From NCBI GenBank assembly GCA_027031685.1, contig JALVPS010000223.1, forward strand, positions 1 through 39,538: a stretch of DNA of 39,538 nucleotides. The letters run 5' to 3'. Positions within the stretch are counted from its first letter, which is position 1. Every line of letters begins with the position of its first letter. A program made the translations under genes and the position numbers. The stretch comes from Gammaproteobacteria bacterium. Lineage in GTDB: Bacteria > Pseudomonadota > Gammaproteobacteria > UWMA-0217. The notes below the pieces were generated by a model. That model was not told the origin of the DNA, made no database searches, and was given only the letters and a program-made list of their open reading frames with translations. Below are positions 1-39,538 of this stretch, one piece after another.

Positions 1-1
1 G

Positions 2-1180
2 GGCAGTGGCGCGGGTGGCAGTGGCATCGGGGGCGGCTCGACGATCAACACGCCGCCACGCGTGGATCTGGGCGCCGACCTGACCCGGCGGTCCGGGGCC
101 TATGTGTCGCTGCTGGCCGATGTGCAGGACGATCAGTCGCCATTCTCGCTCACCTACCACTGGGAGCAGGTGGACGGCCCGGCGGTGTCCGGCCTGGATG
201 ACGATGACTCTGAGCTGGCCGGTTTCACGCTGCCCAGGATCTTCAAGCGCGACAGCGGGCCGCAGACGGTGACCCTGCGCCTTACCGTCACTGATCCGGG
301 CGGGCTGTCCGCGTCGGACGAGATCACCATCACCATCGAGCCGGAGTCTTCCGCGCCGTACCGCGAGCGGGTGCAGGTGGGCGGCCCCATCACCCAGGAC
401 ACCACGTGGAGCGGAGACAAGATCTACGAAGCACAGGACAACATCTCCATTCCGGCCGGGGTGAAGCTGACCATCGAGGCCGGCGCCGTGGTGCGTCTGG
501 CCGATGGCAAGAAGCTGCTGGTGGACGGCGAGCTGGTGGCCAACGGGGTCATGAAAGACGGTGAGCCGATTCCGATCGTCTTCACCAACATCCCGGGCTC
601 GCTGGACCTGGACTGGGACGGCATCGAGGTCCGTTCCGGCGGGCATGCCGATCTGCTCCTCGTGGTCATCGAGAAGGCGCTGACCGGCCTGTACATGAAT
701 GGCGGCGGCGTCACCATGGGCAATGTGCTCTTTCAGAACAACATCGTTGGTTTTGATACCGGCGTGACGAAAAAGCAGGTGTCCATGGCCTACAACACCT
801 TCTACCAGAATTTCGAGGGCGTCGACGTTTACATGACCGGCACCAGCGTCATTCATCACAACCTGTTCAAGGGAAACGACTACGCCTTCTTCGAGCTGAG
901 CGGCAGCGACCAGCCGTTCGACGTGCACGACAACAACTTCGTGGACAATGGACATGTGATCACGGCGCGGGAGATCAATGACTTCTATCTGCCGGGGCAG
1001 GCGCGTTTGTACAACAACTGGTGGGGCACCACGGACATGACCGCCATCGAGCGGCTCATCACGGACGCCTACGACGACCCGCGGCTGATGGACATCTCGC
1101 CCACGCCGGCCAGCGCCTACATTCCCACCGCCTGGGCGGGCATCCCGGCCGGGTTCCAGTGGTACAACGACCTGCCATAG
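2..1180 (+). CDS. PKD-like Ig domain + right-handed parallel beta-helix repeat protein, 5' end cut by window edge
   Basis: The frame is open from base 2 (GSGAGGSGIGG..). PKD-like motif TLRLTVTDPGGLSASDEITITIE. It is followed by imperfect beta-helix-type repeats (NNIVGFDTG, NTFYQNFEG, HHNLFKGNDY, HDNNFVDNG). Stop TAG at 1178-1180. Confidence 0.55.
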   Translation, partial: GSGAGGSGIGGGSTINTPPRVDLGADLTRRSGAYVSLLADVQDDQSPFSLTYHWEQVDGPAVSGLDDDDSELAGFTLPRIFKRDSGPQTVTLRLTVTDPGGLSASDEITITIEPESSAPYRERVQVGGPITQDTTWSGDKIYEAQDNISIPAGVKLTIEAGAVVRLADGKKLLVDGELVANGVMKDGEPIPIVFTNIPGSLDLDWDGIEVRSGGHADLLLVVIEKALTGLYMNGGGVTMGNVLFQNNIVGFDTGVTKKQVSMAYNTFYQNFEGVDVYMTGTSVIHHNLFKGNDYAFFELSGSDQPFDVHDNNFVDNGHVITAREINDFYLPGQARLYNNWWGTTDMTAIERLITDAYDDPRLMDISPTPASAYIPTAWAGIPAGFQWYNDLP

Positions 1181-1362
1181 CCCACGGGCCAGGGATGGGG
1201 CAGACTGGTGACATGGGCAATGGGACAGGACAAGGGCGGCCGCAAGGCGCCGCCCCCGCCGCCACGGCCGCCGATCCCGCTGGGGCCGCCGCGGCCGGGC
1301 ACGGTGCGCCCGGTCGATCCGCCCCCGACACCGCCGCCACCCCCGCCGCCGAGGAGGCGCCC

Positions 1363-1866
1363 ATGACCGGCCCGGACCTGCGCTATCTCTGGCGCCGCCG
1401 CCACGAGGTGGTGCACCGGGCCGAGCTTTCTGTGCTCTACCACCGCGAGCGGGAGCGGCACTACGCCTTTCTCTCCAAGGCCACCACGGCCTTTGCCATC
1501 CTGGGCGGCAGCGCGGCCTTCGCCGCCGTGGCCAGCGAGCCCTGGCTGAAATGGGGCGGGCTGGCGGTGGCGGCCTCGTCCACGCTCTCGCTGGTGTTCG
1601 GCTGGGCGGACAAGGCCCGGCTGCATGCCGGCCTGGCCATGCGCTACAGCCTGCTGCTGGCGGACATCGAGGGCCGCGGGGAGCGTAACTTCACCGAGGC
1701 GGACGTGAACGCCTGGCTGGCGGAGATACACCGGCTGGAAGGGGAAGAACCGCCGGCGCGCCCGGCGCTGGTGCGGCTGTGCCAGAACCGGCTCAAACAG
1801 GCACAGGGGCGGGATGACGAGCTGCGCCCCGTGCCCCTGCTGCAACGCCTGCTGGCCCGGTGGTGA
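1363..1866 (+). CDS. two-TM membrane protein, SLATT-like architecture
   Basis: ATG 1363 preceded by GAGGAGG (1351-1357); 167 aa. Two adjacent hydrophobic helices (TTAFAILGGSAAFAAVA, WGGLAVAASSTLSLVFGW) are followed by a helical tail (HAGLAMRYSLLLADIE). The family call is from memory only. Confidence 0.5.
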   Translation: MTGPDLRYLWRRRHEVVHRAELSVLYHRERERHYAFLSKATTAFAILGGSAAFAAVASEPWLKWGGLAVAASSTLSLVFGWADKARLHAGLAMRYSLLLADIEGRGERNFTEADVNAWLAEIHRLEGEEPPARPALVRLCQNRLKQAQGRDDELRPVPLLQRLLARW

Positions 1867-1929
1867 CGCGCCACCGGGGTGATGGCCTCCGGTCGCTACA
1901 CACGATAGCGATCAACGGAGGACATCACC

Positions 1930-2106
1930 ATGCAAGAGTGGGAAGCCGGGCAGGGCCCGGGCATCGATGCCGCTGGGCAGGCAAGTCAACAGCAGGACAC
2001 CGCGGGCCGCGAGACGCTGGCCGATCTCGAACGGCGCGCGCGGGCGCTTGGGGTGCCGGTGTGGGTGCTGCTGGCGACGCACGGGGCAGGGAAGGCCACC
2101 GGCTGA
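1930..2106 (+). CDS. small hypothetical protein (58 aa)
   Basis: ATG 1930 lies 7-8 nt after GGAGGA (1917-1922). High GC3 frame. Below the ORF-track length cutoff. Confidence 0.35.
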   Translation: MQEWEAGQGPGIDAAGQASQQQDTAGRETLADLERRARALGVPVWVLLATHGAGKATG

Positions 2107-2200
2107 GGCCGGGCGGGGCAGGGAGGCCCCGGAGTGTCAAACAAGTTTGTCGAGCATAGGGCGGGCAGGTTGGAATTTCGATATTCAGCCGGAAAAACTG

Positions 2201-2812
2201 TTATCCAATTACCGCAGTTATGATGGCGCCAACTAAGGCGCCAAAGACAGATGTCAGGATTGGAATCAGCCATGCCCGGAGTCTGTCACGGCGAGCCCTT
2301 ATTTTTAGTTCTTCTTCGCTGCCCAACAATACGTCCATGTCTTCCAGCGCTTGTTTGGCGGCTGAGATCAACGTGTCGTGTTGTTCTATCCGGTCTTTTG
2401 TTTTCGTTCCATCGAGTTTGGATACCAATCTTTTGAGTTCTCTGAAGCGCTTGGCTATTTCTCCATAATTTTTTACGACATCGGATATTGGTATCTTGCA
2501 GAACCGCCTTCTGAATTCATTGTAGGAAGAAAGTGCTGCGATCGCGCTCGCTTCTGAAGCGTCGAGCGAGGCCCTCAAGCAATGATTGAGCGACTTGTTA
2601 AGCTCCGACTCATTAGGAGGGTTTTCATTCATCGCGCGCAACAGATGATAGCCGGCATATCGTAATTGGTTTATTGCCGGGGTGAATATGCCTAGCCCAT
2701 CTTCATGAAACCATCCTTCAAATGTCTTGATGCAGTCCTCTGCCGATTGATACTGTTCACTAATCTCTTTTATCTTTTCTTGATATCCTTGCGTATCCGT
2801 CATTTCCTGCAT
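2201..2812 (-). CDS. hypothetical helical protein with a C-terminal TM anchor (rex-like position)
   Basis: 203-aa ORF in an AT-richer island. C-terminal hydrophobic helix LIPILTSVFGALVGAIITAVIG. The alternative start ATG 2803 overlaps the upstream stop as ATGA. Confidence 0.6.
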   Translation of the reverse strand: MQEMTDTQGYQEKIKEISEQYQSAEDCIKTFEGWFHEDGLGIFTPAINQLRYAGYHLLRAMNENPPNESELNKSLNHCLRASLDASEASAIAALSSYNEFRRRFCKIPISDVVKNYGEIAKRFRELKRLVSKLDGTKTKDRIEQHDTLISAAKQALEDMDVLLGSEEELKIRARRDRLRAWLIPILTSVFGALVGAIITAVIG

Positions 2813-3051
2813 CTAGCCATATTGAAAAGGCGGCGCAGAAGCCCGCCCCTGTCATCCGTGATTACTTTTTTTCTCATCATATCAATTTCTTTTTTGCTGG
2901 TATAACGCCCCATTTGCAAGGAAATGTTCCCCTCGCTCAAGGCAGCCACAATGCTGCGTTCTGTTGGCTTGGAAAGCTTTAACTTGTTATGGCTTCTGGG
3001 CTTCATTTTGTCCAGCTGTGATGGTGGGGTCTGTGTGGCACTCTCGGACAT
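2800..3051 (-). CDS. small basic hypothetical protein (83 aa)
   Basis: Internal ATG at 3051 of ORF 2800..3180 (MSESATQTPP..). Its stop overlaps the start region of 2201..2812. No clear SD. Confidence 0.4.
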   Translation of the reverse strand: MSESATQTPPSQLDKMKPRSHNKLKLSKPTERSIVAALSEGNISLQMGRYTSKKEIDMMRKKVITDDRGGLLRRLFNMARCRK

Positions 3052-3279
3052 TGCTTGAAAATTTAGACGTGTTCTGGTGTGGGAAGCTGGCAGTCCCGTT
3101 GTTATACGGTGCCATGACCAGACAAGTAACACTCGAACCCCATGCGGTTGAGCAGTGTCAGGCATCGGGTCATGAGGCACCTCGGTTCGGTCGGGCGGCC
3201 AATGTACGACGAGGCCATACGCGCCGCACGGAGGCGCTGGCCTGTCTATGGCGGGTAAGTATAGGTTTTCTTACGCCAT

Positions 3280-3942
3280 TTAGCCATGATCCTGATCCAT
3301 CTTTGACTGCTCCTCGGCCCCTTCCTCCCCCTCCAGCGCCTCCAGGAACGCCATGACGGCCTTCTGCATCTGCCGGGGCCGCTCGCGGTAGAGGGCGATC
3401 AGGCGCTGCAGCTCGGCGCTGTCGGCGGCCACCAGGGCCAGTTCCGGCGGCATGGCCAGGGCGTACACGGGCACTTCCAGGGCCTCGGCCAAGGGTTGCA
3501 GCACGTCCGCCGGCACCTGGTCCGTGCGGCCGTCGAGGATGTCGGTGATGGTCTCCACCGGCACGCCGGAGCGCTCGGCCAGCATCTGCCGCGACAGGCC
3601 GCGGTGGTTCATGAGCACCAGCAGGGCCTTGCCCCACACGTCCGCCGGGCTGCTCACCTCCAGGGTGACGGTCATGGGGGCGGGGGTGACCATCGTTTCC
3701 TCGATGGGTCCGCTCCGATCAGGGAAGTCGATGTCCATCCAGCCCCTTGGTAACCCGATGGCGCTCTCTATGTCTCGCGCCAGCTTCTCCCCGATCCGCT
3801 TCACGCCTTTCAGGCATCTGGACACGTAATCAGGCTGCCTACCAATGGCGTCGGCAAACCGCTTCTGGCTGCCGCGCTTTGGCTTGTATCGCTCCCTGAT
3901 GAGCCAAGCCATGTTCTCGCGCCTGATGTCGTAGATGTCCAT
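3280..3942 (-). CDS. CI-like phage repressor with two XRE-type HTH regions
   Basis: The ATG 3942 start (MDIYDIRRENMAWLI..) is chosen over the longer ORF. HTH-like segments QKRFADAIGRQPDYVSRCLKG and LSRQMLAERSGVPVETITDIL. Divergent from a cro-like gene. Confidence 0.8.
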   Translation of the reverse strand: MDIYDIRRENMAWLIRERYKPKRGSQKRFADAIGRQPDYVSRCLKGVKRIGEKLARDIESAIGLPRGWMDIDFPDRSGPIEETMVTPAPMTVTLEVSSPADVWGKALLVLMNHRGLSRQMLAERSGVPVETITDILDGRTDQVPADVLQPLAEALEVPVYALAMPPELALVAADSAELQRLIALYRERPRQMQKAVMAFLEALEGEEGAEEQSKMDQDHG

Positions 3943-3976
3943 GCCGCAAGTTTCCCCGCCATATACCGCCGGGTAA

Positions 3977-3992
3977 ATGCCCTGCGGGGCAT
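3977..3992. promoter_or_regulatory. candidate operator palindrome ATGCCC-TGCG-GGGCAT
   Basis: 6-bp inverted arms in the cI/cro divergent intergenic region. Confidence 0.3.
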
Positions 3993-3997
3993 GGTTG

Positions 3998-4026
3998 TTG
4001 ACCGTAATGTGACCTAGGGGTAAAGT
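3998..4026 (+). promoter_or_regulatory. candidate rightward early promoter (TTGACC-17 nt-TAAAGT)
   Basis: -35 at 3998-4003 and -10 at 4021-4026. The cro-like ATG is at 4035, so the transcript would be leaderless or nearly so. Confidence 0.35.
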
Positions 4027-4034
4027 TTCTTGGT

Positions 4035-4265
4035 ATGGAAAAGCTACGCGCATATCTGAAGACCCTTTCGCCTGATGATCAGGACGCCTTCGCCAAGCGG
4101 GTTGGCACCACCATCGGCTACCTGCGCAACGCCCTGAGCACGGGCAAGCGGCTGGGGCCGAACCTGGTCATCGCCATCGAGCGCGAGACCAACGGCGCCG
4201 TGCGCTGCGAGGATCTGCGCCCGGATGTGCCCTGGCACGTGCTGAGAGGCTCCGAGGCGGCCTGA
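4035..4265 (+). CDS. Cro / YdaS-like HTH regulator
   Basis: 76 aa, AFAKRVGTTIGYLRNALSTGKRLGPNLVIAIERETNG. Divergent from the repressor. Confidence 0.75.
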   Translation: MEKLRAYLKTLSPDDQDAFAKRVGTTIGYLRNALSTGKRLGPNLVIAIERETNGAVRCEDLRPDVPWHVLRGSEAA

Positions 4266-4297
4266 CGATGTTGTCCCTCGGCTATCCCCCCGAGCTT

Positions 4298-4325
4298 GCG
4301 CCCCTTTCGAGGGGCGCTGTTTTCT
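4298..4325 (+). terminator. Rho-independent terminator between cro-like and cII-like genes
   Basis: GCGCCCCT-TTCG-AGGGGCGC stem followed by TGTTTTCT. Confidence 0.6.
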
Positions 4326-4378
4326 GGGCGGAACTGATATGTGACGGCGGTCACGTTTCATGCCCGGGAGGCTAGGCC

Positions 4379-4654
4379 GTGCCCGATGCAAGCGCACGCA
4401 ACCTGCAGCATCTGATCCTCCTGCGCGTTTCCCAGGTGGGGATGCAGTCGGTGGCGGAGTCGCTGGAGGTGGCCACGTCCACGGTGTCGCGCTGGGTGTC
4501 CTGCCAGCAGGGCATCCCGCTGGACAAGCTGGAGGACCTCTTCGAGGTGCTGGGGCTGTACGTGAGCGAGGACAGCACCAGCACGCAGGAGATTCGCGTC
4601 TCCACGGCGCACTACGAGGCGCTGCGCACGCTGGCGCGGGAGGCGTTGGATTGA
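4379..4654 (+). CDS. CII-like HTH regulatory protein
   Basis: GTG 4379 lies 8 nt after GGGAGG. HTH segment QSVAESLEVATSTVSRWVS. Its position after cro matches the lambdoid layout. Confidence 0.55.
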   Translation: MPDASARNLQHLILLRVSQVGMQSVAESLEVATSTVSRWVSCQQGIPLDKLEDLFEVLGLYVSEDSTSTQEIRVSTAHYEALRTLAREALD

Positions 4655-4660
4655 TGGCTG

Positions 4661-4770
4661 GCCATTCTGGGGCTTGCCCTCATGCCGGCCATGACATGCC
4701 CGCCCATTCTGGGGCCTGCCCTCATGGCGGGAGTTATCAATCGGCCATTCTGGGGCCTGCCCTCATGCCG
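4661..4770. repeat. three 27-bp direct repeats (CCATTCTGGGGCYTGCCCTCATGSCG) at 41-43-bp spacing
   Basis: Copies at 4661-4687, 4703-4729 and 4744-4770, immediately upstream of the replication gene. Confidence 0.85.
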
Positions 4771-4787
4771 ATAACGAGGATGAAGTG

Positions 4788-5765
4788 ATGGCGAGAATAC
4801 GGACTGTGAAACCAGAGTTCTTCTCCGACGAGGATTTGGCTTCCTGTTCGCCTCATGCCCGCCTGCTAGCCATAGCGGTTCTGCAACTCTGTGACAGGCG
4901 CGGCAGGTTCAGGTGGTTACGCATGCAAGTTCACGCGCATGCGTTTCCGTTCGAGGAAGACCTGGACATCGAAGGCCTTGCCGGCGAGCTGGAGGCCATC
5001 GGGTACTTGAAGCTGTATGAGGTGGATGGCCGGCGTTACTGCTGGGTCTGCAACTTCGAGCAGCATCAGCGGATCTCCGGCAAGGAAGCAGAGGCGGAGA
5101 GCACTATTCCGCCCTATGATCCACTGAAAAATCAGGTTGTTACAGATGTGCGTGAAGGGAAGCACCCGGGGAAGCACCCGGGGAAGCACCCGGGGAAGCA
5201 CCCGGGGAAGCACCCGGGGAAGCACCCGGGGAAGCACCCGGGGAAGCAGTCGGAATCCCAGGAAAGGGAAAGGGAAAGGGAAAAGGAAAGGGAAGAAGAG
5301 AACTTTGTCGCGTTCGCTGCGCGAGACGCGACCGCGCGGCCGGCGTCTTCATCGCCCACCGATGAGGCAACGGATGATCACGGCCACACGGGACGTGGTG
5401 GCGGCCCAGAGCCGAACCGTGACGATCCGATCCAGCAGGTGTTCGACTACTGGCGGGTGGTGATGGATCACCCGCGTGCCAAACTGGACGAGAAGCGCAG
5501 GCGCCTCATCCGCAATGCCTTGAAGCGATACAGCGTGGAAGACTGCCAGCTGGCCATCCTGGGGTGCTCGATGACGCCACACAACATGGGCGAGAACGAT
5601 CGCGGGCAGAGGTACGACGGCATCAACGTGATCTTCCGCGATGCCGACCAGATCGATCGGTTCATGCGCAACGCGGAAAGTCCGCCGACGACCACGAAAT
5701 CGAAGGCCGGATTTTCTGATCCAGGCTATTCCTATGAAATTCCAGAGGGGTTTGCAAATGCTTGA
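4788..5765 (+). CDS. replication initiation / replisome-organizer-like protein with internal GKHP repeat
   Basis: ATG 4788 lies 7 nt after GAGGA. N-terminus RIRTVKPEFFSDEDL. C-terminal segment (VFDYWRVVMDHPRAKLDEKRRRLIRNALK..NVIFRDADQIDRF) resembles the conserved phage replication C-terminal domain. It precedes a DnaC-like loader with an overlapping stop/start. Confidence 0.6.
   Translation: MARIRTVKPEFFSDEDLASCSPHARLLAIAVLQLCDRRGRFRWLRMQVHAHAFPFEEDLDIEGLAGELEAIGYLKLYEVDGRRYCWVCNFEQHQRISGKEAEAESTIPPYDPLKNQVVTDVREGKHPGKHPGKHPGKHPGKHPGKHPGKHPGKQSESQEREREREKEREEENFVAFAARDATARPASSSPTDEATDDHGHTGRGGGPEPNRDDPIQQVFDYWRVVMDHPRAKLDEKRRRLIRNALKRYSVEDCQLAILGCSMTPHNMGENDRGQRYDGINVIFRDADQIDRFMRNAESPPTTTKSKAGFSDPGYSYEIPEGFANA
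5157..5252 (+). repeat. perfect 12-bp tandem repeat GGGAAGCACCCG x7 plus one degenerate copy
   Basis: Read directly; encodes (GKHP)7-GKQS inside the replication gene. Confidence 0.95.
5260..5302 (+). repeat. 43-nt homopurine tract with GGAAAG hexamer repeats
   Basis: Read directly; encodes EREREREKEREEE. Confidence 0.9.
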
Positions 5766-6603
5766 AACACGCAAGTTCTCAGTGAAATGCGACAGGCATG
5801 GTCCGTATGAGGGCAAGGAAATTCTGATCAATGGAAAGTGGCGGCGTCCGCCATGTCCGCAATGTGTAAAAGACAGGGAAGCCAATGATGCGGGCAAGGT
5901 GGCTCCATTGGCTGCCCAAGCGCGTCGCAATCTGGAGCGGCTTTCTCGGCGTAGCGGTATTCCGCCACGCTATACCACGAGGACGTTCGACAACTTCCGT
6001 GTGGAAACCGATGATCAGCGCAAAGCGCTGGATGCCGCCAGGAGCTATGCCGATGCGATCGAGGACGTGATGGAGTCGGGCGCTGGCATGATCATGGCCG
6101 GTAGACCAGGGACAGGCAAAACACACCTTGCTTGCGCCATTGGCAACCACTTCATCAGGCACGGGCGCAGCGTCTTGTATATCACCGTGCCTGGCATCCT
6201 GCGACGCATCAGAAATGCCTATCGTCCCGATGCGCGAACGACAGAGCAGGAAGAGATAAACGCCTTGCGAAACATCGATCTCCTTATCATTGATGAAATT
6301 GGCGTGCAAAAGGGCAGCGACAATGAAGAGCGGTTGCTGTTCGAAGTAATTAATGAGCGATACGGCTATTTCAAGCCCACCATTTTGATTTCAAATCTCA
6401 ATTTCGAGGGCATTCGAGCGTATCTTGGTGACAGGGCACTGGACAGAATGAAGGAAGGCGGCGGGAAATTCATTTTGTTCACGTGGGATTCATACCGCGG
6501 GCAAGTCGCCAGGGACAAAAGATTGGCCGGTTCTTCTGCAGCAACCTATGTGCGACCGCCAACCAGGGACGATGAAGAGGATTATCCGGTGATCGAAGTA
6601 TGA
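5758..6603 (+). CDS. DnaC / IstB-like AAA+ helicase loader
   Basis: ATG 5758 after GAGGGG. Walker A GRPGTGKTHLA, Walker B LLIIDEIG. N-terminal CxxH..CPQC zinc-finger-like segment. Confidence 0.85.
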   Translation: MLETRKFSVKCDRHGPYEGKEILINGKWRRPPCPQCVKDREANDAGKVAPLAAQARRNLERLSRRSGIPPRYTTRTFDNFRVETDDQRKALDAARSYADAIEDVMESGAGMIMAGRPGTGKTHLACAIGNHFIRHGRSVLYITVPGILRRIRNAYRPDARTTEQEEINALRNIDLLIIDEIGVQKGSDNEERLLFEVINERYGYFKPTILISNLNFEGIRAYLGDRALDRMKEGGGKFILFTWDSYRGQVARDKRLAGSSAATYVRPPTRDDEEDYPVIEV

Positions 6604-6824
6604 AGCCCGAAATCGGTGATTCTGAAGCACTTCGCGCCCACCTCCTCGCCTGCGAGGCGCGCATGGTGTGCGACATGCCCACCCGCGAGGAGCGGCGGGC
6701 GTATCTGGCGCGGGTGCGCAAGGCGCGCGGTGACGGGCCGGCGCGGGCGCTGTACGACGCAGTGCTGGACGAGTGGGAGCGCCGCCGCAAGGCCCTGGCG
6801 GACGAGGCGGAGGTGACGCTGTGA
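6600..6824 (+). CDS. hypothetical phage protein (74 aa)
   Basis: ATGA overlap with the upstream gene and GTGA overlap with ssb. Confidence 0.55.
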   Translation: MKPEIGDSEALRAHLLACEARMVCDMPTREERRAYLARVRKARGDGPARALYDAVLDEWERRRKALADEAEVTL

Positions 6825-7252
6825 GCGATCTGAACCGCTGCATGTTCATCGGCCGCCTGGGCGCGGACCCGGAGATGCGCACCACGCAGGGCGGCGAGGC
6901 GGTGGCGAACTTCCGCATCGCCTGCGGCTGGAAGGGCAAGGGCAGCGAGGGCACGGAGTGGGTGCCGGTGGTGGCCTTCGGTCGCCTGGCGGAGGTGTGC
7001 GGGGAGTTCCTGCGCAAGGGCAGCCAGGTGTACATCGGCGGCACGTTCCGCACGCGCAAGTGGCAGGACCGCGACGGCAACGACCGCTGGACCACGGAGA
7101 TCGTGGCGCGCGAGATGCAGATGCTGGGCGGCCGCCGCGAGCGCGACGGGGCAGGGCAGGGGGCGCCCGCGGGGGACGCCACGCCGGGGCCCGCCCCGGC
7201 GCCGTGGCCGGTGCCGGCGGACGAGCCGTTCAACGACGACATTCCGTTCTGA
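6821..7252 (+). CDS. ssb: single-stranded DNA-binding protein
   Basis: OB-fold N-terminus NRCMFIGRLGADPEMRTT, a Gly/Pro linker and the acidic tip DDIPF. Confidence 0.9.
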   Translation: MSDLNRCMFIGRLGADPEMRTTQGGEAVANFRIACGWKGKGSEGTEWVPVVAFGRLAEVCGEFLRKGSQVYIGGTFRTRKWQDRDGNDRWTTEIVAREMQMLGGRRERDGAGQGAPAGDATPGPAPAPWPVPADEPFNDDIPF

Positions 7253-7263
7253 GGGAGGACAGC

Positions 7264-7455
7264 ATGACAGACCTCACCAAGTGCCCGGGCAGCCGGGTGC
7301 GGCACGGCAAGCGCGAGCTGTGCCCGCAGCGGGCCACCTGCGTGCGCTATCTGGCGCCGGCGGACCCGACGGGGCAGAGCTGGGCACACTTCTGGCGGCC
7401 GGACCGGCTGGCCATGGGCATCGACTGCTACTGGCCGGTCCGGGGGCGTGGATGA
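7264..7455 (+). CDS. Cys-rich hypothetical protein (63 aa)
   Basis: ATG 7264 after GAGGGAGGA. Confidence 0.5.
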   Translation: MTDLTKCPGSRVRHGKRELCPQRATCVRYLAPADPTGQSWAHFWRPDRLAMGIDCYWPVRGRG

Positions 7456-7541
7456 GCCTCGCGGACGGGCTGCGCCTGGTGATCGCCCTGGCGGCGCTGG
7501 CGGCGGCGTTCTGGACGGCCTGGCGGGGACTGGGGCGGTGA
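7452..7541 (+). CDS. tiny hydrophobic peptide (29 aa)
   Basis: ATGA overlap with the previous stop; LRLVIALAALAAAFWTAW. Confidence 0.3.
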   Translation: MSLADGLRLVIALAALAAAFWTAWRGLGR

Positions 7542-7635
7542 GCGGGCGGCGGCGCGTGTGGTGGCCGGCCCTGGCCCTGCCGCCGATCAATCTCTGGCGC
7601 ATGGCGCTCTGGCAGCCCCGGCGGGGGCGGCGCGG

Positions 7636-8109
7636 ATGAGCTGCGCGGACTGCGGGCCGATGTGCGGCGGGCGCTGGCTGGCCACGAGCGACCCGGCGGC
7701 CCTGCGCCTGCACCTGCCCTGGCCGCCGGCGCTCAATCGCTACTACCGCCACGTGCGTGGGCGCACGCTCATTTCCCGCGAGGGCCGCGAATATCGCCGG
7801 CAGGTGGCGCTGCACTGCCTGGCGGAGGATCGCGGCGCCTGGCCGCTCTCAGGCCGCCTGGCTGTGCGCATCCAGGCCGCGCCCCCGGACCGGCGCCGCC
7901 GCGACGTGGACGGGATGCTCAAGGCGGTGCTGGACGCGCTCACCCACGCCGGCCTGTGGCGGGACGACAGCCAGATCGACGACCTGCGCATCGTCCGCTG
8001 CCGGCCGGTGCCGGGCGGGGCGCTGGTGCTGGATGTGACGCCGCTGGCGGACTGTGACGCCGTTCACGAAACGGGGCATTGCCTCGCACGCGCCGGAAAT
8101 CGCGAATAG
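7636..8109 (+). CDS. rusA: RusA-family Holliday junction resolvase
   Basis: LHLPWPPALNRYYRH.., PPDRRRRDVDGMLKAVLDAL, WRDDSQIDDL. Confidence 0.85.
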   Translation: MSCADCGPMCGGRWLATSDPAALRLHLPWPPALNRYYRHVRGRTLISREGREYRRQVALHCLAEDRGAWPLSGRLAVRIQAAPPDRRRRDVDGMLKAVLDALTHAGLWRDDSQIDDLRIVRCRPVPGGALVLDVTPLADCDAVHETGHCLARAGNRE

Positions 8110-8141
8110 AATCAATCCGTTACGCGATAGGGAGGGAGATC

Positions 8142-8555
8142 ATGCACAAGCCGCACGGGCTCACGCCGAAGCAGGAGGCGTTCGCGGCGGCCTACGTGGA
8201 GACGGGCAATGCCTCGGAGGCCTACCGGCGGGCCTATCCGCGCTCCGTCCGCTGGAAGGCGGAGACGGTGCACAAGCGCGCCTCGGAGCTGCTGGCGGAT
8301 GGGGACGTTATGGGTAGGGTGGAGGCCTTGCGGGCCGAGCACCGCAAGCGCCACCGGGTGACGGTGGACCGTCTCACGAACGAGGCCTGGGAGGCCATCG
8401 AGCTGGCCAAGCGGGAGGGGCAGGCGGGGGCCTATGTGTCGGCCCTGCAGCTGATCGCCAAGATGCACGGCCTGCTGGTGGACAAGCACGCGGTGAAGGC
8501 CAGCGTGGAGCACAAGGGCGTGACGCGGCTGGAGGTGGTGCTGGTCGATGCCTGA
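8142..8555 (+). CDS. terminase small subunit (P27-type)
   Basis: ATG 8142 after GGAGGGAG; LTPKQEAFAAAYVETGNASEAYRRAY. Confidence 0.8.
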   Translation: MHKPHGLTPKQEAFAAAYVETGNASEAYRRAYPRSVRWKAETVHKRASELLADGDVMGRVEALRAEHRKRHRVTVDRLTNEAWEAIELAKREGQAGAYVSALQLIAKMHGLLVDKHAVKASVEHKGVTRLEVVLVDA

Positions 8556-9798
8556 GGCGGCCCGCCAGGACGACGCCACGGCGCGGGTGATGCTGCCGCG
8601 CTGGGTGGCGCCCTTCATGCGCCCGGCGCGCTACAAGATCGCCTACGGCGGGCGCGGCAGCGGCAAGTCGGTGAGCTTCGCCCGCCTGCTGCTGATGGCC
8701 GCGGCGGAGCGCCCGCTGCGCGTGCTGTGCGCCCGCGAGCTGCAGAACAGCATCGCCGACTCGGTGCACCAGCTGCTGGCGGACCAGATCCGGGCCATGG
8801 GCCTCGACGGCTGGTTCACGGTGCGCGAGAAGGACATCCTGGGACGCGCCGGCAGCCGCTTCCTGTTCAAGGGCCTGCGCGGCACCCGCAACGACGCCAG
8901 CCAGCTCAAGAGCCTGGAGGGCGTGGACATCTGCTGGATCGAGGAGGGGCAGACCGTGTCCAAGGCCAGCCTGGACACGCTGGTGCCCACCATCCGCAAG
9001 CCCGGCTCGGAGATCTGGATCAGCTTCAACCCGGATCAGGAGACGGACCCGGTGTACCAGCTGGCCCTGAACCCGCCCGAGGGGGCCGTGGTGCGCAAGG
9101 TGAACTGGGACGAAAATCCCTGGTTCCCGCCGGAGCTGGACGCGGAGCGGCGCCACATGCTGCGCACCGACCCGGACCTGTACGCCCACGTGTGGGAGGG
9201 CGAGTGCCGGCAGGTGACGGACGCCCAGGTGCTGCGCGGCAAGTGGCGCGTGGCGGACTGTCCGGACGCCATGCCGGACATGGACGGGCCCTACTACGGG
9301 GCGGACTTCGGCTTCGCGCGCGACCCCAGCACGCTCAACCGCTGCTACATCCACGGCAACACGCTGTACATCACCCACGAGGCGCACCGCCTGGGCTGCG
9401 AGGTGGTGGACCTGCCGGCCCTGTACGACACCGTGCCGGGCAGCCGCTCGCACACCATCCGCGCCGACTCGGCCCGGCCGGAGATCATCAGCCACCTGCG
9501 CCGCGAGGGGTTCCGCGTGACCGGCGTGGACAAGTGGCCCGGCTCGGTGGAGACCGGCGTCAACGTGCTGCGCAGCTTCGACGCCATTGTCATCCACTCC
9601 CGCTGCCGGCACACCATCGAGGAGGCGCGCCGCTACAGCTACAAGGTGGACCGCCTCACGGGCGACGTGCTGCCGCAGATCGTGGACGCCTGGAACCACC
9701 ACTGGGACGCCGTGCGCTACGCCCTCGCGCCCCTCATCCGCCGCCGCATGCGCACGTCCACCGGCATCGTCGGGCGCCGCCGGAGGACCATCGCGTGA
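8548..9798 (+). CDS. terminase large subunit (PBSX / Terminase_3-like)
   Basis: Walker A-like YGGRGSGKS and ARELQNSI motifs, followed by a C-terminal nuclease half. Overlaps TerS. Confidence 0.9.
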   Translation: MPEAARQDDATARVMLPRWVAPFMRPARYKIAYGGRGSGKSVSFARLLLMAAAERPLRVLCARELQNSIADSVHQLLADQIRAMGLDGWFTVREKDILGRAGSRFLFKGLRGTRNDASQLKSLEGVDICWIEEGQTVSKASLDTLVPTIRKPGSEIWISFNPDQETDPVYQLALNPPEGAVVRKVNWDENPWFPPELDAERRHMLRTDPDLYAHVWEGECRQVTDAQVLRGKWRVADCPDAMPDMDGPYYGADFGFARDPSTLNRCYIHGNTLYITHEAHRLGCEVVDLPALYDTVPGSRSHTIRADSARPEIISHLRREGFRVTGVDKWPGSVETGVNVLRSFDAIVIHSRCRHTIEEARRYSYKVDRLTGDVLPQIVDAWNHHWDAVRYALAPLIRRRMRTSTGIVGRRRRTIA

Positions 9799-10064
9799 GC
9801 GTCGGGCGCGATTCCATGCTGGACGAGATCGCCCTGGTCATCGGCCACGACGCCGCCCTGGCCCTGTGCCACGCCTTCGGCGGCCAGTACATCTACGTGC
9901 CGCAGGCCGGCCAGCGCCGCCTGCGCGACCGCGCCATCGCCCAGGCCCTGGCCGCCGGCGAGCCGGTGCGGCGGGTGGCGGCCCGCTACGGCGTCACCCA
10001 GCGGCACGCCCTGCGCATCGCCGCGCGCCACAAGTCACAAGCCCCCGAGGAGTCCACCCCATGA
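9795..10064 (+). CDS. Mor / C-family-like transcriptional activator
   Basis: FGGQYIYVPQ..RDRAI..RVAARYGVTQRHALRIA. GTGA overlap with the TerL stop; alternative ATG at 9816. Confidence 0.6.
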   Translation: MSVGRDSMLDEIALVIGHDAALALCHAFGGQYIYVPQAGQRRLRDRAIAQALAAGEPVRRVAARYGVTQRHALRIAARHKSQAPEESTP

Positions 10065-11596
10065 GCCGATCCCGATCCCGCCGCCGCACCCCGGCCAAGC
10101 CCCGCCGTCACGCCGCCCCGCGCCGCCGCGTCATGGCCGCCGGCGCCCTGCTGCGCGACAACTACGCCGTGCACCACGTCTTCGAGGCCCTCGCCGCCCT
10201 GCCGGACCCCGACTCGCTCATGGCCGCCGCCGGCATCGAGCGCCACCAGCTGCGCCAGATGGACGAGCAGGACGACTTCATCCACGGCGCCCTGGACACC
10301 CGCCGCGGCGCCGTCCTGGCCATGCCCTGGCGGCTGGAGCGCCTGGAGGGCGGCGACGGCAAGCCGGAGGACGCCAACACCCTGTTCGTGTGGGAGCAGC
10401 TGGAGCAGAACATCGGCAGCGAATCCCTGGTGCACGCCCTGCTGCGCGCCGCCTGGGACGCCGTGCCCTACGGCTACTCCGTGGCGCAGGTGAAGTACCG
10501 CCGCCTGGACGGCGGCCGCGTGGGCATCGAATGGGCGCGCACCGTGCCCATGCAGGACTTCCGCCCCGACCGCGCCGGCCAGCTGCTCATGCGCGACGCC
10601 GCCACCGGCGACTTCCGCCCCCTGCGCGACAAGGAGCGGCGCCAGTTCTTCCTCACCCGCCGCTTCCCCACCTACGCCCAGCCCTACGGCGAGGCCCTGC
10701 TGTCGCGCCTGTACTGGCCCTGGTTCTTCCGCCACAACGGTTGGCGCTTCTGGATGCAGTTCCTGGAGCGCTTCGGCGACCCCCTGCTGCTGGCCAAGAG
10801 CGACCGCCCGCGCCACATGGCCGACGAGCTGCTCAGGCTGGGCTTCGAGTCCTTCATCTCCGTAGCCATCGACGACGAGGTCACCGCCATCCACGCCACC
10901 GGCAAGGACAGCTTCGAGCAGCTGGAGCTGGCCCTGCAGCGGCGCGTGAACCTGCTCATCCTCGGCCAGACCCTCACCGCCGACGTGGGCCAGCGCGGCA
11001 GCTACGCCGCCGCCAAGGTCCACAACGAGGTGCGCCTGGACAAGCGCGACGCCGACCTGCGCCTGGTGATCCCCACCGTGCAGCGCGTGGTGGACGCCCT
11101 GTGGGCCGAGAACGGCTTTTCCGGCACCCCGCCCACCTTCATCATGGACGACGGCCGCGGCCTGCAGAAGGACCGCGCCGAGCGCGACGCCCTGCTGGTG
11201 CAGGCCGGCGTGCTGCGCCTCACCAGGGACTACCTGCTGCGCGTGTACGACTTCGAGGACGGCGACTTCGAGGTGCCGGAGCAGGGCGCCGCGCCCGCCA
11301 ATCAGGGCATGGCCGCGGGTGGACGGCTCGCCCTGGGCACGGGCGCGCCCTACACGCCCGGCCAGCAGCGCCTGGAGGCCCTGGCCGACAGCGCCCTCGA
11401 CCTGGCCGGCGCGCCCATCGACCCGGACGCCCTGCGCGAGGCCATCCGCACCGCCCGCAGCCCGGAGGCCCTGGACGCCGCCCTGGCGCGCCTGGCCGCC
11501 GACGCCGACCCCGCCGCCTACCGCGACCTGCTGGAGCGCGCCCTGTTCGCCGCCGACGTGCTCGGCTACATGACCGCCGACCGGCAGGAGGCCTGA
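10061..11596 (+). CDS. portal protein, Mu gp29 / DUF935-like
   Basis: ATGA overlap with the upstream gene; 511 aa. Lies between terminase and MuF, with DUF935-like N-terminal motifs. Confidence 0.8.
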   Translation: MSRSRSRRRTPAKPRRHAAPRRRVMAAGALLRDNYAVHHVFEALAALPDPDSLMAAAGIERHQLRQMDEQDDFIHGALDTRRGAVLAMPWRLERLEGGDGKPEDANTLFVWEQLEQNIGSESLVHALLRAAWDAVPYGYSVAQVKYRRLDGGRVGIEWARTVPMQDFRPDRAGQLLMRDAATGDFRPLRDKERRQFFLTRRFPTYAQPYGEALLSRLYWPWFFRHNGWRFWMQFLERFGDPLLLAKSDRPRHMADELLRLGFESFISVAIDDEVTAIHATGKDSFEQLELALQRRVNLLILGQTLTADVGQRGSYAAAKVHNEVRLDKRDADLRLVIPTVQRVVDALWAENGFSGTPPTFIMDDGRGLQKDRAERDALLVQAGVLRLTRDYLLRVYDFEDGDFEVPEQGAAPANQGMAAGGRLALGTGAPYTPGQQRLEALADSALDLAGAPIDPDALREAIRTARSPEALDAALARLAADADPAAYRDLLERALFAADVLGYMTADRQEA

Positions 11597-11600
11597 GCCG

Positions 11601-14114
11601 GTGGCCGAGCACCCGCCCTTCGACACCCACCGCGACGCCATCGAATGGGCCCGCGCCCGCCGCGTGGTGCTGCCCACCGAGTACTACGGCCTGCTGCAGC
11701 AGCGCGCCCGCGCCCAGGCCTTCGCCGTTGCCGGCCTGTCCGCCATCGACCAGGCCCAGCAGGTGCGCGACAGCCTCACCCGCGCCCTGGCCCGCGGCGA
11801 GACCTTCGCCGACTGGCAGGCCCGCGTCGAGCGCGGCGAGATCCCCCTCCACCTGCCGCGCCACCGCCTGGACAACATCTTCCGCACCAACCTGCAGGGC
11901 GCCTACATGGCCGGCCGCTGCCGCGCCATGCGCCGCCACGCCGAGGCGCGCCCCTACCTCATGTACTCCGCCATCAACGACAGCCGCACCCGCCCCGCGC
12001 ACCGCGCCATGCACGGCACCATCCTGCCCATCGACCACCCGTGGTGGGAGGAACATCTGCCGCCGAACGGGTTCCGGTGCTTTCTGCCCGGCACGCGCGT
12101 GCGCGGGAATTTCAGGGTGGGCCTAAAAGCCTTCTACGCGGGACGCGCCGTGGAAATAGTCACGGCGCAGGGTGCACGGCTGGCCGTCACCGCCAATCAC
12201 CCCATACTGACCCGGCAGGGCTGGGTGCGCGCGGACCAGGTCGCGGAAGGCGATGATCTTGTCCGCTATGGCGGCGAGGTCGGGGGTGCGTCTGCCGTGC
12301 CTGGGCAGGTAGACGACGAGCAGCCGCCACCCACGGTGGAAGAGGTCTTCGAGGTGCTCGCGGCGCAGCGACTTGGCCTCGCCGAGCCAGCGGCGTTCGA
12401 TCTCTACGGCGATGCGCAGTTCCTCGAAGGCGAGGTCTATGTTGCGGGTGCCGAGAGCGTACTGGTGCCGGGGGTGCGCCCCGCGTGCCCGCAGGGCGGC
12501 GAGGATGTCCAGCTCGACCGGCGAGACCATGCCCCCCACGCTGGCGCCATCGGCCTGAAAGGCCTGCACGCCGCGCGCCCTGGAGACGAGCTGCCGCCCG
12601 GAGAGGTCGAACCCGAGTTCGCGCAGACGCTTCTTGACGTAGGGCTTCGACACGCCCAGCGCATTGGCGATCTCCTGCGTCGTGTGGCCGGCCTCGAACA
12701 TCGACCCCATGGCGAAGTCGTGCCGGGCCAGTTTGCGCCCGCGGGCGGCCTCCCAGGCCTTGGCGCACTGCCTCTCGACCAGCGCCCGGTCCTGTTTGAT
12801 ACGCGCCCACTTGACCTTTTCCGCCGCGCTGCGACCGCGCACCTCCACCCCGTTGCGCAGGAGGAAGCCCTTCACGGCATTCCGGCTGACGCCGGCCGCC
12901 TCGGCGATGGCCTTGATGCTCATCCCGTCCTTGTAACTGGCGATGACGGCGGCCGGGTCCGCGGGCTGCCATCGTCTGTCCTTGACAGAGCGCGGCTCGA
13001 TACCCCGCTTGCGCAGGATGATGTGGAAGCTGCTGGTGCTGATCCCTCGCGCCTTGAGCAGATGGTGCATGACGGCGCCAGCGGTGTACTGCTCGACCAG
13101 GTAGTCGATGTCAGACGGTTCGAGTTTCGCGGCCATGTCTATGATTTCGAAACGGAAAACGGCCTGATCGTGGCCGAGGGCATCGTAACCCACAACTGTC
13201 GATGCACGGTAGTGCAACTATCCGAGGCCGAGGCCCGCCGGCGGGGTGTCACCACATCGCCGCCCGAGGCGTCACCCGATGACGGCTGGGACTACTCGGT
13301 GTGCCACCACGGCCCGGAGGAGGGCGTGGCGCGGGCGGCGGACGCGCGCGAGCGGGCCTGCGCCGATCTGGGCTTCGGGGCGCTGTTCGGGCTGCGCGGG
13401 CCGGAGGACGTGCTGGTGTGGTGCCACAACCAGCGGGTGCATGAGGCGGTTACCCGTCTGGCAGAGCGGGTGCGTGACTGGGACGACGATGAGGCCCTGG
13501 CGCGCGCGGCGCTGGGCGACGAGATCTGGGAGAAGCACTACAAGGCGGCGTCCGATCCAGAGATCACCCTCGATCTCAGTGTTCCGGAGCGGGTGGTGGT
13601 GCGCGCCTATACGGACTATCAGATCGACGTCTGGCCGCTCATGAACCGCCTGGCCCGCGAGCTGCCGCACGACCGGCGTCTGCCGGGCTTCACCGACGAG
13701 GAGCTGTTCCGGGCCGGCCTGCTGATCTACCTGATGGACCGGGCTATTGCCAAGCTGCCGACCATCGAGGACGAGTTCCGGCGCGGGGTGAAGCCGGAAG
13801 GGCTGGGCGCCCGCCGCACGGCCTACGTGAAATCGCACACGCATCGCGGGCGCATCGTCTCCTGGGAGGGCTATACTTCCATCATGGCTGGCAAGCCGTT
13901 CGAGGGCAGCATTCAGTTCATCATCGAGGCGAAACGCGCCGTGGACCTGGGGCCGCTGTCGGTGCAAAAGAAACCGGAATTGGTGCTGCCGAGAGGCACG
14001 AAGATCAGGATATTGGATTACGAGCGCTTTGACGGGTATCTGAGAATAGAAGCCGAGGAGGTGGAGCATGAAAGGCCCATCAGAGGAGAGCATCGTTTCG
14101 GCATTGAAGCGTGA
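11601..14114 (+). CDS. MuF / SPP1-gp7-type head morphogenesis protein interrupted by an intein, with an ADP-ribosyltransferase-like C-terminal domain
   Basis: GTG 11601 after GGCAGGAGG. MuF motifs SAINDSRTRPAHRAMHG and PPNGFR|CRCT, the latter split by 373 codons. C-terminal motifs YTDYQ..MNRLAR, FRRG, GYTS, PELVLPRGTKIRI. Confidence 0.8.
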   Translation: MAEHPPFDTHRDAIEWARARRVVLPTEYYGLLQQRARAQAFAVAGLSAIDQAQQVRDSLTRALARGETFADWQARVERGEIPLHLPRHRLDNIFRTNLQGAYMAGRCRAMRRHAEARPYLMYSAINDSRTRPAHRAMHGTILPIDHPWWEEHLPPNGFRCFLPGTRVRGNFRVGLKAFYAGRAVEIVTAQGARLAVTANHPILTRQGWVRADQVAEGDDLVRYGGEVGGASAVPGQVDDEQPPPTVEEVFEVLAAQRLGLAEPAAFDLYGDAQFLEGEVYVAGAESVLVPGVRPACPQGGEDVQLDRRDHAPHAGAIGLKGLHAARPGDELPPGEVEPEFAQTLLDVGLRHAQRIGDLLRRVAGLEHRPHGEVVPGQFAPAGGLPGLGALPLDQRPVLFDTRPLDLFRRAATAHLHPVAQEEALHGIPADAGRLGDGLDAHPVLVTGDDGGRVRGLPSSVLDRARLDTPLAQDDVEAAGADPSRLEQMVHDGASGVLLDQVVDVRRFEFRGHVYDFETENGLIVAEGIVTHNCRCTVVQLSEAEARRRGVTTSPPEASPDDGWDYSVCHHGPEEGVARAADARERACADLGFGALFGLRGPEDVLVWCHNQRVHEAVTRLAERVRDWDDDEALARAALGDEIWEKHYKAASDPEITLDLSVPERVVVRAYTDYQIDVWPLMNRLARELPHDRRLPGFTDEELFRAGLLIYLMDRAIAKLPTIEDEFRRGVKPEGLGARRTAYVKSHTHRGRIVSWEGYTSIMAGKPFEGSIQFIIEAKRAVDLGPLSVQKKPELVLPRGTKIRILDYERFDGYLRIEAEEVEHERPIRGEHRFGIEA
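12078..13196 (+). mobile_element. intein (Hint domain; Cys1 ... His-Asn / Cys+1)
   Basis: Block A CFLPGTRV, block B LAVTANHPILT, blocks F/G GHVYDFETENGLIVAEGIVTHN, followed by CRCT. Confidence 0.75.
12123..13136 (-). CDS. homing-endonuclease-like protein (3 HTH modules + Vsr/DUF559-like PD-(D/E)xK core), antisense inside the intein
   Basis: The - ORF has normal amino-acid composition, while the + frame opposite it looks like an antisense shadow. Motifs MSIKAIAEAAGVSRNAVKGFL, TTQEIANALGVSKPYVKKRL, NIDLAF..IAVEIERRW..GWRLLVVYL. The start is uncertain (ATG 13136, GTG 13193 or TTG 13217). Confidence 0.6.
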   Translation of the reverse strand: MAAKLEPSDIDYLVEQYTAGAVMHHLLKARGISTSSFHIILRKRGIEPRSVKDRRWQPADPAAVIASYKDGMSIKAIAEAAGVSRNAVKGFLLRNGVEVRGRSAAEKVKWARIKQDRALVERQCAKAWEAARGRKLARHDFAMGSMFEAGHTTQEIANALGVSKPYVKKRLRELGFDLSGRQLVSRARGVQAFQADGASVGGMVSPVELDILAALRARGAHPRHQYALGTRNIDLAFEELRIAVEIERRWLGEAKSLRREHLEDLFHRGWRLLVVYLPRHGRRTPDLAAIADKIIAFRDLVRAHPALPGQYGVIGGDGQPCTLRRDYFHGASRVEGF

Positions 14115-14295
14115 AGACATGTCGCCCGGGTTGAGGAAGAGTCTTGAGGAAGACCTGGACTGGATTCGCCGCGGCCGCCCGGAGGACGAGCTGATCCCGG
14201 ACTGGATGATCGAGAAGATGACCTGCGAAGCCGGCGGCCGCATCCCGGCCCGCTTCAAGCATCTGCAGCACCTCAACGACGACCTTGAAGACTGA
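14068..14295 (+). CDS. small acidic hypothetical protein (75 aa), candidate immunity partner of the MuF toxin domain
   Basis: ATG 14068 after GAGGAGGTGGAG. Overlaps the MuF 3' end by 47 nt. Confidence 0.55.
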   Translation: MKGPSEESIVSALKREDMSPGLRKSLEEDLDWIRRGRPEDELIPDWMIEKMTCEAGGRIPARFKHLQHLNDDLED

Positions 14296-14788
14296 GTTCA
14301 CCCTCGAGGACCGCGCCCTGCGCAAGGCGCTCAGGTACCTGCGCCGGCGGGTGCACGACAACGCGGCCATGATGGACGGCATCGCCGCCGCCTGGGCGGA
14401 CCGGGTGCGGCTCGGCTTCCACGACGGGCGCGACCCCTGGGGCGATCCCTGGGCGCCGCTCAAGCCGTCCACCATCGCCCGCCGGCGCAACCGCTCCGAC
14501 CAGCCGCTGCGCGACACGGGCCGGCTGCGGTCCAGCATCTACCACCGCGCCGGGCGCGACTGGCTGGAGGTGGGGCTGGCCGCCAAGTACGCCGGCACGC
14601 ACCAGTTCGGCGCCCGCAAGGGCCAGTACGGCCGCACGCGCCGCGGCGCGCCCATCCCCTGGGGCGACGTGCCGGCCCGCCCCATGCTGCCGGCCAGCGG
14701 CCGCCACGTGCTGCTGCCGCGCGAGTGGCAGACGGACGCGCGCGACGCCGTGGTGGACCACTTGAAGCGCGGCCTGCCACGCGCCTGA
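14285..14788 (+). CDS. virion morphogenesis protein, Mu gpG-like
   Basis: GDPWAPLKPSTIARRR..PLRDTGRLRSS..GTHQFG motifs and a position after MuF. TTG start. Confidence 0.65.
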   Translation: MKTEFTLEDRALRKALRYLRRRVHDNAAMMDGIAAAWADRVRLGFHDGRDPWGDPWAPLKPSTIARRRNRSDQPLRDTGRLRSSIYHRAGRDWLEVGLAAKYAGTHQFGARKGQYGRTRRGAPIPWGDVPARPMLPASGRHVLLPREWQTDARDAVVDHLKRGLPRA

Positions 14789-14820
14789 CCCCTTCCCTCT
14801 ACGTTCCATCGACCCCTCCT

Positions 14821-14843
14821 GCCCGCCTCGCGCGGGCTTTTTT
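14821..14843 (+). terminator. Rho-independent terminator
   Basis: GCCCGC-CTCGC-GCGGGC followed by TTTTTT. Confidence 0.75.
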
Positions 14844-14864
14844 ACGCCCGGAATCGCCCGGCAC

Positions 14865-14896
14865 GGGTGACATTTGTCACCTGTAAAATGTCACCT
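14865..14896 (+). repeat. 32-nt element GGGTGACATTTGTCACCTGTAAAATGTCACCT, copy 1
   Basis: Identical to 35297-35328. Lies between a terminator and the protease/scaffold gene. Confidence 0.95.
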
Positions 14897-14918
14897 CCCG
14901 TGGGCCACCCTGCGGCCC

Positions 14919-15812
14919 ATGAGCAACGACGCCCTCTTCCTGAGCGCCCCCCTGGCGCTGTCTTCCGGCCGGAAGGACGGTGAGCCGCCCCGCTTCGAGG
15001 GGGTGGCCTACTCCGGCGGCCTGGTGCCCGACTATGGCGTGGTGGTCGATCTGGCCAGCGCGCGGGTGGAGGCGCCCATGCCGCTGCTGTTCGGCCACCG
15101 CCACGAGAAGGACATCGGCGTGATCGAGCGCGCCGAGGTGGCCGACAACCGCCTCACCGTGGCCGGCCAGCTGTTCGCCGGCATCGACCCGGACGCCGAC
15201 AAGGTGGTGGCCAAGGCCCGCGCCGGCGCCGCCTACCAGCTCTCCGTCGGCCTGTTCGACTTCAACGTGGAATTCGTCGGCCAGGGCAAGACCGTCACCG
15301 TCAACGGCCAGGAGTTCCAGGGCCCCGTTGAGGTGATCCGCGACGCGCACATCCGCGAGACCTCCGTCGTGGCGCTGGGCGCCGACCCCAGCACCGCCGT
15401 GACCGTGTTCGCGCGGCCCGGCCAAGCCCCATCCCCCGCATCACCACCGGAGACCCCCACCGTGAGCGACAAGACCGACACCGCGGCCCTCGAGGCCGAG
15501 AACCAGCAGCTCAAGGCCGAGCTGGAAGCCCTGCGCGGCGAGCTGGCCGCCATGCGCCAGGCCGCCCGCGAGGCGGAAGTGAAGGCCCTGTTCCAGGCCA
15601 TCGGCCGCGAGTACAGCGCCGAGGCGGCGAAGCCCTTCCTGGACCTGCCCGGCGAGGCCTTCGCCGCCGTGGCGGAGCAGATGAAGGCCCTGGCCGCCGA
15701 GCGGCCCGCCGCCGCGCCGCAGGACGACGACGACCACACCACGGACTACCGGCCCAGCACCGGCGGCGAGTCCACGCTGCTGTCCGTGATGCGCGCCCGC
15801 TACCAGAGCTGA
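14919..15812 (+). CDS. prohead protease / scaffold fusion (Mu gpI-like)
   Basis: N-terminal protease-like half (LLFGHRHEKDIGV) plus a C-terminal coiled coil (ALEAENQQLKAELEALRGELAAMRQ). Confidence 0.7.
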   Translation: MSNDALFLSAPLALSSGRKDGEPPRFEGVAYSGGLVPDYGVVVDLASARVEAPMPLLFGHRHEKDIGVIERAEVADNRLTVAGQLFAGIDPDADKVVAKARAGAAYQLSVGLFDFNVEFVGQGKTVTVNGQEFQGPVEVIRDAHIRETSVVALGADPSTAVTVFARPGQAPSPASPPETPTVSDKTDTAALEAENQQLKAELEALRGELAAMRQAAREAEVKALFQAIGREYSAEAAKPFLDLPGEAFAAVAEQMKALAAERPAAAPQDDDDHTTDYRPSTGGESTLLSVMRARYQS

Positions 15813-15826
15813 GAGGAGACTGATCC

Positions 15827-16198
15827 ATGCCCGTGTACACCGAACCCGCCCGCCTCAGCGATGTGCTCAAGCGGGAATTCGACCCCCTCTACAACCGCGA
15901 GAGCGTGACCCTCACCGGCGGCAGCTATCTCGTCGGCGCCGTGGTCATGGAAGGCGCCGGCGGCACCTGGTCCGCCTGGGCCGCCCCGGCCGCCGGCGAC
16001 CCCGTGCCCAAGGTCGGCGTGGTGCTGTTCGAGACCGACGCCAGCGCCGCCGACCGGCCCGCCACGCTCCTGCTGCGCGGCCCCGCCGTGGTGGCCGAGA
16101 GCGCCCTCGTCTTCGACGCGGGCGTGGACGATGCCGGCAGGGCCGCCGCCCTGGCCGCCCTGGCCGATCAGGGCATCGTGGCCCGCAAGACCGTTTGA
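15827..16198 (+). CDS. head decoration protein (lambda gpD-like)
   Basis: 123 aa immediately upstream of the capsid gene; ..ATLLLRGPAVV motif. Confidence 0.6.
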   Translation: MPVYTEPARLSDVLKREFDPLYNRESVTLTGGSYLVGAVVMEGAGGTWSAWAAPAAGDPVPKVGVVLFETDASAADRPATLLLRGPAVVAESALVFDAGVDDAGRAAALAALADQGIVARKTV

Positions 16199-16210
16199 GG
16201 AGACTGACCC

Positions 16211-17218
16211 ATGCCCATGATCAACCCCGCCAACATCTTCAGCCTGTCCGACCTGTCGGAGGCCATCAACATCGTTCCCAACCGCTACGGGCGGCTGAAC
16301 GAGATGGGCCTGTTCCCCGTCAAGGGCCACACGGTGGACACCATCTCCATCGAGGAGAAGAACGGCGTGCTCACGCTCATCCCGTCCACCACCGACGGCG
16401 GCCCCGGCGTGGTCGGCTCGCGCGGCCGGCGCAAGCTGCGCACCTTCAAGATCCCGCAGATGGTGTTCGAGGACCACTTCTCCGCCAAGGAGCTGGCCCA
16501 CGCCCGGGCCTTCGGCAAGAACGTCAAGGAGACCGTGCAGGAGATGATGGCCGACAAGCTGGAGGGCGCCCGCTCCCGCCACGACATCACCCTGGAGTTC
16601 CTGCGCATGGGCGCGCTCAAGGGCCTGATCATCGACGGCGACGGCAGCACCGTGCTCTACGACCTGTTCGCCGAGTTCGGCATCACCAAGAAGGTGGTCA
16701 ACTTCAAGCTCGGCACCCAGGGCACCAAGGTGGCCAACCTGTGCCGCGAGGTGGTGCGCCACATCGAGGACAACCTCATGGGCGAGGTGATGACCGGCGT
16801 GCGCGCCCTGGTCTCGCCCGAGTTCTACGACGCCCTCATCACCCACCCCAACGTGGAAAAGGCCTACCTCAACTGGAGCGCGGCCCAGGACCGCATCGGC
16901 GGCGATCTGCGCAAGGGCTTCCCCTTCGGCGGCATCGTCTTCGAGGAGTACCGCGGCAAGGCCACCGACGCCAGCGGCACCGTCCACCGCTACCTGGACG
17001 AGGGCAAGGCCATCGCCTTCCCCACCGGCACGGCGCAGACCTTCCGCACCCACGTGGGGCCGGCCGACTTCAACGAGACCATCGGCCGCGTCGGCCAGCT
17101 CTACTACGCCAAGGTCACGCCCACCAGGAACGACCGCGGCTGGGACATCCACACCCAGAGCAACGTGCTGCCGCTGTGCCAGCGGCCGGGCGTGCTGGTG
17201 GAGCTGACCGCGAGCTGA
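16211..17218 (+). CDS. major capsid protein, lambda gpE family
   Basis: 335 aa with N-terminus IFSLSDLSEAINIVPNRYGRLNEMGLF, typical of the family. Confidence 0.85.
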   Translation: MPMINPANIFSLSDLSEAINIVPNRYGRLNEMGLFPVKGHTVDTISIEEKNGVLTLIPSTTDGGPGVVGSRGRRKLRTFKIPQMVFEDHFSAKELAHARAFGKNVKETVQEMMADKLEGARSRHDITLEFLRMGALKGLIIDGDGSTVLYDLFAEFGITKKVVNFKLGTQGTKVANLCREVVRHIEDNLMGEVMTGVRALVSPEFYDALITHPNVEKAYLNWSAAQDRIGGDLRKGFPFGGIVFEEYRGKATDASGTVHRYLDEGKAIAFPTGTAQTFRTHVGPADFNETIGRVGQLYYAKVTPTRNDRGWDIHTQSNVLPLCQRPGVLVELTAS

Positions 17219-17233
17219 GGGCCGAAAACGCGA

Positions 17234-17266
17234 AACCCCGGCCAGTGGGGGCTGGACCGGGGTTTC
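17234..17266. terminator. hairpin with flanking A and T runs after the capsid gene
   Basis: AAACCCCGGCCAG-TGGGG-CTGGaCCGGGGTTT. Confidence 0.55.
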
Positions 17267-17332
17267 TGGGCAATCCGCTAGACGAGGTAGCGAATGTCCC
17301 TGGACATGAACTTTATCAGAGTGCGCATCTGC

Positions 17333-17446
17333 ATGAGAGCACAGGCAAGCACAGAAGGAGCGGACCGGGCATTCCTGCTGCTCGGTATCGCCGCCGTCAT
17401 TCTGGCCAGTTGCGCCGGTGCGGCGCTCGTGCTCTGGGCGCTGTAG
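17333..17446 (+). CDS. small hydrophobic peptide (37 aa)
   Basis: MRAQASTEGADRAFLLLGIAAVILASCAGAALVLWAL. No strong SD. Confidence 0.3.
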   Translation: MRAQASTEGADRAFLLLGIAAVILASCAGAALVLWAL

Positions 17447-17450
17447 AGCC

Positions 17451-17585
17451 ATGACCACGCCGGAAATCATTGCAACCGGACTGATTTTCATCATCGCGTG
17501 GCGCCTGCCGGAAATCATCCGCGCCACGCGGTGCGGTTCCGCGCGGCGCCGCGGAGGAGACGACGATGCTGGTCGAGATCACTGA
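17451..17585 (+). CDS. small membrane peptide, WRLPE-motif family member
   Basis: MTTPEIIATGLIFIIAWRLPEIIRATR.. shares the WRLPE(I/L)(I/L)RA motif with 36529..36675. Confidence 0.4.
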   Translation: MTTPEIIATGLIFIIAWRLPEIIRATRCGSARRRGGDDDAGRDH

Positions 17586-17736
17586 ACCCTGCGACCTGGA
17601 GGGCCGGCGCTTCCCCGTCGGCCCGGCCCACCTGTCGGACGAGACGGCCCGCAAGGCCATCAAGGCCGGCAAGGCCCGGGCGCTGGACGAGCCGGCGCCG
17701 AAGAAGAAGGCGCGGCGCAAGGCCGGGAAGAAGTAG
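17566..17736 (+). CDS. small basic hypothetical protein (56 aa)
   Basis: ATG 17566 after GGAGGAG; MLVEITEPCDLEGRRFPVG..KKKARRKAGKK. Confidence 0.45.
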   Translation: MLVEITEPCDLEGRRFPVGPAHLSDETARKAIKAGKARALDEPAPKKKARRKAGKK

Positions 17737-17747
17737 GGCGGCGCGCC

Positions 17748-18212
17748 GTGGAGACCGGCCGCCTCACGCCCCACTTCAGCCTGGCGGAGCTGACCCGCTC
17801 CCACGTGGCCCTGCGGGGGGGCATCGACAACACCCCGCCGCCGGAGCGGCTGCCGGCCCTGCGCTACCTGGCGGAGCAGCTGGAGGTGATCCGCACCCTG
17901 CTGGGCGGCGTGCCGCTGCACATCACCTCCGGCTACCGCTGCCCGGCGCTCAACCGGGCCGTGGGCGGCTCGCGCCGCTCGCGCCACATGCTCGGCCTGG
18001 CCGCCGACTTCGTGGCCCCGGAGTTCGGCACCCCGCTGGAGATCGCCCGCCACCTGGTACAGCAGGGCAAGGCCTTCGACCAGCTCATCCACGAGGGCCA
18101 CTGGGTGCACTTCGCCGCCCCGCGCCGCCCGCTGCGGCCCGAGGGGCGCCTGCTCACGGCCCGCTTCGGGCCGGGCGGCGTGCGCTACGAGGCGGGGCTG
18201 GACGAAGGGTGA
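17748..18212 (+). CDS. endolysin, peptidase M15 (zinc D-Ala-D-Ala carboxypeptidase-like)
   Basis: FSLAELTRS.., ITSGYRCPALN, SRHMLGLAADF, HWVHF. Confidence 0.8.
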   Translation: METGRLTPHFSLAELTRSHVALRGGIDNTPPPERLPALRYLAEQLEVIRTLLGGVPLHITSGYRCPALNRAVGGSRRSRHMLGLAADFVAPEFGTPLEIARHLVQQGKAFDQLIHEGHWVHFAAPRRPLRPEGRLLTARFGPGGVRYEAGLDEG

Positions 18213-18218
18213 CGGGGG

Positions 18219-18359
18219 ATGGCGCTGGACCGCCTGGAACAATCGAAAACGCTGCGGCGCATGTACTACGCCGCCCTGCTCGCCATGGTCCTGGTGGCCG
18301 TGGTGCGCAGCCTGCCGGCGCTGTTGCAGGCCGTCGCGGCGTTGACCACCACTCACTGA
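18219..18359 (+). CDS. small membrane peptide, distant family member (46 aa)
   Basis: RRMYYAALLAMVLVAVVRSLPALLQAVAAL aligns with RRLAWGLLTVLVYWRLPELLRAVAEIV. Confidence 0.45.
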   Translation: MALDRLEQSKTLRRMYYAALLAMVLVAVVRSLPALLQAVAALTTTH

Positions 18360-18380
18360 TAACACAAGAGGGCTTGGCGC

Positions 18381-18575
18381 ATGCAAGACACCAAATCACT
18401 GCTCCAGAGCAAGACCATCTGGGGCTCCATCATCACCATGGCCTCGGTCGGCGCGCAGCTGGCCGGCATCGACATCGGCGACACCGGCGGCTGGGTGAAC
18501 TCCATCACCGCCCTCATCGGCGCCGCGCTGTCGTTCTACGGCCGCATCAAGGCGGTCAAGCGCATCCGCGTCTGA
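18381..18575 (+). CDS. putative holin (2 TM)
   Basis: 64 aa, SKTIWGSIITMASVGAQLAG..ITALIGAALSFYGRIKAVKR, adjacent to the endolysin. Confidence 0.6.
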   Translation: MQDTKSLLQSKTIWGSIITMASVGAQLAGIDIGDTGGWVNSITALIGAALSFYGRIKAVKRIRV

Positions 18576-18589
18576 GGGATGCATGACGC

Positions 18590-18820
18590 ATGACGGCCGA
18601 CACCCGCGAGATCGAGCTCAACCGCACGGTGGGCGAGCTGGCCGCGCGCCAGAACGCCATGGCGGAGCGCATCCGGCGCATGGAGCAGCACATGGAGCAC
18701 ATGGAGAACACCCTGGACGAGATCCGGCAGATGCAGCGCGTGCTGCGCTGGATTCTGGGCGTGTTCACCGCCGTCTCCAGCACCGTCGCGGGGGCCGTCG
18801 TCGTCAGCCTGCTGACCTGA
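18590..18820 (+). CDS. XhlA-like coiled-coil protein with a C-terminal TM helix
   Basis: Coiled-coil N-terminus and C-terminal LGVFTAVSSTVAGAVVVSLL. Confidence 0.45.
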   Translation: MTADTREIELNRTVGELAARQNAMAERIRRMEQHMEHMENTLDEIRQMQRVLRWILGVFTAVSSTVAGAVVVSLLT

Positions 18821-18945
18821 TGCTGATCGTCGGCGACCTGCTCTGCACCCTGGCCCTGGCGGCCCTCGTCGCCTGGCTGTTCTGGCAGACCGGCGCCGGC
18901 CCGGACCCGCAACCGCCCCGACAACCCATGGGAGTGACCACATGA
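18820..18945 (+). CDS. small membrane peptide (41 aa)
   Basis: TGATG overlap; MLIVGDLLCTLALAALVAWLFW. Confidence 0.3.
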   Translation: MLIVGDLLCTLALAALVAWLFWQTGAGPDPQPPRQPMGVTT

Positions 18946-19157
18946 GCGCACACCTCCTCAAGTTCAACCCGCGCAACGGCATCCCGCTGGTGGAGCACTT
19001 CGCCAGCGTGGCGGAGATGACGCAGTACTACAACGGCCACCCGCAGGGCGTGCCCATCACCACGCCGGCCGAGCTGGCCATGGTCAAGGAGCAGTACCAG
19101 GGCAACAAGTTCGTCATGCCCCTGCTGGAGCGCATCGACCCGGACGATCTGGGGTAA
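18942..19157 (+). CDS. hypothetical protein (71 aa)
   Basis: ATGA overlap with the previous ORF; coding-like composition. Confidence 0.5.
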   Translation: MSAHLLKFNPRNGIPLVEHFASVAEMTQYYNGHPQGVPITTPAELAMVKEQYQGNKFVMPLLERIDPDDLG

Positions 19158-19161
19158 GGCC

Positions 19162-19626
19162 ATGCCCGCGAGCACCTGGCTGGTGGGGCAGGCGGCCTAC
19201 GTGGCCCGCTTCGGCCACGGCGAGTGGACCGACCTCACCGACACCGACGGCAGCGGCCAGCCCGACGGGGACATGGTGGCCGCCGCCGTGGCTGACACCA
19301 CCGCCGACGTGAGCCGCTACCTGCGCCAGGCGGGCTACGGCGCCCTGGTGGGGCAGGCCGAGGGCGTGCCGGAGGACCTGCGCCGCCGCGCCCTGGACAT
19401 CCTGCGCTACCTGCTGCACCGCAACCGCCCCAGCGACGAGGTGCGCGAGCGCTACCGGGACGCCGTGGCCTGGTTCGACGCCCTGGTGGCCGGCGACGTG
19501 GTGCTGTACGGCGCCGACGGTCAGCCCCTGCCGCGCCGCGTGGACGAGCCCAACCGCGCCCACCGGGCCGTGGGCAACACGCGGCGCATGGTGTACGGCG
19601 CGGACTTCCTGCGGAGGTACGGATGA
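19162..19626 (+). CDS. Mu gp36 / DUF1320-like head-tail connector protein
   Basis: 154 aa; ..ADVSRYLRQAGY..LDILRYLLH.. pattern and its position. Confidence 0.6.
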   Translation: MPASTWLVGQAAYVARFGHGEWTDLTDTDGSGQPDGDMVAAAVADTTADVSRYLRQAGYGALVGQAEGVPEDLRRRALDILRYLLHRNRPSDEVRERYRDAVAWFDALVAGDVVLYGADGQPLPRRVDEPNRAHRAVGNTRRMVYGADFLRRYG

Positions 19627-19736
19627 GCGGCAGGGCGGCAGGCATCACGGGCATCCTGCTGGCCGTCTCGGCGGTGATCGGCGCGGTGGCGCTGCTCATC
19701 TGGTCCGTATCGGCGCTGGTGGGGGTGCTGCGATGA
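19623..19736 (+). CDS. small membrane peptide (37 aa)
   Basis: ATGA overlaps on both sides; ITGILLAVSAVIGAVALLIWSVSALVGVL. Confidence 0.35.
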   Translation: MSGRAAGITGILLAVSAVIGAVALLIWSVSALVGVLR

Positions 19737-20170
19737 CCGCCACCCGCGTCCAGGAGTGGATCGAGCGCCTGCGCGAGATCGCCCCCGCCCTGGGCATCCC
19801 CCGCGTCGAGGGCCTGGCCGAGTACGTCACCGCCGACATGGACCTGGACCGCCTGCCGGCCATCTGGGTGCTGCCCGTCAGCCACGACGTCACGCGCGAG
19901 CCGCCGGTGCGCGAGGAGACCTGGCGCTACGCCGTCATCATCGCCCTGCGCTCGGCCCGCCAGCGTGAGCGCGACACCCGCCTGCTGACCGGCGTGGAGG
20001 CCCTGTGCGGCGCCATCCGCGAGCACCTGGAGTCGTGGCAGGCCGGCGAGCTGTGCGGGCGCGAGATCGAGTACGAGCGAGGAGAGGGCCGCGGCCTGGA
20101 CGACGCCGGGCACGTCTTCTTCTGGCAGCAGACCTACGCCGAGCGCATCACCCTGCTCGATGGAGAGTGA
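19733..20170 (+). CDS. Mu gp37-like tail completion / head-tail joining protein
   Basis: 145 aa; called by position and size, with weak motif memory. Confidence 0.45.
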   Translation: MTATRVQEWIERLREIAPALGIPRVEGLAEYVTADMDLDRLPAIWVLPVSHDVTREPPVREETWRYAVIIALRSARQRERDTRLLTGVEALCGAIREHLESWQAGELCGREIEYERGEGRGLDDAGHVFFWQQTYAERITLLDGE

Positions 20171-20172
20171 CC

Positions 20173-20352
20173 ATGAGCCGCAAGACCAGACGCAAGACCG
20201 CCGGCCCCGCGCCGGCGCCCCGGCCCGCCACCCCGGCGCCCCTGCCGGACGGTGGTGGCGACTACATCCGCACGCCCGACGGCGGCGTGGCGCCCGATGG
20301 CGGCGCCCCGGACGGCGAACCCCGTGACACCACCGAGGACACCGAGTCATGA
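20173..20352 (+). CDS. low-complexity Pro/Gly/Asp-rich small protein (59 aa)
   Basis: ATG 20173; its stop overlaps the next start. Confidence 0.3.
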   Translation: MSRKTRRKTAGPAPAPRPATPAPLPDGGGDYIRTPDGGVAPDGGAPDGEPRDTTEDTES

Positions 20353-21272
20353 GCGATATCCAGTTCTCCCGCAGCACCGTCATCCGCGGCAAGCTCGAAT
20401 CCGCCTACGGCGTGGAGACCCCGCCCGGCGCCAACGACGCCGCCTTCGAGGTCTCCAACCTCAGCTACAAGCGCCTGGACGGCTCCCGCCCCGCGCGCGA
20501 GAGCGTGGACCCCTACTTCGGCCACCCCGGCGAGCTGCCCGGCCGGCACTACAGCTCCCTGGGCTTCTCCACCTACGTGCGCAAGGTGGCCACCCCCGGC
20601 GACAAGCCGGACATCGACCCCCTGCTGCAGGCCTGCGGGCTGGCCGCCGTCATCACCGGCGGGCAGGACGTCACCTACAACCCGGTGCAGAAGAACCTCA
20701 AGAGCATGACCTTCTGGGCCCACCTCAACGGCCACCTGCACAAAGTGGTGGGCGCCCGCGGCAGCCTGCAGCTGAGCGGCGAGCTGGGCGGCCAGCTGCG
20801 CGCCCAGTTCAGCTTCCAGGGCCTGCCCAAGGGCTCGCCGGCCGACGAGGCCTTCCCAACCATCGCCCGCCCGGACGGCTGCGTGGACGCCCTGGACGGC
20901 GACAACTGCAGCGTGACCCTGTTCGGCACCCCCCTGCAGATCGTCAGCTTCAGCATCGACCTGCAGAACCAGCTGCAGCACATCGTCACCAGCGCCGGCG
21001 AGCAGATCGCCATCACCAACCGCGCCGCCACCGGCGAGCTGGTGGTCATCAAGCCCAGCGTGAGCGAGTTCGACTACCACGCCAAGGAGGCCGACCCCTG
21101 CGCCACCGGCACCCTGGAACTCACCGCCGGCGGCCTGCAGATCAGCGCCCCGGCCGTCTCCCTGGGCACCGTCACCGACCTGGGCGACCACAACGGCGTG
21201 GCCACCGTCACCCTGCCGCTCATGTTCCGGCGCTCGGCGGGCAATGACGACCTGCTGCTGAAATTCAGCTGA
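20349..21272 (+). CDS. major tail (tube) protein
   Basis: 307 aa immediately upstream of the G/GT chaperone pair and the tape measure. Confidence 0.65.
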   Translation: MSDIQFSRSTVIRGKLESAYGVETPPGANDAAFEVSNLSYKRLDGSRPARESVDPYFGHPGELPGRHYSSLGFSTYVRKVATPGDKPDIDPLLQACGLAAVITGGQDVTYNPVQKNLKSMTFWAHLNGHLHKVVGARGSLQLSGELGGQLRAQFSFQGLPKGSPADEAFPTIARPDGCVDALDGDNCSVTLFGTPLQIVSFSIDLQNQLQHIVTSAGEQIAITNRAATGELVVIKPSVSEFDYHAKEADPCATGTLELTAGGLQISAPAVSLGTVTDLGDHNGVATVTLPLMFRRSAGNDDLLLKFS

Positions 21273-21273
21273 G

Positions 21274-21313
21274 AAAAATGAAAAGCCCCTGCGGTGGTGG
21301 GACACCCAGGGGC
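21274..21313 (-). terminator. GC hairpin with T-run on the - strand (A-run on +)
   Basis: GCCCCTG-15 nt-CAGGGGC preceded by AAAAATGAAAA on the + strand. Confidence 0.4.
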
Positions 21314-21343
21314 ACGGCAATCACCAGCACGAGTGGTGACTAC

Positions 21344-21493
21344 GTGAGCAAGTATAGCAAGGCACTGCGAGAGCTCAGAAAGATGGGAGAAAGACTGCCC
21401 GCCTGGCGATTCCTGGCCCTGCTGGCCTTCGTGCTGCTGGCCGAGCTGGCCCTGCTCATCGCCTGGCGGCTGCCCCTGCTGCTGGACCACTGA
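21344..21493 (+). CDS. small membrane peptide, KYSKAL / WRLP family (49 aa)
   Basis: GTG 21344. VSKYSKALRELRK..LPAWRFLALL..AWRLPLLL is paralogous to 36315..36452, with many synonymous differences between them. Confidence 0.5.
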   Translation: MSKYSKALRELRKMGERLPAWRFLALLAFVLLAELALLIAWRLPLLLDH

Positions 21494-21514
21494 AACGACA
21501 GGAGAAAGAGCCCC

Positions 21515-21877
21515 ATGGCCATTGTGCGCGGCAAAGACGACGCCTACTGGTGGCAGGTGCACCACAAGGTGCCGGTGGACGACGGCCGCTACGCCGCCGT
21601 CTCCCTCAAGGCCAAGTTCAAGCGCCTGGACAAGGCCCGCGTGGGCCAGGTGCTGGACGCCATCACCAATGGCGACGCCAGCCTGAGCGACGAGGACCTG
21701 GTGCGCGAGGTGCTGCTGGACTGGAAACAGGTGCGCGGCCTGGAGCTGGAGGACGGCAGCGAGCCCAGCTTCGCCGTGGACGACCAGCGCGAGTGGGTGC
21801 TGGGCATCATCGGCATGGAAGCGGCCATCGTGCGCGCCTGGGCCGAGAGCGTCACCGGAGGGCGCCTAAAAAACTGA
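21515..21877 (+). CDS. tail assembly chaperone (gpG-like)
   Basis: 120 aa upstream of the tape measure, ending at a slippery site. Confidence 0.7.
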   Translation: MAIVRGKDDAYWWQVHHKVPVDDGRYAAVSLKAKFKRLDKARVGQVLDAITNGDASLSDEDLVREVLLDWKQVRGLELEDGSEPSFAVDDQREWVLGIIGMEAAIVRAWAESVTGGRLKN

Positions 21878-22224
21878 CGGAGGCGGCCCGCCGCTGGGCG
21901 GAGGGCGACGGACAGGCGCAGGCCGCCGCCGACGCCCTGGGCGTGGCCGGCGTGGCGCCGGCGGAGGACTACGAAGTGTGGTCGGAGAACTGGGCCGTCT
22001 TCGAGTGCTTCACGCTCTGCCAGTGGCAGTGGGTGGGCGGCATGGGCGTCATGCGCGCCGGGCTGGACCAGGCCGCCGCCTGGGCGCTCATCGAGCGCCA
22101 CCCGGACATGCCCGACGACCGCCGGGCGCGCTGGGCGGCCTTCGAGGCCCTGCAGCTCATGGCCGCCGAGGCACTGGCCGTGTGGGCCGGCTCAGGAGGA
22201 CAGCCAGCGGATCGTGTCCACTAG
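21515..22224 (+). CDS. tail assembly chaperone -1 frameshift product (gpGT-like, DUF1799-like extension)
   Basis: The -1 frame is open from the slippery site to 22224. The extension contains ENWAVFECFTLCQWQW..GLDQAAAWALIE. Confidence 0.6.
21868..21874 (+). other. -1 programmed frameshift heptamer A-AAA-AAC
   Basis: X XXY YYZ in the zero frame (cta aaa aac tga), directly before the gpG-like stop. Confidence 0.6.
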
Positions 22225-22341
22225 CAGCCACACGAGCGTCACGGCGAGCAGCCCCAGCCCGGCCCACACCGCCCACAGGCCGAACTCCGGCGAGCGCAGG
22301 ATCAGCAGCAGGGCGGCGGCGAAACTCATCAGATACGGCAT
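22192..22341 (-). CDS. small two-TM peptide on the opposite strand (49 aa)
   Basis: MPYLMSFAAALLLILRSPEFGLWAVWAGLGLLAVTLVWLLVDTIRWLSS. Very high GC3. Fills the only gap in the + late operon. Confidence 0.4.
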   Translation of the reverse strand: MPYLMSFAAALLLILRSPEFGLWAVWAGLGLLAVTLVWLLVDTIRWLSS

Positions 22342-22362
22342 GCCAGGAGCATAGCGACACCC

Positions 22363-25300
22363 ATGGCCGATCTCACCATCAAGCTCGTCATGACCGCCGA
22401 CGGCACGCGCCTCACCCGCGCCGTGGACGCCGCCGGCCGCAAGGTGGGCGAGCTGGGCGGCAAGGCGCAGCGGGCGGGCGACGAGGCCAGCCGGGGGCTG
22501 GGCAGGGCCCGCGCCGGCGTCGAGTCCATCTCCCGCCAGCTCCAGAGCGCCAGGAAGTACGTCGTCTCCTATTTCGGCGCCTTCATGGCCATCGACGCCG
22601 TGGGCACCCTGCGCCGCATGGCCGACGGCTGGCAGTCCGTGCGCGCCCAGCTCATGGTCGCCACCAAGTCGCAGGCCGATTTCGGCTTTGCGCTGGATGA
22701 GGTCTATCGCATCGCCCAGAGCACCGGGGCGGAGCTGGAGAGCACCGGCAAGCTGTACGCCCGCCTCGCCACCGCCATCCAGGAGATGGGCGGCAACGTC
22801 CAGATGGCCAGCGTGGTGACGCAGGCCATGAACGACGCCCTCAAGATCAGCAAGGCCAGCACGGCCGAGGCGGCGTCGGCGCAAATCCAGTTCTCCCAGG
22901 CCATCGCCAGCGGGGTGCTGCGCGGCGAGGAATTCAACGCCGTCAACGAGGCCGCCCCGCCGTTGATGAAGGCCCTGGCGGAGCAGCTCGGCGTCACCCG
23001 TGGCGAGCTGCGCAAGATGGCCGAGGCCGGCCAGCTCACCGCCGACGTGGTGCTGCCGGCCATCATCAAGGCGAGCGGCGACCTGCGCGAGACATCCGAG
23101 CGCATGGGCGACACGATGGCCATGAGCTGGCAGAAGGTGGTCAACGCCATGCAGCGCTGGGTGGGGGAGAAGGACGAGGCCATCGGGGCCTCGCGGGCCA
23201 TCTCCAATGCGCTCAACGCTGTGGCCAACAACTTTGGCCTGGTGGGCGACGCCGTGCTGCGCCTGTCCACCGTGGCGATGGTGGGCTACGCGCTCAAGCT
23301 GGGCAAGGCCAAGACCGCCACTCTTGGGCTGGGCGGGGCCCTGACCGGCGCCCGCGCCAAGCTGCTCCAGTTCACCGTGCAGACCACCCGCTCCATGACC
23401 GCCGTCAAGCTGATGAGCGGGGCGCTCAAGACGCTCGGCCTGGCGGCCAGGGCCGTGTTTCCGATCTTCATCGCCTACGAGATCGGCAAGTATCTGTGGG
23501 ACAACTTCGCCACGGCCCGCAAGGCCATGCGCATCACCGTCACCGCCATGAAGAACGGCGGCGAGCGGATCAAGTTTGTGTTCAAGGCCCTGGGGGCCTA
23601 CATCAAGTGGGCGTTCAAGCGGGCGTTTGACGCCATCCGCAACCACTACGCCACCCTGTTGGAGTACGTCGCCAAGGGCTTCGACCTGATCGGCGGCGAC
23701 GCGATGGCCGCCAGGCTGCGCAAGGTGGTGGACGCCATCCGCCCGGCCCGCGATGCCGGCGTCCAGCTCGGCCAGGACATCGCGGAGGCGTACACCTACA
23801 TGACCAACGCCATCGAGGCCAACAACCGCGAGCTGGCCAAGGCGCTGGAGGCGGACGAAAAGGAGTTCGCCGCCAAGGGCAAGGTCAAACGCCAGGTGGA
23901 CGCCACCAGCCTGTCCCTGGGCAAGCTGTCCAAGCAGAATCGGACCAGCGCCAAGGCGGCCCGTGAAGCCGCCAAGGCCGCCGAGGAACAGCAGCGCGCC
24001 TACCGCGACCTGCTGCGGGAGATCAACCCCCTGCAGGCCGCCTCGGACGACTACGCCGCCAAGCTGGCCATCCTGCAGAAGGAGCTGGACGCCGGCCGCA
24101 TCACCGCCAAGGAGTACGAGGAGCAGGTCTGGGCGCTGGACCAGAAGATGCTCGGCTTCGGGGACGACGCCGAGGACACGGCGGACAAGGTGGCCAAGGC
24201 CGCCGATCCGATGGCCGATGCCTGGAAGCGCGCCACGGAGCGCATCGACCAGAGCTTTGCCGATGCCTTCAAGGGCGGCTTCAAGAGCTTCAAGGACTTC
24301 GCCGGCAACATCAAGAACGCCCTGCGCGACCTGCTGGCCGAGCTGGCCTACCAGCTCGCCAAGAGCAAGTTCTTCCAGCTCCTGGGCGGCCTGAGCGGCC
24401 GGGGCGGCTTCCTGGGCGGCCTGGGCAGCCTGGTGCCCTCCGGGGCCTTCGCCGCCGGCGAGGTGGGCGGCCTGCCGGGCGGTGGCCTGCCCGGTGGCGT
24501 GCCGGGCATGAGCGGTGTACTGGGCACCCAGATCGGCGCCACCACCCTGGGCGGCACCATGCTGGCCGCCGGTGGCGGCTATCTGGTGGGCGGCTTCCTG
24601 GAGGACCGGCTGGGCGGCAACGCGCAGATCGGCACCACCCTGGGGAGCACCGCCGGGATGATTATCGGCGGGCCGCTTGGGGCCGTTGTCGGCGGCGCCC
24701 TCGGGGGCCTGGTCGGCTCCATGTTCGGCGGCAAGTGGAAGACCCGCGACAGCGGCGTGGAGCTGTCCTACAGCGGCGGCGAGCTGACAGGACAGCAGTA
24801 CGAATACCAGAAGAAGCGCAACCTGTTCGGCAGCAAGACCCGCACCCGCCACAGCGAGCTGGACAGCAAGGTGCAGGCCGCCCTCAACCAGACGTTCGAC
24901 GCCATCGAGCAGGGCGTCCAGCAGATCGCGGACAACCTGGGCAGGGACGTGCAGGACGCCATCGACAGCTTCACCGCCGAGGGCAAGATCAGCCTCAAGG
25001 GCCTGTCCAAGGAGGCCGCCCAGGCCAAGTTGCAGGAGTGGGTGAACCGCACAGGCGGGCAGCTCATGGCCGCCGTCCTGCCGGAGTTTTCCGGCATCAT
25101 CCGCGCCGCCGGCGACCGCGCCGGGGAGCTGTTGCAGCCGCTGCTGAGCCTGTCGCAGTACATCGGGGAGGACTGGGCGCCGCACGTGGCCACCACCCTG
25201 ACCGGGGCGGCCCGCCAGGCCCGTGAGGCGGTGGAGCGCCAGCTTGCCGACTACGACGGCTCCGTGGAGGCCACCCAGCGCCTGGCCCAGGCGGTGCAAG

Positions 25301-25869
25301 CCCGCTACCAGGTGGAGCAGGAGCTGCTGCGCCAGATCGGCCAGGTGCGCGAGTCCGTCAAGGGCATGACCGACGACCTGCTGGCCGACCTGGGGCGCGC
25401 CCTGCGCAGCGATCAGGAGCAGTTCGACTGGCTGACCCAGCAGCGCCTGCTGCTGCGCCAGCAGCTCGAAGCCGCCAGCGACCCCGAGGAAATCCAGCGC
25501 CTCACCGCCAAGGTGCTCAGCGTCACCCGCGAGCAGATGCAGATGATGAGCGCCGAGCAGCTCAAGGCCAACGCCGAGAACATCACGGCCTTCGTGCGGC
25601 AGGTGCGCACCATCGCGGAGGACAAGCTGCGCCAGGCCGAGGAGGTGGTCAAGACCGAGCACCAGGAGATCGCCGGGGCCACCCGCGCCACCCTGCAGTC
25701 GGCCTCCCAGAGCATCGCGGAGGCGGCCCGCAACATGAACCAGGCCGCCGCCAACCTGAACGTCGCCGCCGCCAGCATGAACAACGCGGCCGGGGCGCAC
25801 ATCCAGGCGGCCAACGTCCAGACGCAGATTCTGGCCTGGAACTGGAACGGCTATGACAGCGGGTTCTGA
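22363..25869 (+). CDS. tail tape measure protein
   Basis: 1168 aa. N-terminal motif FSQAIASGVLRGEEFNAVNEAAPPLMKALAEQLGVTRGELRKMAEAGQLT, Gly-rich TM-like middle and long coiled coils. Confidence 0.9.
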   Translation: MADLTIKLVMTADGTRLTRAVDAAGRKVGELGGKAQRAGDEASRGLGRARAGVESISRQLQSARKYVVSYFGAFMAIDAVGTLRRMADGWQSVRAQLMVATKSQADFGFALDEVYRIAQSTGAELESTGKLYARLATAIQEMGGNVQMASVVTQAMNDALKISKASTAEAASAQIQFSQAIASGVLRGEEFNAVNEAAPPLMKALAEQLGVTRGELRKMAEAGQLTADVVLPAIIKASGDLRETSERMGDTMAMSWQKVVNAMQRWVGEKDEAIGASRAISNALNAVANNFGLVGDAVLRLSTVAMVGYALKLGKAKTATLGLGGALTGARAKLLQFTVQTTRSMTAVKLMSGALKTLGLAARAVFPIFIAYEIGKYLWDNFATARKAMRITVTAMKNGGERIKFVFKALGAYIKWAFKRAFDAIRNHYATLLEYVAKGFDLIGGDAMAARLRKVVDAIRPARDAGVQLGQDIAEAYTYMTNAIEANNRELAKALEADEKEFAAKGKVKRQVDATSLSLGKLSKQNRTSAKAAREAAKAAEEQQRAYRDLLREINPLQAASDDYAAKLAILQKELDAGRITAKEYEEQVWALDQKMLGFGDDAEDTADKVAKAADPMADAWKRATERIDQSFADAFKGGFKSFKDFAGNIKNALRDLLAELAYQLAKSKFFQLLGGLSGRGGFLGGLGSLVPSGAFAAGEVGGLPGGGLPGGVPGMSGVLGTQIGATTLGGTMLAAGGGYLVGGFLEDRLGGNAQIGTTLGSTAGMIIGGPLGAVVGGALGGLVGSMFGGKWKTRDSGVELSYSGGELTGQQYEYQKKRNLFGSKTRTRHSELDSKVQAALNQTFDAIEQGVQQIADNLGRDVQDAIDSFTAEGKISLKGLSKEAAQAKLQEWVNRTGGQLMAAVLPEFSGIIRAAGDRAGELLQPLLSLSQYIGEDWAPHVATTLTGAARQAREAVERQLADYDGSVEATQRLAQAVQARYQVEQELLRQIGQVRESVKGMTDDLLADLGRALRSDQEQFDWLTQQRLLLRQQLEAASDPEEIQRLTAKVLSVTREQMQMMSAEQLKANAENITAFVRQVRTIAEDKLRQAEEVVKTEHQEIAGATRATLQSASQSIAEAARNMNQAAANLNVAAASMNNAAGAHIQAANVQTQILAWNWNGYDSGF

Positions 25870-25871
25870 GG

Positions 25872-26378
25872 ATGCGTGACCTGACCGCCACCCTGGAAGC
25901 CCGCCTGGGGCGGGCCGTCACCGAGCCGGCGGGGCTGGCCGAGCTGACCCTGCCGGGCGGGCTGGTGGTGCGCGCCAGCACGCGGGGGGCCGTCACCTGG
26001 GACGGCCACACGTGGGACCACCCCCTGGACCTGGCCGGCCTGCGCGAGATCGCCGGCGGCGGCGTCCAGGGCACCCTGCGCCTGGACAACCGCGACCACG
26101 CCCTGACGCCGGCCCTGACCGGCGCCGACGACCCCCGTGGCGGCCCGGTGCGCGTCTGGCTGGGTGACGGGGATGAGATGGTGCTGATGCTGGCCGGTGA
26201 GCTGGACGCCGTGGGCGCCGTGTGGCCGGTGGCCGAGATCGCCATCACCTCCCAGGGCGTGCGCCGGATGCTGGCGCCACGGGTGCGCCTGTTGCCGCCG
26301 CTGGTGCGCCACCTGACGCCGCCCGGCACCATCATCGACTGGGGCGGCGAGCGCATCGTACTGGAGGCCGAGCGATGA
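25872..26378 (+). CDS. minor tail protein
   Basis: 168 aa directly after the tape measure. Confidence 0.55.
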   Translation: MRDLTATLEARLGRAVTEPAGLAELTLPGGLVVRASTRGAVTWDGHTWDHPLDLAGLREIAGGGVQGTLRLDNRDHALTPALTGADDPRGGPVRVWLGDGDEMVLMLAGELDAVGAVWPVAEIAITSQGVRRMLAPRVRLLPPLVRHLTPPGTIIDWGGERIVLEAER

Positions 26379-26725
26379 ACCGCTACCCCGATCTGCCCGT
26401 CGCCTGGGAGTCCCGCCTGCAACGCGAGGACGGCCGCGAGCTGACCGTCACCGCCGGTGGCGTGCTGCGCGGCCGCGACCTGTGGGCCGGCGCCCCGCTG
26501 GTGACCCTGGAGCTGGTGCACCCCTACATCGAGGCCGCAGACGCCACCGCCCTGGAGGCGTTCTACGCCGCCAACCGCAGCACCGAGTTCCTGTACGCCT
26601 GGCCGCTGGACCATAGCGGCCAGCCCCATGACTACCGGGTGCTGTTCGACGGCCCGCCGGAGATCGTCAAGGTAGGCCCGCAGCACTTCACGGCGCGGGT
26701 GCGTCTCAAGGGGCGTCGCACGTGA
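26375..26725 (+). CDS. minor tail protein
   Basis: ATGA overlap; 116 aa. Confidence 0.5.
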   Translation: MNRYPDLPVAWESRLQREDGRELTVTAGGVLRGRDLWAGAPLVTLELVHPYIEAADATALEAFYAANRSTEFLYAWPLDHSGQPHDYRVLFDGPPEIVKVGPQHFTARVRLKGRRT

Positions 26726-29622
26726 GCGGATTGCGCCACAAGACCCCGGCCCGCTATCTGGTGGGCGGGCGGCCGCCCACGGCCACGGGCACGGTGGCCG
26801 CCCACGGCGCCATCGCCCCGGTGGTGTACGGGGTGGCCCGCCTCGATGCGCGCCCGGCCATCGTCACCACCCGTGGCGACACCCTGCTGCTGGCCATCGT
26901 CTGGTGCATCGGCCCCATCGACGCCATCCAGGCCCTCACCATCAACGACCGCCCGCCGCCGTCCGAGGTGGTGGTGCGCCACTACCTGGGCACCCCCGAT
27001 CAGGGGGCGGACCCCGGCCTGCTGGCCGCCGACCCGGCCCTGGACGACACCATGCGCGGCACCATCGCCGGGCAGGACGTGGCCCTGGCCTGGTCGGTGC
27101 TGGAGATACCCGCCGGCGCCGTCAGCGGCTGGCCCCGCGTGGCGGCCACCATCCGGGGGCGCAAGGTGCACGACCCACGCAGCGGGCAGACCGTGTGGAG
27201 CGACAACCCGGCGCTGTGCCTGGCCGACTTCATCGCCTCGCCGGTGTACGGGCAGGGCCGGCCGGTGCGCGGGGTGGCGGCCGCCGCCGACGCCTGCGAC
27301 GAGCTGGTGGGGGGCGCCCACCGGCGGCGCATCGGCCTGGCACTGGACAGCCAGGCGCCGGCCACGCAGTGGGCCGAGACGCTGCGCACCTACGCCGGGG
27401 CCTTCACCGTGCCGGACGGCGACGGGGTGCGCCTGGTGCCGGACCGCCCGGCGGCCCCGGTGGCCACCATCACCGAGGCCAGCATCCTGCCGGACAGCCT
27501 GCGCATCACGCGCCCCTCCCTGCGCGATCAGCCCACCGTGGTGCGGGTGGAGTACACCGACACCGGCAGCCTGCCCTGGCGTACCGCCGCTGCGGTCGCG
27601 ATGGCCCCCGGCGTCGATACCGGCGCCACCCCCTGGCGCGAGGAGCGCATCAGCCTGCCGGGCATCCACGATGGCGCGCAGGCCATGCGCGAGGCGGCCG
27701 AGCGGCTGGCCTCGGCTACCCTGGGCGGCCTGTCGGTGAGCTGGACGCACACCGATGAGGCCCTGGCCCTGCAGGCGGGCGACGTGGTGCGCCTGTCCCT
27801 GCCGTGGCTGGACCGCCTGCTGCGCCTGCTGTCCGTGGAGGCCGACGGCCCCGGCCGCTGGCGCATCGAGGCCGCCGCCTACGACCCGGCCATGTACCCG
27901 GACGACACCAGCGGGGTGACCCTGGAGCTGCCCCCGCCCGTGCCCCGCGCCGACGAGATCGCCGCGCCCACCGTGGGCGGCGTCACGTCCGGCGGCGGGG
28001 TGTACCTGCAGGGGGCGGACGGCACCATCCTCAACCGCGTGCGCGTGGACCTGGCCCCGCCGCCCGATCCGAATCTGGACCACCTGGAAATCCGTTTCCG
28101 CCGCGCCGGCTCCAACGAGCCGTGGCAGGCCGGCACGGTGGAGGGCACCGTGGCCTGGCTGGCGCCGGTGGAGGACGGCGCCCTGTACGAGTTCCAGACC
28201 CGCGCCGTGAGCCGCGCCGGGGCCGTCTCCCCCTGGGTGGACGGCACGCACACCGTGCGCGCCAAGGACGTGCCGCCCCCCGGCGTCACCGGCCTGACCG
28301 TGACCGTCTCCCCCGCCGGCACGCGCAAGATCGCCTTCGCCTACCCCAATCCGCCGGCGGACCTGGCCGGCTTCCGCGTGCAATGGCAGGCCGGCGGCGA
28401 CTGGCAGGAGCTGCTGGACGGCCTCACCCAGCGGCGCCAGATCGAGACCAACGAGATGCCCGCCGGGCAGGTGAGCATCCGCGTGCGCGCCGAGGACCGC
28501 ACCGGCAACGTCTCCGGCTGGGCGACCGTCACCAGCAACATCGCCCAGGGGCCTGACGGCGTGTGGTACGACGTGGACCAGCGCATCGAGACGGAGCGCC
28601 AGCGCAACGACGGGCAGGATGGCACCCTGGTGACCCACGACGGGCGCATCACCACGGAGGCCGGGCGCAACGATGCCCAGGACGGCACGCTGGTGGTGCA
28701 CGACGGCCGCATCACCACCGAATCCGGGCGCAACGACGCGCAGGACGGCTCCCTCGTTTACCACGAGACCAACCTGATCCCGGCCGCGCAGAACACCGCG
28801 AACACGGCGCTGAACAAGGGCACGCACCTTGAGGTGGACGTGATTCCGCCCATCGACACCACGGCGACTACGGCCAAGAACGGCGTGGACCAGATTCAGC
28901 AGCAGGACCTGCCCACCCTGCAGCAGGAAGTGAATGACGTCAGGAACACCACCGAGGACGTGCAGAACCGCACCTTCGTGCTGGAGGGCCGCACCGACGA
29001 CCTGGACAACCGCGTCAACACCGCCCAGGGCAAGGCCGACAACGCCTACGACCGCGCCATCGAGGCCAAGAACGAGGCCATGAACGCCCTCAACGAGGCG
29101 GGCCTGAAAGCGCGGGTGTACTACCAGGGCGCGCCGCCGGGGGGCGCCCATGACGGCGACGTGTGGATCGACACCAGCAACAACTACCACCCCTGGGTGT
29201 ACCGCTACGGCGGCTGGCAGGATGCCTCAGTGCTCCAGGCCGACGTGATCCAGGCCGTGCACGTGGCCGCCTCCGCCATCCTGGCCGAGCACATCGCCGC
29301 CGGGGCCATCACGGCGGAGAAGATCGGGGCCGGCGAGATCAAGGCCGTGCACCTGGACGTCCAGAGGCTGGACGCCATCACTGCCAACCTGGGCTATGTC
29401 ACCGCCGGCACGCTGGCTGGCCCGGAGCGGTGGATTCAGCTCGGCGGCGGGGAGTTCCTGCGGGCGAACAAGAACGGGGCCGGTATGTTCATCGTGGACG
29501 CCAATGGGGCGACGTGGACACGTGATCTTTACGTCTGGGGGCGGTGGTACAGGAGGACCGCGCAGGGCTGTCTTTTCGATTATGAAGGGTACAAGAAACT
29601 TGAAGGAAACGAGGGGTGCTGA
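26722..29622 (+). CDS. host-specificity / central tail fibre protein (lambda J-like)
   Basis: 966 aa with a J-like N-terminal region, an FN3-like segment, 21-aa tandem repeats and a coiled-coil C-terminus. Confidence 0.75.
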   Translation: MSGLRHKTPARYLVGGRPPTATGTVAAHGAIAPVVYGVARLDARPAIVTTRGDTLLLAIVWCIGPIDAIQALTINDRPPPSEVVVRHYLGTPDQGADPGLLAADPALDDTMRGTIAGQDVALAWSVLEIPAGAVSGWPRVAATIRGRKVHDPRSGQTVWSDNPALCLADFIASPVYGQGRPVRGVAAAADACDELVGGAHRRRIGLALDSQAPATQWAETLRTYAGAFTVPDGDGVRLVPDRPAAPVATITEASILPDSLRITRPSLRDQPTVVRVEYTDTGSLPWRTAAAVAMAPGVDTGATPWREERISLPGIHDGAQAMREAAERLASATLGGLSVSWTHTDEALALQAGDVVRLSLPWLDRLLRLLSVEADGPGRWRIEAAAYDPAMYPDDTSGVTLELPPPVPRADEIAAPTVGGVTSGGGVYLQGADGTILNRVRVDLAPPPDPNLDHLEIRFRRAGSNEPWQAGTVEGTVAWLAPVEDGALYEFQTRAVSRAGAVSPWVDGTHTVRAKDVPPPGVTGLTVTVSPAGTRKIAFAYPNPPADLAGFRVQWQAGGDWQELLDGLTQRRQIETNEMPAGQVSIRVRAEDRTGNVSGWATVTSNIAQGPDGVWYDVDQRIETERQRNDGQDGTLVTHDGRITTEAGRNDAQDGTLVVHDGRITTESGRNDAQDGSLVYHETNLIPAAQNTANTALNKGTHLEVDVIPPIDTTATTAKNGVDQIQQQDLPTLQQEVNDVRNTTEDVQNRTFVLEGRTDDLDNRVNTAQGKADNAYDRAIEAKNEAMNALNEAGLKARVYYQGAPPGGAHDGDVWIDTSNNYHPWVYRYGGWQDASVLQADVIQAVHVAASAILAEHIAAGAITAEKIGAGEIKAVHLDVQRLDAITANLGYVTAGTLAGPERWIQLGGGEFLRANKNGAGMFIVDANGATWTRDLYVWGRWYRRTAQGCLFDYEGYKKLEGNEGC
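28594..28767 (+). repeat. 63-nt tandem repeat x2.8 (E-x-GRNDAQDGTLVxHDGRITT)
   Basis: Read directly in the J-like gene. Confidence 0.85.
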
Positions 29623-30221
29623 TGCCTTACTGGATCGCCATCATTGATGAGCAGGACCACATCGTCAGCAACGACATCCTGCCGGACGACCTGCCCCTGG
29701 AGAACCACGAGCTGCCGGCGGGCCGTACCGCCGTGCGCTCCGACTTCCCGGCCCCCAATCCCTTCGAGCACGTCATCGACCGCAGCACCGGCGCGCCTCG
29801 CGTGGTGGAGCGCGTGCCCCCGCTGGAGGAGATCAGGGAAGAAGGCCAGTACAAGGTGGATCGCATGGCCGGCGGCGCCCGCTCGCGCATCATCACCACC
29901 GTGCCCGGCCAGGCGGAGACGTACCTGGCCAAGGAGCGCGAGGCGCGGGACTGGCTGGCGGCGGAGGCGGCCGGCGACCAGCCGGTGCTGGCCGACTATC
30001 CCATGCTGCAGGCGGAGACGGCCGTGACCGGCCAGAGCGCCACGGAGGCGGCGCAGGCCATCGTCGCCAGGGCGGACCAGTGGCGCGTGCTGGGGGCGCG
30101 CATCGAGCGCGTGCGCCGACAGGGCAAGCTGGACATCGAGGCCGCCCCTGACGCGGCGGGGGTGGAGGCCGTCATCGAGCGCGTGCAGGCTGAGCTGCAG
30201 ACCATCATCACGGGAGGCTGA
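29622..30221 (+). CDS. tail fibre assembly / chaperone-like protein
   Basis: TGATG overlap. N-terminus MPYWIAIIDEQDHIVSN, typical of the small proteins that sit next to fibre genes. Confidence 0.4.
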   Translation: MPYWIAIIDEQDHIVSNDILPDDLPLENHELPAGRTAVRSDFPAPNPFEHVIDRSTGAPRVVERVPPLEEIREEGQYKVDRMAGGARSRIITTVPGQAETYLAKEREARDWLAAEAAGDQPVLADYPMLQAETAVTGQSATEAAQAIVARADQWRVLGARIERVRRQGKLDIEAAPDAAGVEAVIERVQAELQTIITGG

Positions 30222-30226
30222 CGACA

Positions 30227-33200
30227 ATGGCACTGATCGCCCGCTGGCAGTTCGACGAGGGCAGCGGCACCACGGCCGCCGGCAGCGCCGGCAGCGAGCC
30301 GGCCTGCTCGCTCATCGGCAGCGTCGGCTGGACCGCCGGCAAGTTCGGCCAGGCCATCCACGTGCCGCAGGACAGCGGCGCCCGTGGCGAGGTGGCGCAG
30401 TGGACCGGCTTCCAGAGCGCGCAGACGACGTTCTCCTACGCCGCATGGGTCAAGATGGACACCTGGACCGGCTCGCCCATCCTGGCCGTGGTGTCCGTGC
30501 CGTATGCCGCTGGCGACTGGCGGCGGGCCTTCCAGATCAGGGTGGCCCATTGGGACGGCACCATCATGGTGACGCTCTACGACGGGTCCAGCCATCAAAT
30601 CTTCGGCGGCAAGGCCATCAACGACGGTCAGTGGCACCATGTGGCCGTCACCTATGACGGCAGCACGGCGAAGCTGTACGTGGACGGCGACCCAGATGGC
30701 AGCATGGCCCTGTCGGGCTTTTCCGCGCCCTACACCGGCGAGGCCATCCAGGTGGCCGGCGACCGCAACGGCGCCAGCGACAGCCTGGCCGGCGCCCTGG
30801 ACGACCTGCGCATCTACGACCACGCCCTGAGCCAGAGCGAGATCCAGGGCCTGCTCAACCCCGTCACCGTGCTGGCCGGCGCCGATGCCACCCTGGGCCT
30901 CGACGCCACCGCCGGGGCCGTGGCCGTGCGCCACCAGCTGGCCGCCGTCTCCGCCGCCGCCGACACCACCGCCGGCGTGGGCGGGCTGGGGCAGCGCCAT
31001 GAGCTGGCCGGCCCGTCCGCCGCCGCCGACCTGACCGCCACCAGCGGCGCCCTCGTGCAGCGCCAGCGGCTCGCCGGCGCGGGCGCCACTGGCGACACCG
31101 GCGCCACCACCGGCCTGCTGCAACAGCTGCAGCGCCTGGCCGCGGCGGCCGCCGTGGCCAGCGCCCTCACCATGCCCGCCGCCGCCCTCACGCAGCGGCA
31201 CGGCCTGGCCGACGGCGCCCCCATCGTGCCCACCGCCGCCAGCGTGGCCGGTCTCGGCCAGCGGCACGAACTGGTGGGATTGGCCGCCGCCGCCGCCACC
31301 GAGGCCCCCGGCGCGGCCCTCACCCAACGGCACGCCCTGGGCGGGGCTGGCGTGGTGGTGGATGGCGCGGCCAACGGGGGCGCCCTGGGGCAGCGGCACG
31401 GGCTGGTGGGATGTGACGTCCTGGTATACAGCAACGCTGACTCGCAAGTCTGGCCGCTGACCATCGATGGGCAGACCAGCGGCGCGCAGCTTGGGTATAG
31501 ATGGATTATAGGTGACCTCATTGAGGTGCCGGACATCTCGCGCTCCTACCGGCTATCGGCCCTGTTGCGCCAGCGCACAGCGCCGGGGGCCGACCCCGAT
31601 TCCGATCCGCGCCACTATGCGGGTTTCTCCTGCTATGACGCTGATGTAAAAAGCATTTTTCCGCGTAATTTCTACATCCCAAACCCGGCCACCATGACCC
31701 GACTGGCGCAGCCGCTCGATTATGGCGACACCGAGATCGTGCTGGAGAGCACCGCCGGGTGGTCCACCGATATGCACTTCTTCTTTGCCGCCTATGGCTA
31801 CACCGACGGTCAGGGGCGCACCTATCCCGATTGGTACTACACCCGAGACCTCTTCTATTTGTTCAACCGGGCGAGCATTGACGGCAACCGCCTGGTTCTC
31901 TCCAAGCCGTGGTTGGGTCCACGCAAGCCGGCCGGCACGGCGGTGGCCAATACGCGGAATGCCAGTACCTACAACTATGTTCTGCGCGCATATAAGACGT
32001 TGCCGAGTGATTGGCGCCGATACGAGGCGCTTATCAAAGGGGAGCAGCCGTCAGTGCACGGGGTCTACTTCATCAATTTCCGCCCTGCCACACGCTTTGT
32101 ATCGCCCGTGTTGGGCGTTAATTACTGGGGCCCGCATACCATCGTCGAGTGGGACGGATGGGAGCTGGCTTCCGACGGCCCGCTCGCCCAACGCCATGGC
32201 CTGGCCGCCCCTTATGCCACCCTCGACACCGCCGCCGACCCCGGCCCGCTGGCCCAGTCCCATGCCCTGGCCGCGCCGGGGGCGGTGGCCGACCTGCAGG
32301 CGGACGCCGGCGCCATTCCCGTCCAGACCCATGTGCTGGCCCCGGCGGGGGTGTCCGCGCCCCTGCTGGCCGATGGCGGCGCGCTGGGGCAGCGCCACGG
32401 CCTGGCCGCCCTGTTCGCCGTGCTCACGGTGGCGGCGGACGGCGGCGGCGTCACGCCCACCCACGCCCTGGTGGGCGGCCCGCTCACCCTGAGCCTGGAT
32501 GCGGACACGGGCGCCCTGCGCCAGCACCAGCGCCTGGCCGGCGAGAACGCCACCATCGGCCTCTACCCCTGGCGCGAGGGGCTGGGCCAGACCCACGTGC
32601 TGGCCCCCGCGGCCCTGGCCGCCGACGGGGCGGCGGACGGCGGCCCGCTCGGCCAGCCGCTGCCGCTGGCGGGTGTCGGCGGCGAGCTGGCCACGGCCGC
32701 CGATGCCGGCCCGGCGCGGCAGGATCACGCCCTGGCCGCCACCGGCCCGACCGTGGAGGCCACCGCCACCGCCGACGGGCTGGGCCAGCGCCACGCCTTC
32801 GCCGGCGCGGGCGCCCAGGCCGGCAGCGACGCCACGGCCGGCCCCCTGGGCCAGCGCCATGCCCTGCAGGATGGCGGGGCCGTCACCACGCCCCAGGCCA
32901 CCACCGGCGCCGTCCTGCCCACCCACGTGCTGGCCCCCTGGCCCATGGTGGTGGAGACCGGCTCCCTCAATCCCGAGCTGATCGAGCACCACCTGCTGGC
33001 CGCCCTGCCGGCGGAGACGGCCACGGTGGTGCCCGGCCTGCGCCTCACCCAGCGCCACCCCCTGGCCGGGGCCGGGGCCGAGCTGCCCCTGCAGGCCGAC
33101 AGCGCCCCGCTCAGCCAGCGCCAGCGGCTCGCCGCCAGCCCGGCCGTGGTGGACACCGCGGCCGATGGGGGTGCGCTGGGGCAGGCCCACCGCCTGGCCG

Positions 33201-35302
33201 GGGCGGATGCGCGCGCCGACGCCGTGCACCCCCTGCCGGCCCTCACGCAGCGCCACGGCCTGGCGGGGCAGGGCGCGGCGAGCACGCCCGAGGCCGCCGC
33301 CGGGGCGCTGGTGCAGACCCACGTGCCCGCCCCGCACGCCCTGCGCGTGACCCCCGAGGCCACGGGCGGCGCACTGGTACAGTCCCACGCCCTGGCGGGC
33401 GGTGCGCTGGCCGCCGGCCTCACCGTGGCCGATGGCGCACTGGCCCTGCGCCACCTGCTGGCCGGCGTGTGGGCCGCGCTGGATGCCGCAGCCGGGCAGG
33501 GCGGGCTCACCCAGCGGCACGCCCTGGCCGGCCTATCCGTGATCTTCGAGACAGAGATCCCGGGCAGCCGCATCCATATCGGCTATCCCCTCAAGTCCGA
33601 CGGCTGGCAGGTGGACACCGCCGCCGACACGGGCCCGCTGGCGCCCGTGCACGCCCTGGCCGCCCAGGCCGTGGCCGCCACCGTCGAGGCGGCCGGCGGG
33701 GCGCTGGTGCAGCACCACGGCCTGCAGGGCCTCCCCGCCGCGGCAGACAACGGCGTCGGCACCGGGGCCCTCGTCCAGACCCACCCGCTGGCCGCCACCG
33801 GCGCCACCGCCGAGGGCCTGGCCGACGCCGGCCCCGTCACCCCCGTGCACGCCCTGGCCGGGGCCGCCGCCAGCGCCGGGACCGCGGCCGATGCCGGGCC
33901 GCTCGGCCAGCGCCACCACCCCGCCGCCCCCGGCGCCGCCGCGGACGCCCTGGCCGATGCCGGCCCGCTGGGCCAGCGCCACGCCCTGCAGCCGGCCCCG
34001 GCCGGGGTGGACCTGCGCCCGGACACCGGCGCCCTCAGCGCCCTGCACCGCCTGCAGGGGGCGGACGCCGCCAGCGCCACCGTCCTGCCGCGCCCGGCGC
34101 TCATCCAGCGGCACGGCCTGGCCGGCACCGGCGCGACGGCGGACACCGCGGCCGCCACCGGCCCCCTCGATCAGCGCCATGCCATCGCCCTCGCCGCCGC
34201 CACCAGCGACACCACGGCCGACGCCGCCCCCGTGGGCCAGCGCCACCGGCTCACCGCCATCGGCGGCAACACCGACCTGCGCGCCGACACCGCCCACCTG
34301 GGCCAGCACCACCGCCTGACCGGGCAGGACGCCGCCGCGCCCCTCATTGCCGTGGCCGACCGCCTGCGCCAGCACCACCCGCTGGCCGGTCTCGATGCCG
34401 CCGTGGACAGCGCCGCCGACGCTGGCGCCCTGACCCCCGAGCATCGCCTGGCCGCCCCCGGCGCCAGCGTGGACAGCACCGCACCGGCCGCCGCCCTCGT
34501 CCAGACTCACCCGCTGGCGGCGGCGGGCGCCACGGTCGAGGCCATCGCCGACGCGGCCCCCCTCGTGCAGCGCCACGCCCTGCGGGACGACGGCCTGACG
34601 GTGGATGCCCCCGCCGCCGCCGGTGCCGCCATCCAGCGCCACGAACTGGCCGGCGCGCCGTCGGTCACCGACCTGGCCGCCGATGCCGTTGCCCTCGTCC
34701 AGCGCCACGATCTGGCCGCCCCGGCCGCCGACACCGCCCTGCAGGCCGCCGCCGGTGCCCTCGTCCAGCACCACCCCCTGGCCGCCGCCGGGGCAGAGGC
34801 AGACAGCGCCGCCGCCACCGGCGCCCTGGTGCAACACCAGGTGCTGGCTGCCGCCGCCGTCGAGACGCGCCTGCAGGCCGCCGCCGGCCCCGTCACGCCG
34901 CGCCACCTGCTGGGCGGCGCGCCGGTCGCCACCGGGCTGGCCGCCGGCCTCGGCCCCCTCGTGCAGCACCAGATGCTGGCCGGCGCGGAGGCCGCCAGCG
35001 AGGCCGTCGCCACCGCCGCCCGCCTCGTCCAGCGCCACCTCGCGGACGGGCAGGGCGCCGTCATCGAGGCCGCCATGCCCGGCCTGCCCATCGCCCAGCG
35101 GCAGACCCTGGCCGCCCCCGGCGCGCAGGCCGACACGGCCGCCGCCACGGGCGCCCTGGTGCAGGACCATCACCTGGTAGATGCCGGGCTGGAAGTCGCC
35201 CTGGAAGTGAGCATCATCGGCTTCGAGCTCAACACCGACGTGCTCAGCGTGGAAGTCGTCACCGCCCGCAAATGGGTGGTGCCGGACCGGCGGCGGGGGT
35301 GA
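30227..35302 (+). CDS. giant tail fibre-like protein: LamG-like lectin domain, about 50 Q-x-H-x-L-A repeats, central globular domain
   Basis: N-terminus WQFDEGSG..WHHVAVTYDGSTAKLYVDGD..LDDLRIYDHALSQSEIQGL (Laminin_G_3 pattern), then a 21-22-aa periodic repeat. Confidence 0.75.
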   Translation: MALIARWQFDEGSGTTAAGSAGSEPACSLIGSVGWTAGKFGQAIHVPQDSGARGEVAQWTGFQSAQTTFSYAAWVKMDTWTGSPILAVVSVPYAAGDWRRAFQIRVAHWDGTIMVTLYDGSSHQIFGGKAINDGQWHHVAVTYDGSTAKLYVDGDPDGSMALSGFSAPYTGEAIQVAGDRNGASDSLAGALDDLRIYDHALSQSEIQGLLNPVTVLAGADATLGLDATAGAVAVRHQLAAVSAAADTTAGVGGLGQRHELAGPSAAADLTATSGALVQRQRLAGAGATGDTGATTGLLQQLQRLAAAAAVASALTMPAAALTQRHGLADGAPIVPTAASVAGLGQRHELVGLAAAAATEAPGAALTQRHALGGAGVVVDGAANGGALGQRHGLVGCDVLVYSNADSQVWPLTIDGQTSGAQLGYRWIIGDLIEVPDISRSYRLSALLRQRTAPGADPDSDPRHYAGFSCYDADVKSIFPRNFYIPNPATMTRLAQPLDYGDTEIVLESTAGWSTDMHFFFAAYGYTDGQGRTYPDWYYTRDLFYLFNRASIDGNRLVLSKPWLGPRKPAGTAVANTRNASTYNYVLRAYKTLPSDWRRYEALIKGEQPSVHGVYFINFRPATRFVSPVLGVNYWGPHTIVEWDGWELASDGPLAQRHGLAAPYATLDTAADPGPLAQSHALAAPGAVADLQADAGAIPVQTHVLAPAGVSAPLLADGGALGQRHGLAALFAVLTVAADGGGVTPTHALVGGPLTLSLDADTGALRQHQRLAGENATIGLYPWREGLGQTHVLAPAALAADGAADGGPLGQPLPLAGVGGELATAADAGPARQDHALAATGPTVEATATADGLGQRHAFAGAGAQAGSDATAGPLGQRHALQDGGAVTTPQATTGAVLPTHVLAPWPMVVETGSLNPELIEHHLLAALPAETATVVPGLRLTQRHPLAGAGAELPLQADSAPLSQRQRLAASPAVVDTAADGGALGQAHRLAGADARADAVHPLPALTQRHGLAGQGAASTPEAAAGALVQTHVPAPHALRVTPEATGGALVQSHALAGGALAAGLTVADGALALRHLLAGVWAALDAAAGQGGLTQRHALAGLSVIFETEIPGSRIHIGYPLKSDGWQVDTAADTGPLAPVHALAAQAVAATVEAAGGALVQHHGLQGLPAAADNGVGTGALVQTHPLAATGATAEGLADAGPVTPVHALAGAAASAGTAADAGPLGQRHHPAAPGAAADALADAGPLGQRHALQPAPAGVDLRPDTGALSALHRLQGADAASATVLPRPALIQRHGLAGTGATADTAAATGPLDQRHAIALAAATSDTTADAAPVGQRHRLTAIGGNTDLRADTAHLGQHHRLTGQDAAAPLIAVADRLRQHHPLAGLDAAVDSAADAGALTPEHRLAAPGASVDSTAPAAALVQTHPLAAAGATVEAIADAAPLVQRHALRDDGLTVDAPAAAGAAIQRHELAGAPSVTDLAADAVALVQRHDLAAPAADTALQAAAGALVQHHPLAAAGAEADSAAATGALVQHQVLAAAAVETRLQAAAGPVTPRHLLGGAPVATGLAAGLGPLVQHQMLAGAEAASEAVATAARLVQRHLADGQGAVIEAAMPGLPIAQRQTLAAPGAQADTAAATGALVQDHHLVDAGLEVALEVSIIGFELNTDVLSVEVVTARKWVVPDRRRG

Positions 35303-35328
35303 CATTTGTCACCTGTAAAATGTCACCT
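35297..35328 (+). repeat. 32-nt element GGGTGACATTTGTCACCTGTAAAATGTCACCT, copy 2
   Basis: Identical to 14865-14896. Contains the fibre gene stop (35300-35302). Confidence 0.95.
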
Positions 35329-35384
35329 GCGCCGCCCGATCATCGGGTCTCCAGACTACCGACCGCCCCTTGGAGACCCGACCC

Positions 35385-35768
35385 ATGGCAAAGGCATACA
35401 ACGCAGTCGTCTACGACAACGGCCTGAACTACTTCAAGAACAACTGTGACAAGATCATCGTCACCGACGGCGTGCCCAACATCAACGACTACGCCGCCAC
35501 CGTCGGCATGAAGGCCGCCGAGGCCGACGTGACCCCGGCCACCTTCACCATCGCCGCCAACGGCGCCGGCCGCAAGATCAGCCACGGCGCGGTGGACGGC
35601 ACCGTCACCGCCTCCACCAGCGGCAACAACGACCTGCACATCGCCTACCTCGACACCACCAACAGCACCGTGCTGGCCATCACCGACGAGACCACCAACC
35701 AGCCGCTCACGGCCGGCAACCCCGTCACCTTCCCGCCCATCGAGTACAAGTTCAACGCGCCCGTCTAG
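35385..35768 (+). CDS. hypothetical late protein (127 aa)
   Basis: ATG 35385 lies 9 nt after GGAG; coding-like composition. Confidence 0.6.
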   Translation: MAKAYNAVVYDNGLNYFKNNCDKIIVTDGVPNINDYAATVGMKAAEADVTPATFTIAANGAGRKISHGAVDGTVTASTSGNNDLHIAYLDTTNSTVLAITDETTNQPLTAGNPVTFPPIEYKFNAPV

Positions 35769-35818
35769 TTCTCCCGCCAATAGTCGGCGGGAGTGGATTG
35801 AAACAACGCGCCCGTCTA
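35753..35818. repeat. 15-nt perfect direct repeat CAACGCGCCCGTCTA flanking the CRISPR-like unit
   Basis: Copies at 35753-35767 and 35804-35818. Both encode NAPV plus the start of a stop codon. Confidence 0.9.
35768..35804 (+). CRISPR. solitary CRISPR-repeat-like unit, type I-C-like (no array, no cas)
   Basis: GTTCTCCCGCCAATAGTCGGCGGGAGTGGATTGAAAC: an 8-bp stem, a 7-nt loop and the tail TGGATTGAAAC, as in canonical I-C repeats (recalled from memory). Confidence 0.5.
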
Positions 35819-35901
35819 AGGCGCCCAGGCCCCCGCCCACCCGGGCGGGGCCGTCCCGCCCGGTAGCGGCATCAGACCCGACACGAGGGGATTGAGACAC
35901 C

Positions 35902-36237
35902 ATGCTGCGCGACACCGAGATCTACTACCTGGGCCGGGACGACGTACTCGAATGGCGCCTGCACGGCGAGGCCGGCCCCTTCCCCGAATCCTTCTACCAG
36001 GGCATCACCCGCTGCGTCCTGCACATCGGCGATGCCGCCACCCTCGACAGCCGCGACAACCCCCTGGCCATCACCTGGGGCACCGGCAACAGCCTCCAGC
36101 TCCGCCTCAAGCACGCCAAGAACCTCACCCCCGGCCGCCACCAGGCCCGCCTCATCGTCTACACCTGGGCCGAGCCAGACGGGCTGGAAGACTGGCGGCA
36201 ACTGCCGTGGATCGTCGTGCGGGAGTCGGGGGAGTAG
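35902..36237 (+). CDS. hypothetical protein (111 aa)
   Basis: ATG 35902 after GAGGGGA. Confidence 0.6.
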   Translation: MLRDTEIYYLGRDDVLEWRLHGEAGPFPESFYQGITRCVLHIGDAATLDSRDNPLAITWGTGNSLQLRLKHAKNLTPGRHQARLIVYTWAEPDGLEDWRQLPWIVVRESGE

Positions 36238-36243
36238 GGAGGG

Positions 36244-36286
36244 CACAAAAAACCCCCGCGACGCGGGCAACGTCCGGGGGCCGTGG
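36244..36286 (-). terminator. GC hairpin with T-run on the - strand, copy B
   Basis: AAAAAA-CCCCCG-c-GACG-CGGGCAA-CGTC-CGGGGG. On the - strand it reads as hairpin + TTTTTT. Confidence 0.5.
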
Positions 36287-36314
36287 CAACCACCAACGCA
36301 CTCTTGGTGATCAC

Positions 36315-36452
36315 GTGAAGAAGTATAGCAAGGCATTGAAAGAATTGAGGCGACTCCTAGAACACATGCCCGCCTGGCGTTTCATCCTGCTCCTGCTGCC
36401 GCCCATCCTGTGGGCCGCGGCACAGCTCATCCGCGCCGTGCGCTGGTGGTGA
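36315..36452 (+). CDS. small membrane peptide, KYSKAL family (45 aa)
   Basis: GTG 36315; VKKYSKALKELRRLLEHMPAWRFILLLLPPILWAAAQLIRAVRWW. Confidence 0.5.
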   Translation: MKKYSKALKELRRLLEHMPAWRFILLLLPPILWAAAQLIRAVRWW

Positions 36453-36460
36453 CGGGCTGA

Positions 36461-36501
36461 ACAAAAAACCCCCGCGACGGGGCAACGTCCGGGGGCCGTG
36501 G
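36461..36501 (-). terminator. GC hairpin with T-run on the - strand, copy C (near-identical to copy B)
   Basis: ACAAAAAACCCCCGCGACGGGGCAACGTCCGGGGGCCGTGG. Confidence 0.5.
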
Positions 36502-36528
36502 TCGATCACTGGACAGGGCAGTGATTAC

Positions 36529-36675
36529 ATGGTTGATCTTAAGCATGTGACGAGCATCCTGCAAATGCTCCACGAATCCAAACCGCTCCGCCGGCTCGCC
36601 TGGGGCCTGCTGACCGTGCTCGTCTACTGGCGCCTGCCCGAACTGCTGCGCGCCGTGGCGGAGATCGTCAGGTGA
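36529..36675 (+). CDS. small membrane peptide, WRLPE family (48 aa)
   Basis: MVDLKHVTSILQMLHESKPLRRLAWGLLTVLVYWRLPELLRAVAEIVR. Confidence 0.45.
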   Translation: MVDLKHVTSILQMLHESKPLRRLAWGLLTVLVYWRLPELLRAVAEIVR

Positions 36676-36685
36676 GGAGGCGCCC

Positions 36686-37771
36686 CTACGCCGCCGCCTT
36701 CCCGTGCGACTCCCCGCACAGCGGGCAGGGCAGCCCCTGAACCACCAGCGCCTCGCGCAACCAGTCCGGCCGCTCCGGCAGCCGCCCCTTCATCTCCTTG
36801 CGCCACCTGCGTGCCACCGCCGGCGTCCACGGCAGACCCGCGCCGATCACCTCCCGGTTGATGAACTCCCGCAGCTCCGCGCGGAAGGCCAGGAAATTGG
36901 AGAGATCCTCCCTGATCCGCTCCAGCTCCTCCTCGATCACCGGCAGGTGCGCCGTCGTCAGCTCCGCCAGCGAGCGCACCCGGCACAGCACCCGCAGCCG
37001 GTTCGCCACGTGCTCGCGCGCCCCGCCCTGGCTGCCCAGCCCGGCCACCGCCGCCGCCATCGCGTGCGCCAGCTCCTCCCGCTGCCGGAACGAAAGCGGC
37101 TCGCCACCGGCCGCCTCCGGCGCGGGCGCCGCCACGGACCGCCCGCCCTCGCCGGCCGGGATGTACTCCCCCTCCAGCACCACCTTCTCCAGCAGCTCCC
37201 CGGCCACCGCCATCGCCTGCGGAATCTGATCCGGCGTCAGCTGCTCCAGACTCTCGATACCCAGGCGCAGATTCACAATCGCATGCGCCTCGTCGTAGCC
37301 CAGCTTGCGCCCACGCGCCTCGGCCACCTTCACCACCCGGCGGATGGCCTTCACCAGCGGCTCGCGCTGCGCCTTCGTGGCGTGGGGGAGGGGCTTGGGG
37401 GGTTCCTCCGGCTGGGCTTTCTTCACCACCTGGCCGTTCCAGTAGCGCCAGAGCACCTCATCGCACTCGTCCTGGTAGCGCTCCAGCTTCTCGCGCACCT
37501 CCGGCTTGACCTTGGCCGGACTGATGGACATGAGCCAGCCGGGGAGCTTGCGCAGGGGGAGGCAGAGCATCTCGCGTTTCTTGCCGTCCTGGGCAACCGT
37601 TGGCATAAGCCAACACTTCCAACGAGGCTCCTTGAGCTTGGTGGATTGTCGTCCCCAGTCTATGCCCAGCGCGTCGCAGATCGGCCGGGCCGGGGTGTAA
37701 GGCTCGTGGTTGTGCTCGACGAGATAGAGGGTGTCGTCGTGGAAGGTGACGGGGATAAGGGATTGGTTCAT
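36686..37771 (-). CDS. phage antirepressor (P22 Ant N-terminal domain type)
   Basis: ATG 37771 after AGGAGA. LIPVTFHDDTLYLV..PICDALGIDW..LCLPLRKLPGWLMSISPAKV. Confidence 0.75.
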   Translation of the reverse strand: MNQSLIPVTFHDDTLYLVEHNHEPYTPARPICDALGIDWGRQSTKLKEPRWKCWLMPTVAQDGKKREMLCLPLRKLPGWLMSISPAKVKPEVREKLERYQDECDEVLWRYWNGQVVKKAQPEEPPKPLPHATKAQREPLVKAIRRVVKVAEARGRKLGYDEAHAIVNLRLGIESLEQLTPDQIPQAMAVAGELLEKVVLEGEYIPAGEGGRSVAAPAPEAAGGEPLSFRQREELAHAMAAAVAGLGSQGGAREHVANRLRVLCRVRSLAELTTAHLPVIEEELERIREDLSNFLAFRAELREFINREVIGAGLPWTPAVARRWRKEMKGRLPERPDWLREALVVQGLPCPLCGESHGKAAA

Positions 37772-37912
37772 GTCGGTTCTCCTGGCTTGAGGTTCGAGAA
37801 CCGCCACGCCTTTCCTGCCAGCAAAAGGGTGGCGGAGTGCGCGGGTTGGCAGACCGGGCCAGGGACCGGCGGGCCTTGCGGCCCCCCACGCACCCCACCA
37901 TTAAACGGGCAC

Positions 37913-37937
37913 GAAAAAACGCGCTCGAATGGCGCGT
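37913..37937 (-). terminator. hairpin + T-run on the - strand, upstream of the antirepressor gene
   Basis: AAAAAACGCGC-TCGAATG-GCGCGT on the + strand. Confidence 0.4.
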
Positions 37938-38031
37938 GGTGCGCCTGGACTTCGGGCTGCCAAACCCGGTCACCGATGTGCGGTGACGGGGTGAGCGTAG
38001 ACCCGGGGGCGCGTGGTGTCAACGGAAATGC

Positions 38032-38071
38032 AACACTTCTGTTTGACAGTTAAACACTTCTGTTGTATCTT
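38032..38071 (+). promoter_or_regulatory. hicAB promoter (TTGACA-18 nt-TATCTT) overlapped by two AACACTTCTGTT direct repeats
   Basis: Repeats at 38032-38043 and 38053-38064 (21-nt phasing). -35 at 38042-38047 and -10 at 38066-38071. The hicA ATG is at 38078. Confidence 0.45.
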
Positions 38072-38077
38072 TTGCCC

Positions 38078-38257
38078 ATGAATTCGAAGCAGTTCAAACG
38101 CTGGCTGGAGAAACAAGGGGCCACCTTCGAGCAGGGCAAGGGCTCGCATCTCAAGGTGTACCTGAACGGCCGGCAGTCTGTGCTGCCGATGCACGGCAAG
38201 CAGGAACTGGGCAAAGGGCTGGTAGCGGCCATCAAGCGCCAGCTCGGACTGAAATGA
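38078..38257 (+). CDS. hicA: HicA mRNA interferase toxin
   Basis: MNSKQFKRWLEKQGATFEQGKGSHLKVYLNGRQSVLPMHGKQELGKGLVAAIKRQLGL. Confidence 0.85.
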   Translation: MNSKQFKRWLEKQGATFEQGKGSHLKVYLNGRQSVLPMHGKQELGKGLVAAIKRQLGLK

Positions 38258-38266
38258 GGTGGAACG

Positions 38267-38683
38267 ATGGACTTTGAATATCCTGTTGAACTGACCCGTG
38301 ACGGGGACACCTGGCTGGTGACCTTTCCCGATGTGCCGGAGGCCATCACCTTTGGCGCGGACAAGGACGAGGCGCTGCTGCAGGCCAAGGACGCGCTGGC
38401 GACGGCATTGTCGATGTACGTGGACAGCCGGCGCGACCTGCCTGAACCGAGCCCGGCGAAGGGCAGGCCGACGGTACGGCCCGACGCACTGGACTGCGCA
38501 AAGCTGGGCATCTACGCGGCCATGCGCGAACAGGGGCTGCGCAAGGCCGACCTGGCGCGGCTGCTGAACTGGCACATGCCGCAGGTAGATCGCCTGCTGG
38601 ATCTCAATCATGCCTCGCGTCTCTCGCAAATCGAGCAGGCTGCTGCCGCGTTGGGCAAGCATGTGGAGTTGCGGGTGGCATAG
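38267..38683 (+). CDS. hicB: HicB antitoxin with a C-terminal HTH
   Basis: YPVELTRDGDTWLVTFPDVPEAITFGADKDEALLQAKDAL plus an HTH-like C-terminus (KADLARLLNWHMPQVDRLLD). Confidence 0.85.
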   Translation: MDFEYPVELTRDGDTWLVTFPDVPEAITFGADKDEALLQAKDALATALSMYVDSRRDLPEPSPAKGRPTVRPDALDCAKLGIYAAMREQGLRKADLARLLNWHMPQVDRLLDLNHASRLSQIEQAAAALGKHVELRVA

Positions 38684-38705
38684 CCCCGTGAGGCGCTGGA
38701 AGATG

Positions 38706-38924
38706 TCATGTCTCGCCCTTTTGCAGCACATCCCAGGCGCCCTCGCGGATGATGCCCCGAATCTGCTCCAGGGCGTCCCGGGCCGCCTCCGGATCGCGGC
38801 GGTGATACAGCATCGCCAGCCCGGCGAACAGGCCGCGCAGCGCCTCCGGATCGTCGATCTCCTGCACCACCTGCGCGGCGGTGAGCCCGTTCTCGATGTC
38901 CTGGTCTGTCAGGCAAAAACCCAT
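38706..38924 (-). CDS. small acidic hypothetical protein (72 aa)
   Basis: ATG 38924 with GAGG about 9 nt upstream. The longer GTG start is at 38933. Confidence 0.4.
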   Translation of the reverse strand: MGFCLTDQDIENGLTAAQVVQEIDDPEALRGLFAGLAMLYHRRDPEAARDALEQIRGIIREGAWDVLQKGET

Positions 38925-38938
38925 GAGAGGCACCTCTG

Positions 38939-39259
38939 ATGCTGGACAGTGTTGCTGCCATCAAATCGCTGGTCGATACCAGCAAATCGCTCATCGAACT
39001 GTTCCGCACGCTGGCCGAACGCTGCAAGGACCCGGCCCTGCGCGACGAAGTGGAACAGGCCCTGGCCGACGCCGAGACACGCATGAAACTGGCCCAGGCG
39101 GAATCCGCCAAAAACCTCGGCTTCACCCTGTGCGAATGCACCTGGCCGCCGAACATCATGCTCTACAAGCGAGACCTGAACGCCGTCGTCTGCCCCCAAT
39201 GCGGCCACAGACGCAGCAAGATCAAGGCCGCGGGAAGCAACCGCAGACGTATTCCCTAA
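38939..39259 (+). CDS. coiled-coil + C-terminal zinc-ribbon hypothetical protein (106 aa)
   Basis: CEC..(18 aa)..CPQC motif. Divergent from 38706..38924. Confidence 0.5.
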   Translation: MLDSVAAIKSLVDTSKSLIELFRTLAERCKDPALRDEVEQALADAETRMKLAQAESAKNLGFTLCECTWPPNIMLYKRDLNAVVCPQCGHRRSKIKAAGSNRRRIP

Positions 39260-39282
39260 CCGCATACGCACCCCCTCTGAGC

Positions 39283-39519
39283 TGTGACATAACCGCTTCG
39301 ATGCCCTAGAAAAAACAATCACTTGCAAAGCATCTGCCGCGCCGCGAATGTCACATTCAGACCCAAAAAACTAGCCTGAAATCAAAGCGATACGGCACAT
39401 CGGCCAACCCTCTACGAACCAGGTGGTCGGAGGTTCGAATCCTTCCGGGCGCGCCATTTTTCAATCACTTACGTGCGTTCTTCTGGCCCCCTTGTGACAT
39501 AAATCGCCTGCTGTGACAT
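39283..39519. repeat. four TGTGACAT motifs flanking the tRNA fragment on both sides
   Basis: 39283-39290 (+), 39348-39355 (-), 39493-39500 (+), 39512-39519 (+). Two share GTGACATAA and two share ACATTCAG. CAATCACTT also occurs twice (39316 and 39461). Confidence 0.7.
39412..39456 (+). other. 3' half of tRNA-Arg(ACG), from the anticodon loop to CCA; probable att core, not an intact tRNA
   Basis: CTACGAACCAGGTGGTCGGAGGTTCGAATCCTTCCGGGCGCGCCA closely matches the 3' half of enterobacterial tRNA-Arg-ACG. No complementary 5' acceptor strand, D-arm or 5' anticodon stem is present upstream. Confidence 0.7.
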
Positions 39520-39538
39520 TCAGCGCAGGGGTTTCACT

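Follow-up and report, generated by a model that had tools for sequence, protein, structure and literature searches.

Does the MuF head-morphogenesis gene of a gammaproteobacterial prophage carry an intein, and does the strand opposite this intein encode the endonuclease expected to mobilise it? The original prediction, made from the letters of the DNA, proposed both for the stretch considered here (39,538 nucleotides of contig JALVPS010000223.1; the window). We analysed the locus by profile searches, structure models and comparison with related loci, and every statement of the prediction about the sequence itself held up. The features are as follows, residues of the − ORF being numbered from its TTG.

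11601..14114, +: precursor ORF of a MuF/SPP1-gp7-type minor head protein (837 aa, GTG start), intein inside
11601..12077, +: N-extein, ending in ...HLPPNGFR, with the MuF domain (Pfam: aa 53-160, covering 1-107 of the 112 profile positions)
12078..13196, +: class-1 intein, 373 codons, Cys1...His372-Asn373; starts CFLPGT, ends GIVTHN, followed by CRC
12078..12275, +: N-terminal Hint half, residues 1-66, with block A CFLPGT, block B VTANHPILT and WVRADQVAEGDDLV (pLDDT 89-97)
12276..13079, +: intein linker, residues 67-334, a read-through frame lying antisense to the endonuclease gene in codon alignment
13080..13196, +: C-terminal Hint half, residues 335-373, blocks F/G, GHVYDFETENGLIVAEGIVTHN (pLDDT 84-98, TIGR01443)
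13197..14114, +: C-extein, opening with the +1 Cys (CRCTVVQL) and running on into a C-terminal domain that resembles ART toxins (aligned to intein-free homologues)
12123..13217, −: mechanical extent of the − ORF, 364 aa, opening at TTG 13217
12123..13136, −: antisense homing-endonuclease-like gene, 337 codons, conserved ATG 13136-13134, stop 12125-12123
13008..13118, −: HTH module 1, residues 34-70 (model helices 34-45, 50-57 and 61-70)
12855..12956, −: HTH module 2, residues 88-121 (HTH_23/HTH_58/HTH_7)
12615..12692, −: HTH module 3, residues 176-201, an insert of the window clade
12303..12527, −: Vsr/DUF559-like PD-(D/E)xK nuclease core, residues 231-305 (E235, N259, D261, E272, G296-W297)
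12354..12356, −: codon CAC for endonuclease His288, at a position occupied by Arg in 89 of the 90 family members
12126..12254, −: C-terminal tail, residues 322-364, opposite Hint blocks A-B (alignment A1)

The intein and its insertion site

The 11601..14114 ORF matched the Pfam family Phage_Mu_F (aa 53-160, E 6e-22), as well as TIGR01641 and phrog_220, and lies between a portal gene on one side and protease/major head genes on the other. The same ORF also matched Intein_splicing (E 8e-7) and the TIGR01443 intein C-terminal region. The proposal that a class-1 intein splits its PPNxxRCRCT motif was borne out, the insert being exactly 373 codons long. The N-extein aligned with intein-free homologues as far as PPNGF(R/M/N), and the C-extein was conserved with them across 300 aa; this alignment confirmed the insertion point after PPNGFR and before CRC. 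Homologues carry PF01129/PF03496, in keeping with the ART-toxin-like C-terminal domain. The intein-free junction is gaggaacatctgccgccgaacgggttccgg followed directly by tgtcgatgcacggtagtgcaactatccgag. Deletion of the intein in silico extended the Phage_Mu_F match to profile positions 1-111 of 112 and raised its score from 79 to 92.6 bits. This insertion site is unoccupied in BcepMu gp30, in P0169-P0177 and in the closest full-length homologues (58-43% identity), so the distribution of the intein is sporadic. The relatives of the exteins are of proteobacterial or metagenomic origin rather than from actinophages, and the element itself sits in a siphovirus-type prophage of 69% GC.

The top Foldseek matches of the modelled Hint halves were inteins or Hint domains, and C1, T38, H41, P42, H353 and N373 of the intein are invariant in alignment A5. 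Judged by these residues and the models, the window intein looks splicing-competent. Residues 127-320 were modelled at pLDDT 25-41 and are predicted to be unstructured; the profile search found no Pfam domain in the + frame of the linker. A disordered insert of 270 residues between the Hint halves might make splicing slower.

The gene on the opposite strand

In a codon-aligned antisense register, a stop arises in one frame only from TTA, CTA or TCA in the other, and the window − ORF contains none of these codons, as originally stated. The same prediction had cautioned that an open + frame alone is weak evidence, and rightly so. TTA/CTA/TCA make up only 0.1% of codons in the genes of the window, hence the probability of meeting no stop over 337 codons is about 0.70, and other whole genes of 300-1169 codons in the window also have fully open aligned-antisense frames. 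The open + frame in this GC-rich window is, on its own, uninformative, and selection for read-through has to be derived from the relatives rather than from the window copy.

The composition of the middle of the intein is nevertheless as odd in the + frame, and as ordinary in the − frame, as had been described. Between 12288 and 13082, 89% of the + codons begin with G or C, with one Lys and neither Asn nor Trp, while the − ORF has 17 Lys. Within the insert the GC profile over the codon positions is inverted: at 12200-13100 the + frame has about 0.9 at position 1 and about 0.65-0.8 at position 3, whereas position 3 of the exteins has 0.9-1.0.

All three HTH modules and the nuclease core expected of the − ORF were recovered. 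Module 1 matched the tandem-HTH protein 2LVS (E 3e-5). Module 2 matched HTH_23, HTH_58 and HTH_7 at residues 89-133 (E 2e-9 to 3e-7, HTH_23 being the 2e-9 match) and the Cbp1 HTH model NF040595 (3.7e-10). Module 3 matched HTH_20, HTH_24 and Sigma70_r4 at residues 174-201 (E about 2e-6) and occurs, in alignment A1, only in the window, L007, L012 and P0002. The nuclease core, modelled at pLDDT 78-92, matched the profiles of 3HRL (4.5e-4) and 3R3P (1.8e-3) and the structures 1CW0, 1VSR and 3R3P (Foldseek, probability 0.99); besides the HTH families, Pfam gave a weak REase match. Homologues of the protein number 760 representative proteins at E≤1e-30, and L007/P0001 are 50% identical to it. The ATG at 13136, proposed as the start, encodes a Met conserved in alignment A1.

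Could the − ORF be a mere GC-rich shadow of a divergent endonuclease or linker domain that is truly encoded in the + frame? The many open aligned-antisense frames of the window would allow it, but all significant HTH and nuclease matches fall in the − frame, the + frame having none, and the confident − frame model stands against a + middle at pLDDT 25-41. The profile-search outcomes that the original prediction had named as refuting it did not occur. Substitutions side with the − frame as well. In comparison with L007, the middle of the intein changes most at antisense position 3, the most variable position of the + frame being position 1, and amino-acid identity reaches 0.50 for the antisense translation but 0.2-0.3 for the + translation. 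Column entropies over 70 non-redundant elements divided the element into clearly separate parts, and showed the antisense frame to be the more conserved one in the linker and the intein frame at 12078..12275, also opposite the endonuclease tail (12126..12254). Furthermore, homologous antisense ORFs of 286-338 aa occur in phages of 42-51% GC, where chance shadow ORFs of such length cannot arise. We regard the shadow explanation as refuted. By these sequence patterns the − ORF is a real gene, and its frame is the one under purifying selection in the middle of the intein.

The two coding regions overlap in their conserved parts at both ends of the intein, as had been noted. At 12222-12275, WVRADQVAEGDDLV lies opposite AAIADKIIAFRDLV, and the antisense motif QYGVIGG is the complement of TANHPIL of block B. 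At the other end, the ATG of the endonuclease is the complement of the His codon of block F.

Constraint in the relatives and the state of the window copy

The avoidance of TTA/CTA/TCA, which the original prediction proposed to test in related phages, was found to be conserved there. The endonuclease register in the relatives is always antisense and codon-aligned (−1), and read-through of the host frame is kept in all 90 related loci, including phages of 37-47% GC. The 80 IMG/VR loci were gathered in part with a peptide pattern complementary to intein block B, which biases their proportion of nested to free-standing genes. No stop interrupts the host frame across the endonuclease region in any of the 80: about 304 TTA/CTA/TCA codons were expected and none was observed. 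In 77 of them the endonuclease ORF is intact; L050 and L079 hold split, decaying copies. The antisense genes of four low-GC phages have no TTA/CTA/TCA either, the amino-acid-conditioned probabilities being 3.5e-7 for Aaphi23, 5e-7 for 1N2-2, 1.3e-8 for vB_VaM_H2 and 1.4e-3 for ES2. Related elements were also found in Aaphi23 and in Pseudomonas, Vibrio, Cronobacter and Idiomarinaceae phages. Expression signals interlock with the intein as well. The endonuclease start, ATG or GTG (ATG in the window), lies opposite the His codon that opens block F in 47 of 47 loci. A Shine-Dalgarno sequence of at least 4 nt is present in 37 of the 47, and in most relatives it is the complement of the (D/N)-L-Q codons of block F. 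As far as sequence comparison can tell, the evidence for dual-frame selection is far beyond chance.

These data bear on a reading in which MuF is dead: a reverse-oriented mobile endonuclease gene would have broken an old intein, leaving a + frame open by chance and no functional full-length MuF. The chance probability of about 0.7 within the window is in its favour. However, the two exteins and the two Hint halves share one frame with every catalytic residue intact, the 300-aa C-extein conservation persists, and read-through is maintained in all the relatives, low-GC genomes among them. In addition, the cultured, viable phages Aaphi23, Vivi2, ES2 and vB_VaM_H2 have MuF annotated as a single unbroken CDS. 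We therefore consider this reading very improbable.

A more serious possibility, tenable though short of even odds, accepts the architecture and takes the window endonuclease to be a passenger in decay: the intein would still splice and pass down vertically with the prophage, and the antisense ORF would be silent or inactive but has yet to acquire stops. The Arg to His change at residue 288 is unique to the window. The gene has only a weak Shine-Dalgarno sequence, lacking the GGAGG kind, and a promoter search for it found no σ70-like site. At 69% GC an ORF of this length stays open long by chance; decay is evident in L050 and L079; and a preprint (10.1101/2025.01.02.630785) reports vertical-looking inheritance for several VSR groups. 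On the other hand, the ORF is full length and free of frameshifts, and retains E235, N259, D261, E272, G296 and W297. The clade mates L007, L012 and L014 likewise have no Shine-Dalgarno sequence, yet their ORFs are intact at only 45-50% identity, which indicates purifying selection over the long term, and the intein-free state of the nearest extein relatives suggests a relatively recent acquisition. The window endonuclease, intact as an ORF, may thus be weakened (R288H, weak Shine-Dalgarno) or decaying, and is perhaps inactive now.

We also weighed whether the antisense gene has another role, instead of homing or by now in addition to it, with its product a domesticated DNA-binding regulator and the protein or its antisense transcript modulating late-operon or MuF expression. 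Its three HTH modules, its best PHROG match ('transcriptional regulator, D5-like') and its head-on orientation within the late operon fit such a role, and the catalytic His and last Asp of EDxHD are not conserved; an equivalent of this His is present in about half of the family and absent from the window clade. But the whole family conserves both the acidic residues that bind metal and the Vsr-like fold, and the gene is confined to the intein, at a single insertion site and sporadically among exteins, the signature of a selfish homing element. A regulatory role is therefore improbable.

Proposed mechanism and known systems

We assign a probability of roughly 0.85 to the reading that the window holds an 'antisense Vsr-like endonuclease (−1 ORF)' intein of the homing type, at the conserved site between PPNGxx and CRC of a phage MuF/SPP1-gp7 gene. 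The late operon (+ strand) would be translated across the full 373-codon insert, and the two Hint halves, residues 1-66 and residues 335-373, would associate across an unstructured read-through peptide of about 270 residues. According to sequence and models, class-1 splicing through Cys1, the block-B Thr/His, the terminal His-Asn and the +1 Cys would then yield an intact MuF protein of 464 aa. The opposite strand of the linker would specify a separate 337-aa protein with the three HTH modules and the Vsr/DUF559-like nuclease domain, an architecture shared with Vsr-like homing endonucleases that are free-standing or encoded in introns. That a gene of this architecture is nested antisense in the intein, as first proposed, is borne out by the profile, structure, substitution and comparative evidence. 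We infer that the endonuclease mobilises the intein: it would cut intein-free MuF alleles, and repair would copy in the intein and the endonuclease gene jointly. The two genes interlock, the endonuclease start being the complement of the block-F His and its C-terminal tail that of Hint blocks A-B. TTA, CTA and TCA all have synonymous alternatives, so that both frames can be kept open at no amino-acid cost, as the comparisons show. The same ~1 kb would thus encode two proteins, one per strand.

The original prediction knew of no intein with this layout, and in this respect it did not hold. The layout was described in 2025 for phages of actinobacteria by Gosselin, Arsenault & Gogarten (bioRxiv 10.1101/2025.01.02.630785), as 'VSR −1 ORF' class 1 inteins in MuF-like minor capsid genes of Gordonia phages (Vivi2 gp14, Fosterous gp12, Affeca gp15 and Angelicage gp15). 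A tblastn search with the window endonuclease recovered the same Gordonia phages (26-28% identity, 85-90% coverage, E 3e-12 to 5e-11). These inteins share with the window a MuF-like host protein, a class-1 intein inserted between N and CRC, a homologous endonuclease in the antisense −1 register between the splicing blocks, an in-frame middle unstructured in models, and a link of the endonuclease to 3R3P. The window differs in its 69% GC siphovirus-type prophage, the third HTH insert and R288H. The window element is a non-actinophage member of this kind. In the accessible part of the preprint we found no report of the distribution outside actinophages (Aaphi23, Pseudomonas, Vibrio, Cronobacter and Idiomarinaceae phages), of quantitative stop avoidance, or of a start codon and Shine-Dalgarno sequence in the block-F complement.

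Antisense LAGLIDADG genes, also cited there (Gorbalenya 1998; Gogarten et al. 2002), are known in the Synechocystis DnaX and Chloroflexus SpoVR-like inteins. These too are contiguous inteins with the endonuclease on the opposite strand of their own middle, but the endonuclease is of the LAGLIDADG and not the Vsr-like type, and the host genes and organisms are different. In the 'fractured genes' (Dassa et al. 2009, PMC2677866), found mainly in phages, a free-standing Vsr-like or GIY-YIG endonuclease gene lies between the halves of a split intein. As in the window, the place of the intein endonuclease domain is taken by a Vsr-like endonuclease that has start, stop and expression signals of its own, and its coding region overlaps with intein parts. 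There, however, the host gene and intein form two trans-splicing ORFs with the endonuclease a separate gene between them (figures of PMC2677866), whereas the window has one continuous intein ORF and an endonuclease that is antisense and fully overlapping.

I-Bth0305I of the EDxHD homing endonuclease family (Taylor et al. 2011, PMC3239194; PDB 3R3P) likewise combines N-terminal DNA-binding repeats or HTH with a C-terminal Vsr-like catalytic domain, is phage-borne and is tied to self-splicing elements; its Glu170, Asp196 and Glu206 correspond to E235, D261 and E272 of the window protein. It differs in being a sense-orientation gene in a group I intron. The window protein has no equivalents of His213 and Asp222, has a DUF559-like Arg column (His in the window), and is only marginally similar in sequence (profile E 1.8e-3). 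Finally, group I introns with antisense homing endonuclease genes, such as the nuclear rDNA L2066 introns (PMC9548176), also place the gene on the opposite strand of a self-splicing element. Such introns are spliced as RNA and so need no dual coding, whereas in the window both strands have to stay translatable over about 1 kb.

The MuF gene and its intein

The window, at 69% GC, represents the late/structural module of a temperate phage or prophage of the siphovirus type, and all its structural genes are on the + strand.

Features of the window (coordinates, strand, product)
3280-4053, −, repressor-like gene
8548-9798, +, large terminase
ending at 11596, +, portal
11601-14114, +, MuF ORF with intein (837 aa)
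14874-15812, +, protease/scaffold
16211-17218, +, major head
22363-25869, +, tape measure
3′ of the tape measure, +, J-like tail protein
30227-35302, +, 1691-aa virion protein, after the J-like tail protein
36686-37807, −, anti-repressor

Within the 1691-aa virion protein, 32800-35100 (+) encodes a long array of degenerate Ala-rich ∼25-aa repeats (…GALVQxHxLAG…), at the same place as the 0.80-0.81 GC peak. A GC island of 0.44-0.50 at 2200-3000, compared to 0.69 for the window, adjoins the repressor-like gene; it could have been inserted from a foreign source or have a regulatory role.

The MuF ORF matched Phage_Mu_F (aa 53-160, E 6e-22), TIGR01641 (SPP1 gp7) and phrog_220. It also matched the intein models, Intein_splicing (Pfam score 29.5, which is under the gathering score of 35.8) and TIGR01443 (19.4 bits on the intein C-terminus; cut-off 15.6). 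The insert consists of exactly 373 codons (12078-13196), starts with CFLPGT, contains VTANHPILT and ends with GHVYDFETENGLIVAEGIVTHN, followed by CRC. Every catalytic residue is present: the nucleophile Cys1 (codon 12078-12080), invariant in our intein alignment A5; T38 and H41 of the block B TxxH motif, invariant in 16/16 and 70/70 sequences; and the C-terminal His-Asn of …GIVTHN, directly before the +1 Cys of CRC. In-silico removal of residues 160-532 extended the Phage_Mu_F match from 1-107 to 1-111/112 and raised it from 79 to 92.6 bits. The explanation that this is a dead MuF gene was rejected.

The full-length proteins closest to spliced MuF (P0169 to P0177; 58-43% identity, 456-479 aa) are without the insert and read PPNGF(R/M/N)-CRC contiguously, and the intein-free gp30 of BcepMu reads YPPNGWG-CRCRVV. 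The site is thus empty in intein-less homologues precisely where the original prediction had placed the insertion point (PPNGFx-CRC). A homologous intein is present at this same site in a more distant relative (P0224) and in the cultured phages Aaphi23, 1N2-2, ES2, vB_VaM_H2 and vB_Pae_CF23a. As the closest relatives are empty and distant ones are occupied, the distribution of the intein among the exteins is sporadic, which is expected of a mobile element.

In an AlphaFold2 model of the 373 + frame residues, only 1-66 and 335-373 were confident (pLDDT 84-98, all β), and residues 127-320 had a pLDDT of 25-41. Top Foldseek matches of this model were all inteins or Hint proteins (Mtu RecA, RadA, GyrA, hedgehog) with probability up to 1.00; the E-values are modest (∼1e-2) because the model is mostly disordered. 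A Pfam search of the + frame intein middle gave no match, which together with the low pLDDT bears out the expectation that the + linker holds no genuine endonuclease domain. From the catalytic residues, the Hint model and the restoration of the Pfam match upon deletion, we concluded that the insert is a genuine class-1 intein at the canonical site, as proposed, its splicing being predicted.

In the C-extein, the C-terminal part of the MuF ORF (13500-14111, +) resembles the toxin domain of an ADP-ribosyltransferase joined to MuF and has the motifs FRRGV, YTSIM and KKPELVLPRGT. The C-terminal domain of the window copy had no match in Pfam or in a PDB sequence search, so this assignment comes from the motifs and from precomputed Pfam matches (PF01129 and/or PF03496) on the full-length intein-free homologues P0177, P0182, P0194, P0215 and P0217. 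Both the window and P0169 have Lys for the first Glu of the ExE motif (E-P-E).

The antisense endonuclease gene

The − ORF inside the intein (12123-13217) has 364 aa, and 337 codons counted from the conserved ATG at 13136. GC by codon position flips within the insert, which makes the − frame GC3-rich; all the compositional statements of the original prediction were reproduced. Pfam, NCBIfam and PHROGs gave several helix-turn-helix (HTH) matches in two regions (best 2e-9), and a third HTH was visible in the structure model, making three modules in all. A profile of 12 homologues matched a tandem-HTH protein over the N-terminus and, at residues ∼231-320, two nuclease structures: 3HRL, from DUF559 (E 4.5e-4), and 3R3P, the catalytic domain of the homing endonuclease I-Bth0305I (E 1.8e-3). 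The AF2 model had a mean pLDDT of 74 (78-92 in the nuclease domain), and its best Foldseek matches were Vsr (1CW0, 1VSR) and 3R3P with probability 0.99 and TM(target) 0.54-0.58. Pfam PF04480 (DUF559) did not match the window endonuclease. The HTH similarity predicted for this ORF was thus recovered by domain databases and the homologue profile, and the nuclease similarity by the profile and by fold comparison.

We compared the window with its closest endonuclease relative (locus L007, protein P0001). The exteins and Hint blocks vary most at + frame position 3, whereas in 12474-13073 the most variable position is + frame position 1, which is − frame position 3. Amino-acid identity over 12474-13073 is 0.50 in the − frame versus 0.20-0.30 in the + frame. 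By column entropy across 70 non-redundant elements, conservation is higher in the intein frame at intein residues ∼11-60 and ∼351-373 and in the endonuclease frame from ∼81 to ∼350. We concluded that the antisense ORF represents a genuine gene and rejected the explanation of it as a shadow ORF.

Intein residues 82-130 were also considered as a candidate for independent + frame constraint, having a pLDDT of 64-86 and near-invariant D108, G111 and D112 in A5. This was rejected since the antisense frame is more conserved there in the 70 non-redundant elements; codon complementarity (Q-CAR/L-YTG, W-TGG/P-CCA) dictates the few + frame columns that are equally conserved.

Searching 1.84 billion representative proteins with the endonuclease profile yielded 2,947 proteins at E≤1e-10, 760 of them at E≤1e-30. 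Exact-peptide scans of genome and viral contigs with the window protein revealed no close relative of the window element. Family members are either short or long, the long ones having one more HTH at the N-terminus. A further HTH inserted internally (residues ∼160-205; 12615-12750, −; columns ∼201-250 of A1, the alignment of 12 endonucleases) is found in the window clade alone (window, L007, L012, P0002 and L014/L015).

With an unbroken ORF, the window endonuclease retains E235, N259, D261, E272 and G296-W297, among them the counterparts of I-Bth0305I E170, D196 and E206, and the GW strand; L292 of the DUF559/Vsr-like core (D … E … (D)xxR … L … GW) is present as well. Residue 288, the Arg position of this core, is His (CAC, 12354-12356) in the window alone, in a column that is Arg in 89/90 relatives. 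The column equivalent to the catalytic His is His in 49/90 relatives, is without His in the window clade and is Trp in the window, and the final Asp column of the EDxHD motif (285) is unconserved throughout the family (R/H/L). Block F of the window intein reads D-F-E, the complement of which (ttcgaaatc) has no good Shine-Dalgarno (SD) sequence; the same is true of the whole window clade (L007, L012, L014), whose ORFs are intact. A σ70-type scan of the − strand, uninformative for a GC-rich host, gave no promoter-like site for the antisense gene. There is roughly one chance in three that the endonuclease of the window copy is inactive.

Directly 5′ of the endonuclease ATG lies a terminator-like hairpin (13176-13160, −; CGGCC…GGCCG, then TTTTCCGTTT). 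It may be due to chance, with 2 such sites in the region against 0.4 expected.

Two open frames and shared signals among the relatives

In the window, TTA, CTA and TCA make up 0.1% of the codons, the probability of an open + frame is ≈0.70, and whole genes elsewhere have open aligned-antisense frames. The open + frame of the window was therefore discarded as uninformative on selection, and the caution in the original prediction that it is weak evidence was well placed.

The relatives are more telling. By tblastn with the − ORF, homologues were found only antisense to continuous MuF/minor-head CDSs, in phages of Gordonia, Aggregatibacter/Haemophilus, Idiomarinaceae, Cronobacter, Vibrio and Pseudomonas. 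In Aaphi23, 1N2-2, vB_VaM_H2 and ES2 (43-53% GC), both frames are open for 240-340 codons, and the antisense gene has zero TTA/CTA/TCA codons compared to 2-4.6% in neighboring genes. The amino-acid-conditioned probabilities of this absence are 3.5e-7, 5e-7, 1.3e-8 and 1.4e-3, respectively.

We surveyed 80 further IMG/VR loci (GC 0.37-0.73). The host frame was open through the entire endonuclease region in 80/80, and the endonuclease was a single intact open stretch in 77/80 (two were split and one was cut by the contig end). The sample includes near-duplicates and was retrieved in part with the tail motif, one of two search patterns, which biases proportions; openness was not a selection criterion. 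Summed over the 80 loci, TTA/CTA/TCA codons numbered 0 against ∼304 expected. The stop-codon avoidance and dual-frame constraint that the original prediction suggested looking for in related phages were thus found. On these codon counts from the relatives, which the window alone cannot supply, selection is keeping both frames open.

The codon-aligned (−1) register was found in 89/90 related loci, including all 80 from IMG/VR, L001 being left out of the count. We infer that this universality stems from the genetic code. Only in this register does a stop on the opposite strand come from the single codons TTA, CTA and TCA; all three are replaceable by synonyms, so that a gene for any protein can leave the opposite frame open.

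The classifiable host genes belong to the MuF family (27 match Phage_Mu_F, one Phage_min_cap2 and four VG15), and the host-gene consensus shows RAxxIARTE…D…R..H motifs. Four of the 61 N-exteins in alignment A4, as well as the protein P0167, matched Pfam PF25310 (VG15) and not Phage_Mu_F; these hosts may form a divergent family resembling MuF, or else the same element has two kinds of host gene. In two loci (L050, 506-775 / 779-1390; L079, 2278-2478 / 2351-2857), the antisense endonuclease gene is in two pieces and the MuF-intein frame is still open. They look like decaying copies heading toward a mini-intein.

The original prediction of overlap at both intein ends was also confirmed, and the signals there interlock. 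Intein block F (H-V-Y-D/N-L/F…) opens with a His codon whose reverse complement is the conserved start of the endonuclease. Block F was located by pattern in 47 of the 70 non-redundant loci; in these 47, the codon opposite the block-F His is ATG (38) or GTG (9), from which the endonuclease frame continues without a stop. A GGAGG-type SD sequence, the complement of the (D/N)-L-Q codons, is placed ∼8 nt upstream in 37/47. The splicing active site and the initiation region of the opposite strand would therefore share essential nucleotides, as ATG and GGAGG are the complement of H-V-Y-D/N-L-Q. At the other end, the C-terminal motif (Q/H)YGVIRG of the endonuclease is the complement of T-x-N-H-P-x-x-T of block B, and in this zone the constrained frame is that of the intein.

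Gene callers report one gene of the pair: MuF in the cultured phages and the endonuclease in some metagenomic contigs. In L011 (3767-5827) and several short metagenomic contigs (L007-L012), the endonuclease ORF is called and the MuF-intein ORF is uncalled, opposite to the calls in cultured phages, so public annotation never shows both genes together. The endonuclease family is systematically under-annotated as a result.

Wider meaning and comparison with known systems

A more far-reaching reading of these data would be an intein with an antisense Vsr-like endonuclease that is widespread and no peculiarity of actinophages, is maintained as an obligate overlapping-gene pair and possibly works as a timing device; we give this combined reading a little under an even chance. 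Such inteins may be widespread, and possibly predominant, in the MuF/SPP1-gp7 genes of phages of Proteobacteria, Actinobacteria and uncultured hosts. The intein and the endonuclease may persist as a true obligate pair, and the head-on placement in a late operon might confine endonuclease expression to the time before late transcription.

The arrangement would represent ∼1 kb of antisense dual coding in bacterial viruses, in which one frame is merely kept open and the other encodes a folded enzyme. It supports the view of intein evolution in which the splicing domain comes first and the endonuclease invades later, and offers an outcome alternative to the split-intein 'fractured gene' route after invasion by a free-standing endonuclease. 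Possible tools are the Hint halves, predicted to tolerate an unstructured insert of ∼270 residues, and a large untapped pool of putative Vsr-like site-specific nucleases directed against a conserved phage gene.

The structural interpretation of the window, a MuF intein with an antisense endonuclease gene, is supported by profiles, models and relatives. The layout, for which the original prediction knew of no precedent among inteins, is already described in a preprint (Gosselin, Arsenault & Gogarten, bioRxiv 10.1101/2025.01.02.630785). According to the text of its Oct 2025 version, endonucleases of non-canonical types occur in 63/784 actinophage inteins, the inteins of minor capsid proteins are all of these types, the in-frame intein middle has no recognisable structure, and the VSR-like endonuclease matches 3R3P by HHpred. 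In its supplementary table, the entries for Vivi2 gp14, Angelicage gp15, Affeca gp15 and Fosterous gp12 read 'minor capsid, MuF-like, class 1, VSR −1 ORF', and the target-site consensus of Vivi2 is given as GTGATCAAC followed across the insertion point by TGCCGGTGC, and also as …ATCAAC followed by TGCCGGTGC…. Antisense LAGLIDADG genes in inteins are attributed there to Gorbalenya 1998 and Gogarten 2002. The preprint's text, as distinct from its figures, which may hold them, yielded no mention of a distribution beyond actinophages (including the long-sequenced Aaphi23), quantitative stop-codon avoidance, a universal −1 register with a genetic-code rationale, or a start codon and SD sequence within the block F complement.

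Our tblastn search with the window − ORF recovered these same Gordonia phages, Vivi2, Fosterous, Affeca and Angelicage, antisense to the MuF CDS (E 3e-12 to 5e-11, 85-90% coverage). The window element is therefore a homologous non-actinophage member of the published class, and the worth of this copy lies in confirmation, not discovery. With the 'VSR −1 ORF' MuF inteins it shares the MuF-like minor capsid host, the insertion between …N and CRC, and an antisense codon-aligned endonuclease that lies between the splicing blocks, the intein itself being contiguous.

I-Bth0305I was characterised, and the EDxHD family named, by Taylor et al. 2011 (PMC3239194). The window endonuclease shares with it a Vsr-like catalytic fold, as judged from the model. 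EDxHD enzymes carry N-terminal DNA-binding repeats (NUMOD/HTH); the window protein has three HTH modules, which may or may not correspond to these. From the composite motif (I-Bth0305I E170, D196, H213 and D222), the window has E235 and D261 only; by its predicted catalytic residues the nuclease would be Vsr/DUF559-like and is not a canonical EDxHD member. Vsr-like endonuclease genes are also known between split-intein halves (Dassa et al. 2009, PMC2677866). Such fractured genes have two ORFs, whereas the window has a single uninterrupted 837-codon ORF and the host ORF is unbroken in all the related loci.

Follow-up and report, generated by a model that had tools for sequence, protein, structure and literature searches.

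The closest described counterparts of the locus examined here are the activator-dependent promoters of phage Mu, in which Mor serves Pm and C serves PI, Plys, PP and Pmom. Mor and C each bind a 16-bp dyad that is centred at −43.5 and replaces or overlaps the −35 hexamer, and the Mu promoters also require the bases immediately downstream of the dyad (PMC4390567, PMC2582627). In the P2/P4 pair, Ogr and delta both turn on the late genes of P2 and P4 (PMC8628076), and helper-specific induction of alpA is known from PICIs (PMC11773190).

We analyzed a window of 39,538 nt, the entire contig C223 of a 2.75-Mb MAG in 505 contigs. A gene map was built on third-position GC together with Pfam and PHROG searches (Table 1). 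Judged by this map, the phage in the window is a mosaic of lambda-like immunity and replication modules with a Mu-like head, and it is non-transposable; unlike Mu, it possesses lambda-type immunity (CI, Cro, CII-like), O/DnaC-like replication and an integrase. The subject of this report is a 32-nt element that recurs ahead of genes of this phage and that most likely belongs to an established kind of switch, the promoters that depend on Mor/C. Our preferred reading, to which we assign a probability of about 0.7, is that the 32-mer is the upstream half of a late promoter that depends on an activator, as Pm and PI of Mu do.

The repeated 32-nt element and its gene context

A whole-window search returned two exact plus-strand matches to the 32-mer GGGTGACATTTGTCACCTGTAAAATGTCACCT and no further match with up to three mismatches allowed, at a shuffle expectation of 0.00 (100 shuffles). 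A third exact copy is carried by another contig of the same MAG, C368, and no degenerate copies (up to six mismatches) were detected across the 2.75-Mb assembly. Alignment of the flanks of the three copies limits the identity sharply to the ends of the 32-mer. The copies lie in unrelated contexts, and their orientation is always the sense of the downstream gene.

Table 1. Features of the phage contig, with the third copy of the element and its neighbors on contig C368. Positions are those of the window unless C368 is named.
Feature	Position	Strand	Remarks
CI-like repressor	3280-3913	-	
PR-like promoter TTGACC-17-TAAAGT	3998-4026	+	
cro-like gene	4035-4265	+	
Terminator	4298-4317	+	
CII-like gene	4379-4654	+	
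O-like replication initiator	4785-5765	+	
DnaC-like loader	5641-6603	+	
SSB	6773-7252	+	
RusA	7558-8109	+	
terS	8142-8555	+	ATG at 8142
terL	8548-9798	+	
Mor-family gene	9795-10064	+	between terL and portal
Mu-type portal	10061-11596	+	
MuF with intein	11601-14114	+	
gpG-like morphogenesis gene	14285-14788	+	
Intrinsic terminator	14821-14845	+	GCCCGC-CTCGC-GCGGGC stem 14821-14837, then TTTTTT; ends the packaging/portal/MuF/gpG operon that holds the Mor gene
32-mer, copy 1	14865-14896	+	dyad GGTGACATTTGTCACC (14866-14881, proposed Mor box), then TGTAAAATGTCACCT with the third half-site
Half-sites, copy 1	14866-14872, 14875-14881, 14889-14895		GGTGACA (element 2-8); TGTCACC (11-17 and 25-31)
-10-like hexamer CACCCT, putative late promoter 1	14906-14911	+	predicted start 14918/14919
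Scaffold/prohead protease (gpI-like)	14919-15812	+	ATG at 14919; PHROG 3244 head maturation protease, E 5.5e-27; first gene of the putative head-tail late operon
Decoration protein	15827-16198	+	
Major capsid protein E	16211-17218	+	
Endolysin and tail genes	17748-30221	+	
1691-aa fibre	30227-35302	+	TGA stop 35300-35302 inside copy 2
32-mer, copy 2	35297-35328	+	dyad 35298-35313; overlaps the fibre stop codon
-10-like hexamer GATCAT, putative late promoter 2	35338-35343	+	predicted start near 35350; leader ~35 nt
127-aa gene	35385-35768	+	function unassigned; first gene after putative late promoter 2; third-position GC 0.96
32-mer, copy 3	C368:188-219		
16-bp dyad	14866-14881, 35298-35313, C368:189-204		perfect in all three copies
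AlpA-family gene	C368		22.6 bits, cut-off 21
1025-aa RepB-primase/PriCT/DUF927 protein	C368		after alpA

Within the element, a perfect 16-bp dyad, GGTGACA-TT-TGTCACC, occupies positions 2–17, the hexamer TAAAAT occupies positions 20–25 (14884–14889 in copy 1), and an outer 10-bp inverted repeat joins positions 2–11 with 22–31. The preliminary description of this DNA had reported the exact repeat, one GTGACA-type and two TGTCAC-type half-sites per element, and mutually exclusive hairpins; the mismatch search and the shuffles bear out the repeat, the half-sites were located at three positions, and both pairings are real in the sequence. Its placement of copy 1 after a strong terminator and before a gpI-like gene, and of copy 2 across the fibre stop codon and before a 127-aa gene, agrees with the gene map. 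The product of the 127-aa gene found no match in Pfam or PHROG.

Could the element act as RNA? Its exclusive hairpins (2–7/12–17 or 1–11/22–32) might serve as a switch, a processing site or a stabilizer, and its UCACCU motifs, which mimic the 16S rRNA 3′ end, could mask a Shine-Dalgarno sequence. The strongest RNA fold of the 32-mer, in which positions 1–11 are paired with 22–32, reaches −14.6 kcal/mol (z −4.2), and the late transcript includes copy 2, which falls at the fibre gene's 3′ end. A further point is GUCACCUCC in copies 1 and 3, which resembles the anti-Shine-Dalgarno sequence. However, little RNA should cross the strong terminator before copy 1, no Rfam family was matched, and the relatives described below keep only the 16-bp dyad and its distance to the −10 and the ATG, with no alternative pairing. 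The hairpins themselves follow automatically from three protein half-sites. We consider a function in RNA very unlikely; under the promoter model, the element is absent from any RNA predicted to start at that promoter. The element was also rejected as an intrinsic terminator, since what comes after its hairpin is TGTAAAAT or flank lacking a T-run, and the terminator scan calls only 14821–14845.

The third half-site and the outer 10-bp palindrome are peculiar to this phage; neither Mu nor the relatives have a counterpart. This counts against the promoter model, as does their location, at which a bound protein should get in the way of polymerase. They might serve to adjust or restrain activation.

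Geometry of the proposed promoter and a Mor-family gene

Because a strong terminator lies directly upstream, a new promoter is required ahead of the scaffold gene. A consensus promoter scan found nothing at the element. In all three copies, a hexamer of the form nAnnnT (CACCCT, GATCAT, CATGCT) is positioned exactly 24 nt past the dyad and 9 nt outside the 32-mer. Among 58 offsets, 24 nt is the only one with nAnnnT in all three copies, and the probability of such a register is ~4e-4 (background 2.0–2.2% per position, corrected for 41 offsets); the invariant bases of the hexamer are A43 and T47 in element numbering. Within the window, the combination of a GAC-N4-GTC dyad with a hexamer at this offset is confined to the two 32-mer copies. 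Dyads at 4340 and 8053, considered as further promoters of this kind, were rejected for want of a hexamer at the right offset.

In this frame, 32.5 bp separate the dyad centre, at about −44.5, from the first base of the hexamer downstream (31.5 bp in Mu, 30.5–33.5 bp in 12 related loci), and the −35 position is occupied by TGTAAAAT; it reads TGTAAA/GTAAAA, with at most 3/6 consensus matches, leaving no usable −35. The correspondence to Mu PI, Plys, PP and Pmom, which respond to C, and to Pm, which responds to Mor, is extensive: i) a 16-bp dyad at the −35 position, with its centre ~31–33 bp before the −10 and no −35 hexamer; ii) conservation of the bases just downstream of the dyad as well; iii) a promoter directly before the protease/scaffold gene (Mu gene I); and iv) a small candidate activator of the Mor/C family from the preceding transcription phase. 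The phage differs from Mu in that its dyad is perfect and of another sequence, a third half-site is added, the −10 is very weak and the scaffold mRNA is predicted to be leaderless.

Between the hexamer of copy 1 and the scaffold ATG there are 7 nt, and no Shine-Dalgarno sequence was found upstream of that ATG; the scaffold mRNA is therefore expected to begin at the ATG or 1 nt before it, and is probably leaderless. An 8-bp hairpin at 14899–14921 would lock the scaffold AUG in transcripts begun farther upstream. The leaders predicted for copies 2 and 3 measure ~35 nt and ~26 nt, each with a normal Shine-Dalgarno sequence, which in the promoter 2 leader is enclosed by a predicted hairpin, GGGUCUCCA...UGGAGACCC.

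The preliminary description had proposed TAAAAT as the −10. The hexamer is indeed present, and its role as a −10 is probably wrong: it starts 10.5 bp from the dyad centre, at the −35 position, which is unsuited to Mor/C-type activation. Such spacing would suit an operator rather than the site of a Mor/C-type activator. A rival reading is a self-contained promoter with an operator, in which transcription begins near the end of the 32-mer and the three GGTGACA half-sites bind a repressor that silences the late genes and the satellite operon in the lysogen. TAAAAT matches the consensus at 5/6 positions, has TG just upstream and is the most AT-rich stretch of a 69% GC phage. As is typical of repressor sites, the spacer and the start would be covered by the dyad and the third half-site, and the whole 32-mer is conserved, whereas the flank with the alternative −10 is not. 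A start near 14896, however, would produce a 23-nt leader without a Shine-Dalgarno sequence and with the AUG in the 8-bp hairpin, a poor arrangement for a high-expression scaffold gene, and the invariant A43 and T47 would go unexplained. Furthermore, the immunity region holds no copy of the half-site, its PR promoter has a different spacer sequence, and the relatives hold the dyad-to-ATG distance without a −10-like hexamer 2 nt past the dyad. We regard the self-contained promoter and operator as unlikely. Nor does the element behave like a repressor operator or stoperator set, whose sites recur at immunity-region promoters or in many copies along a genome: the phage has just two copies, and none of them at 3900–4300 (CI, PR, cro).

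Two points nevertheless count against the activator-dependent promoter: its proposed −10 sequences are poor matches (CACCCT at copy 1), and a much better one, TAAAAT, lies inside the element. Other candidates fell on sequence grounds. A reverse-strand promoter with TTTACA reaches no −10 after 17 nt, a half-site acting as the −35 is wrongly spaced for either hexamer, the right arm of a LexA box (CTGT-N8-ACCT) is wrong, and the motifs of a sigma-54 or ECF-type promoter are absent.

The candidate activator is the 89-aa product of the open reading frame at 9795–10064, which the preliminary description had called Mor/C-like. That assignment was borne out by a match to Pfam PF08765 (Mor) at 38.3 bits, above the cut-off of 24.9, by PHROG 836, ‘late transcriptional activator’ (E 9.5e-16), and by a PDB sequence search in which Mu Mor (1rr7) ranked first. 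The two proteins align over the GGxxxYIP strand and the RYGVT helix-turn-helix, with FGGQYIYVP and RYGVTQRHALRI as the matching segments. Two features count against the proposed role, a weak pairwise similarity (E 0.089) and a length of 89 residues as against 129 for Mu Mor; the N-terminal dimerization part of the protein is shorter, and the Pfam match begins at model position 23. It is encoded by the sole Mor-family gene above cut-off in the MAG. A single 89-aa candidate activator stands here in place of the Mor-then-C cascade of Mu. The gene is part of the operon closed by the terminator before copy 1, and we expect it to be expressed earlier than the late promoters.

A model for late transcription emerges, in which binding, activator dependence, timing and start points are what we infer from the sequence. 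An early rightward transcript would cover the replication genes, terS, terL, the Mor gene, portal, MuF and the gpG-like gene, and would end at the terminator. The Mor-family protein made from it would bind the dyad at element positions 2–17, centred near −44.5 in place of a −35 hexamer, and bring host sigma-70 RNA polymerase to the weak nAnnnT −10 situated 24 nt past the dyad. The adjacent conserved bases TGTAAAATGTCACCT, at about −36 to −22, may be the counterpart of the ‘immediately downstream bases’ of Mu. From promoter 1, transcription would start at the scaffold ATG or 1 nt before it, yielding a leaderless mRNA for the head-tail operon through the fibre gene; from promoter 2, it would start near 35350 and serve the genes beyond the fibre. 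The copy on C368, with a start predicted near C368:241, would place an alpA and primase-helicase operon under the same phage activator.

Scaffold-gene loci of related phages

The exact element has a narrow distribution. In JGI metagenomes, the 32-mer was found on two contigs only, both of one phage strain from metagenome Ga0256832 (L011, L012) that is nearly identical to ours, with 14 and 9 differences in ~1.4 kb; as this strain is only ~1% diverged, it provides no test of constraint. The three-half-site pattern has no match in IMG/VR and seven in GTDB representative genomes, mostly TGTCACC heptamer arrays or tandem half-site runs; none of the seven is a related copy of the 32-mer, and the one at L006 was dismissed as an unrelated operator-like site. 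Neither IMG/VR nor the GTDB representative genomes contain the 32-mer. None of the 60 related genomes examined contains the 16-bp dyad. With 12 kb as query, Megablast matched no deposited phage, a word-indexed search with the Mor protein returned only the query itself, and at class level, genome searches with either protein, Mor or scaffold, gave a single distant match. Querying IMG/VR with the single scaffold protein found nothing. An alignment-based search there succeeded and added 80 loci to a first set, likewise gathered via the scaffold protein, for 90 loci in total; relatives in IMG/VR number 484.

Three loci of the first set, L023, L027 and L025, possess the dyads ACTGACACGCGTCAGT, CTGACGCATGTCAG and CGGACATCTGTCCG, with centres at −44.5 or −45.5 relative to the ATG; the pre-specified 24-nt offset is taken by CACCAT, CAGCAT or GACGCT, after which come 6–7 nt and the ATG. 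Recurrence of the 24-nt offset in two independent lineages (L023, L025) has a probability of ~6e-4. We defined the full layout as a perfect dyad centred 30.5–34.5 bp upstream of an nAnnnT that ends 5–9 nt before the ATG. This layout is present at 13 of the 90 scaffold-homologue loci, compared with 0.8% at random positions of the same DNA, and slightly imperfect versions were recognized by eye at several more. A Shine-Dalgarno-like match is absent from 12 of the 13, L045 being the exception. The dyads of the relatives are lineage-specific yet symmetric (TTGACA-CC-TGTCAG, GGACA-NN-TGTCC, TTAAC-ATCG-GTTAA, CTGGAA-TT-TTCCAG and others). No recognizable dyad was found at the scaffold genes of L013, L021, L024 and L028, a point against the promoter model. 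The order of terminator then scaffold gene is repeated in L021, L024 and L025.

A Mor gene accompanies the layout. Wherever the architecture occurs with no less than 2.2 kb of flank on the upstream side, a Pfam Mor gene is located 2.2–7.5 kb upstream on the same strand (n = 9, comprising seven loci with the strict layout and the slightly imperfect L036 and L042). Eight of these genes were checked directly and scored 35–78 bits; that of L045 was assigned by similarity only. The synteny of Mor and scaffold genes matches that of the phage studied here, and in L024 and L013 a Mor-like gene stands immediately ahead of the scaffold gene. Arginine is found at recognition-helix positions 3 and 7 in all five lineages with GACA-type dyads, and the three lineages with other dyads all differ at helix position 3, 7 or both; across these eight related lineages, the correlation between helix and dyad is suggestive. 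A CRP-like host factor was rejected, as it would account neither for the third half-site nor for dyads that vary by lineage in step with the Mor genes.

In one relative, G413, the dyad TTTTAACATCGGTTAAAA is found twice in identical form: the scaffold gene follows one copy and a baseplate wedge gene the other, at a separation of 11.3 kb. From dyad start to ATG the distance is exactly 50 nt in both cases, and the hexamer reads TAAGCT or GATACT. This arrangement mirrors both the two-copy layout of our phage and the PI and PP promoters of Mu. A second dyad copy was not found in G412, G414 and G415, whose records are 39–79% complete.

Taken together, the architecture, its conservation in relatives and the co-occurrence of a Mor gene are established by sequence. 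The preliminary description had suggested a search of related phages for the 32-mer; the 32-mer itself is absent from them, and what they show in its place is the layout of dyad, about 24 nt, hexamer, 6–7 nt and ATG with lineage-specific dyads. Its proposal that the late promoters resemble those of Mu, with no −35 and with a Mor/C-like protein as activator, finds support in the geometry, in the architecture of the relatives and in the Mor co-occurrence, and probably fails in the detail of TAAAAT.

The att region and a third copy on contig C368

The heptamer GTGACAT, contained in the element half-site, occurs ten times in the window (three expected), with four occurrences within 39283–39520. 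These four sites have the form TGTGACAT[AT] and flank a tRNA 3′ fragment at ~39400–39455; the right end of the phage contig overlaps contig C149 by 127 nt, and C149 encodes a tyrosine integrase at 109–1302 on the minus strand, directly next to the four sites. In the usual attP layout, arm-type sites flank the core on both sides, and the four GTGACAT sites are probably integrase arm-type sites. The fourfold recurrence around att, noted in the preliminary description, stands; the possible link that it drew between late transcription and att through one protein is not supported. The four sites have neither a dyad partner nor a hexamer at the promoter offset. We treat the heptamer common to the att sites and the element as an unexplained coincidence, with no support for a shared protein.

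The same heptamer, near the attP core and the integrase gene, could alternatively mark the 32-mer as a recombination or protein-loading site, either a cluster akin to integrase arm-type sites or a boundary of module exchange that was recently copied from one mobile element to another; perfect, sharp-edged copies in two different mobile elements would fit such an origin. The att sites, however, all start with T and the element half-sites all with G, and the missing dyad partners again set the two apart. Moreover, the orientation of the element and its distance to the downstream genes are fixed, and the presence in relatives of the same dyad-to-ATG architecture with different sequences argues for a conserved function in gene expression and not for a recent insertion. 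Of the readings considered, we hold recombination or protein loading to be the least probable, and we retain the activator-dependent promoter.

The third copy of the 32-mer lies 47 nt upstream of the alpA and primase-helicase gene pair on C368, a contig of 3.7 kb and 71.7% GC (Table 1). Several observations suggest that C368 belongs to an element separate from the phage: i) the phage has its own O/DnaC-type replication module; ii) no contig-end overlap of C368 with other contigs was found; iii) the Ga0256832 metagenome contains copies 1 and 2, and the third copy was not found there; and iv) a related 10.4-kb island, L014, bounded by tRNA-derived direct repeats, encodes an integrase and AlpA along with DUF927, a homologue of the scaffold protein of this phage and a Mor gene. 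The 3.7 kb assembled of C368 showed neither an integrase gene nor a cos site, and no capsid-size genes. At somewhat better than even odds, we lean towards placing C368 in a separate satellite-like island, an assignment limited by MAG binning and by the shortness of the contig. The presence in L014 of helper scaffold and Mor homologues hints that a whole satellite lineage is tied to this phage group.

It is possible, and we put it forward tentatively at somewhat less than even odds, that a satellite-like island captured an exact copy of the Mor-dependent late promoter of its helper, such that the helper activator would directly switch on alpA and replication. This arrangement would work like P2 Ogr and P4 delta without being a member of that system: one activator site is present in the phage late promoters and before a satellite-type operon with a primase gene. 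In contrast to P2/P4, the candidate activator is a Mor/C helix-turn-helix protein and not one of the Ogr/Delta family, no gene of which was found among the open reading frames searched; the site is an exact 32-nt duplicate and not a diverged one, and the satellite status of C368 is putative. C368 resembles the PICIs of Gram-negative bacteria in having alpA followed by a primase/replicase. It differs from described PICI alpA induction in that the proposed trigger would be a copy of the helper's own late promoter, and in that the host is an uncultivated high-GC bacterium and not an enterobacterium.

The analysis lays out a gene-expression programme for an uncultivated mosaic temperate phage that combines lambda-type immunity and replication with a Mu-type head. 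It extends to a large, little-studied group of phages whose portal, MuF and scaffold genes are of Mu type, in which a design of Mor box, weak −10 and predicted leaderless scaffold mRNA is conserved while the boxes are lineage-specific; this design aids annotation and gives material on the co-evolution of activator and site. The parts that merit follow-up are the conserved leaderless scaffold promoter and the possible satellite copy, the latter being the more interesting. Should C368 prove to be a satellite, it would be a clean, testable case of induction wired to the late activator of a helper via promoter copying. If the proposal is true, it would amount to promoter mimicry with a Mor/C-type activator, and would offer a concrete mechanism for helper-specific alpA induction in PICI-type satellites of Gram-negative bacteria.

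Hairpins and dyads along the phage

Immediately downstream of the first copy of the 32-nt repeat, proposed as a Mor-type late-promoter element, an 8-bp hairpin (CGUGGGCC/GGCCCAUG, 14899-14921) covers the AUG of the scaffold gene. This predicted structure would bury the start codon of every read-through transcript begun farther upstream, so that translatable scaffold mRNA would come only from starts at the ATG.

Two further dyads, TGTGACGGCGGTCACG (4340-4355) and TGTGACGCCGTTCACG (8053-8068), are identical to one another at 14 of 16 positions and share with the 32-mer a GTGAC-N4-GTCAC core. One follows the post-cro terminator and precedes the CII-like gene, and the other is placed where rusA ends, immediately ahead of terS. 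Neither of these two sites carries a -10-like hexamer at the promoter offset, 24 nt after the dyad, and the pair may represent nut-like RNA hairpins or the sites of another regulator. Between them, approximately eight tandem copies of GGGAAGCACCCG (5145-5264) fall within the O-like replication initiator gene (4785-5765); these are probably origin iterons, resembling those of lambda O.

Immunity region and att end

An antisense RNA and its target were identified in the right arm by Rfam, directly upstream of an antirepressor gene, and their arrangement therefore points to a P1/P7-type immI module that this lambda/Mu-mosaic phage possesses in addition to its CI repressor. A HicB-like antitoxin gene is also located in the right arm, near att, where GC content is lower.

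Features of the right arm and of the adjoining contig
Feature	Location	Strand	Evidence or context
C4 antisense RNA and a1/b1 target	window 37825-38000	-	Rfam, 68 bits (C4), 57.7 bits (a1/b1 target)
P22_AR_N antirepressor gene	window 36686-37807	-	C4 antisense RNA and a1/b1 target immediately upstream
HicB-like antitoxin gene	window 38267-38683	+	PHROG 497, E 1.5e-34
Tyrosine integrase gene	C149 (L032) 109-1302	-	

At the extreme right (39283-39538), a tRNA 3′ fragment is flanked by four TGTGACAT[AT] sites, which are probable arm-type sites. The window overlaps C149, another contig of the same metagenome-assembled genome, by 127 nt and encodes, on C149, an integrase; the joined assembly therefore crosses attP or a prophage end.

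Related islands in other genomes

A genome belonging to the same family holds a related alpA-primase island (L031, G009:C128). Ahead of its alpA, at about 8170-8270 on the minus strand, lies a sigma-70-like promoter (CTGACA, 18 nt, TACGCT), and a segment of this promoter, ACCTCCCCCG, matches the third copy of the 32-mer, that of the satellite-like contig C368, at the 3′ end and flank. An ordinary promoter may be the ancestral state of the island promoter.

A 10.4-kb island (L014 4789-15295; NCBI GCA_936421365.1, CAKZDD010000118.1), bounded by 56-nt tRNA-derived direct repeats, encodes an integrase, AlpA, an HTH_36 protein, DUF927, a scaffold homologue (31% identical to the scaffold protein of the phage in the window), a Mor gene and a TMP_2-like gene. 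This island is a candidate phage satellite with scaffold and late activator genes of its own.

Follow-up and report, generated by a model that had tools for sequence, protein, structure and literature searches.

A 1691-residue protein encoded in the window – a 39,538-nucleotide stretch of gammaproteobacterial DNA (GenBank assembly GCA_027031685.1, contig JALVPS010000223.1), taken at its full length – is probably the rope of a bead-chain (‘chain-like’) phage fibre, with g132, the product of the small gene downstream, as its threaded bead. The proposal is made by analogy with fibres of known structure, and four observations carry it: the protein is built from 22-aa units with an 11-aa component, the same repeat recurs in a family of proteins, genes of this family are linked to genes related to g132, and the modelled g132 fold matches that of known virion proteins. 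From these we infer how the beads would dock, their stoichiometry, the polarity of the fibre and its site of attachment.

Within the tail module the gene follows those for the tape measure and a gpJ-like protein (Table 1), which is in keeping with the fibre-like protein proposed for this locus in the earlier note. The ORF has the boundaries first given for it, and its GC3 of 0.91 is typical of coding sequence on the contig. A homologue of the 201-aa ORF that precedes it was sought in viral rope loci and none was found. Neither g111 nor g201 matches Gp77 (Pfam PF23148) at E <= 1, g111 has no BLASTP match to gp77, and a six-frame search of the genome with Gp77 gave only a 17-bit match on another contig, at the noise level of controls; no Gp77-type adaptor was found on the contig.

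Table 1. Features of the proposed rope locus (coordinates are those of the window).
Feature	Coordinates	Strand	Basis or remark
gpJ-like central tail fibre / host-specificity protein, upstream of the rope gene	26722..29622	+	PHROG 31, E = 1.6e-44; Pfam Phage-tail_3
201-aa ORF between the gpJ-like gene and the rope gene	29616..30221	+	PHROG 32459 (unknown function), E = 3e-18
Whole ORF of the proposed rope protein (bead-chain fibre)	30227..35302	+	1691 aa
LamG / concanavalin-A-like lectin domain, aa 65-207	30419..30847	+	Pfam Laminin_G_3
Repeat block 1, 8 units of 22 aa (one of 23 aa), aa 224-400	30896..31426	+	His anchoring
Non-repetitive insert, aa 401-644 (244 aa)	31427..32158	+	Tyr/Trp/Asn-rich
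Repeat block 2, 46 units, aa 645-1657, 44 in perfect 22-aa register	32159..35197	+	His anchoring
Degenerate unit, aa 1108-1129, ETEIPGSRIHIGYPLKSDGWQV	33548..33613	+	Lacks the Q-x-H core, register kept
C-terminal non-repeat tail, 34 aa, ALEVSIIGFELNTDVLSVEVVTARKWVVPDRRRG	35198..35299	+	Candidate anchor to the phage tail
Intergenic spacer; GGAG Shine-Dalgarno (35372-35375) inside an inverted repeat, two TGTCACCTG copies	35303..35384	+	Sequence reading
g132, 127 aa, ATG at 35385, proposed bead subunit	35385..35768	+	Fold, linkage

By His anchoring the protein contains 54 repeat units, eight with their histidine at residues 236-391 and 46 with it at residues 657-1648. An array of about 53 units of 21-22 aa in three blocks had been described previously; the array stands, but the count is 54, the period is strictly 22 aa (two units have 23 aa), and there are two blocks, of 8 and 46 units, with 44 consecutive units free of insertions and deletions. 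The ‘short insert’ SVIFETEIPGSRIHIGYPLKSDGWQV proves to be one degenerate unit at residues 1108-1129 that keeps the register (1098 to 1142 = 2 x 22), and the non-repetitive domain of about 250 aa that was said to interrupt the array was recovered as an insert of 244 aa. Units of the two blocks are as alike (amino acid identity 0.365) as units within block 2 (0.352), and we therefore regard them as one array interrupted by the insert. The consensus is D-T-A-A-D-A-G-A-L-x-Q-R-H-x-L-A-G-A-G-A-x-A, with core residues L15 (49/54), H13 (45/54), Q11 (43/54) and L9 (43/54); H13 is replaced by Q in 7/54 units. Hydropathy autocorrelation gives a 22-aa period (z = 13.9) and, more weakly, an 11-aa one (z = 3.7), and a DNA pattern of three Q-x-H-x-L cores spaced 66 nt apart matches seven times in the window against 0.00 expected.

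The divergence of the units at the DNA level, as reported earlier, is clear: nucleotide identity between units averages 54% and reaches at most 76% (38.5% out of register), mean amino acid identity is 35%, and a search for a higher-order period among the units found none. These data support the view that the units are old and diverged, and that their length is under strong constraint. With 2.6 Gly and 1.5 Pro per unit, a continuous helix is ruled out and a strand-turn-strand-turn arrangement is well suited; an alpha-helical hendecad coiled coil was rejected on the same grounds. Read from its residues, the 22-aa unit would correspond to two 7-residue strands, or half-sites, 11 aa apart. This agrees with the approximately 10-12 residues per bead monomer expected of a rope, an agreement in spacing only and not in binding.

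The N-terminal domain at residues 65-207 passes the gathering score of PF13385 Laminin_G_3 (97.3 bits vs 27.6, E = 1.2e-27), confirming the LamG domain assigned in the earlier note, and its matches among PDB sequences are the LamG modules of S-layer proteins and an arabinanase. We propose that it forms the distal ‘head’ of the rope, because A1002 gp39 has a distal N-terminus and a C-terminal anchor (PMC13730344). The insert is a globular module with a G+C content of 0.60, compared with 0.80 for the array, and its residues 428-611 share 27-33% identity with a module in Herelleviridae proteins of Bacillus and Enterococcus phages (tblastn, E about 1e-9), these being tail-fibre and minor structural proteins. 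It has no match in Pfam, PHROG or PDB sequences, and no long relatives were found by a word-index search of a 5.8-billion-protein set. The 34-aa C-terminal tail is a candidate anchor to the phage tail.

Searches of Pfam, PHROGs, NCBIfam and PDB sequences assigned the repeat to no named family, as the earlier note had anticipated from inspection. In the word-index search of the 5.8-billion-protein set the whole protein returned LamG only among the matches listed and its C-terminal 562 aa returned none; megablast of the region against deposited phages and a search of IMG/VR with peptide patterns from the 1691-aa protein were also negative, and the repeat is absent from 40/40 related genomes examined. 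Ala-rich words saturate the word index, and the family was recovered by an exhaustive HMMER profile search, which yielded 353 cluster representatives in which a core spacing of 22 aa was counted 591 times. None of the other family members examined has an in-register run as long as the 46 units of the window (median 9, otherwise a maximum of 29). Family members share an architecture of varied N-terminal heads followed by repeats and a short C-terminal tail – the same polarity as A1002 gp39 – with 40-79 aa between the last core and the C-terminus in 88/150 members, and tails that are diverse and often basic. Hydrophobic positions across the family are 4, 9, 15 and 20, and many members have H-x-H and Q-x-H motifs 11 aa apart inside a single unit; the core varies to H-x-H at the same period in sister variants, and to Q-x-Q in some relatives. 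Members that differ greatly in composition share conserved positions 9, 11, 13 and 15 and the exact unit length. Since core and length are kept in the window despite 54% nucleotide identity between units, selection on a defined structure or interface is indicated.

Rope-like genes and g132-like genes occur together whichever is used as the starting point. Among 83 viral loci that hold a repeat ORF, fetched purely by the DNA pattern of three repeat cores, 61 contain a g132-like ORF on the same strand, and most of these ORFs lie directly beside the repeat ORF, 4-20 nt away. In the reverse test, a g132 subgroup alone fetched 388 contigs, of which 48 loci have adequate flanks; a repeat chain (at least four units of 22/23-aa [Q/H]-x-[H/Q], within 4.5 kb and on the same strand) is present in 38 of the 48, compared with 6/579 for the opposite-strand ORF control. 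In cellular genomes a g132-like ORF is adjacent to 5/8 true arrays. The window has the adjacency expected of a bead-on-rope pair, with the rope gene stop at 35302 and the g132 start at 35385 in the same orientation. Programmed read-through between bead and rope genes was considered and given little weight, the junctions having ordinary Shine-Dalgarno and start sites; bead and rope share a frame in 13/21 abutting pairs (p = 0.007), these loci being related to each other. The TGTCACCTG motif in the spacer was likewise discounted as a regulatory element, its frequency across the window being not above chance.

This linkage bears on another account of the array, in which it is a flexible, largely disordered Ala/Gly/Pro-rich spacer keeping the LamG and middle domains at a distance from the tail, the periodicity is a relic of amplification, and g132 has an unrelated function. 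The low-complexity composition of the units (Ala 5.8, Gly 2.6, Pro 1.5) and a disordered linker region in the AlphaFold2 model of another family member, L114, are compatible with such a spacer. The account is nonetheless hardly credible, given a g132 linkage far above control, the retention of positions 9, 11, 13 and 15 and of exact unit length across very different compositions, and the persistence of that conservation with only 54% nucleotide identity between units.

g132 is present in a single copy in the genome, and its family alignment holds 47 sequences. The AlphaFold2 model (pLDDT 91, pTM 0.82) has a helix at residues 7-20 followed by strands. A Foldseek comparison with the PDB gave four chains at a probability of at least 0.99 and TM 0.58-0.75, with the next match at 0.05 or below. 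These are Sf14 9C39_K, Bas63 9MT4_K and 9MT4_L, and 7-7-1 9RKV_A; the whisker chains of Bas63 and Sf14 match with probability 1.00 and TM 0.60-0.75, and the 139-aa chain of 9RKV with probability 0.99 and TM 0.58-0.63. As modelled, g132 has the features of the whisker/Gp80-like structural class, namely a length of approximately 110-170 aa and an N-terminal helix plus incomplete beta-sandwich. Its matches in BFVD are small ‘minor tail’ or ‘tail’ proteins. At the sequence level g132 has no match to Pfam PF23140 Gp80 at E <= 0.1 and a six-frame search of the genome gave none at E <= 1; weak Gp80 matches occur in 5/47 g132 family members (best E 2e-3), compared with 140 bits for GP4 gp80 itself.

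The identity of this neighbour also weighs on the possibility that the protein is a trimeric intertwined beta-fibre – a triple beta-helix or spiral – in which the Q-x-H or H-x-H motifs of three chains bind an axial metal and g132 is a chaperone or tip protein. HxH motifs coordinate metal (iron) in the T4 gp37 needle and in the spike tips of P2 and phi92, true H-x-H motifs occur at the same period in the sister variants, and the gene has the position of a tail-fibre gene. However, the motif in the window is Q-x-H (Q11 in 43/54 units, Q for H13 in 7/54) and that of some relatives Q-x-Q, which would make a poor metal site; no similarity to any solved trimeric fibre was found, and the g132 fold is that of structural virion beads rather than of known fibre chaperones. 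We consider a trimeric fibre very unlikely.

An autonomous single-chain beta-solenoid or beta-roll shaft is a somewhat better candidate, although we still judge it unlikely. Each unit would form a single coil, made of two strands and two turns, with L9, Q11, H13 and L15 of the first strand and positions 20, 22, 2 and 4 of the second facing inward as a Gln/His ladder, and g132 would be a cap, a decoration or an assembly factor. Unit length is strictly conserved over 44 units, the strand-turn-strand-turn pattern has a fixed length with Gly, Asp and Pro in the turns – which recalls two-sided beta-rolls – and the alternation of the conserved residues is that expected of a single strand face. Set against this, repeat profiles built from the 1691-aa protein and from the family as a whole match no PDB chain, and neither a solved nor a predicted solenoid was matched; large hydrophobics would be scarce in the core, with only two Leu per 22 aa in the window and Gln and His buried; and the obligate neighbour, a protein with a rope-riding fold, is left unexplained. 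The sole model of a family rope – that of L114, a natural read-through tether of rope and bead, whose rope variant lacks Pro and Gly – formed no solenoid, which is a weak test. In that model the bead has pLDDT 85-95 and the rope is helical with pLDDT 65-80, there is no sign of docking, the linker is disordered, and the rope alignment depth is almost nil. The solenoid or beta-helix with an inward His/Gln ladder, as originally suggested for this protein, is thus not the best reading: no test favours it, and the bead-fold neighbour and the 11-aa half-sites favour a rope. The spacing of the half-sites equals the per-monomer spacing implied by the descriptions of Bas63 and A1002.

As a rope, the protein would be a single extended polypeptide. 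Half-site 1 of each unit would comprise positions 9-15 (phi-x-Q-x-H-x-phi) and half-site 2 positions 20-4 (phi-x-small-x-small-x-phi), separated by two 4-residue turns rich in Gly, Pro and Asp. Each g132 monomer is envisaged, after Bas63, as an incomplete beta-sandwich with a groove that a rope strand would fill, completing the sandwich. As the monomers would pair into dimers, one dimer is expected per 22-aa unit, and the 53 intact units could accommodate some 50 dimers, equivalent to about 100 beads. With 27 Å per dimer, as reported for A1002 (PMC13730344), the fibre would measure roughly 0.15 µm, with the LamG lectin domain as its distal head and the 244-aa insert as a second globular module at an intermediate position. 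At the tail tip, beside the gpJ-like protein, the short C-terminal tail may serve as its anchor.

A broader reading is quite possible, and we hold it tentatively: that the 22-aa [Q/H]-x-[H/Q] repeat is the signature of a very large rope family, unnamed in the libraries searched, in which repeat number sets fibre length in the manner of a tape measure, with the window encoding its longest known member – a fibre at a siphophage tail tip with approximately 100 beads of one 127-aa protein, a lectin head, a second module and a length of about 0.15 µm. On that view, bead-chain fibres would be widespread among tailed phages as tunable organelles of host recognition, and more than the neck ornaments of a few. 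Units of 22 = 2 x 11 aa beside a gene of Gp80/whisker fold would make such fibres recognisable from sequence alone in hundreds of uncultivated phages, with the repeat count predicting bead number and fibre length, and pairs annotated as a ‘hypothetical repeat protein’ and a ‘hypothetical 13-kDa protein’ would become virion parts. The arrangement would also constitute a modular scaffold, with varied heads on an adjustable rope, of possible use for studying host range in laboratory phages. The window is of value as the extreme case of the family, in a tail-tip context.

Bead-on-rope fibres have been known, through cryo-EM, only since 2023 and from a handful of phages (GP4, VP1, A1002, Bas63 and Sf14), whose ropes have little or no sequence periodicity. 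That the repeat might map to a known kind of fibre, a possibility raised in the earlier note, holds by analogy – the rope of a chain-like fibre – and fails for sequence membership: hmmsearch found no similarity between the repeat and KPP25 proteins, including the KPP25/A1002 dock region, or GP4 proteins, including gp79. In Fiber I of the Ralstonia podophage GP4, gp80 dimers are described, in the accounts available through later papers, as riding a separately encoded rope with gp77 as fibre-tail adaptor (PDB 8JOU; via PMC13730344, PMC12609058). As proposed for the window, a small bead gene stands beside a separate periodic rope-like gene, several beads share one rope, and the small subunit is a structural virion protein. 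The gene adjoining gp80, gp79, has a 20/10-aa period (z = 5.9 and 4.8), from which we infer that it encodes the rope. The two systems differ in that g132 and gp80, and the repeats and gp79, lack sequence similarity, and Pfam Gp80 and Gp77 are unmatched in the window. By the same accounts the GP4 fibre holds 5 dimers, compared with 54 units here, and docks at a podophage collar, whereas the window gene follows gpJ in a siphophage-type tail module.

The Pseudomonas podophage A1002 has a nozzle-rope, gp39, and fibre dimers of gp40 and gp41 that attach by beta-sheet augmentation (PMC13730344). This rope is anchored by its C-terminus, and its distal N-terminus carries a globular Ig-like domain at the end (PMC13730344), a polarity that we also propose for the window; rope and bead genes of this type are adjacent in both (in the relative KPP25 they are ORF005 to ORF007). 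About 268 dock residues serve 11 dimers (PMC13730344), or about 24 aa per dimer. The A1002 rope, however, is part of a nozzle protein, its dock region is almost without sequence periodicity (z = 2.7), and two kinds of bead make up its 11 dimers, whereas a single bead gene accompanies the 54 strictly periodic units of the window.

The best fold matches of g132 come from the collar-whisker complexes of the myophages Bas63 (PDB 9MT4, PMC12609058) and Sf14 (PDB 9C39, PMC11821841). In Bas63, whisker dimers wrap a collar ‘rope’ in beads-on-a-string fashion, the rope completes the incomplete sandwiches, and the whisker is closest to GP4 Fiber-1 (PMC12609058). In both phages each monomer has a groove that the rope threads, completing the sandwich of that monomer. 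We estimate that the four Bas63 monomers occupy an N-terminal extension of about 45 residues, or approximately 11 rope residues per monomer. Unlike in the window, there are only two dimers per rope, the rope extends the N-terminus of an Ig-like collar protein located at the neck, and Sf14 gp30 has no Q-x-H motif. The gp30 N-terminus has strand-like segments roughly 11 aa apart with no shared motif, which is suggestive only.

In the Agrobacterium myophage 7-7-1 (PDB 9RKV, PMC12796354) a small protein with a fold like that of g132 decorates the tail fibres; the 139-aa chain of 9RKV probably corresponds to gp014, the homodimeric ‘garland’ protein, whose number is next to that of gp015, the long tail-fibre protein, just as g132 adjoins the rope gene. 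This case departs from our model in that no rope is described and the dimers form a garland around the baseplate (PMC12796354). The ‘bead-chain’ neck fibre of A-1(L) was set aside as a parallel, being built on another principle, of trimers joined head to tail. Several of the known bead-on-rope systems occupy the neck or collar (Bas63, Sf14) or the nozzle (A1002), whereas the gene in the window follows a gpJ-like tail-tip gene.

The structural genes of the contig form a lambda-like module, and their order puts the repeat gene in the usual place of a side tail fibre gene. Because the contig also encodes a Cro/CI-type HTH protein and a P22-type antirepressor, the gene content suggests that the phage is temperate. 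The product of the left-end ORF may be another tail spike or depolymerase-type protein of this phage.

Features of the contig around and including the repeat gene
Feature	Coordinates	Strand	Remarks
Left-end ORF	62-1180	+	PKD-like and right-handed beta-helix (NosD-like) domains
Low-G+C segment	2001-4000		G+C 0.57, markedly below ~0.70 elsewhere
Cro/CI-type HTH gene	3280-4053	-	In the region of the low-G+C segment
Large terminase, portal, protease, E-type major capsid protein			First in module order
Tape measure protein			1168 aa; after capsid genes
gpJ-like protein	26722-29622		After tape measure
201-aa ORF			No assigned function; between gpJ-like and repeat genes
Repeat ORF	30227-35302	+	1691 aa
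Array-splitting insert	31427-32158	+	aa 401-644; G+C 0.60 versus 0.80
g132 (132-aa ORF; 127 aa from the ATG at 35385)	35385-35768	+	Directly after repeat gene, with g111
g111 (111-aa ORF)			After repeat gene, with g132
P22-type antirepressor	36686-37807	opposite	End of listed order

The repeat ORF is real, with the codon-position G+C of a coding frame in this contig, and the LamG domain described in the earlier note is Pfam Laminin_G_3 (aa 65-207, E = 1.2e-27). Anchoring units on the repeat histidine in the region behind this domain gives 8 units (His 236 to 391) followed by 46 (His 657 to 1648), all of 22 aa apart from two exceptions of 23 aa, with an indel-free run of 44 consecutive units and the consensus D-T-A-A-D-A-G-A-L-x-Q-R-H-x-L-A-G-A-G-A-x-A. 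Hydropathy autocorrelation at lag 22 is strong (z = 13.9), and a DNA pattern of three cores 66 nt apart has 7 matches in the window versus 0.00 expected. The periodic array is as first described, but it has two blocks rather than three, the supposed short insert being a single degenerate unit that keeps perfect register. Units of the two blocks are equally alike, and the repeats are one array broken by a single 244-aa insert. The units have indeed diverged, with a mean nucleotide identity of 54% and a maximum of 76%, and no higher-order period was found in the array. The insert has no Pfam or PDB match; its aa 428-611 share 27-33% identity with a module that Herelleviridae of Bacillus and Enterococcus carry in tail-fibre or minor structural proteins, a few of which are annotated as phosphodiesterase tail proteins. 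The insert has the appearance of a globular module imported part-way along the protein.

That the repeat belongs to no named family holds: Pfam, PHROGs and NCBIfam name the LamG part only, and neither a window-unit nor a family-wide profile matched any PDB chain. An exhaustive HMMER search with a profile of two units (44 aa) nevertheless recovers 353 cluster representatives at E <= 1e-3 (119 at E <= 1e-10), which vary widely in composition (e.g. EVDTPTLTQNHQLTVTEITSNS and VLDTPALGQEHDLTAVDISTTP) and keep the core and period constant. Q-x-H-x-[LVIFM] cores are spaced by 22 aa 591 times and by 44 aa 187 times, and there is a 23-aa subfamily; sister variants that keep the 22-aa period have an H-x-H core ('LxVADAxHAHxADNLxL') or a Q-x-Q core (viral loci L171, L187, L191, L200 and L150, for example). 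A typical member, 400-600 aa long, starts with an N-terminal domain that varies, continues with about 9 units and ends in a short C-terminal tail; the 46-unit in-register run in the window is the longest among the members examined, against a family median of 9 and maximum of 29.

Hydrophobic residues fall family-wide at unit positions 4, 9, 15 and 20; position 7 is Pro or Gly, positions 10 and 17 hold a small residue or Gly, and 5 and 19 are Asp or Gly. On this pattern the unit reads as a strand (9-15, phi-x-Q-x-H-x-phi), a turn, a second strand (20-4) and another turn. The window repeat also has an 11-aa periodic component (z = 3.7). Because H-x-H and Q-x-H sit 11 aa apart inside one unit in many relatives, the sequences suggest an 11-aa half-site duplicated within the unit.

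The repeat gene has a regular neighbour. Viral contigs were fetched with no other criterion than the repeat DNA pattern (119 or more loci), and many of them contained homologues of g132. A g132-like ORF lies in the same orientation in 61 of 83 viral loci with a repeat ORF; in most of these the two ORFs abut, the g132-like one usually lying immediately upstream and in some loci downstream, the order seen in the window. The reverse search removes ascertainment bias: 388 viral contigs were fetched by one g132 subgroup alone, and 38 of the 48 loci with adequate flanks hold a repeat chain (four or more [Q/H]-x-[H/Q] units at 22- or 23-aa spacing) on the same strand within 4.5 kb, compared with 6 of 579 opposite-strand control ORFs. 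In cellular genomes (MAGs of several phyla) the partner adjoins 5 of 8 true arrays.

At the junctions, abutting pairs (L004-L118) share a reading frame in 13 of 21 cases (binomial p = 0.007, several loci being related to each other), often with one stop codon between and with ordinary Shine-Dalgarno sequences and start codons; such pairs are probably tightly coupled in translation, not expressed by read-through. In the window, the spacer of 82 nt that precedes g132 (35303-35384) contains two exact copies of TGTCACCTG, at 35307 and 35321, and an inverted repeat, GGGTCTCCA...TGGAGACCC, with a GGAG Shine-Dalgarno inside. The 9-mer clusters in a similar way at the protease gene start (14864-14897); across the whole window the motif count is not above chance.

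By sequence g132 falls in no family, with only 5 of the 47 sequences in its alignment weakly matching Pfam Gp80 and 6 PHROG 240; Pfam Gp80 and Gp77 have no match in the window, and a search for a Gp77-type adaptor on the contig was negative. An AlphaFold2 model from the 47-sequence alignment (pLDDT 91, pTM 0.82) has four Foldseek matches in the PDB at probability 0.99-1.00 (TM 0.58-0.75) – Sf14 neck chain K, Bas63 connector chains K and L, and a 139-aa chain of the 7-7-1 tail-fibre entry – and every other PDB match is at 0.05 or less. In BFVD the model matches small 'minor tail' or 'tail' proteins.

The repeats could build a two-sided beta-solenoid or a metal-binding trimer, both of which leave unexplained an obligate neighbour with a rope-riding fold. 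The earlier note is partly supported, in that the protein is fibre-like and its units have diverged; no result favours its solenoid or beta-helical form, and a better explanation, which we favour with moderate confidence, is that the repeat protein is the rope, an extended peptide, of a bead-chain fibre in which g132 is the bead. At 27 Å per dimer, the value for podophage A1002, 54 units would make a fibre of ~0.15 µm, compared with a tail of perhaps ~0.18 µm predicted from the 1168-aa tape measure at 1.5 Å per residue. An AlphaFold2 model of a natural read-through rope-bead tether (L114) has a folded bead and no sign of docking, its Pro/Gly-free rope units, for which the alignment had almost no depth, being drawn as long helices (pLDDT 65-80). 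This AT-rich relative (IMG/VR, 405-1625) has a ~265-aa rope, no head domain, and units 'AQQxNKAL...QxHxL' without Pro or Gly.

Known systems account for the g132 matches to Bas63, Sf14 and 7-7-1 chains: in Bas63, whose whisker is structurally closest to Fiber-1 gp80 of Ralstonia phage GP4, whisker dimers are described as wrapped around the collar 'rope' in the manner of beads on a string, and the rope threads a groove in every monomer, filling out a sandwich that is otherwise incomplete (PMC12609058). We estimate about 11 aa of Bas63 rope per monomer. GP4 gp79 (MH638294, 27948-28925, minus strand), directly after gp80, is Gly/Ala-rich, with periodicities of 20 aa (z = 5.9) and 10 aa (z = 4.8) over ~220 residues, and is a candidate for the published GP4 'rope'. 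The repeat has no sequence similarity to the solved ropes. In A1002, 11 dimers ride on the gp39 dock region of ~268 residues by beta-augmentation, spaced by ~24 aa per dimer (PMC13730344), close to the 22-aa unit with its 11-aa component in the window, and the polarity of the repeat family – head, repeats and short tail – agrees with that of gp39. Bead-chain fibres are already known, and what is new here would be an extreme variant at the tail tip.

Follow-up and report, generated by a model that had tools for sequence, protein, structure and literature searches.

A solitary type I-C CRISPR repeat between two late genes of a temperate phage, a Racr candidate with a readable insertion history

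A single CRISPR repeat of type I-C lies between two late genes in the genome of a tailed temperate phage (39.5 kb, 69% GC; the whole stretch of 39,538 nt that was analysed is referred to as the window). The unit belongs to the known viral solitary repeat units (SRUs) that are candidate Racrs, and the history of its insertion is unusually readable. The explanation that we consider the best overall, and which we put forward tentatively, is that the repeat was recently captured, is transcribed together with the flanking late genes and may act as a Racr-like decoy. The features discussed below are collected in Table 1.

One type I-C solitary repeat, RacrIC1, has been shown to block immunity (PMC10651486). 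The interest of the present unit lies in its junctions, which can still be read: the repeat abuts native phage sequence at precisely the point expected for the first base of a spacer that a host had acquired from a TTC-flanked site. Insertion-less relatives can be compared with it, and the sample with the phage also contains arrays belonging to the repeat subfamily of the unit, including one directed against this phage family. Together these make the unit a clean test case. It raises the questions of whether solitary repeats arise via recombination with host arrays, and whether the mere presence of a repeat in a late transcript already weakens type I-C immunity.

Table 1. Coordinates of the features discussed in the text, counted from the first nucleotide of the window
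Feature	Position	Strand	Basis or remark
Portal-gene protospacer	10494-10531 (protospacer 10528 to 10494; TTC 10531-10529)	-	Spacer 4 of array locus L048, 30/35
Conserved 31-nt element GTGACATTTGTCACCTGTAAAATGTCACCTG	35299-35329	+	56 nt before the 127-aa gene; candidate late promoter/operator
127-aa late gene, small tail-associated protein	35385-35768	+	ORF list, AF2, Foldseek
TTC (Phe codon), type I-C PAM	35751-35753	+	Directly 5' of the first 14-mer copy
First copy of the 14-mer AACGCGCCCGTCTA	35754-35767	+	Keeps the C-terminal NAPV of the 127-aa protein
Solitary type I-C CRISPR repeat unit (SRU) GTTCTCCCGCCAATAGTCGGCGGGAGTGGATTGAAAC	35768-35804	+	37 nt; R1 model, Rfam, array comparison
Spacer-like stretch after the repeat	35805-35839	+	Native phage sequence; potential guide part of a processed RNA
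GC-rich 8-bp hairpin CCCCGCCC-ACCC-GGGCGGGG	35831-35850	+	Fold; no U-tract; 26 nt after the repeat
Tail-like stretch GAGGGGATTGAGAC	35885-35898	+	Most likely the ribosome-binding region of the 111-aa gene
Conserved 111-aa late gene	35902-36237	+	In relatives 12-15 nt after the 127-aa gene

The window contains one type I-C repeat and no cas genes

A domain scan of the window returned a CI-like repressor, a DnaC/IstB-like ATPase, RusA, the large terminase, a Mu-type portal, a MuF protein, a capsid E protein, a tail tube, a tape measure, a 1691-aa fibre and a P22-type antirepressor (Ant). No cas gene was found among the 31 ORFs scanned, and all ORFs with any match carry phage or generic domains. 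Megablast of positions 35300-36300 against 50,697 phage records gave no match, and the top tblastn match of the portal protein reaches 34% identity. IMG/VR contained neither relatives of the two small neighbouring proteins (127 and 111 aa), nor a copy of the spacer-like sequence, nor a repeat of the subfamily to which the solitary unit belongs.

The repeat is composed of GTT, an 8-bp stem (arms 35771-35778 and 35786-35793) closed by a 7-nt loop (35779-35785), and an 11-nt tail, TGGATTGAAAC (35794-35804), which would be the 5' handle of a crRNA (UGGAUUGAAAC). Both the MFE and the centroid fold contain the hairpin. The tail behind it is single-stranded and ends in ATTGAAAC, as is required of a type I-C repeat with its stem-loop and 11-nt tail. 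The first G of the repeat is at the same time the last base of the TAG stop codon (35766-35768) of the 127-aa gene, and the repeat is placed in the 133-nt intergenic region between this ORF and that of the 111-aa protein.

The Rfam family CRISPR-DR9 aligns to exactly the 37 nt of the unit (24.7 bits, E 0.009, under the gathering score of the family). A covariance model termed R1, built from 12 distinct array repeats with the window left out, aligned to the unit along model positions 1-37 with 53.4 bits (E 1.9e-13), and a search of the whole window with filters off returned the unit as the sole significant match on the + strand. Since R1 assigns it this E-value and nothing else on that strand is significant, the unit is real and solitary. 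Compared with the subfamily repeat described below, it has equal length and the majority form at 29 of the 30 fixed positions, the remaining one being a known variant. We are thus highly confident that positions 35768-35804 are a genuine type I-C solitary repeat. The initial annotation of this DNA had described a type I-C-like 37-mer with an 8-bp stem and a 7-nt loop right after the stop of the 127-aa gene, in a region with neither cas genes nor a regular array, and the scans, folds and model searches agree with it on each of these points.

GC hairpins are abundant in high-GC phage DNA, and a second one follows at 35831-35850, so that the unit might be regarded as an ordinary GC-rich intergenic hairpin or terminator resembling a CRISPR repeat by chance. 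The probability of this is negligible: against it stand the agreement at the fixed positions, the equal length and the R1 score, together with an exact 19-mer of the unit that is present in arrays adjoining type I-C cas genes, and these array matches, the adjoining cas genes and the R1 score already refute it.

Arrays with the same repeat occur beside type I-C cas genes and in the same sample as the phage

A scan for the 19-mer at the 3' end of the repeat, GGCGGGAGTGGATTGAAAC, in one genome per GTDB species yielded 22 loci. In half of them (11/22), 37-nt repeats recur with a period of ~71 nt and form regular arrays, the sources being Deinococcus, Tepidicella, a spirochaete MAG and several MAGs of proteobacteria. 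Genes adjacent to the arrays encode Cas5c, Cas8c/Csd1, Cas7/Csd2, Cas4, Cas1c and Cas2, and their strand agrees with the repeat orientation used here. Cas5c, Cas8c, Cas7, Cas4 and Cas1c were found at L016, Cas8c and Cas7 at L012, Cas1c at L028, and Cas4, Cas1c and Cas2 at L048; the cas matches at these four loci exceed the curated cut-offs, a truncated Cas4 excepted. The 37-nt length and the CRISPR-DR9 alignment had raised the alternatives of a type I-G or type III origin, which were dropped because the cas genes adjoining the arrays are those of type I-C.

The nearest subfamily was searched for in metagenomes with the pattern GTTYTCCCGCC-N7-GGCGGGAGYGGATTGAAAC, which gave 21 loci and a subfamily repeat of the form GTTCTCCCGCC-N7-GGCGGGAGYGGATTGAAAC. 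Most of these loci stem from sample Ga0256832, in which a contig with the phage unit (L002, the same contig as L055) is also present. The 7-nt loop and position 27 alone set the arrays of this sample apart from the phage unit; position 27, the first base of the handle, is T in the unit and C in the co-occurring arrays. The loop of the unit, AATAGTC, was found in none of the sampled arrays.

When the 37-mer is compared with array repeats, as the initial annotation had proposed, it matches the 37-nt repeats of type I-C, the nearest being that of L048 with 33 of 37 positions identical. In L048 the repeat follows cas4-cas1c-cas2, and the GC content of the flank is up to 0.71, like that of the phage. 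Spacer 4 of this array matches the phage portal gene at 30 of 35 positions, and the protospacer carries a 5'-TTC PAM, which is the PAM of type I-C (PMC8406640). It is the sole full-length match among 629 unique spacers, and shuffled windows reach at most 29/37. The spacers of the related arrays most often have 34-35 nt, and apart from one of 41 nt all fall within 31-38 nt. Arrays of the same subfamily and the portal match together imply that bacteria with this repeat subfamily have met this phage family: bacteria with matching type I-C arrays share the sample with the phage, and one of them has targeted the family. The 629 unique spacers gave no match to the proposed protospacer region at the insertion site (35754-35839).

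A 51-bp piece was added at the end of the 127-aa gene

An exact 15-mer occurs at 35753-35767 and again at 35804-35818, and leaves the 14-mer of Table 1 when the shared C is set aside. The stretch behind the repeat begins with the second copy of the 14-mer (35805-35818) and continues with the original TAA stop (35817-35819) and then GGCGCCC.

The unit is present in all of seven contigs with 97-100% identity to the window. Two SNPs occur among them in the 181 nt aligned around the unit, and the one that falls into the repeat (C4 to T) keeps the base pair as G-U. In the more distant relatives L034, L056 and L030 no repeat is present and the two flanking genes stand 12-15 nt apart. L034 reads NAPV-TAA, 15 nt and ATG; L056 reads TTCAACGCGCCGGTATAA-ACCGGCGCCCGC-ATG and shares the GGCGCCC after the stop with the phage; in L030 the gap between the genes is 12 nt. 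Because L034 and L056 end in NAPV-TAA and L056 goes on with GGCGCCC, we regard the second copy as native and 51 bp as added. Judged by this comparison, the second 14-mer copy, the TAA and the GGCGCCC are the native gene end, and a piece made up of the 14-mer and the repeat was added to it with the protein left intact, as the insertion preserves the reading frame and the stop codon is remade from TA and the G of the repeat. The perfect 15-nt direct repeat bracketing the unit and the 51-bp insertion into the gene end, both proposed in the initial annotation, are thereby confirmed by the exact match at both sites and by the unit-less relatives, and the suggested comparison of phages with and without the insertion separates the nearly identical carriers from the distant relatives.

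The other ~75 nt of the intergenic region, the hairpin at 35831-35850 included, are lineage-specific and absent from the relatives. The duplication is still perfect and the carriers share 97-100% identity, which makes this a recent event. The TTC that lies right before the duplicated segment, overlooked in the initial annotation, is kept in L030, L034 and L056. Four other solitary repeats of the family (L007, L008, L009 and L017) were inspected for a flanking duplication, and none of the four has one.

Proposed origin from a host array

We know of no documented route by which phages gain solitary CRISPR repeats. In a type I-C array, a spacer acquired from a TTC-flanked protospacer starts with the base after the TTC and stands directly behind the GAAAC end of the repeat. 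In the phage, the 3' end of the repeat is joined to the base that comes next after TTC in the native copy, giving the junction GAAAC/AACGCGCCCG, and spacer 4 of L048 displays the same arrangement, with the GAAAC repeat end followed by the base after the protospacer TTC. By chance, about 1 in 16 to 30 arbitrary duplications would have their first base directly behind TT(C).

The following series of events could account for this geometry. A host type I-C array would have taken a spacer from the TTC-flanked site at the gene end, the repeat-spacer junction would have recombined into the phage via the homology between spacer and protospacer, and a second, illegitimate join would have been made after base 14. 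The model predicts a donor spacer, GGATTGAAACAACGCGCCCGTCTAAGG, and for a repeat-less sibling the contiguous string TTCAACGCGCCCGTCTAAGGCGCCCAGG. It is the junction geometry alone (likelihood ratio roughly 16-30) that points to an array, and this is tempered because neither the donor spacer nor the AATAGTC loop occurs in any sampled array and the four other solitary repeats lack a duplication. An origin by recombination with an array thus appears to us an evenly balanced proposition.

The unit probably lies within a late transcription unit

The AF2 model of the 127-aa protein has a pLDDT of 86, and its Foldseek matches are small minor-tail, tail-fibre and connector proteins of phages. In relatives, the homologue of its gene comes after the tail-fibre gene. 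Pfam, PHROGs and NCBIfam gave no match for either neighbouring protein. The predicted fold suggests a structural-looking rather than an Acr-like protein, and no Acr-like neighbour of the unit was found, the upstream protein resembling structural minor-tail and tail-fibre proteins in the Foldseek search. Adjoining acr genes are enriched around Racrs but not obligatory for them.

The conserved 31-nt element upstream of the 127-aa gene contains a palindrome and a TAAAAT motif. A second copy with 1 mismatch is located at 14867-14897 ahead of the head-protease gene, where 0 copies are expected by chance, and in L056 a related element lies upstream of the homologue of the 127-aa gene. Judged from its placement, the element probably marks late promoters, and in that case transcription of the late genes would include the repeat. 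Racrs are often expressed from a promoter immediately upstream, but a search of 35000-36700 gave no promoter of the sigma-70 type. We infer that read-through transcription from the 127-aa gene into the repeat is likely.

Downstream of the repeat, the initial annotation had pointed out a strong hairpin, which is present in sequence and fold (35831-35850) and could possibly serve as the 3' end or as a stabiliser of the RNA. It was also considered as a degenerate second repeat, given an 18/20 match to the stem of the Tepidicella repeat, and rejected: only its GC stem resembles the stems of type I-C repeats, and neither the R1 match (35832-35849, E 8.4) nor the Rfam match (E 6.7) is significant. 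The further claim of a second, degenerate tail at 35885-35898 did not survive. The tail motif GGATTGAAAC occurs with at most 1 mismatch at 2 sites versus 0.7 expected, a number equalled in 16 of 100 shuffles; R1 gives no match there, and the stretch overlaps the ribosome-binding region of the 111-aa gene, whose homologues in relatives keep GGAT 11-14 nt ahead of the ATG. A weak minus-strand CRISPR-DR8 match at 35866-35898, with E 0.082 when 1.5 kb was searched, lacks significance at the scale of the whole window. Neither R1 nor the tail-motif search with its shuffles yielded a second repeat, and a viral CRISPR mini-array, with at least 2 repeats flanking a spacer of 33-36 nt, is ruled out by the presence of one repeat only; the corresponding option in the initial annotation was thus abandoned.

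A possible decoy for the type I-C machinery

The repeat is intact and stands in sense orientation between two co-oriented late genes. In type I-C systems, the cut made by Cas5c in the repeat RNA falls at the foot of the stem on its 3' side, and a handle of 11 nt remains. If the repeat is co-transcribed with the flanking late genes, host Cas5c would bind its hairpin and cut after G35793, and this would yield, upstream, an RNA with the repeat hairpin at its 3' end and, downstream, an RNA beginning with the handle. These two RNAs would mimic the 3' and 5' ends of crRNAs and compete with the crRNAs of the host for Cas5c and Cas7. The uptake of Cas proteins by a crRNA mimic is the mechanism shown for RacrIF1, and RacrIC1, which lies 11 nt after the protein gene acrIC5 and is co-transcribed with it, inhibits type I-C; 2,103 viral SRUs are known, of which 83% match the subtype of the host (PMC10651486). 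By analogy with these cases, a real anti-CRISPR effect of the repeat RNA is plausible, and we hold it with some reserve.

The insertion might in addition act at the level of DNA, as it parts the TTC PAM from the full native protospacer, and a host spacer directed at this sequence would fail. After the insertion, the match adjoining the TTC is down to 14 nt. Since type I-C interference in Xanthomonas needs a match of at least 27 bp next to TTC (PMC8406640), this 14-nt self-match should be harmless.

Several observations speak against a dedicated inhibitor. The position in a late structural operon does so because an inhibitor made late would be of limited use, and the difference in the handle at position 27 counts against the anti-CRISPR reading as a whole. 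No sign of selection on the repeat was found among the carriers, with their 97-100% identity and perfect duplication. Taken together, the placement between conserved late genes, the structural-looking neighbour and the missing sigma-70 promoter and selection signal disfavour a dedicated Racr gene.

These observations also bear on the main rival, a somewhat unlikely alternative in which the unit is a leftover of recombination between phage and host array whose RNA has no useful role, possibly fixed as an escape at the DNA level by moving the PAM off a targeted protospacer. The recent insertion, with its perfect 14-nt duplication and nearly identical carriers, the location between two core late genes without a promoter or an Acr neighbour, and a junction geometry that is compatible with array capture all fit such a passive scar, and the failure to find a flanking duplication at the other solitary repeats makes the event look one-off. 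However, a synonymous change of TTC to TTT would be a far simpler escape, hairpin and handle are intact, with the sole SNP in the repeat keeping a G-U pair, and a sense repeat in a transcription unit means that the RNA would be made in any type I-C host.

The native sequence behind the repeat could alternatively be put to use. The handle produced by the Cas5c cut, followed by native sequence from 35805 onward, would load host Cascade against sibling phages that lack the insertion. In such siblings the TTC is contiguous with the target, and the carrier would be protected by the repeat in the PAM position; the outcome would be sibling exclusion or homing. The order of PAM, insertion and target and the native nature of the second 14-mer copy would suit a guide of this kind, viral mini-arrays carry spacers mostly aimed at related viruses (PMC11656645), and the 14-nt self-match is below the 27 bp needed for interference. 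Against it, there is no downstream repeat to set the 3' end, neither IMG/VR nor the contigs with the neighbouring genes yielded a sibling whose target is contiguous, and known relatives mismatch at guide positions 9 and 12 and diverge past 15. We therefore regard a guide-producing element as improbable. More improbable still is its extension, in which the insertion would be a minimal selfish element running on the Cascade-Cas3 of the host, its guide cutting only insertion-less siblings and its benefit being exclusion or copying by repair. If this were true, the unit would be a natural RNA-guided homing device without a nuclease gene of its own.

The initial annotation had further suggested testing the 34-35 nt after the repeat as a spacer against competing phages or plasmids. 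In ~320 kb of loci the stretch gave only the 14-nt self-match. The same holds for TTC plus the first 8 nt or more of the spacer-like sequence, which in these ~320 kb, including several type I-C cas loci, returned the self-duplication only. This bears on the reading of the unit as a Cracr, in which a repeat-like unit is followed by a short spacer and a terminator and which has been described for type I-C as well (bioRxiv 10.1101/2024.10.29.618823). The spacer-like sequence would then show partial pairing with the promoter of a host cas or toxin gene, or with the TTC-flanked 14-mer of the phage, and Cascade would bind there and repress transcription without cutting. A Cracr would call for at least 9 PAM-proximal matches to a host cas or creT promoter, and apart from the 14-nt duplication of the phage these loci contain no such site. 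The 14 PAM-proximal matches to a TTC-flanked site and the hairpin 26 nt after the repeat agree with it. As the sole PAM-flanked partial target is the duplication of the phage itself, which the insertion already explains, we consider a Cracr highly improbable.

Comparison with known systems

Varble et al. reportedly described recombination between spacers and phage targets and the transduction of CRISPR loci in staphylococci (2019, Nat Microbiol). Spacer-protospacer recombination of this type would explain a repeat in register with PAM-adjacent phage sequence. Their case, however, is the transduction of a staphylococcal CRISPR locus, whereas here a stable single-repeat scar in a late operon is what we infer.

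Guide-RNA homing of IS200/IS605 elements by TnpB, said to have been described by Meers et al. in 2023, offers an analogy only. In both cases the insertion parts a recognition motif from a target that has turned into the guide, so that only empty sites would be cut. Unlike these elements, the phage unit has no nuclease, would depend wholly on the Cascade-Cas3 of the host and displays no sign of mobility.

With the Cracrs the unit shares one repeat-like unit, a spacer-like stretch and a hairpin, as well as a PAM-flanked partial match of 14 nt. It differs from them in that its repeat is perfect rather than degenerate and that its known partial target is the phage's own duplication, with no cas or toxin promoter target in the loci examined. 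Viral mini-arrays (PMC11656645) likewise begin with a host-type repeat, followed by a possible guide against related viruses. In contrast to them, the phage unit possesses one repeat, and its 'spacer' is the adjacent sequence of the phage itself and not foreign.

The closest comparison is with the SRUs, of which Faure et al. are said to have published the first catalogue in 2019, and with RacrIC1. Unlike RacrIC1, the phage unit has no adjoining acr gene and no promoter of its own, overlaps a stop codon between two conserved late structural genes, carries a PAM-adjacent 14-nt duplication, belongs to the 37-nt class of type I-C repeats and is known from sequence alone. What it has in common with RacrIC1 and the viral SRUs (Camara-Wilpert et al. 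2023, PMC10651486) is a single CRISPR repeat in a phage, with neither cas genes nor a second repeat, of type I-C, which here agrees with the subtype of the likely hosts, and placed right behind a co-oriented protein gene, as RacrIC1 is behind acrIC5.

A repeated element ahead of late genes and a candidate activator

The 31-nt element present in two copies in the phage (see table) contains the palindrome GTGACA-TT-TGTCAC together with a TG..TAAAAT motif; its likely role is that of a regulated late promoter or operator. A related element lies at about 2810-2842 in the more distant phage relative L056, likewise upstream of the homologue of the 127-aa gene. The Mor-family transcription-activator domain, which is flanked by the terminase and portal genes, is a candidate activator for this element. 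The true start of the portal ORF is probably downstream of its listed 9587.

Head, tail and accessory genes

The Intein_splicing match of the MuF-like head protein (E 8e-7) falls under the Pfam cut-off, and on this sequence match the protein may contain an intein. The tail-fibre-like protein contains ~20-aa repeats by the dozen, of the form ...GALxQRHxLAG..., and its coding region, with a local GC of up to 0.81, is where relatives differ most; the relative L003 shares 96.9% identity, with 12 gaps. The homologue of the 127-aa gene in L034, a relative lacking the repeat unit, occupies 1162-1545 (+) and is interrupted in its reading frame by a TGA codon at about 1375, a 71-aa product being the sole call for it; it may represent a pseudogene or a sequencing error. 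The segment encoding the antirepressor and the HicA/HicB pair is a typical accessory region.

A type I-C locus with a spacer matching the phage

The portal protospacer is matched by a spacer of L048, a I-C locus from the same metagenome as the phage, and three of the five mismatches are at third codon positions. This is the same locus that contains the IS630-family transposase.

Array collapse and other solitary repeats

L046 and L025 represent the same chromosomal locus, as their downstream flanks are homologous, with one versus three repeats; judged from this comparison of sequences, the L046 orphan repeat is a product of array collapse. The terminal repeat of both loci carries T at position 27, as does the phage unit.

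Further solitary repeats were found on a viral contig unrelated to the phage in the window (L007) and on three bacterial MAG contigs. The L007 repeat is preceded by a T-run and followed after 23 nt by a GTG start codon; a search for a flanking duplication around it found none. In L009, a hairpin and a T-run directly follow the repeat, an order which resembles the Racr layout.

Features of the phage (window coordinates) and of the compared loci
Feature	Position	Strand	Remark
Mor-family activator domain	~9819-10040	+	Frame of ORF 8727-10064; PF08765, E 4e-8
Portal-gene protospacer	10494-10531	-	30/35 match to L048 array spacer; 5'-TTC PAM
MuF-like head protein, 837 aa	11601-14114	+	Weak Intein_splicing match, residues 180-532
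31-nt element GTGACATTTGTCACCTGTAAAATGTCACCTG/C, copy 1	14867-14897	+	Ahead of head-protease gene
Tail-fibre-like protein, 1691 aa	30227-35302	+	N-terminal Laminin_G_3 (concanavalin-like) domain
31-nt element GTGACATTTGTCACCTGTAAAATGTCACCTG/C, copy 2	35299-35329	+	Ahead of 127-aa gene
P22-type antirepressor (Ant) gene	36686-37807	-	Strand opposite to late genes
HicA/HicB toxin-antitoxin pair	38078-38683	+	Downstream of late genes; annotation transferred from identical contig L001
IS630-family transposase	L048 2141-3178	-	Separates cas2 from CRISPR leader
Single orphan repeat	L046 1500-1536	-	Counterpart of L025 array
Three-repeat array	L025 21-200	+	Counterpart of L046 orphan repeat
Solitary I-C-like repeat TTTCTCCCTCCGACTTCCGGCGGGAGTGGATTGAAAC	L007 2345-2381	-	IMG/VR contig IMGVR_UViG_3300044802_000032
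Solitary full-length I-C-family repeat	L008 893-929	+	Bacterial MAG contig
Solitary full-length I-C-family repeat	L009 1549-1585	+	Bacterial MAG contig
Solitary full-length I-C-family repeat	L017 216-252	-	Bacterial MAG contig

Follow-up and report, generated by a model that had tools for sequence, protein, structure and literature searches.

The DNA analysed here, called the window throughout, is a stretch of 39,538 nucleotides from a gammaproteobacterial contig (JALVPS010000223.1). It contains four cassettes of common anatomy, named A, B, C and F (Table 1). Each begins with an A-rich run and a GC hairpin (hairpin 1), continues with a second hairpin with a 7-nt loop (hairpin 2) and a start codon, and ends with a membrane peptide of 45-50 aa. 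A sequence-only reading of the window had described A and B as hairpin leaders joined to small membrane peptides. This anatomy was borne out for both, and the start of A was corrected from 36306 to the GTG at 36315. Cassette F is a fourth complete cassette that had escaped that reading. A joint scan of both strands of the window returned only A, B, C and F. The scan required a hydrophobic ORF of 25-95 aa, with an A-run and hairpin in the 110 nt upstream of it and with an opposite-strand TAnnnT shortly after the ORF start. The distance from A-run to start codon is 63-69 nt in A, B, C, F, the relatives L004 and L014, and the enteric copies described below, despite unrelated sequences. The loop of hairpin 2 is 7 nt long in 36 of 40 distinct leaders, a Pseudomonas copy included.

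Table 1. Positions of the cassettes, their parts and neighbouring genes in the window.
Feature	Position	Strand	Remarks
Cassette F	17222-17446		between capsid gene and D
Leader of F	17222..17293		A-rich run; hairpin 1 at 17233-17265; hairpin 2 CGCTA/TAGCG at 17276-17292, 7-nt loop
Peptide F	17294..17446	+	50 aa, membrane
Predicted antisense extended -10 of F	17318 to 17310	-	TGATAAAGT
Peptide D	17451..17585	+	WRLPEIIRA motif, no leader of its own
Endolysin gene	17748-18212		
Peptide E	18219..18359	+	46 aa, no leader
Cassette C	21273-21493		
Leader of C	21273..21343		A-rich run 21273-21284; hairpin 1 GCCCCTG...CAGGGGC at 21285-21313; hairpin 2 TCACCA/TGGTGA at 21321-21339, 7-nt loop
Peptide C	21344..21493	+	49 aa, GTG start, directly 3' of tail-tube gene; PHROG 6632 match
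Predicted antisense extended -10 of C	21359 to 21351	-	TGCTATACT
Cassette A	36247-36452		
Hairpin 1 of A	A6 36247-36252, stem-loop 36253-36280	-	GC hairpin then U6, an intrinsic terminator
Hairpin 2 region of A	36282..36315		outer helix CGTGG/TCACG reaches start-codon G (+ strand fold)
Peptide A	36315..36452	+	45 aa, GTG start, VKKYSKALKELRRLLEHMPAWRF-TM-LIRAVRWW; PHROG 6632 member
Predicted antisense promoter of A	36322..36350	-	extended -10 TGCTATACT 36330 to 36322; weak -35 near 36350 to 36345
Cassette B	36463-36675		
Hairpin 1 of B	A6 36463-36468, stem-loop 36469-36495	-	first terminator in path of c4-ant transcript
Hairpin 2 region of B	36497..36531		outer helix CCGTG/CATGG pairs the ATG
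Peptide B	36529..36675	+	48 aa, ATG start at 36529
Predicted antisense promoter of B	36536..36564	-	TTGCAG, 17 nt, TAAGAT; -10 at +13..+8
Antirepressor gene (Ant)	36686..37807	-	convergent with B

The peptides of A and B are hydrophobic and single-pass by sequence, and the GC3 pattern of both ORFs is coding-like on the plus strand, in line with their earlier description as small membrane peptides. Peptides A to E had been grouped as a five-member family. Smith-Waterman z-scores show clear homology between A and C (z = 13.6) and relatedness of B-D (9.2), B-E (8.2) and C-D (7.8), whereas A-B similarity is weak (3.8) and the A-E and D-E comparisons are not significant. Because these scores are uneven, the grouping holds as a chain of similarities and not as one tight family. 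Related peptides were indeed found at C, D and E; C has the full leader, whereas D and E have no hairpin leader. D starts 4 nt past the stop codon of F, and its 3' part overlaps the next gene. E lies between the endolysin gene and a holin-like 64-aa gene. Residues 22-48 of B are near-identical, with one conservative change, to the last 27 residues of 'short B', a leaderless 38-aa peptide of sister phages. Contig L004 encodes a B/E-like peptide with a full leader, before the endolysin gene. The position expected of a lysis protein fits E, the L004 peptide and the enteric family, which lies between R and Rz. No lysis-protein family is matched, and A, B, C and F are located away from the lysis cassette. 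A further small membrane ORF, absent from the earlier reading, is found at 19623-19736.

The peptide family had been thought to have no described function. Peptides A (E = 1.7e-8, residues 4-45 of 45) and C (E = 3.4e-7, the full 45-residue profile) match PHROG 6632 and have many unannotated relatives, so that a family is on record, but PHROG 6632 is itself of unknown function. B, D, E and F have no PHROG 6632 match. The family follows the pattern 'DFSKLIRELR...PxW(K/R)F-TM-RWW' over about 45 aa. A profile built from A and C found 14 significant proteins among 1.84 billion, conserved over their full length including the C-terminal RWW. The family was reached only via this profile and then a query with an enteric member; it is present in 53 GenBank phages and at 80 IMG/VR loci, where it is usually unannotated. 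Direct searches gave less. tblastn of A, B and C against GenBank phages found no match, megablast and blastn searches of the same phages with the region, and with 21 kb of late genes, gave nothing useful, and a degenerate DNA pattern for KYSKAL in IMG/VR produced chance matches only. Relatives of the tube and capsid genes in IMG/VR and genomes were limited to a few loci, none with cassettes, and the B/E-type peptides had no relatives in IMG/VR.

Relatives of the family occur among the lysis genes of Shiga-toxin phages (Stx1- and Stx2-converting) and other temperate phages; the lysis region of Sakai Sp15 has no PHROG 6632-type member. Carriers of a family member include the Salmonella phage SPN3UB, H-19B and, in P. 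aeruginosa, YMC11/02/R656. In the two annotated lambdoid records inspected, the gene lies between the endolysin and Rz genes, and the lambdoid gene ends 1-4 nt before Rz. A leader with a terminator hairpin, a Shine-Dalgarno (SD)-sequestering hairpin with a 7-nt loop, and a GTG or TTG start is common to the family, and A and C fit it. This definition is our own and is drawn from 33 distinct enteric-type leaders and one Pseudomonas phage. Homologues in related phages, with conserved leader and compensatory base changes, are thus at hand, and both cassettes described in the sequence-only reading are genuine copies of a widespread, mostly unannotated phage module. PHROG 6632 records the protein only; the leader, the predicted antisense promoter and the adjacency to Rz appear in no description that we found.

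The stems reported for hairpin 2, CACCAA/TTGGTG at 36291-36309 in A and ATCACTG/CAGTGAT at 36505-36525 in B, each with a 7-nt loop, agree with the folds. The ribosome-binding bases lie in the 3' arm as proposed, and the start codon is paired as well in the folds. In A this arm reads GGTGATC, which is complementary to the 3' end of 16S rRNA. Across distant relatives, 12 of the 24 consensus pairs of the leader carry compensatory changes. The stems vary yet pair (CCTTG/CAAGG, CGTTA/TAACG, CCTG/CAGG, CATG/CATG, CACCAA/TTGGTG), and the outer helix that pairs with the SD alternates between TTCT/AGAA and TTCC/GGAA. Because hairpin 2 is kept with compensatory changes across distant relatives, and the SD sits in its 3' arm, the proposal that peptide translation would be gated by this structure is well supported. 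G-U pairs lengthen hairpin 2 on the minus strand in A, C, F and L004, in A to a stem of 11 bp, and in enteric relatives the outer helix contains U-G pairs that are possible on the plus strand only.

Hairpin 1 is the same in A and B bar one extra C, and it has no further site in the window; a REP-like element was rejected because hairpin 1 of A and B is confined to these two sites. Its description as an intrinsic terminator on the minus strand is confirmed by the T6 that follows both copies on that strand. On the minus strand the hairpin is followed by U6 in A, B and L004, by UUUUCAUUUUU in C and by UUUCGCGUUUU in F. Plus strand U-runs are absent from A, B and C, and F shows just a weak TTTCT there. 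The high-GC copies A, B and C, and also L004, retain the minus strand U-run alone. Enteric relatives have a plus strand U-run too, and U-runs flank hairpin 1 on both sides in enteric and Pseudomonas copies. The terminator had been assigned the task of stopping antisense transcription from the antirepressor gene. The Ant transcript must traverse the entire B ORF in antisense before it meets hairpin 1 of B. An A-run and hairpin also precede C and F, deep in a plus strand late operon, and the related peptide of L004, although no minus strand gene is found there. Hairpin 1 therefore belongs to the cassette and does not serve merely to stop the antirepressor transcript. Most likely it ends a short antisense RNA that begins inside the peptide ORF.

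The opposite strand offers a candidate start for such an RNA. There, 33 of 33 distinct enteric-type leaders, as well as A and C, show the extended -10 motif TGnTAnnnT at +16..+8 relative to the start codon. Four N-termini of unrelated sequence, those of A/C, B, L004 and the F-like ORF of L014, have the core TAnnnT at exactly +13..+8; in the window this core occurs at only 0.1% of positions. Only nine TGnTAnnnT sites are found in the window, three of them in A, C and F. L004 is laid out like B, with TTGCAA-17-TAATCT. There are two exceptions to the offset: the motif is 9 nt further in for F and 3 nt closer in the Pseudomonas phage. The predicted -35 boxes are weak. Synonymous sites at the motif do not vary. 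All 36 ORFs compared have T as the last base of codon 4 and AGC for Ser5. The entropy of third positions is close to zero at codons 3-6 (about 0-0.2 bits) and reaches 1-2 bits at most degenerate codons 23-43, and A and C use TAT and GCA although the GC3 of the genome is about 95%. Synonymous constraint extends to about codon 22, which is further than the -10 box accounts for, and part of the conservation could be at the protein level because the motif overlaps the conserved D-F/I-S-K residues. In A the predicted antisense RNA of about 68 nt would run from 36315, opposite the start codon, to 36247. Judged from these motifs, an antisense RNA of about 70 nt probably faces the ribosome-binding site of the peptide gene. 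No Rfam family covers the cassettes of the window or the cassette position in the loci of relatives.

The leader comes and goes among close relatives. In phages of about 99% identity, blocks 21273-21377 and 36240-36349 are missing or replaced, and the first of these is missing from the 99%-identical contig L003. Each missing or replaced block spans from the A-run to the predicted -35, so that the indels coincide with the predicted RNA gene from its terminator to its putative -35 box. The reading frame is preserved in alleles with and without the leader. A leaderless short F is found at a different position in L015. Leaderless alleles of this kind occur naturally; they show translational coupling to late genes and have no antitoxin.

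The anatomy, the peptide family, the covariation of the hairpins, modular gain and loss, and a promoter motif conserved on the opposite strand are observed, and from them we infer an antisense RNA, its mode of action and a role for the peptide. The explanation that we favour, at somewhat better than even probability, is that a cis-antisense RNA and an mRNA hairpin together gate a small single-pass membrane peptide in a phage late operon. On the mRNA, hairpin 2 would pair the SD bases and the start codon and thereby cause poor ribosome loading. The opposite strand would have a promoter inside the first ~12 codons, its -10 at +13..+8 being frequently extended by TG, and antisense transcription would begin opposite the start codon. 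Its product would be an RNA of about 66-78 nt that consists of the complement of hairpin 2 and of hairpin 1, with the U-run of the latter as terminator. This RNA would be fully complementary to the leader and could make first contact through the complementary 7-nt loops, after which it would block translation or provoke cleavage. Expression of the peptide, and of any gene coupled to the peptide's stop codon, would have to wait until late transcription outruns or silences the antisense promoter.

Much of the leader conservation could also be explained by a purely cis mechanism on the mRNA. Hairpin 1 would then be an ordinary, often bidirectional terminator or RNA-stability element, hairpin 2 would throttle translation of the peptide, and the -10-like motif would be a by-product of conserved N-terminal residues and an AT-rich start region. 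The U-runs on both flanks of hairpin 1 in enteric and Pseudomonas copies, the plus strand-only U-G pairs of the outer helix, the weak -35 boxes and the lack of an Rfam sRNA match all speak for control in cis. Yet a motif as rare as TAnnnT is improbable by chance at the same offset in four unrelated N-termini, and the AGC and xxT codons are invariant in ORFs whose codons further on vary freely. An A-run, but no plus strand T-run, is retained in the high-GC copies A, B and C, and a minus strand terminator within a plus strand operon has a function only if the minus strand is transcribed. We thus regard control in cis alone as rather unlikely. That the small ORFs are not genes at all, and that the loci are non-coding REP- or MITE-like hairpin elements or decayed intergenic sequence, is very improbable. 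These ORFs are usually left out by gene callers and GenBank annotators, and their GC3 is below that of neighbouring genes; however, the proteins found with the A and C profile are conserved end to end, the C-terminal half of family members keeps its amino acids despite varying third positions, the frame is intact whether or not a leader is present, and hairpin 1 of A and B is no dispersed repeat of the window.

The sequence-only reading had likened the leaders to type I toxin mRNAs. A classical type I toxin-antitoxin system would consist of a membrane-damaging toxin silenced in lysogens by an unstable antisense antitoxin, and would serve prophage maintenance or abortive infection. Such systems are common in prophages (PMC7699646, PMC8621323), and those with 5'-overlapping antisense RNAs are often multicopy and on prophages (PMC2887945, PMC8621323). 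The control logic fits: as in hok/sok, ldr/rdl, symE/symR, zorO/orzO and shoB/ohsC, a small hydrophobic peptide has an SD-hiding leader and a cis-antisense RNA, here predicted, across its ribosome-binding site and start. The ohsC antitoxin model gives a weak, sub-threshold match. Membership in this class is nevertheless improbable. The peptides are unrelated in sequence to Hok, Ldr, TisB, Ibs, ShoB, Zor and other known toxins, and none of the toxin or defence families in NCBIfam, Pfam or PADLOC matches them. General sigma-70 scans and the set of TGnTAnnnT sites, as opposed to a search of the upstream regions for weaker promoters, showed no plus strand promoter near the cassettes; the peptide would then be transcribed only within the late operon. 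The cassettes abut late genes and are embedded in a lysis or structural operon, the lambdoid gene lies within the lysis cassette directly before Rz, and the leaderless alleles, coupled to late genes without an antitoxin, argue against strong peptide toxicity. Judged from the place of the lambdoid members between the endolysin gene and Rz, the most likely role of the peptides is that of accessory factors in lysis or in the envelope, not of addiction toxins.

For the favoured explanation, with its antisense RNA and mRNA hairpin, a close parallel is the sar RNA of phage P22. According to work of the Susskind laboratory, sar is reportedly an antisense RNA of about 68 nt with its promoter inside the 5' end of its target gene ant; it is said to be complementary to the ant ribosome-binding region and to end at an intrinsic terminator in the upstream sequence. 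The predicted cassette RNAs equal sar (RF00262) in size, position and two-hairpin shape. The sar model aligns over its full length to the minus strand of the SPN3UB cassette with 19.1 bits, far under the gathering threshold of 43 bits, so that there is no homology, and it does not match the cassettes of the window. Unlike sar, the cassette RNA would target a tiny membrane peptide of the late or lysis operon and not an antirepressor, the cassette mRNA has an SD-sequestering hairpin of its own, and the copies are multiple and modular.

Gifsy-1 isrK-orf45-anrP also resembles the cassettes. It has a terminator hairpin followed by a 45-aa ORF with a structure-locked ribosome-binding site, the small ORF and the gene after it are translationally coupled, and the locus lies in a prophage with an antirepressor gene nearby (PMC4825925). 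There the same-strand sRNA IsrK opens the structure in trans (PMC4825925), whereas the conserved cassette promoter is predicted on the opposite strand. In the loci of relatives, all Rfam families, among them IsrK, stay below their gathering scores at the cassette position. Hairpin 1 as the terminator of an IsrK-like same-strand sRNA was dropped as the main reading, with IsrK below threshold and no upstream plus strand promoter seen. Phage morons and sRNAs of prophage late regions such as AsxR, AgvB and the Pas sRNAs are small promoter-to-terminator units (PMC4104026; bioRxiv 10.64898/2026.05.13.724894). The cassettes are like them in being gained or lost between late genes among close relatives, and would likewise be autonomous units. 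AsxR, AgvB and the Pas sRNAs differ in sequence; they are located between Q/pR' and the holin gene, and their targets, reached in trans, are host RNAs. Rfam searches of the loci of relatives gave neither AsxR, AgvB nor any other sRNA family at the cassette position. A single STnc100 match lies about 2.7 kb from that position in L028. EcOnc33, an Hfq-bound sRNA of EHEC of about 71 nt and the one entry compared from Table S2 of Tree et al. (2014), was rejected as a candidate; it lies at the 3' end of nanS-p.

Lysis timing is central to phage fitness, and in Stx phages it also affects toxin release. The conserved micro-gene described here is unannotated in dozens of phage records. We know of no regulatory RNA between R and Rz in textbook lambdoid lysis cassettes; if the antisense RNA exists, it would add a further level of regulation to well-studied phages, H-19B, SPN3UB and the Stx-converting phages among them. 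Tentatively, and at less than even probability, we propose that lysis and late operons, those of Stx1 and Stx2 phages included, contain an unannotated module in which an antisense RNA and an SD-locking hairpin gate a 45-aa peptide and, by stop-start coupling, the downstream spanin or endolysin, so that the module may set the timing of lysis functions. Its ~105-nt RNA gene would be a self-contained 'sRNA moron' that is swapped among near-identical phages. If true, this would be a clear case of a regulatory RNA gene whose gain or loss, as a unit, leaves the peptide under its control in place.

The tandem pair that the sequence-only reading described at 36244-36675 agrees with the sequence, and the cassette finding is real and was under-described. 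Each cassette consists of an A-run with a GC hairpin (hairpin 1), a second hairpin carrying the ribosome-binding bases (hairpin 2), a start codon and an ORF for a small membrane peptide that shares the cassette's letter. The two hairpins together form the leader. Hairpin 1 of A and B, rightly called near-identical, differs by one base and occurs with this sequence at these two sites only. The stem of hairpin 2 is 6 bp long in A and 7 bp in B, the loop is 7 nt in both, and the predicted fold is obtained on either strand. Codon-position GC of both ORFs is consistent with + strand coding, and their GC3 lies below that of neighbouring genes. A scan of both window strands asked for a hydrophobic ORF of 25-95 aa with an A-run and hairpin upstream and, close behind the ORF start, TAnnnT on the opposite strand. 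It returned A, B, C and F and nothing else, with 63-69 nt from A-run to start codon in each.

Cassette C has a complete leader. Its hairpin 1 differs in sequence from that of A and B, GGCAA lies between its hairpins, and its hairpin 2 (TCACCA/TGGTGA, 7-nt loop) is followed by GTG. F is a fourth cassette directly after the capsid gene, and the related peptide D starts 4 nt past its stop. The five peptides had been proposed as one family; D and E have no leader. Smith-Waterman scores against shuffles link the peptides in a chain (z = 13.6 for A-C, 9.2 for B-D, 8.2 for B-E, 7.8 for C-D and 3.8 for A-B), with no significant similarity for A-E and D-E, and do not make them one tight family. A 37-aa membrane ORF also occurs in the window, and the 105-nt block 19627-19731 within it is missing from sister contigs L015 and L017.

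Coordinates of cassette parts, the immunity region and predicted opposite-strand promoter motifs
Feature	Position	Strand	Details
Hairpin 1 of A	A6 36247-36252; stem-loop 36253-36280		
A ORF	36315-36452	+	GTG start, 45 aa
Hairpin 1 of B	A6 36463-36468; stem-loop 36469-36495		
B ORF	36529-36675	+	ATG start, 48 aa
Hairpin 1 of C	A-rich run 21273-21284; hairpin 21285-21313		
Leader of F	17222-17293		
F ORF	17294-17446		50-aa membrane ORF
37-aa membrane ORF	19623-19736		MSGRAAGITGILLAVSAVIGAVALLIWSVSALVGVLR; between Gp36-like and tail-terminator genes
Antirepressor gene (ant)	36686-37807	-	
C4 antisense RNA, Rfam RF01695	37825-37905	-	68 bits; just upstream of ant
C4 a1/b1 target sites, Rfam RF03163	37949-38000	-	57.7 bits; upstream of ant
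Predicted -10, A and C		-	TATACT, TG extension
Predicted -10, B		-	TAAGAT; TTGCAG 17 nt upstream
Predicted -10, L004		-	TAATCT; TTGCAA 17 nt upstream
Predicted -10, F-like ORF of L014		-	TACCAT, TG extension
Predicted -10, F		-	TGATAAAGT, 9 nt further in than +13..+8

The window is a temperate siphovirus contig (69% GC) with no near relative among GenBank phages. Its late genes occupy the + strand between about 8.1 and 36.2 kb; those for capsid, endolysin, tail tube and a fibre of 1691 aa were identified. The fibre-like ORF (30227-35302) carries about 30 imperfect tandem 66-nt (22-aa) units at about 30860-35190, roughly ALxQRHxLAGxGAxxDxxADxG. An element of ~32-46 nt, GGGTGACATTTGTCACCTGTAAAATGTCACC, forms an inverted pair (14853-14898 and 35295-35340) about 20 kb apart that flanks the genes for head and tail; sister contigs carry the element too, and it could be an operator, promoter or recombination site. 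A perfect 12-nt tandem repeat, GGGAAGCACCCG, occurs in about 8 copies (5145-5264) within an early-region ORF. Positions 39422-39461 resemble a tRNA 3' end (GGTTCGAATCC...GCGCCA) followed by T5; ARAGORN called no tRNA there, and this may be an attachment-site remnant. A CTAAAAAACT run at about 21868-21880, where the 120-aa gene (21515-21877) after cassette C ends, resembles the typical -1 frameshift site of tail chaperones, and the motif is present at the equivalent place in L005.

The peptide family extends well beyond the window. A and C both match PHROG 6632, which has no assigned function, and their joint profile gave significant matches to 14 proteins in a set of 1.84 billion representatives. 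The consensus reads M-I-D-F-S-K-L-I-R-E-L-R-x-M-x-E-K-L-P-x-W-K/R-F, a TM segment and G-Q-V/I-R-W-W, and A aligns through the final RWW. An alignment of these matches recovered 80 IMG/VR loci, and tblastn placed the family in 53 GenBank phages, most without annotation at the site. Carriers include Stx1a-, Stx2a- and Stx2c-converting phages, H-19B, CP-1639, TL-2011c, Salmonella phages SPN3UB, FSL SP-016 and SEN34, an Actinobacillus phage and two Pseudomonas phages. The ORF of H-19B and SPN3UB occupies the gap between the endolysin gene R and Rz and stops 1-4 nt short of the Rz start; in Pseudomonas phage YMC11/02/R656 it sits within a small-gene cluster among tail genes. An unannotated 36-aa membrane ORF, MSKRDVSALCFLMAAAVAISGNDGWGWLIFAGIIIL, lies upstream of the SPN3UB cassette (L103, 2386-2496) and overlaps the stop codon of the lysozyme gene. 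The endolysin-Rz interval of E. coli O157 Sakai Stx1 prophage Sp15 (L106, 3749-4464) holds an antirepressor gene and ECs_5741, a different membrane ORF of 48 aa that abuts Rz. Having a small membrane ORF directly before Rz may be a general trait.

The cassettes are the main points of difference between the window and several metagenomic contigs that share about 97-100% identity with it. L003 lacks 21273-21377, and a 36-aa short C (MGGRLPAWRF...) begins 3 nt after the tube stop. In L014, L020 and L022 about 21 nt replace 36240-36349, and a leaderless short A is encoded. These three and L019 keep the B leader unchanged before a different 51-aa F-like peptide, which in L014 and L019 is followed by a leaderless short B (L020 and L022 end too early to read). 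After the capsid gene, L015 has neither F nor D, and a leaderless short F occurs at another place. In the distant relative L004 (tube identity 69%, about 55% GC), A6 with a hairpin and a TCCTT/AAGGA hairpin (7-nt loop) accompany a B/E-like peptide of 51 aa, and the stop codon of this peptide overlaps the start of the endolysin gene. Leader and peptide core are thus separable modules.

The leader is conserved as structure. An A-run-flanked GC hairpin, also flanked by a T-run, occurs in 33/33 distinct leaders of enteric-type phage relatives and in the Pseudomonas leader, followed by a second hairpin with a 7-nt loop and a GTG or TTG start. Over all copies, the 7-nt loop is present in 36 of 40 distinct leaders. 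The stems of hairpin 2 change yet stay paired (CCTTG/CAAGG, CGTTA/TAACG, CCTG/CAGG, CATG/CATG; CACCAA/TTGGTG in the window), an outer helix (TTCT/AGAA or TTCC/GGAA) pairs the SD, and RNAalifold found compensatory changes at 12/24 pairs. Because U-G pairs in the outer helix are functional on the + strand only, the mRNA hairpin itself is under selection, which supports the proposal that translation is gated by RNA structure.

In A and B alike, T6 follows hairpin 1 on the - strand, which fits the terminator proposed earlier. C4 RNA, the a1/b1 sites and ant form a P1/P7-type immI (c4-ant) immunity operon. The first terminator on the path of its transcript is hairpin 1 of B, so that this transcript runs antisense through the B ORF. 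Halting the antirepressor transcript accounts for A and B and fails to explain C, F and the relatives; C, F and the L004 copy have no - strand gene at these sites. The U-run is on the - strand only in A, B, C and L004, and F also has a weak TTTCT on the + strand.

This terminator polarity and several further patterns, first among them opposite-strand promoter motifs, are evidence for an antisense RNA. Four N-termini that are unrelated in sequence have a - strand -10 hexamer exactly at +13..+8 from the start codon; TAnnnT is present at 0.1% of positions in the window. Nine TGnTAnnnT sites are found in the window, five in the AT-rich early region and three at A, C and F. TGCTAA(A/T/G)AT stands at +16..+8 in all 33 enteric-type leaders. 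Across 36 distinct ORFs, a codon 4 ending in T and AGC at Ser5 are invariant, and third-position entropy amounts to about 0-0.2 bits for codons 3-6 and 9-12 but to 1-2 bits for most of the degenerate codons between 23 and 43. In L023-L098, rare codons are fixed within codons 7-22 of the 45-aa ORF (CGA in 35/36, TTG, TTA, CTA), well past the predicted -10 box. This suggests a further nucleotide-level constraint, which might be a UP element, a -35 box or long-range RNA pairing. On the - strand, hairpin 2 is lengthened by G-U pairs in A (11 bp), C, F and L004, and the L003 and short A indels each span A-run to predicted -35, the whole predicted RNA gene. The antisense RNA would be 66-78 nt long, with its 5' end opposite the start codon; it would contain the complement of hairpin 2 and terminate at hairpin 1. 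We lean, with modest confidence, towards the existence of such a cis-antisense RNA.

Known systems resemble the cassettes without including them. The cassettes would work much like P22 sar or type I toxin control and appear to belong to neither family. A classical type I toxin-antitoxin module is unlikely because neither the sigma-70 scans nor the listing of TGnTAnnnT sites placed a + strand promoter near a cassette, and because the leaderless alleles are coupled to late genes. Rfam gave no family over the cassettes at threshold, IsrK included; the sar and ohsC models gave only sub-threshold - strand matches on SPN3UB, a likeness of shape. Pfam, NCBIfam and PADLOC returned no match for the peptides. 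In a functional analogue, isrK-orf45-anrP of Gifsy-1, a terminator precedes a 45-aa ORF whose ribosome-binding site is locked and whose translation is coupled to the following gene, but the system works by a same-strand sRNA (PMC4825925). Pas sRNAs map away from the cassettes, as does the one EHEC Hfq-bound sRNA compared from Tree et al. (2014). Our literature search found no paper describing the 45-aa peptide or its predicted antisense RNA.

The best interpretation is that the cassettes are copies of a conserved, modular gate on the translation of small membrane peptides from the late operon. This gate would comprise the mRNA hairpin and a probable cis-antisense RNA, and the peptides may be accessory factors in lysis or at the envelope.
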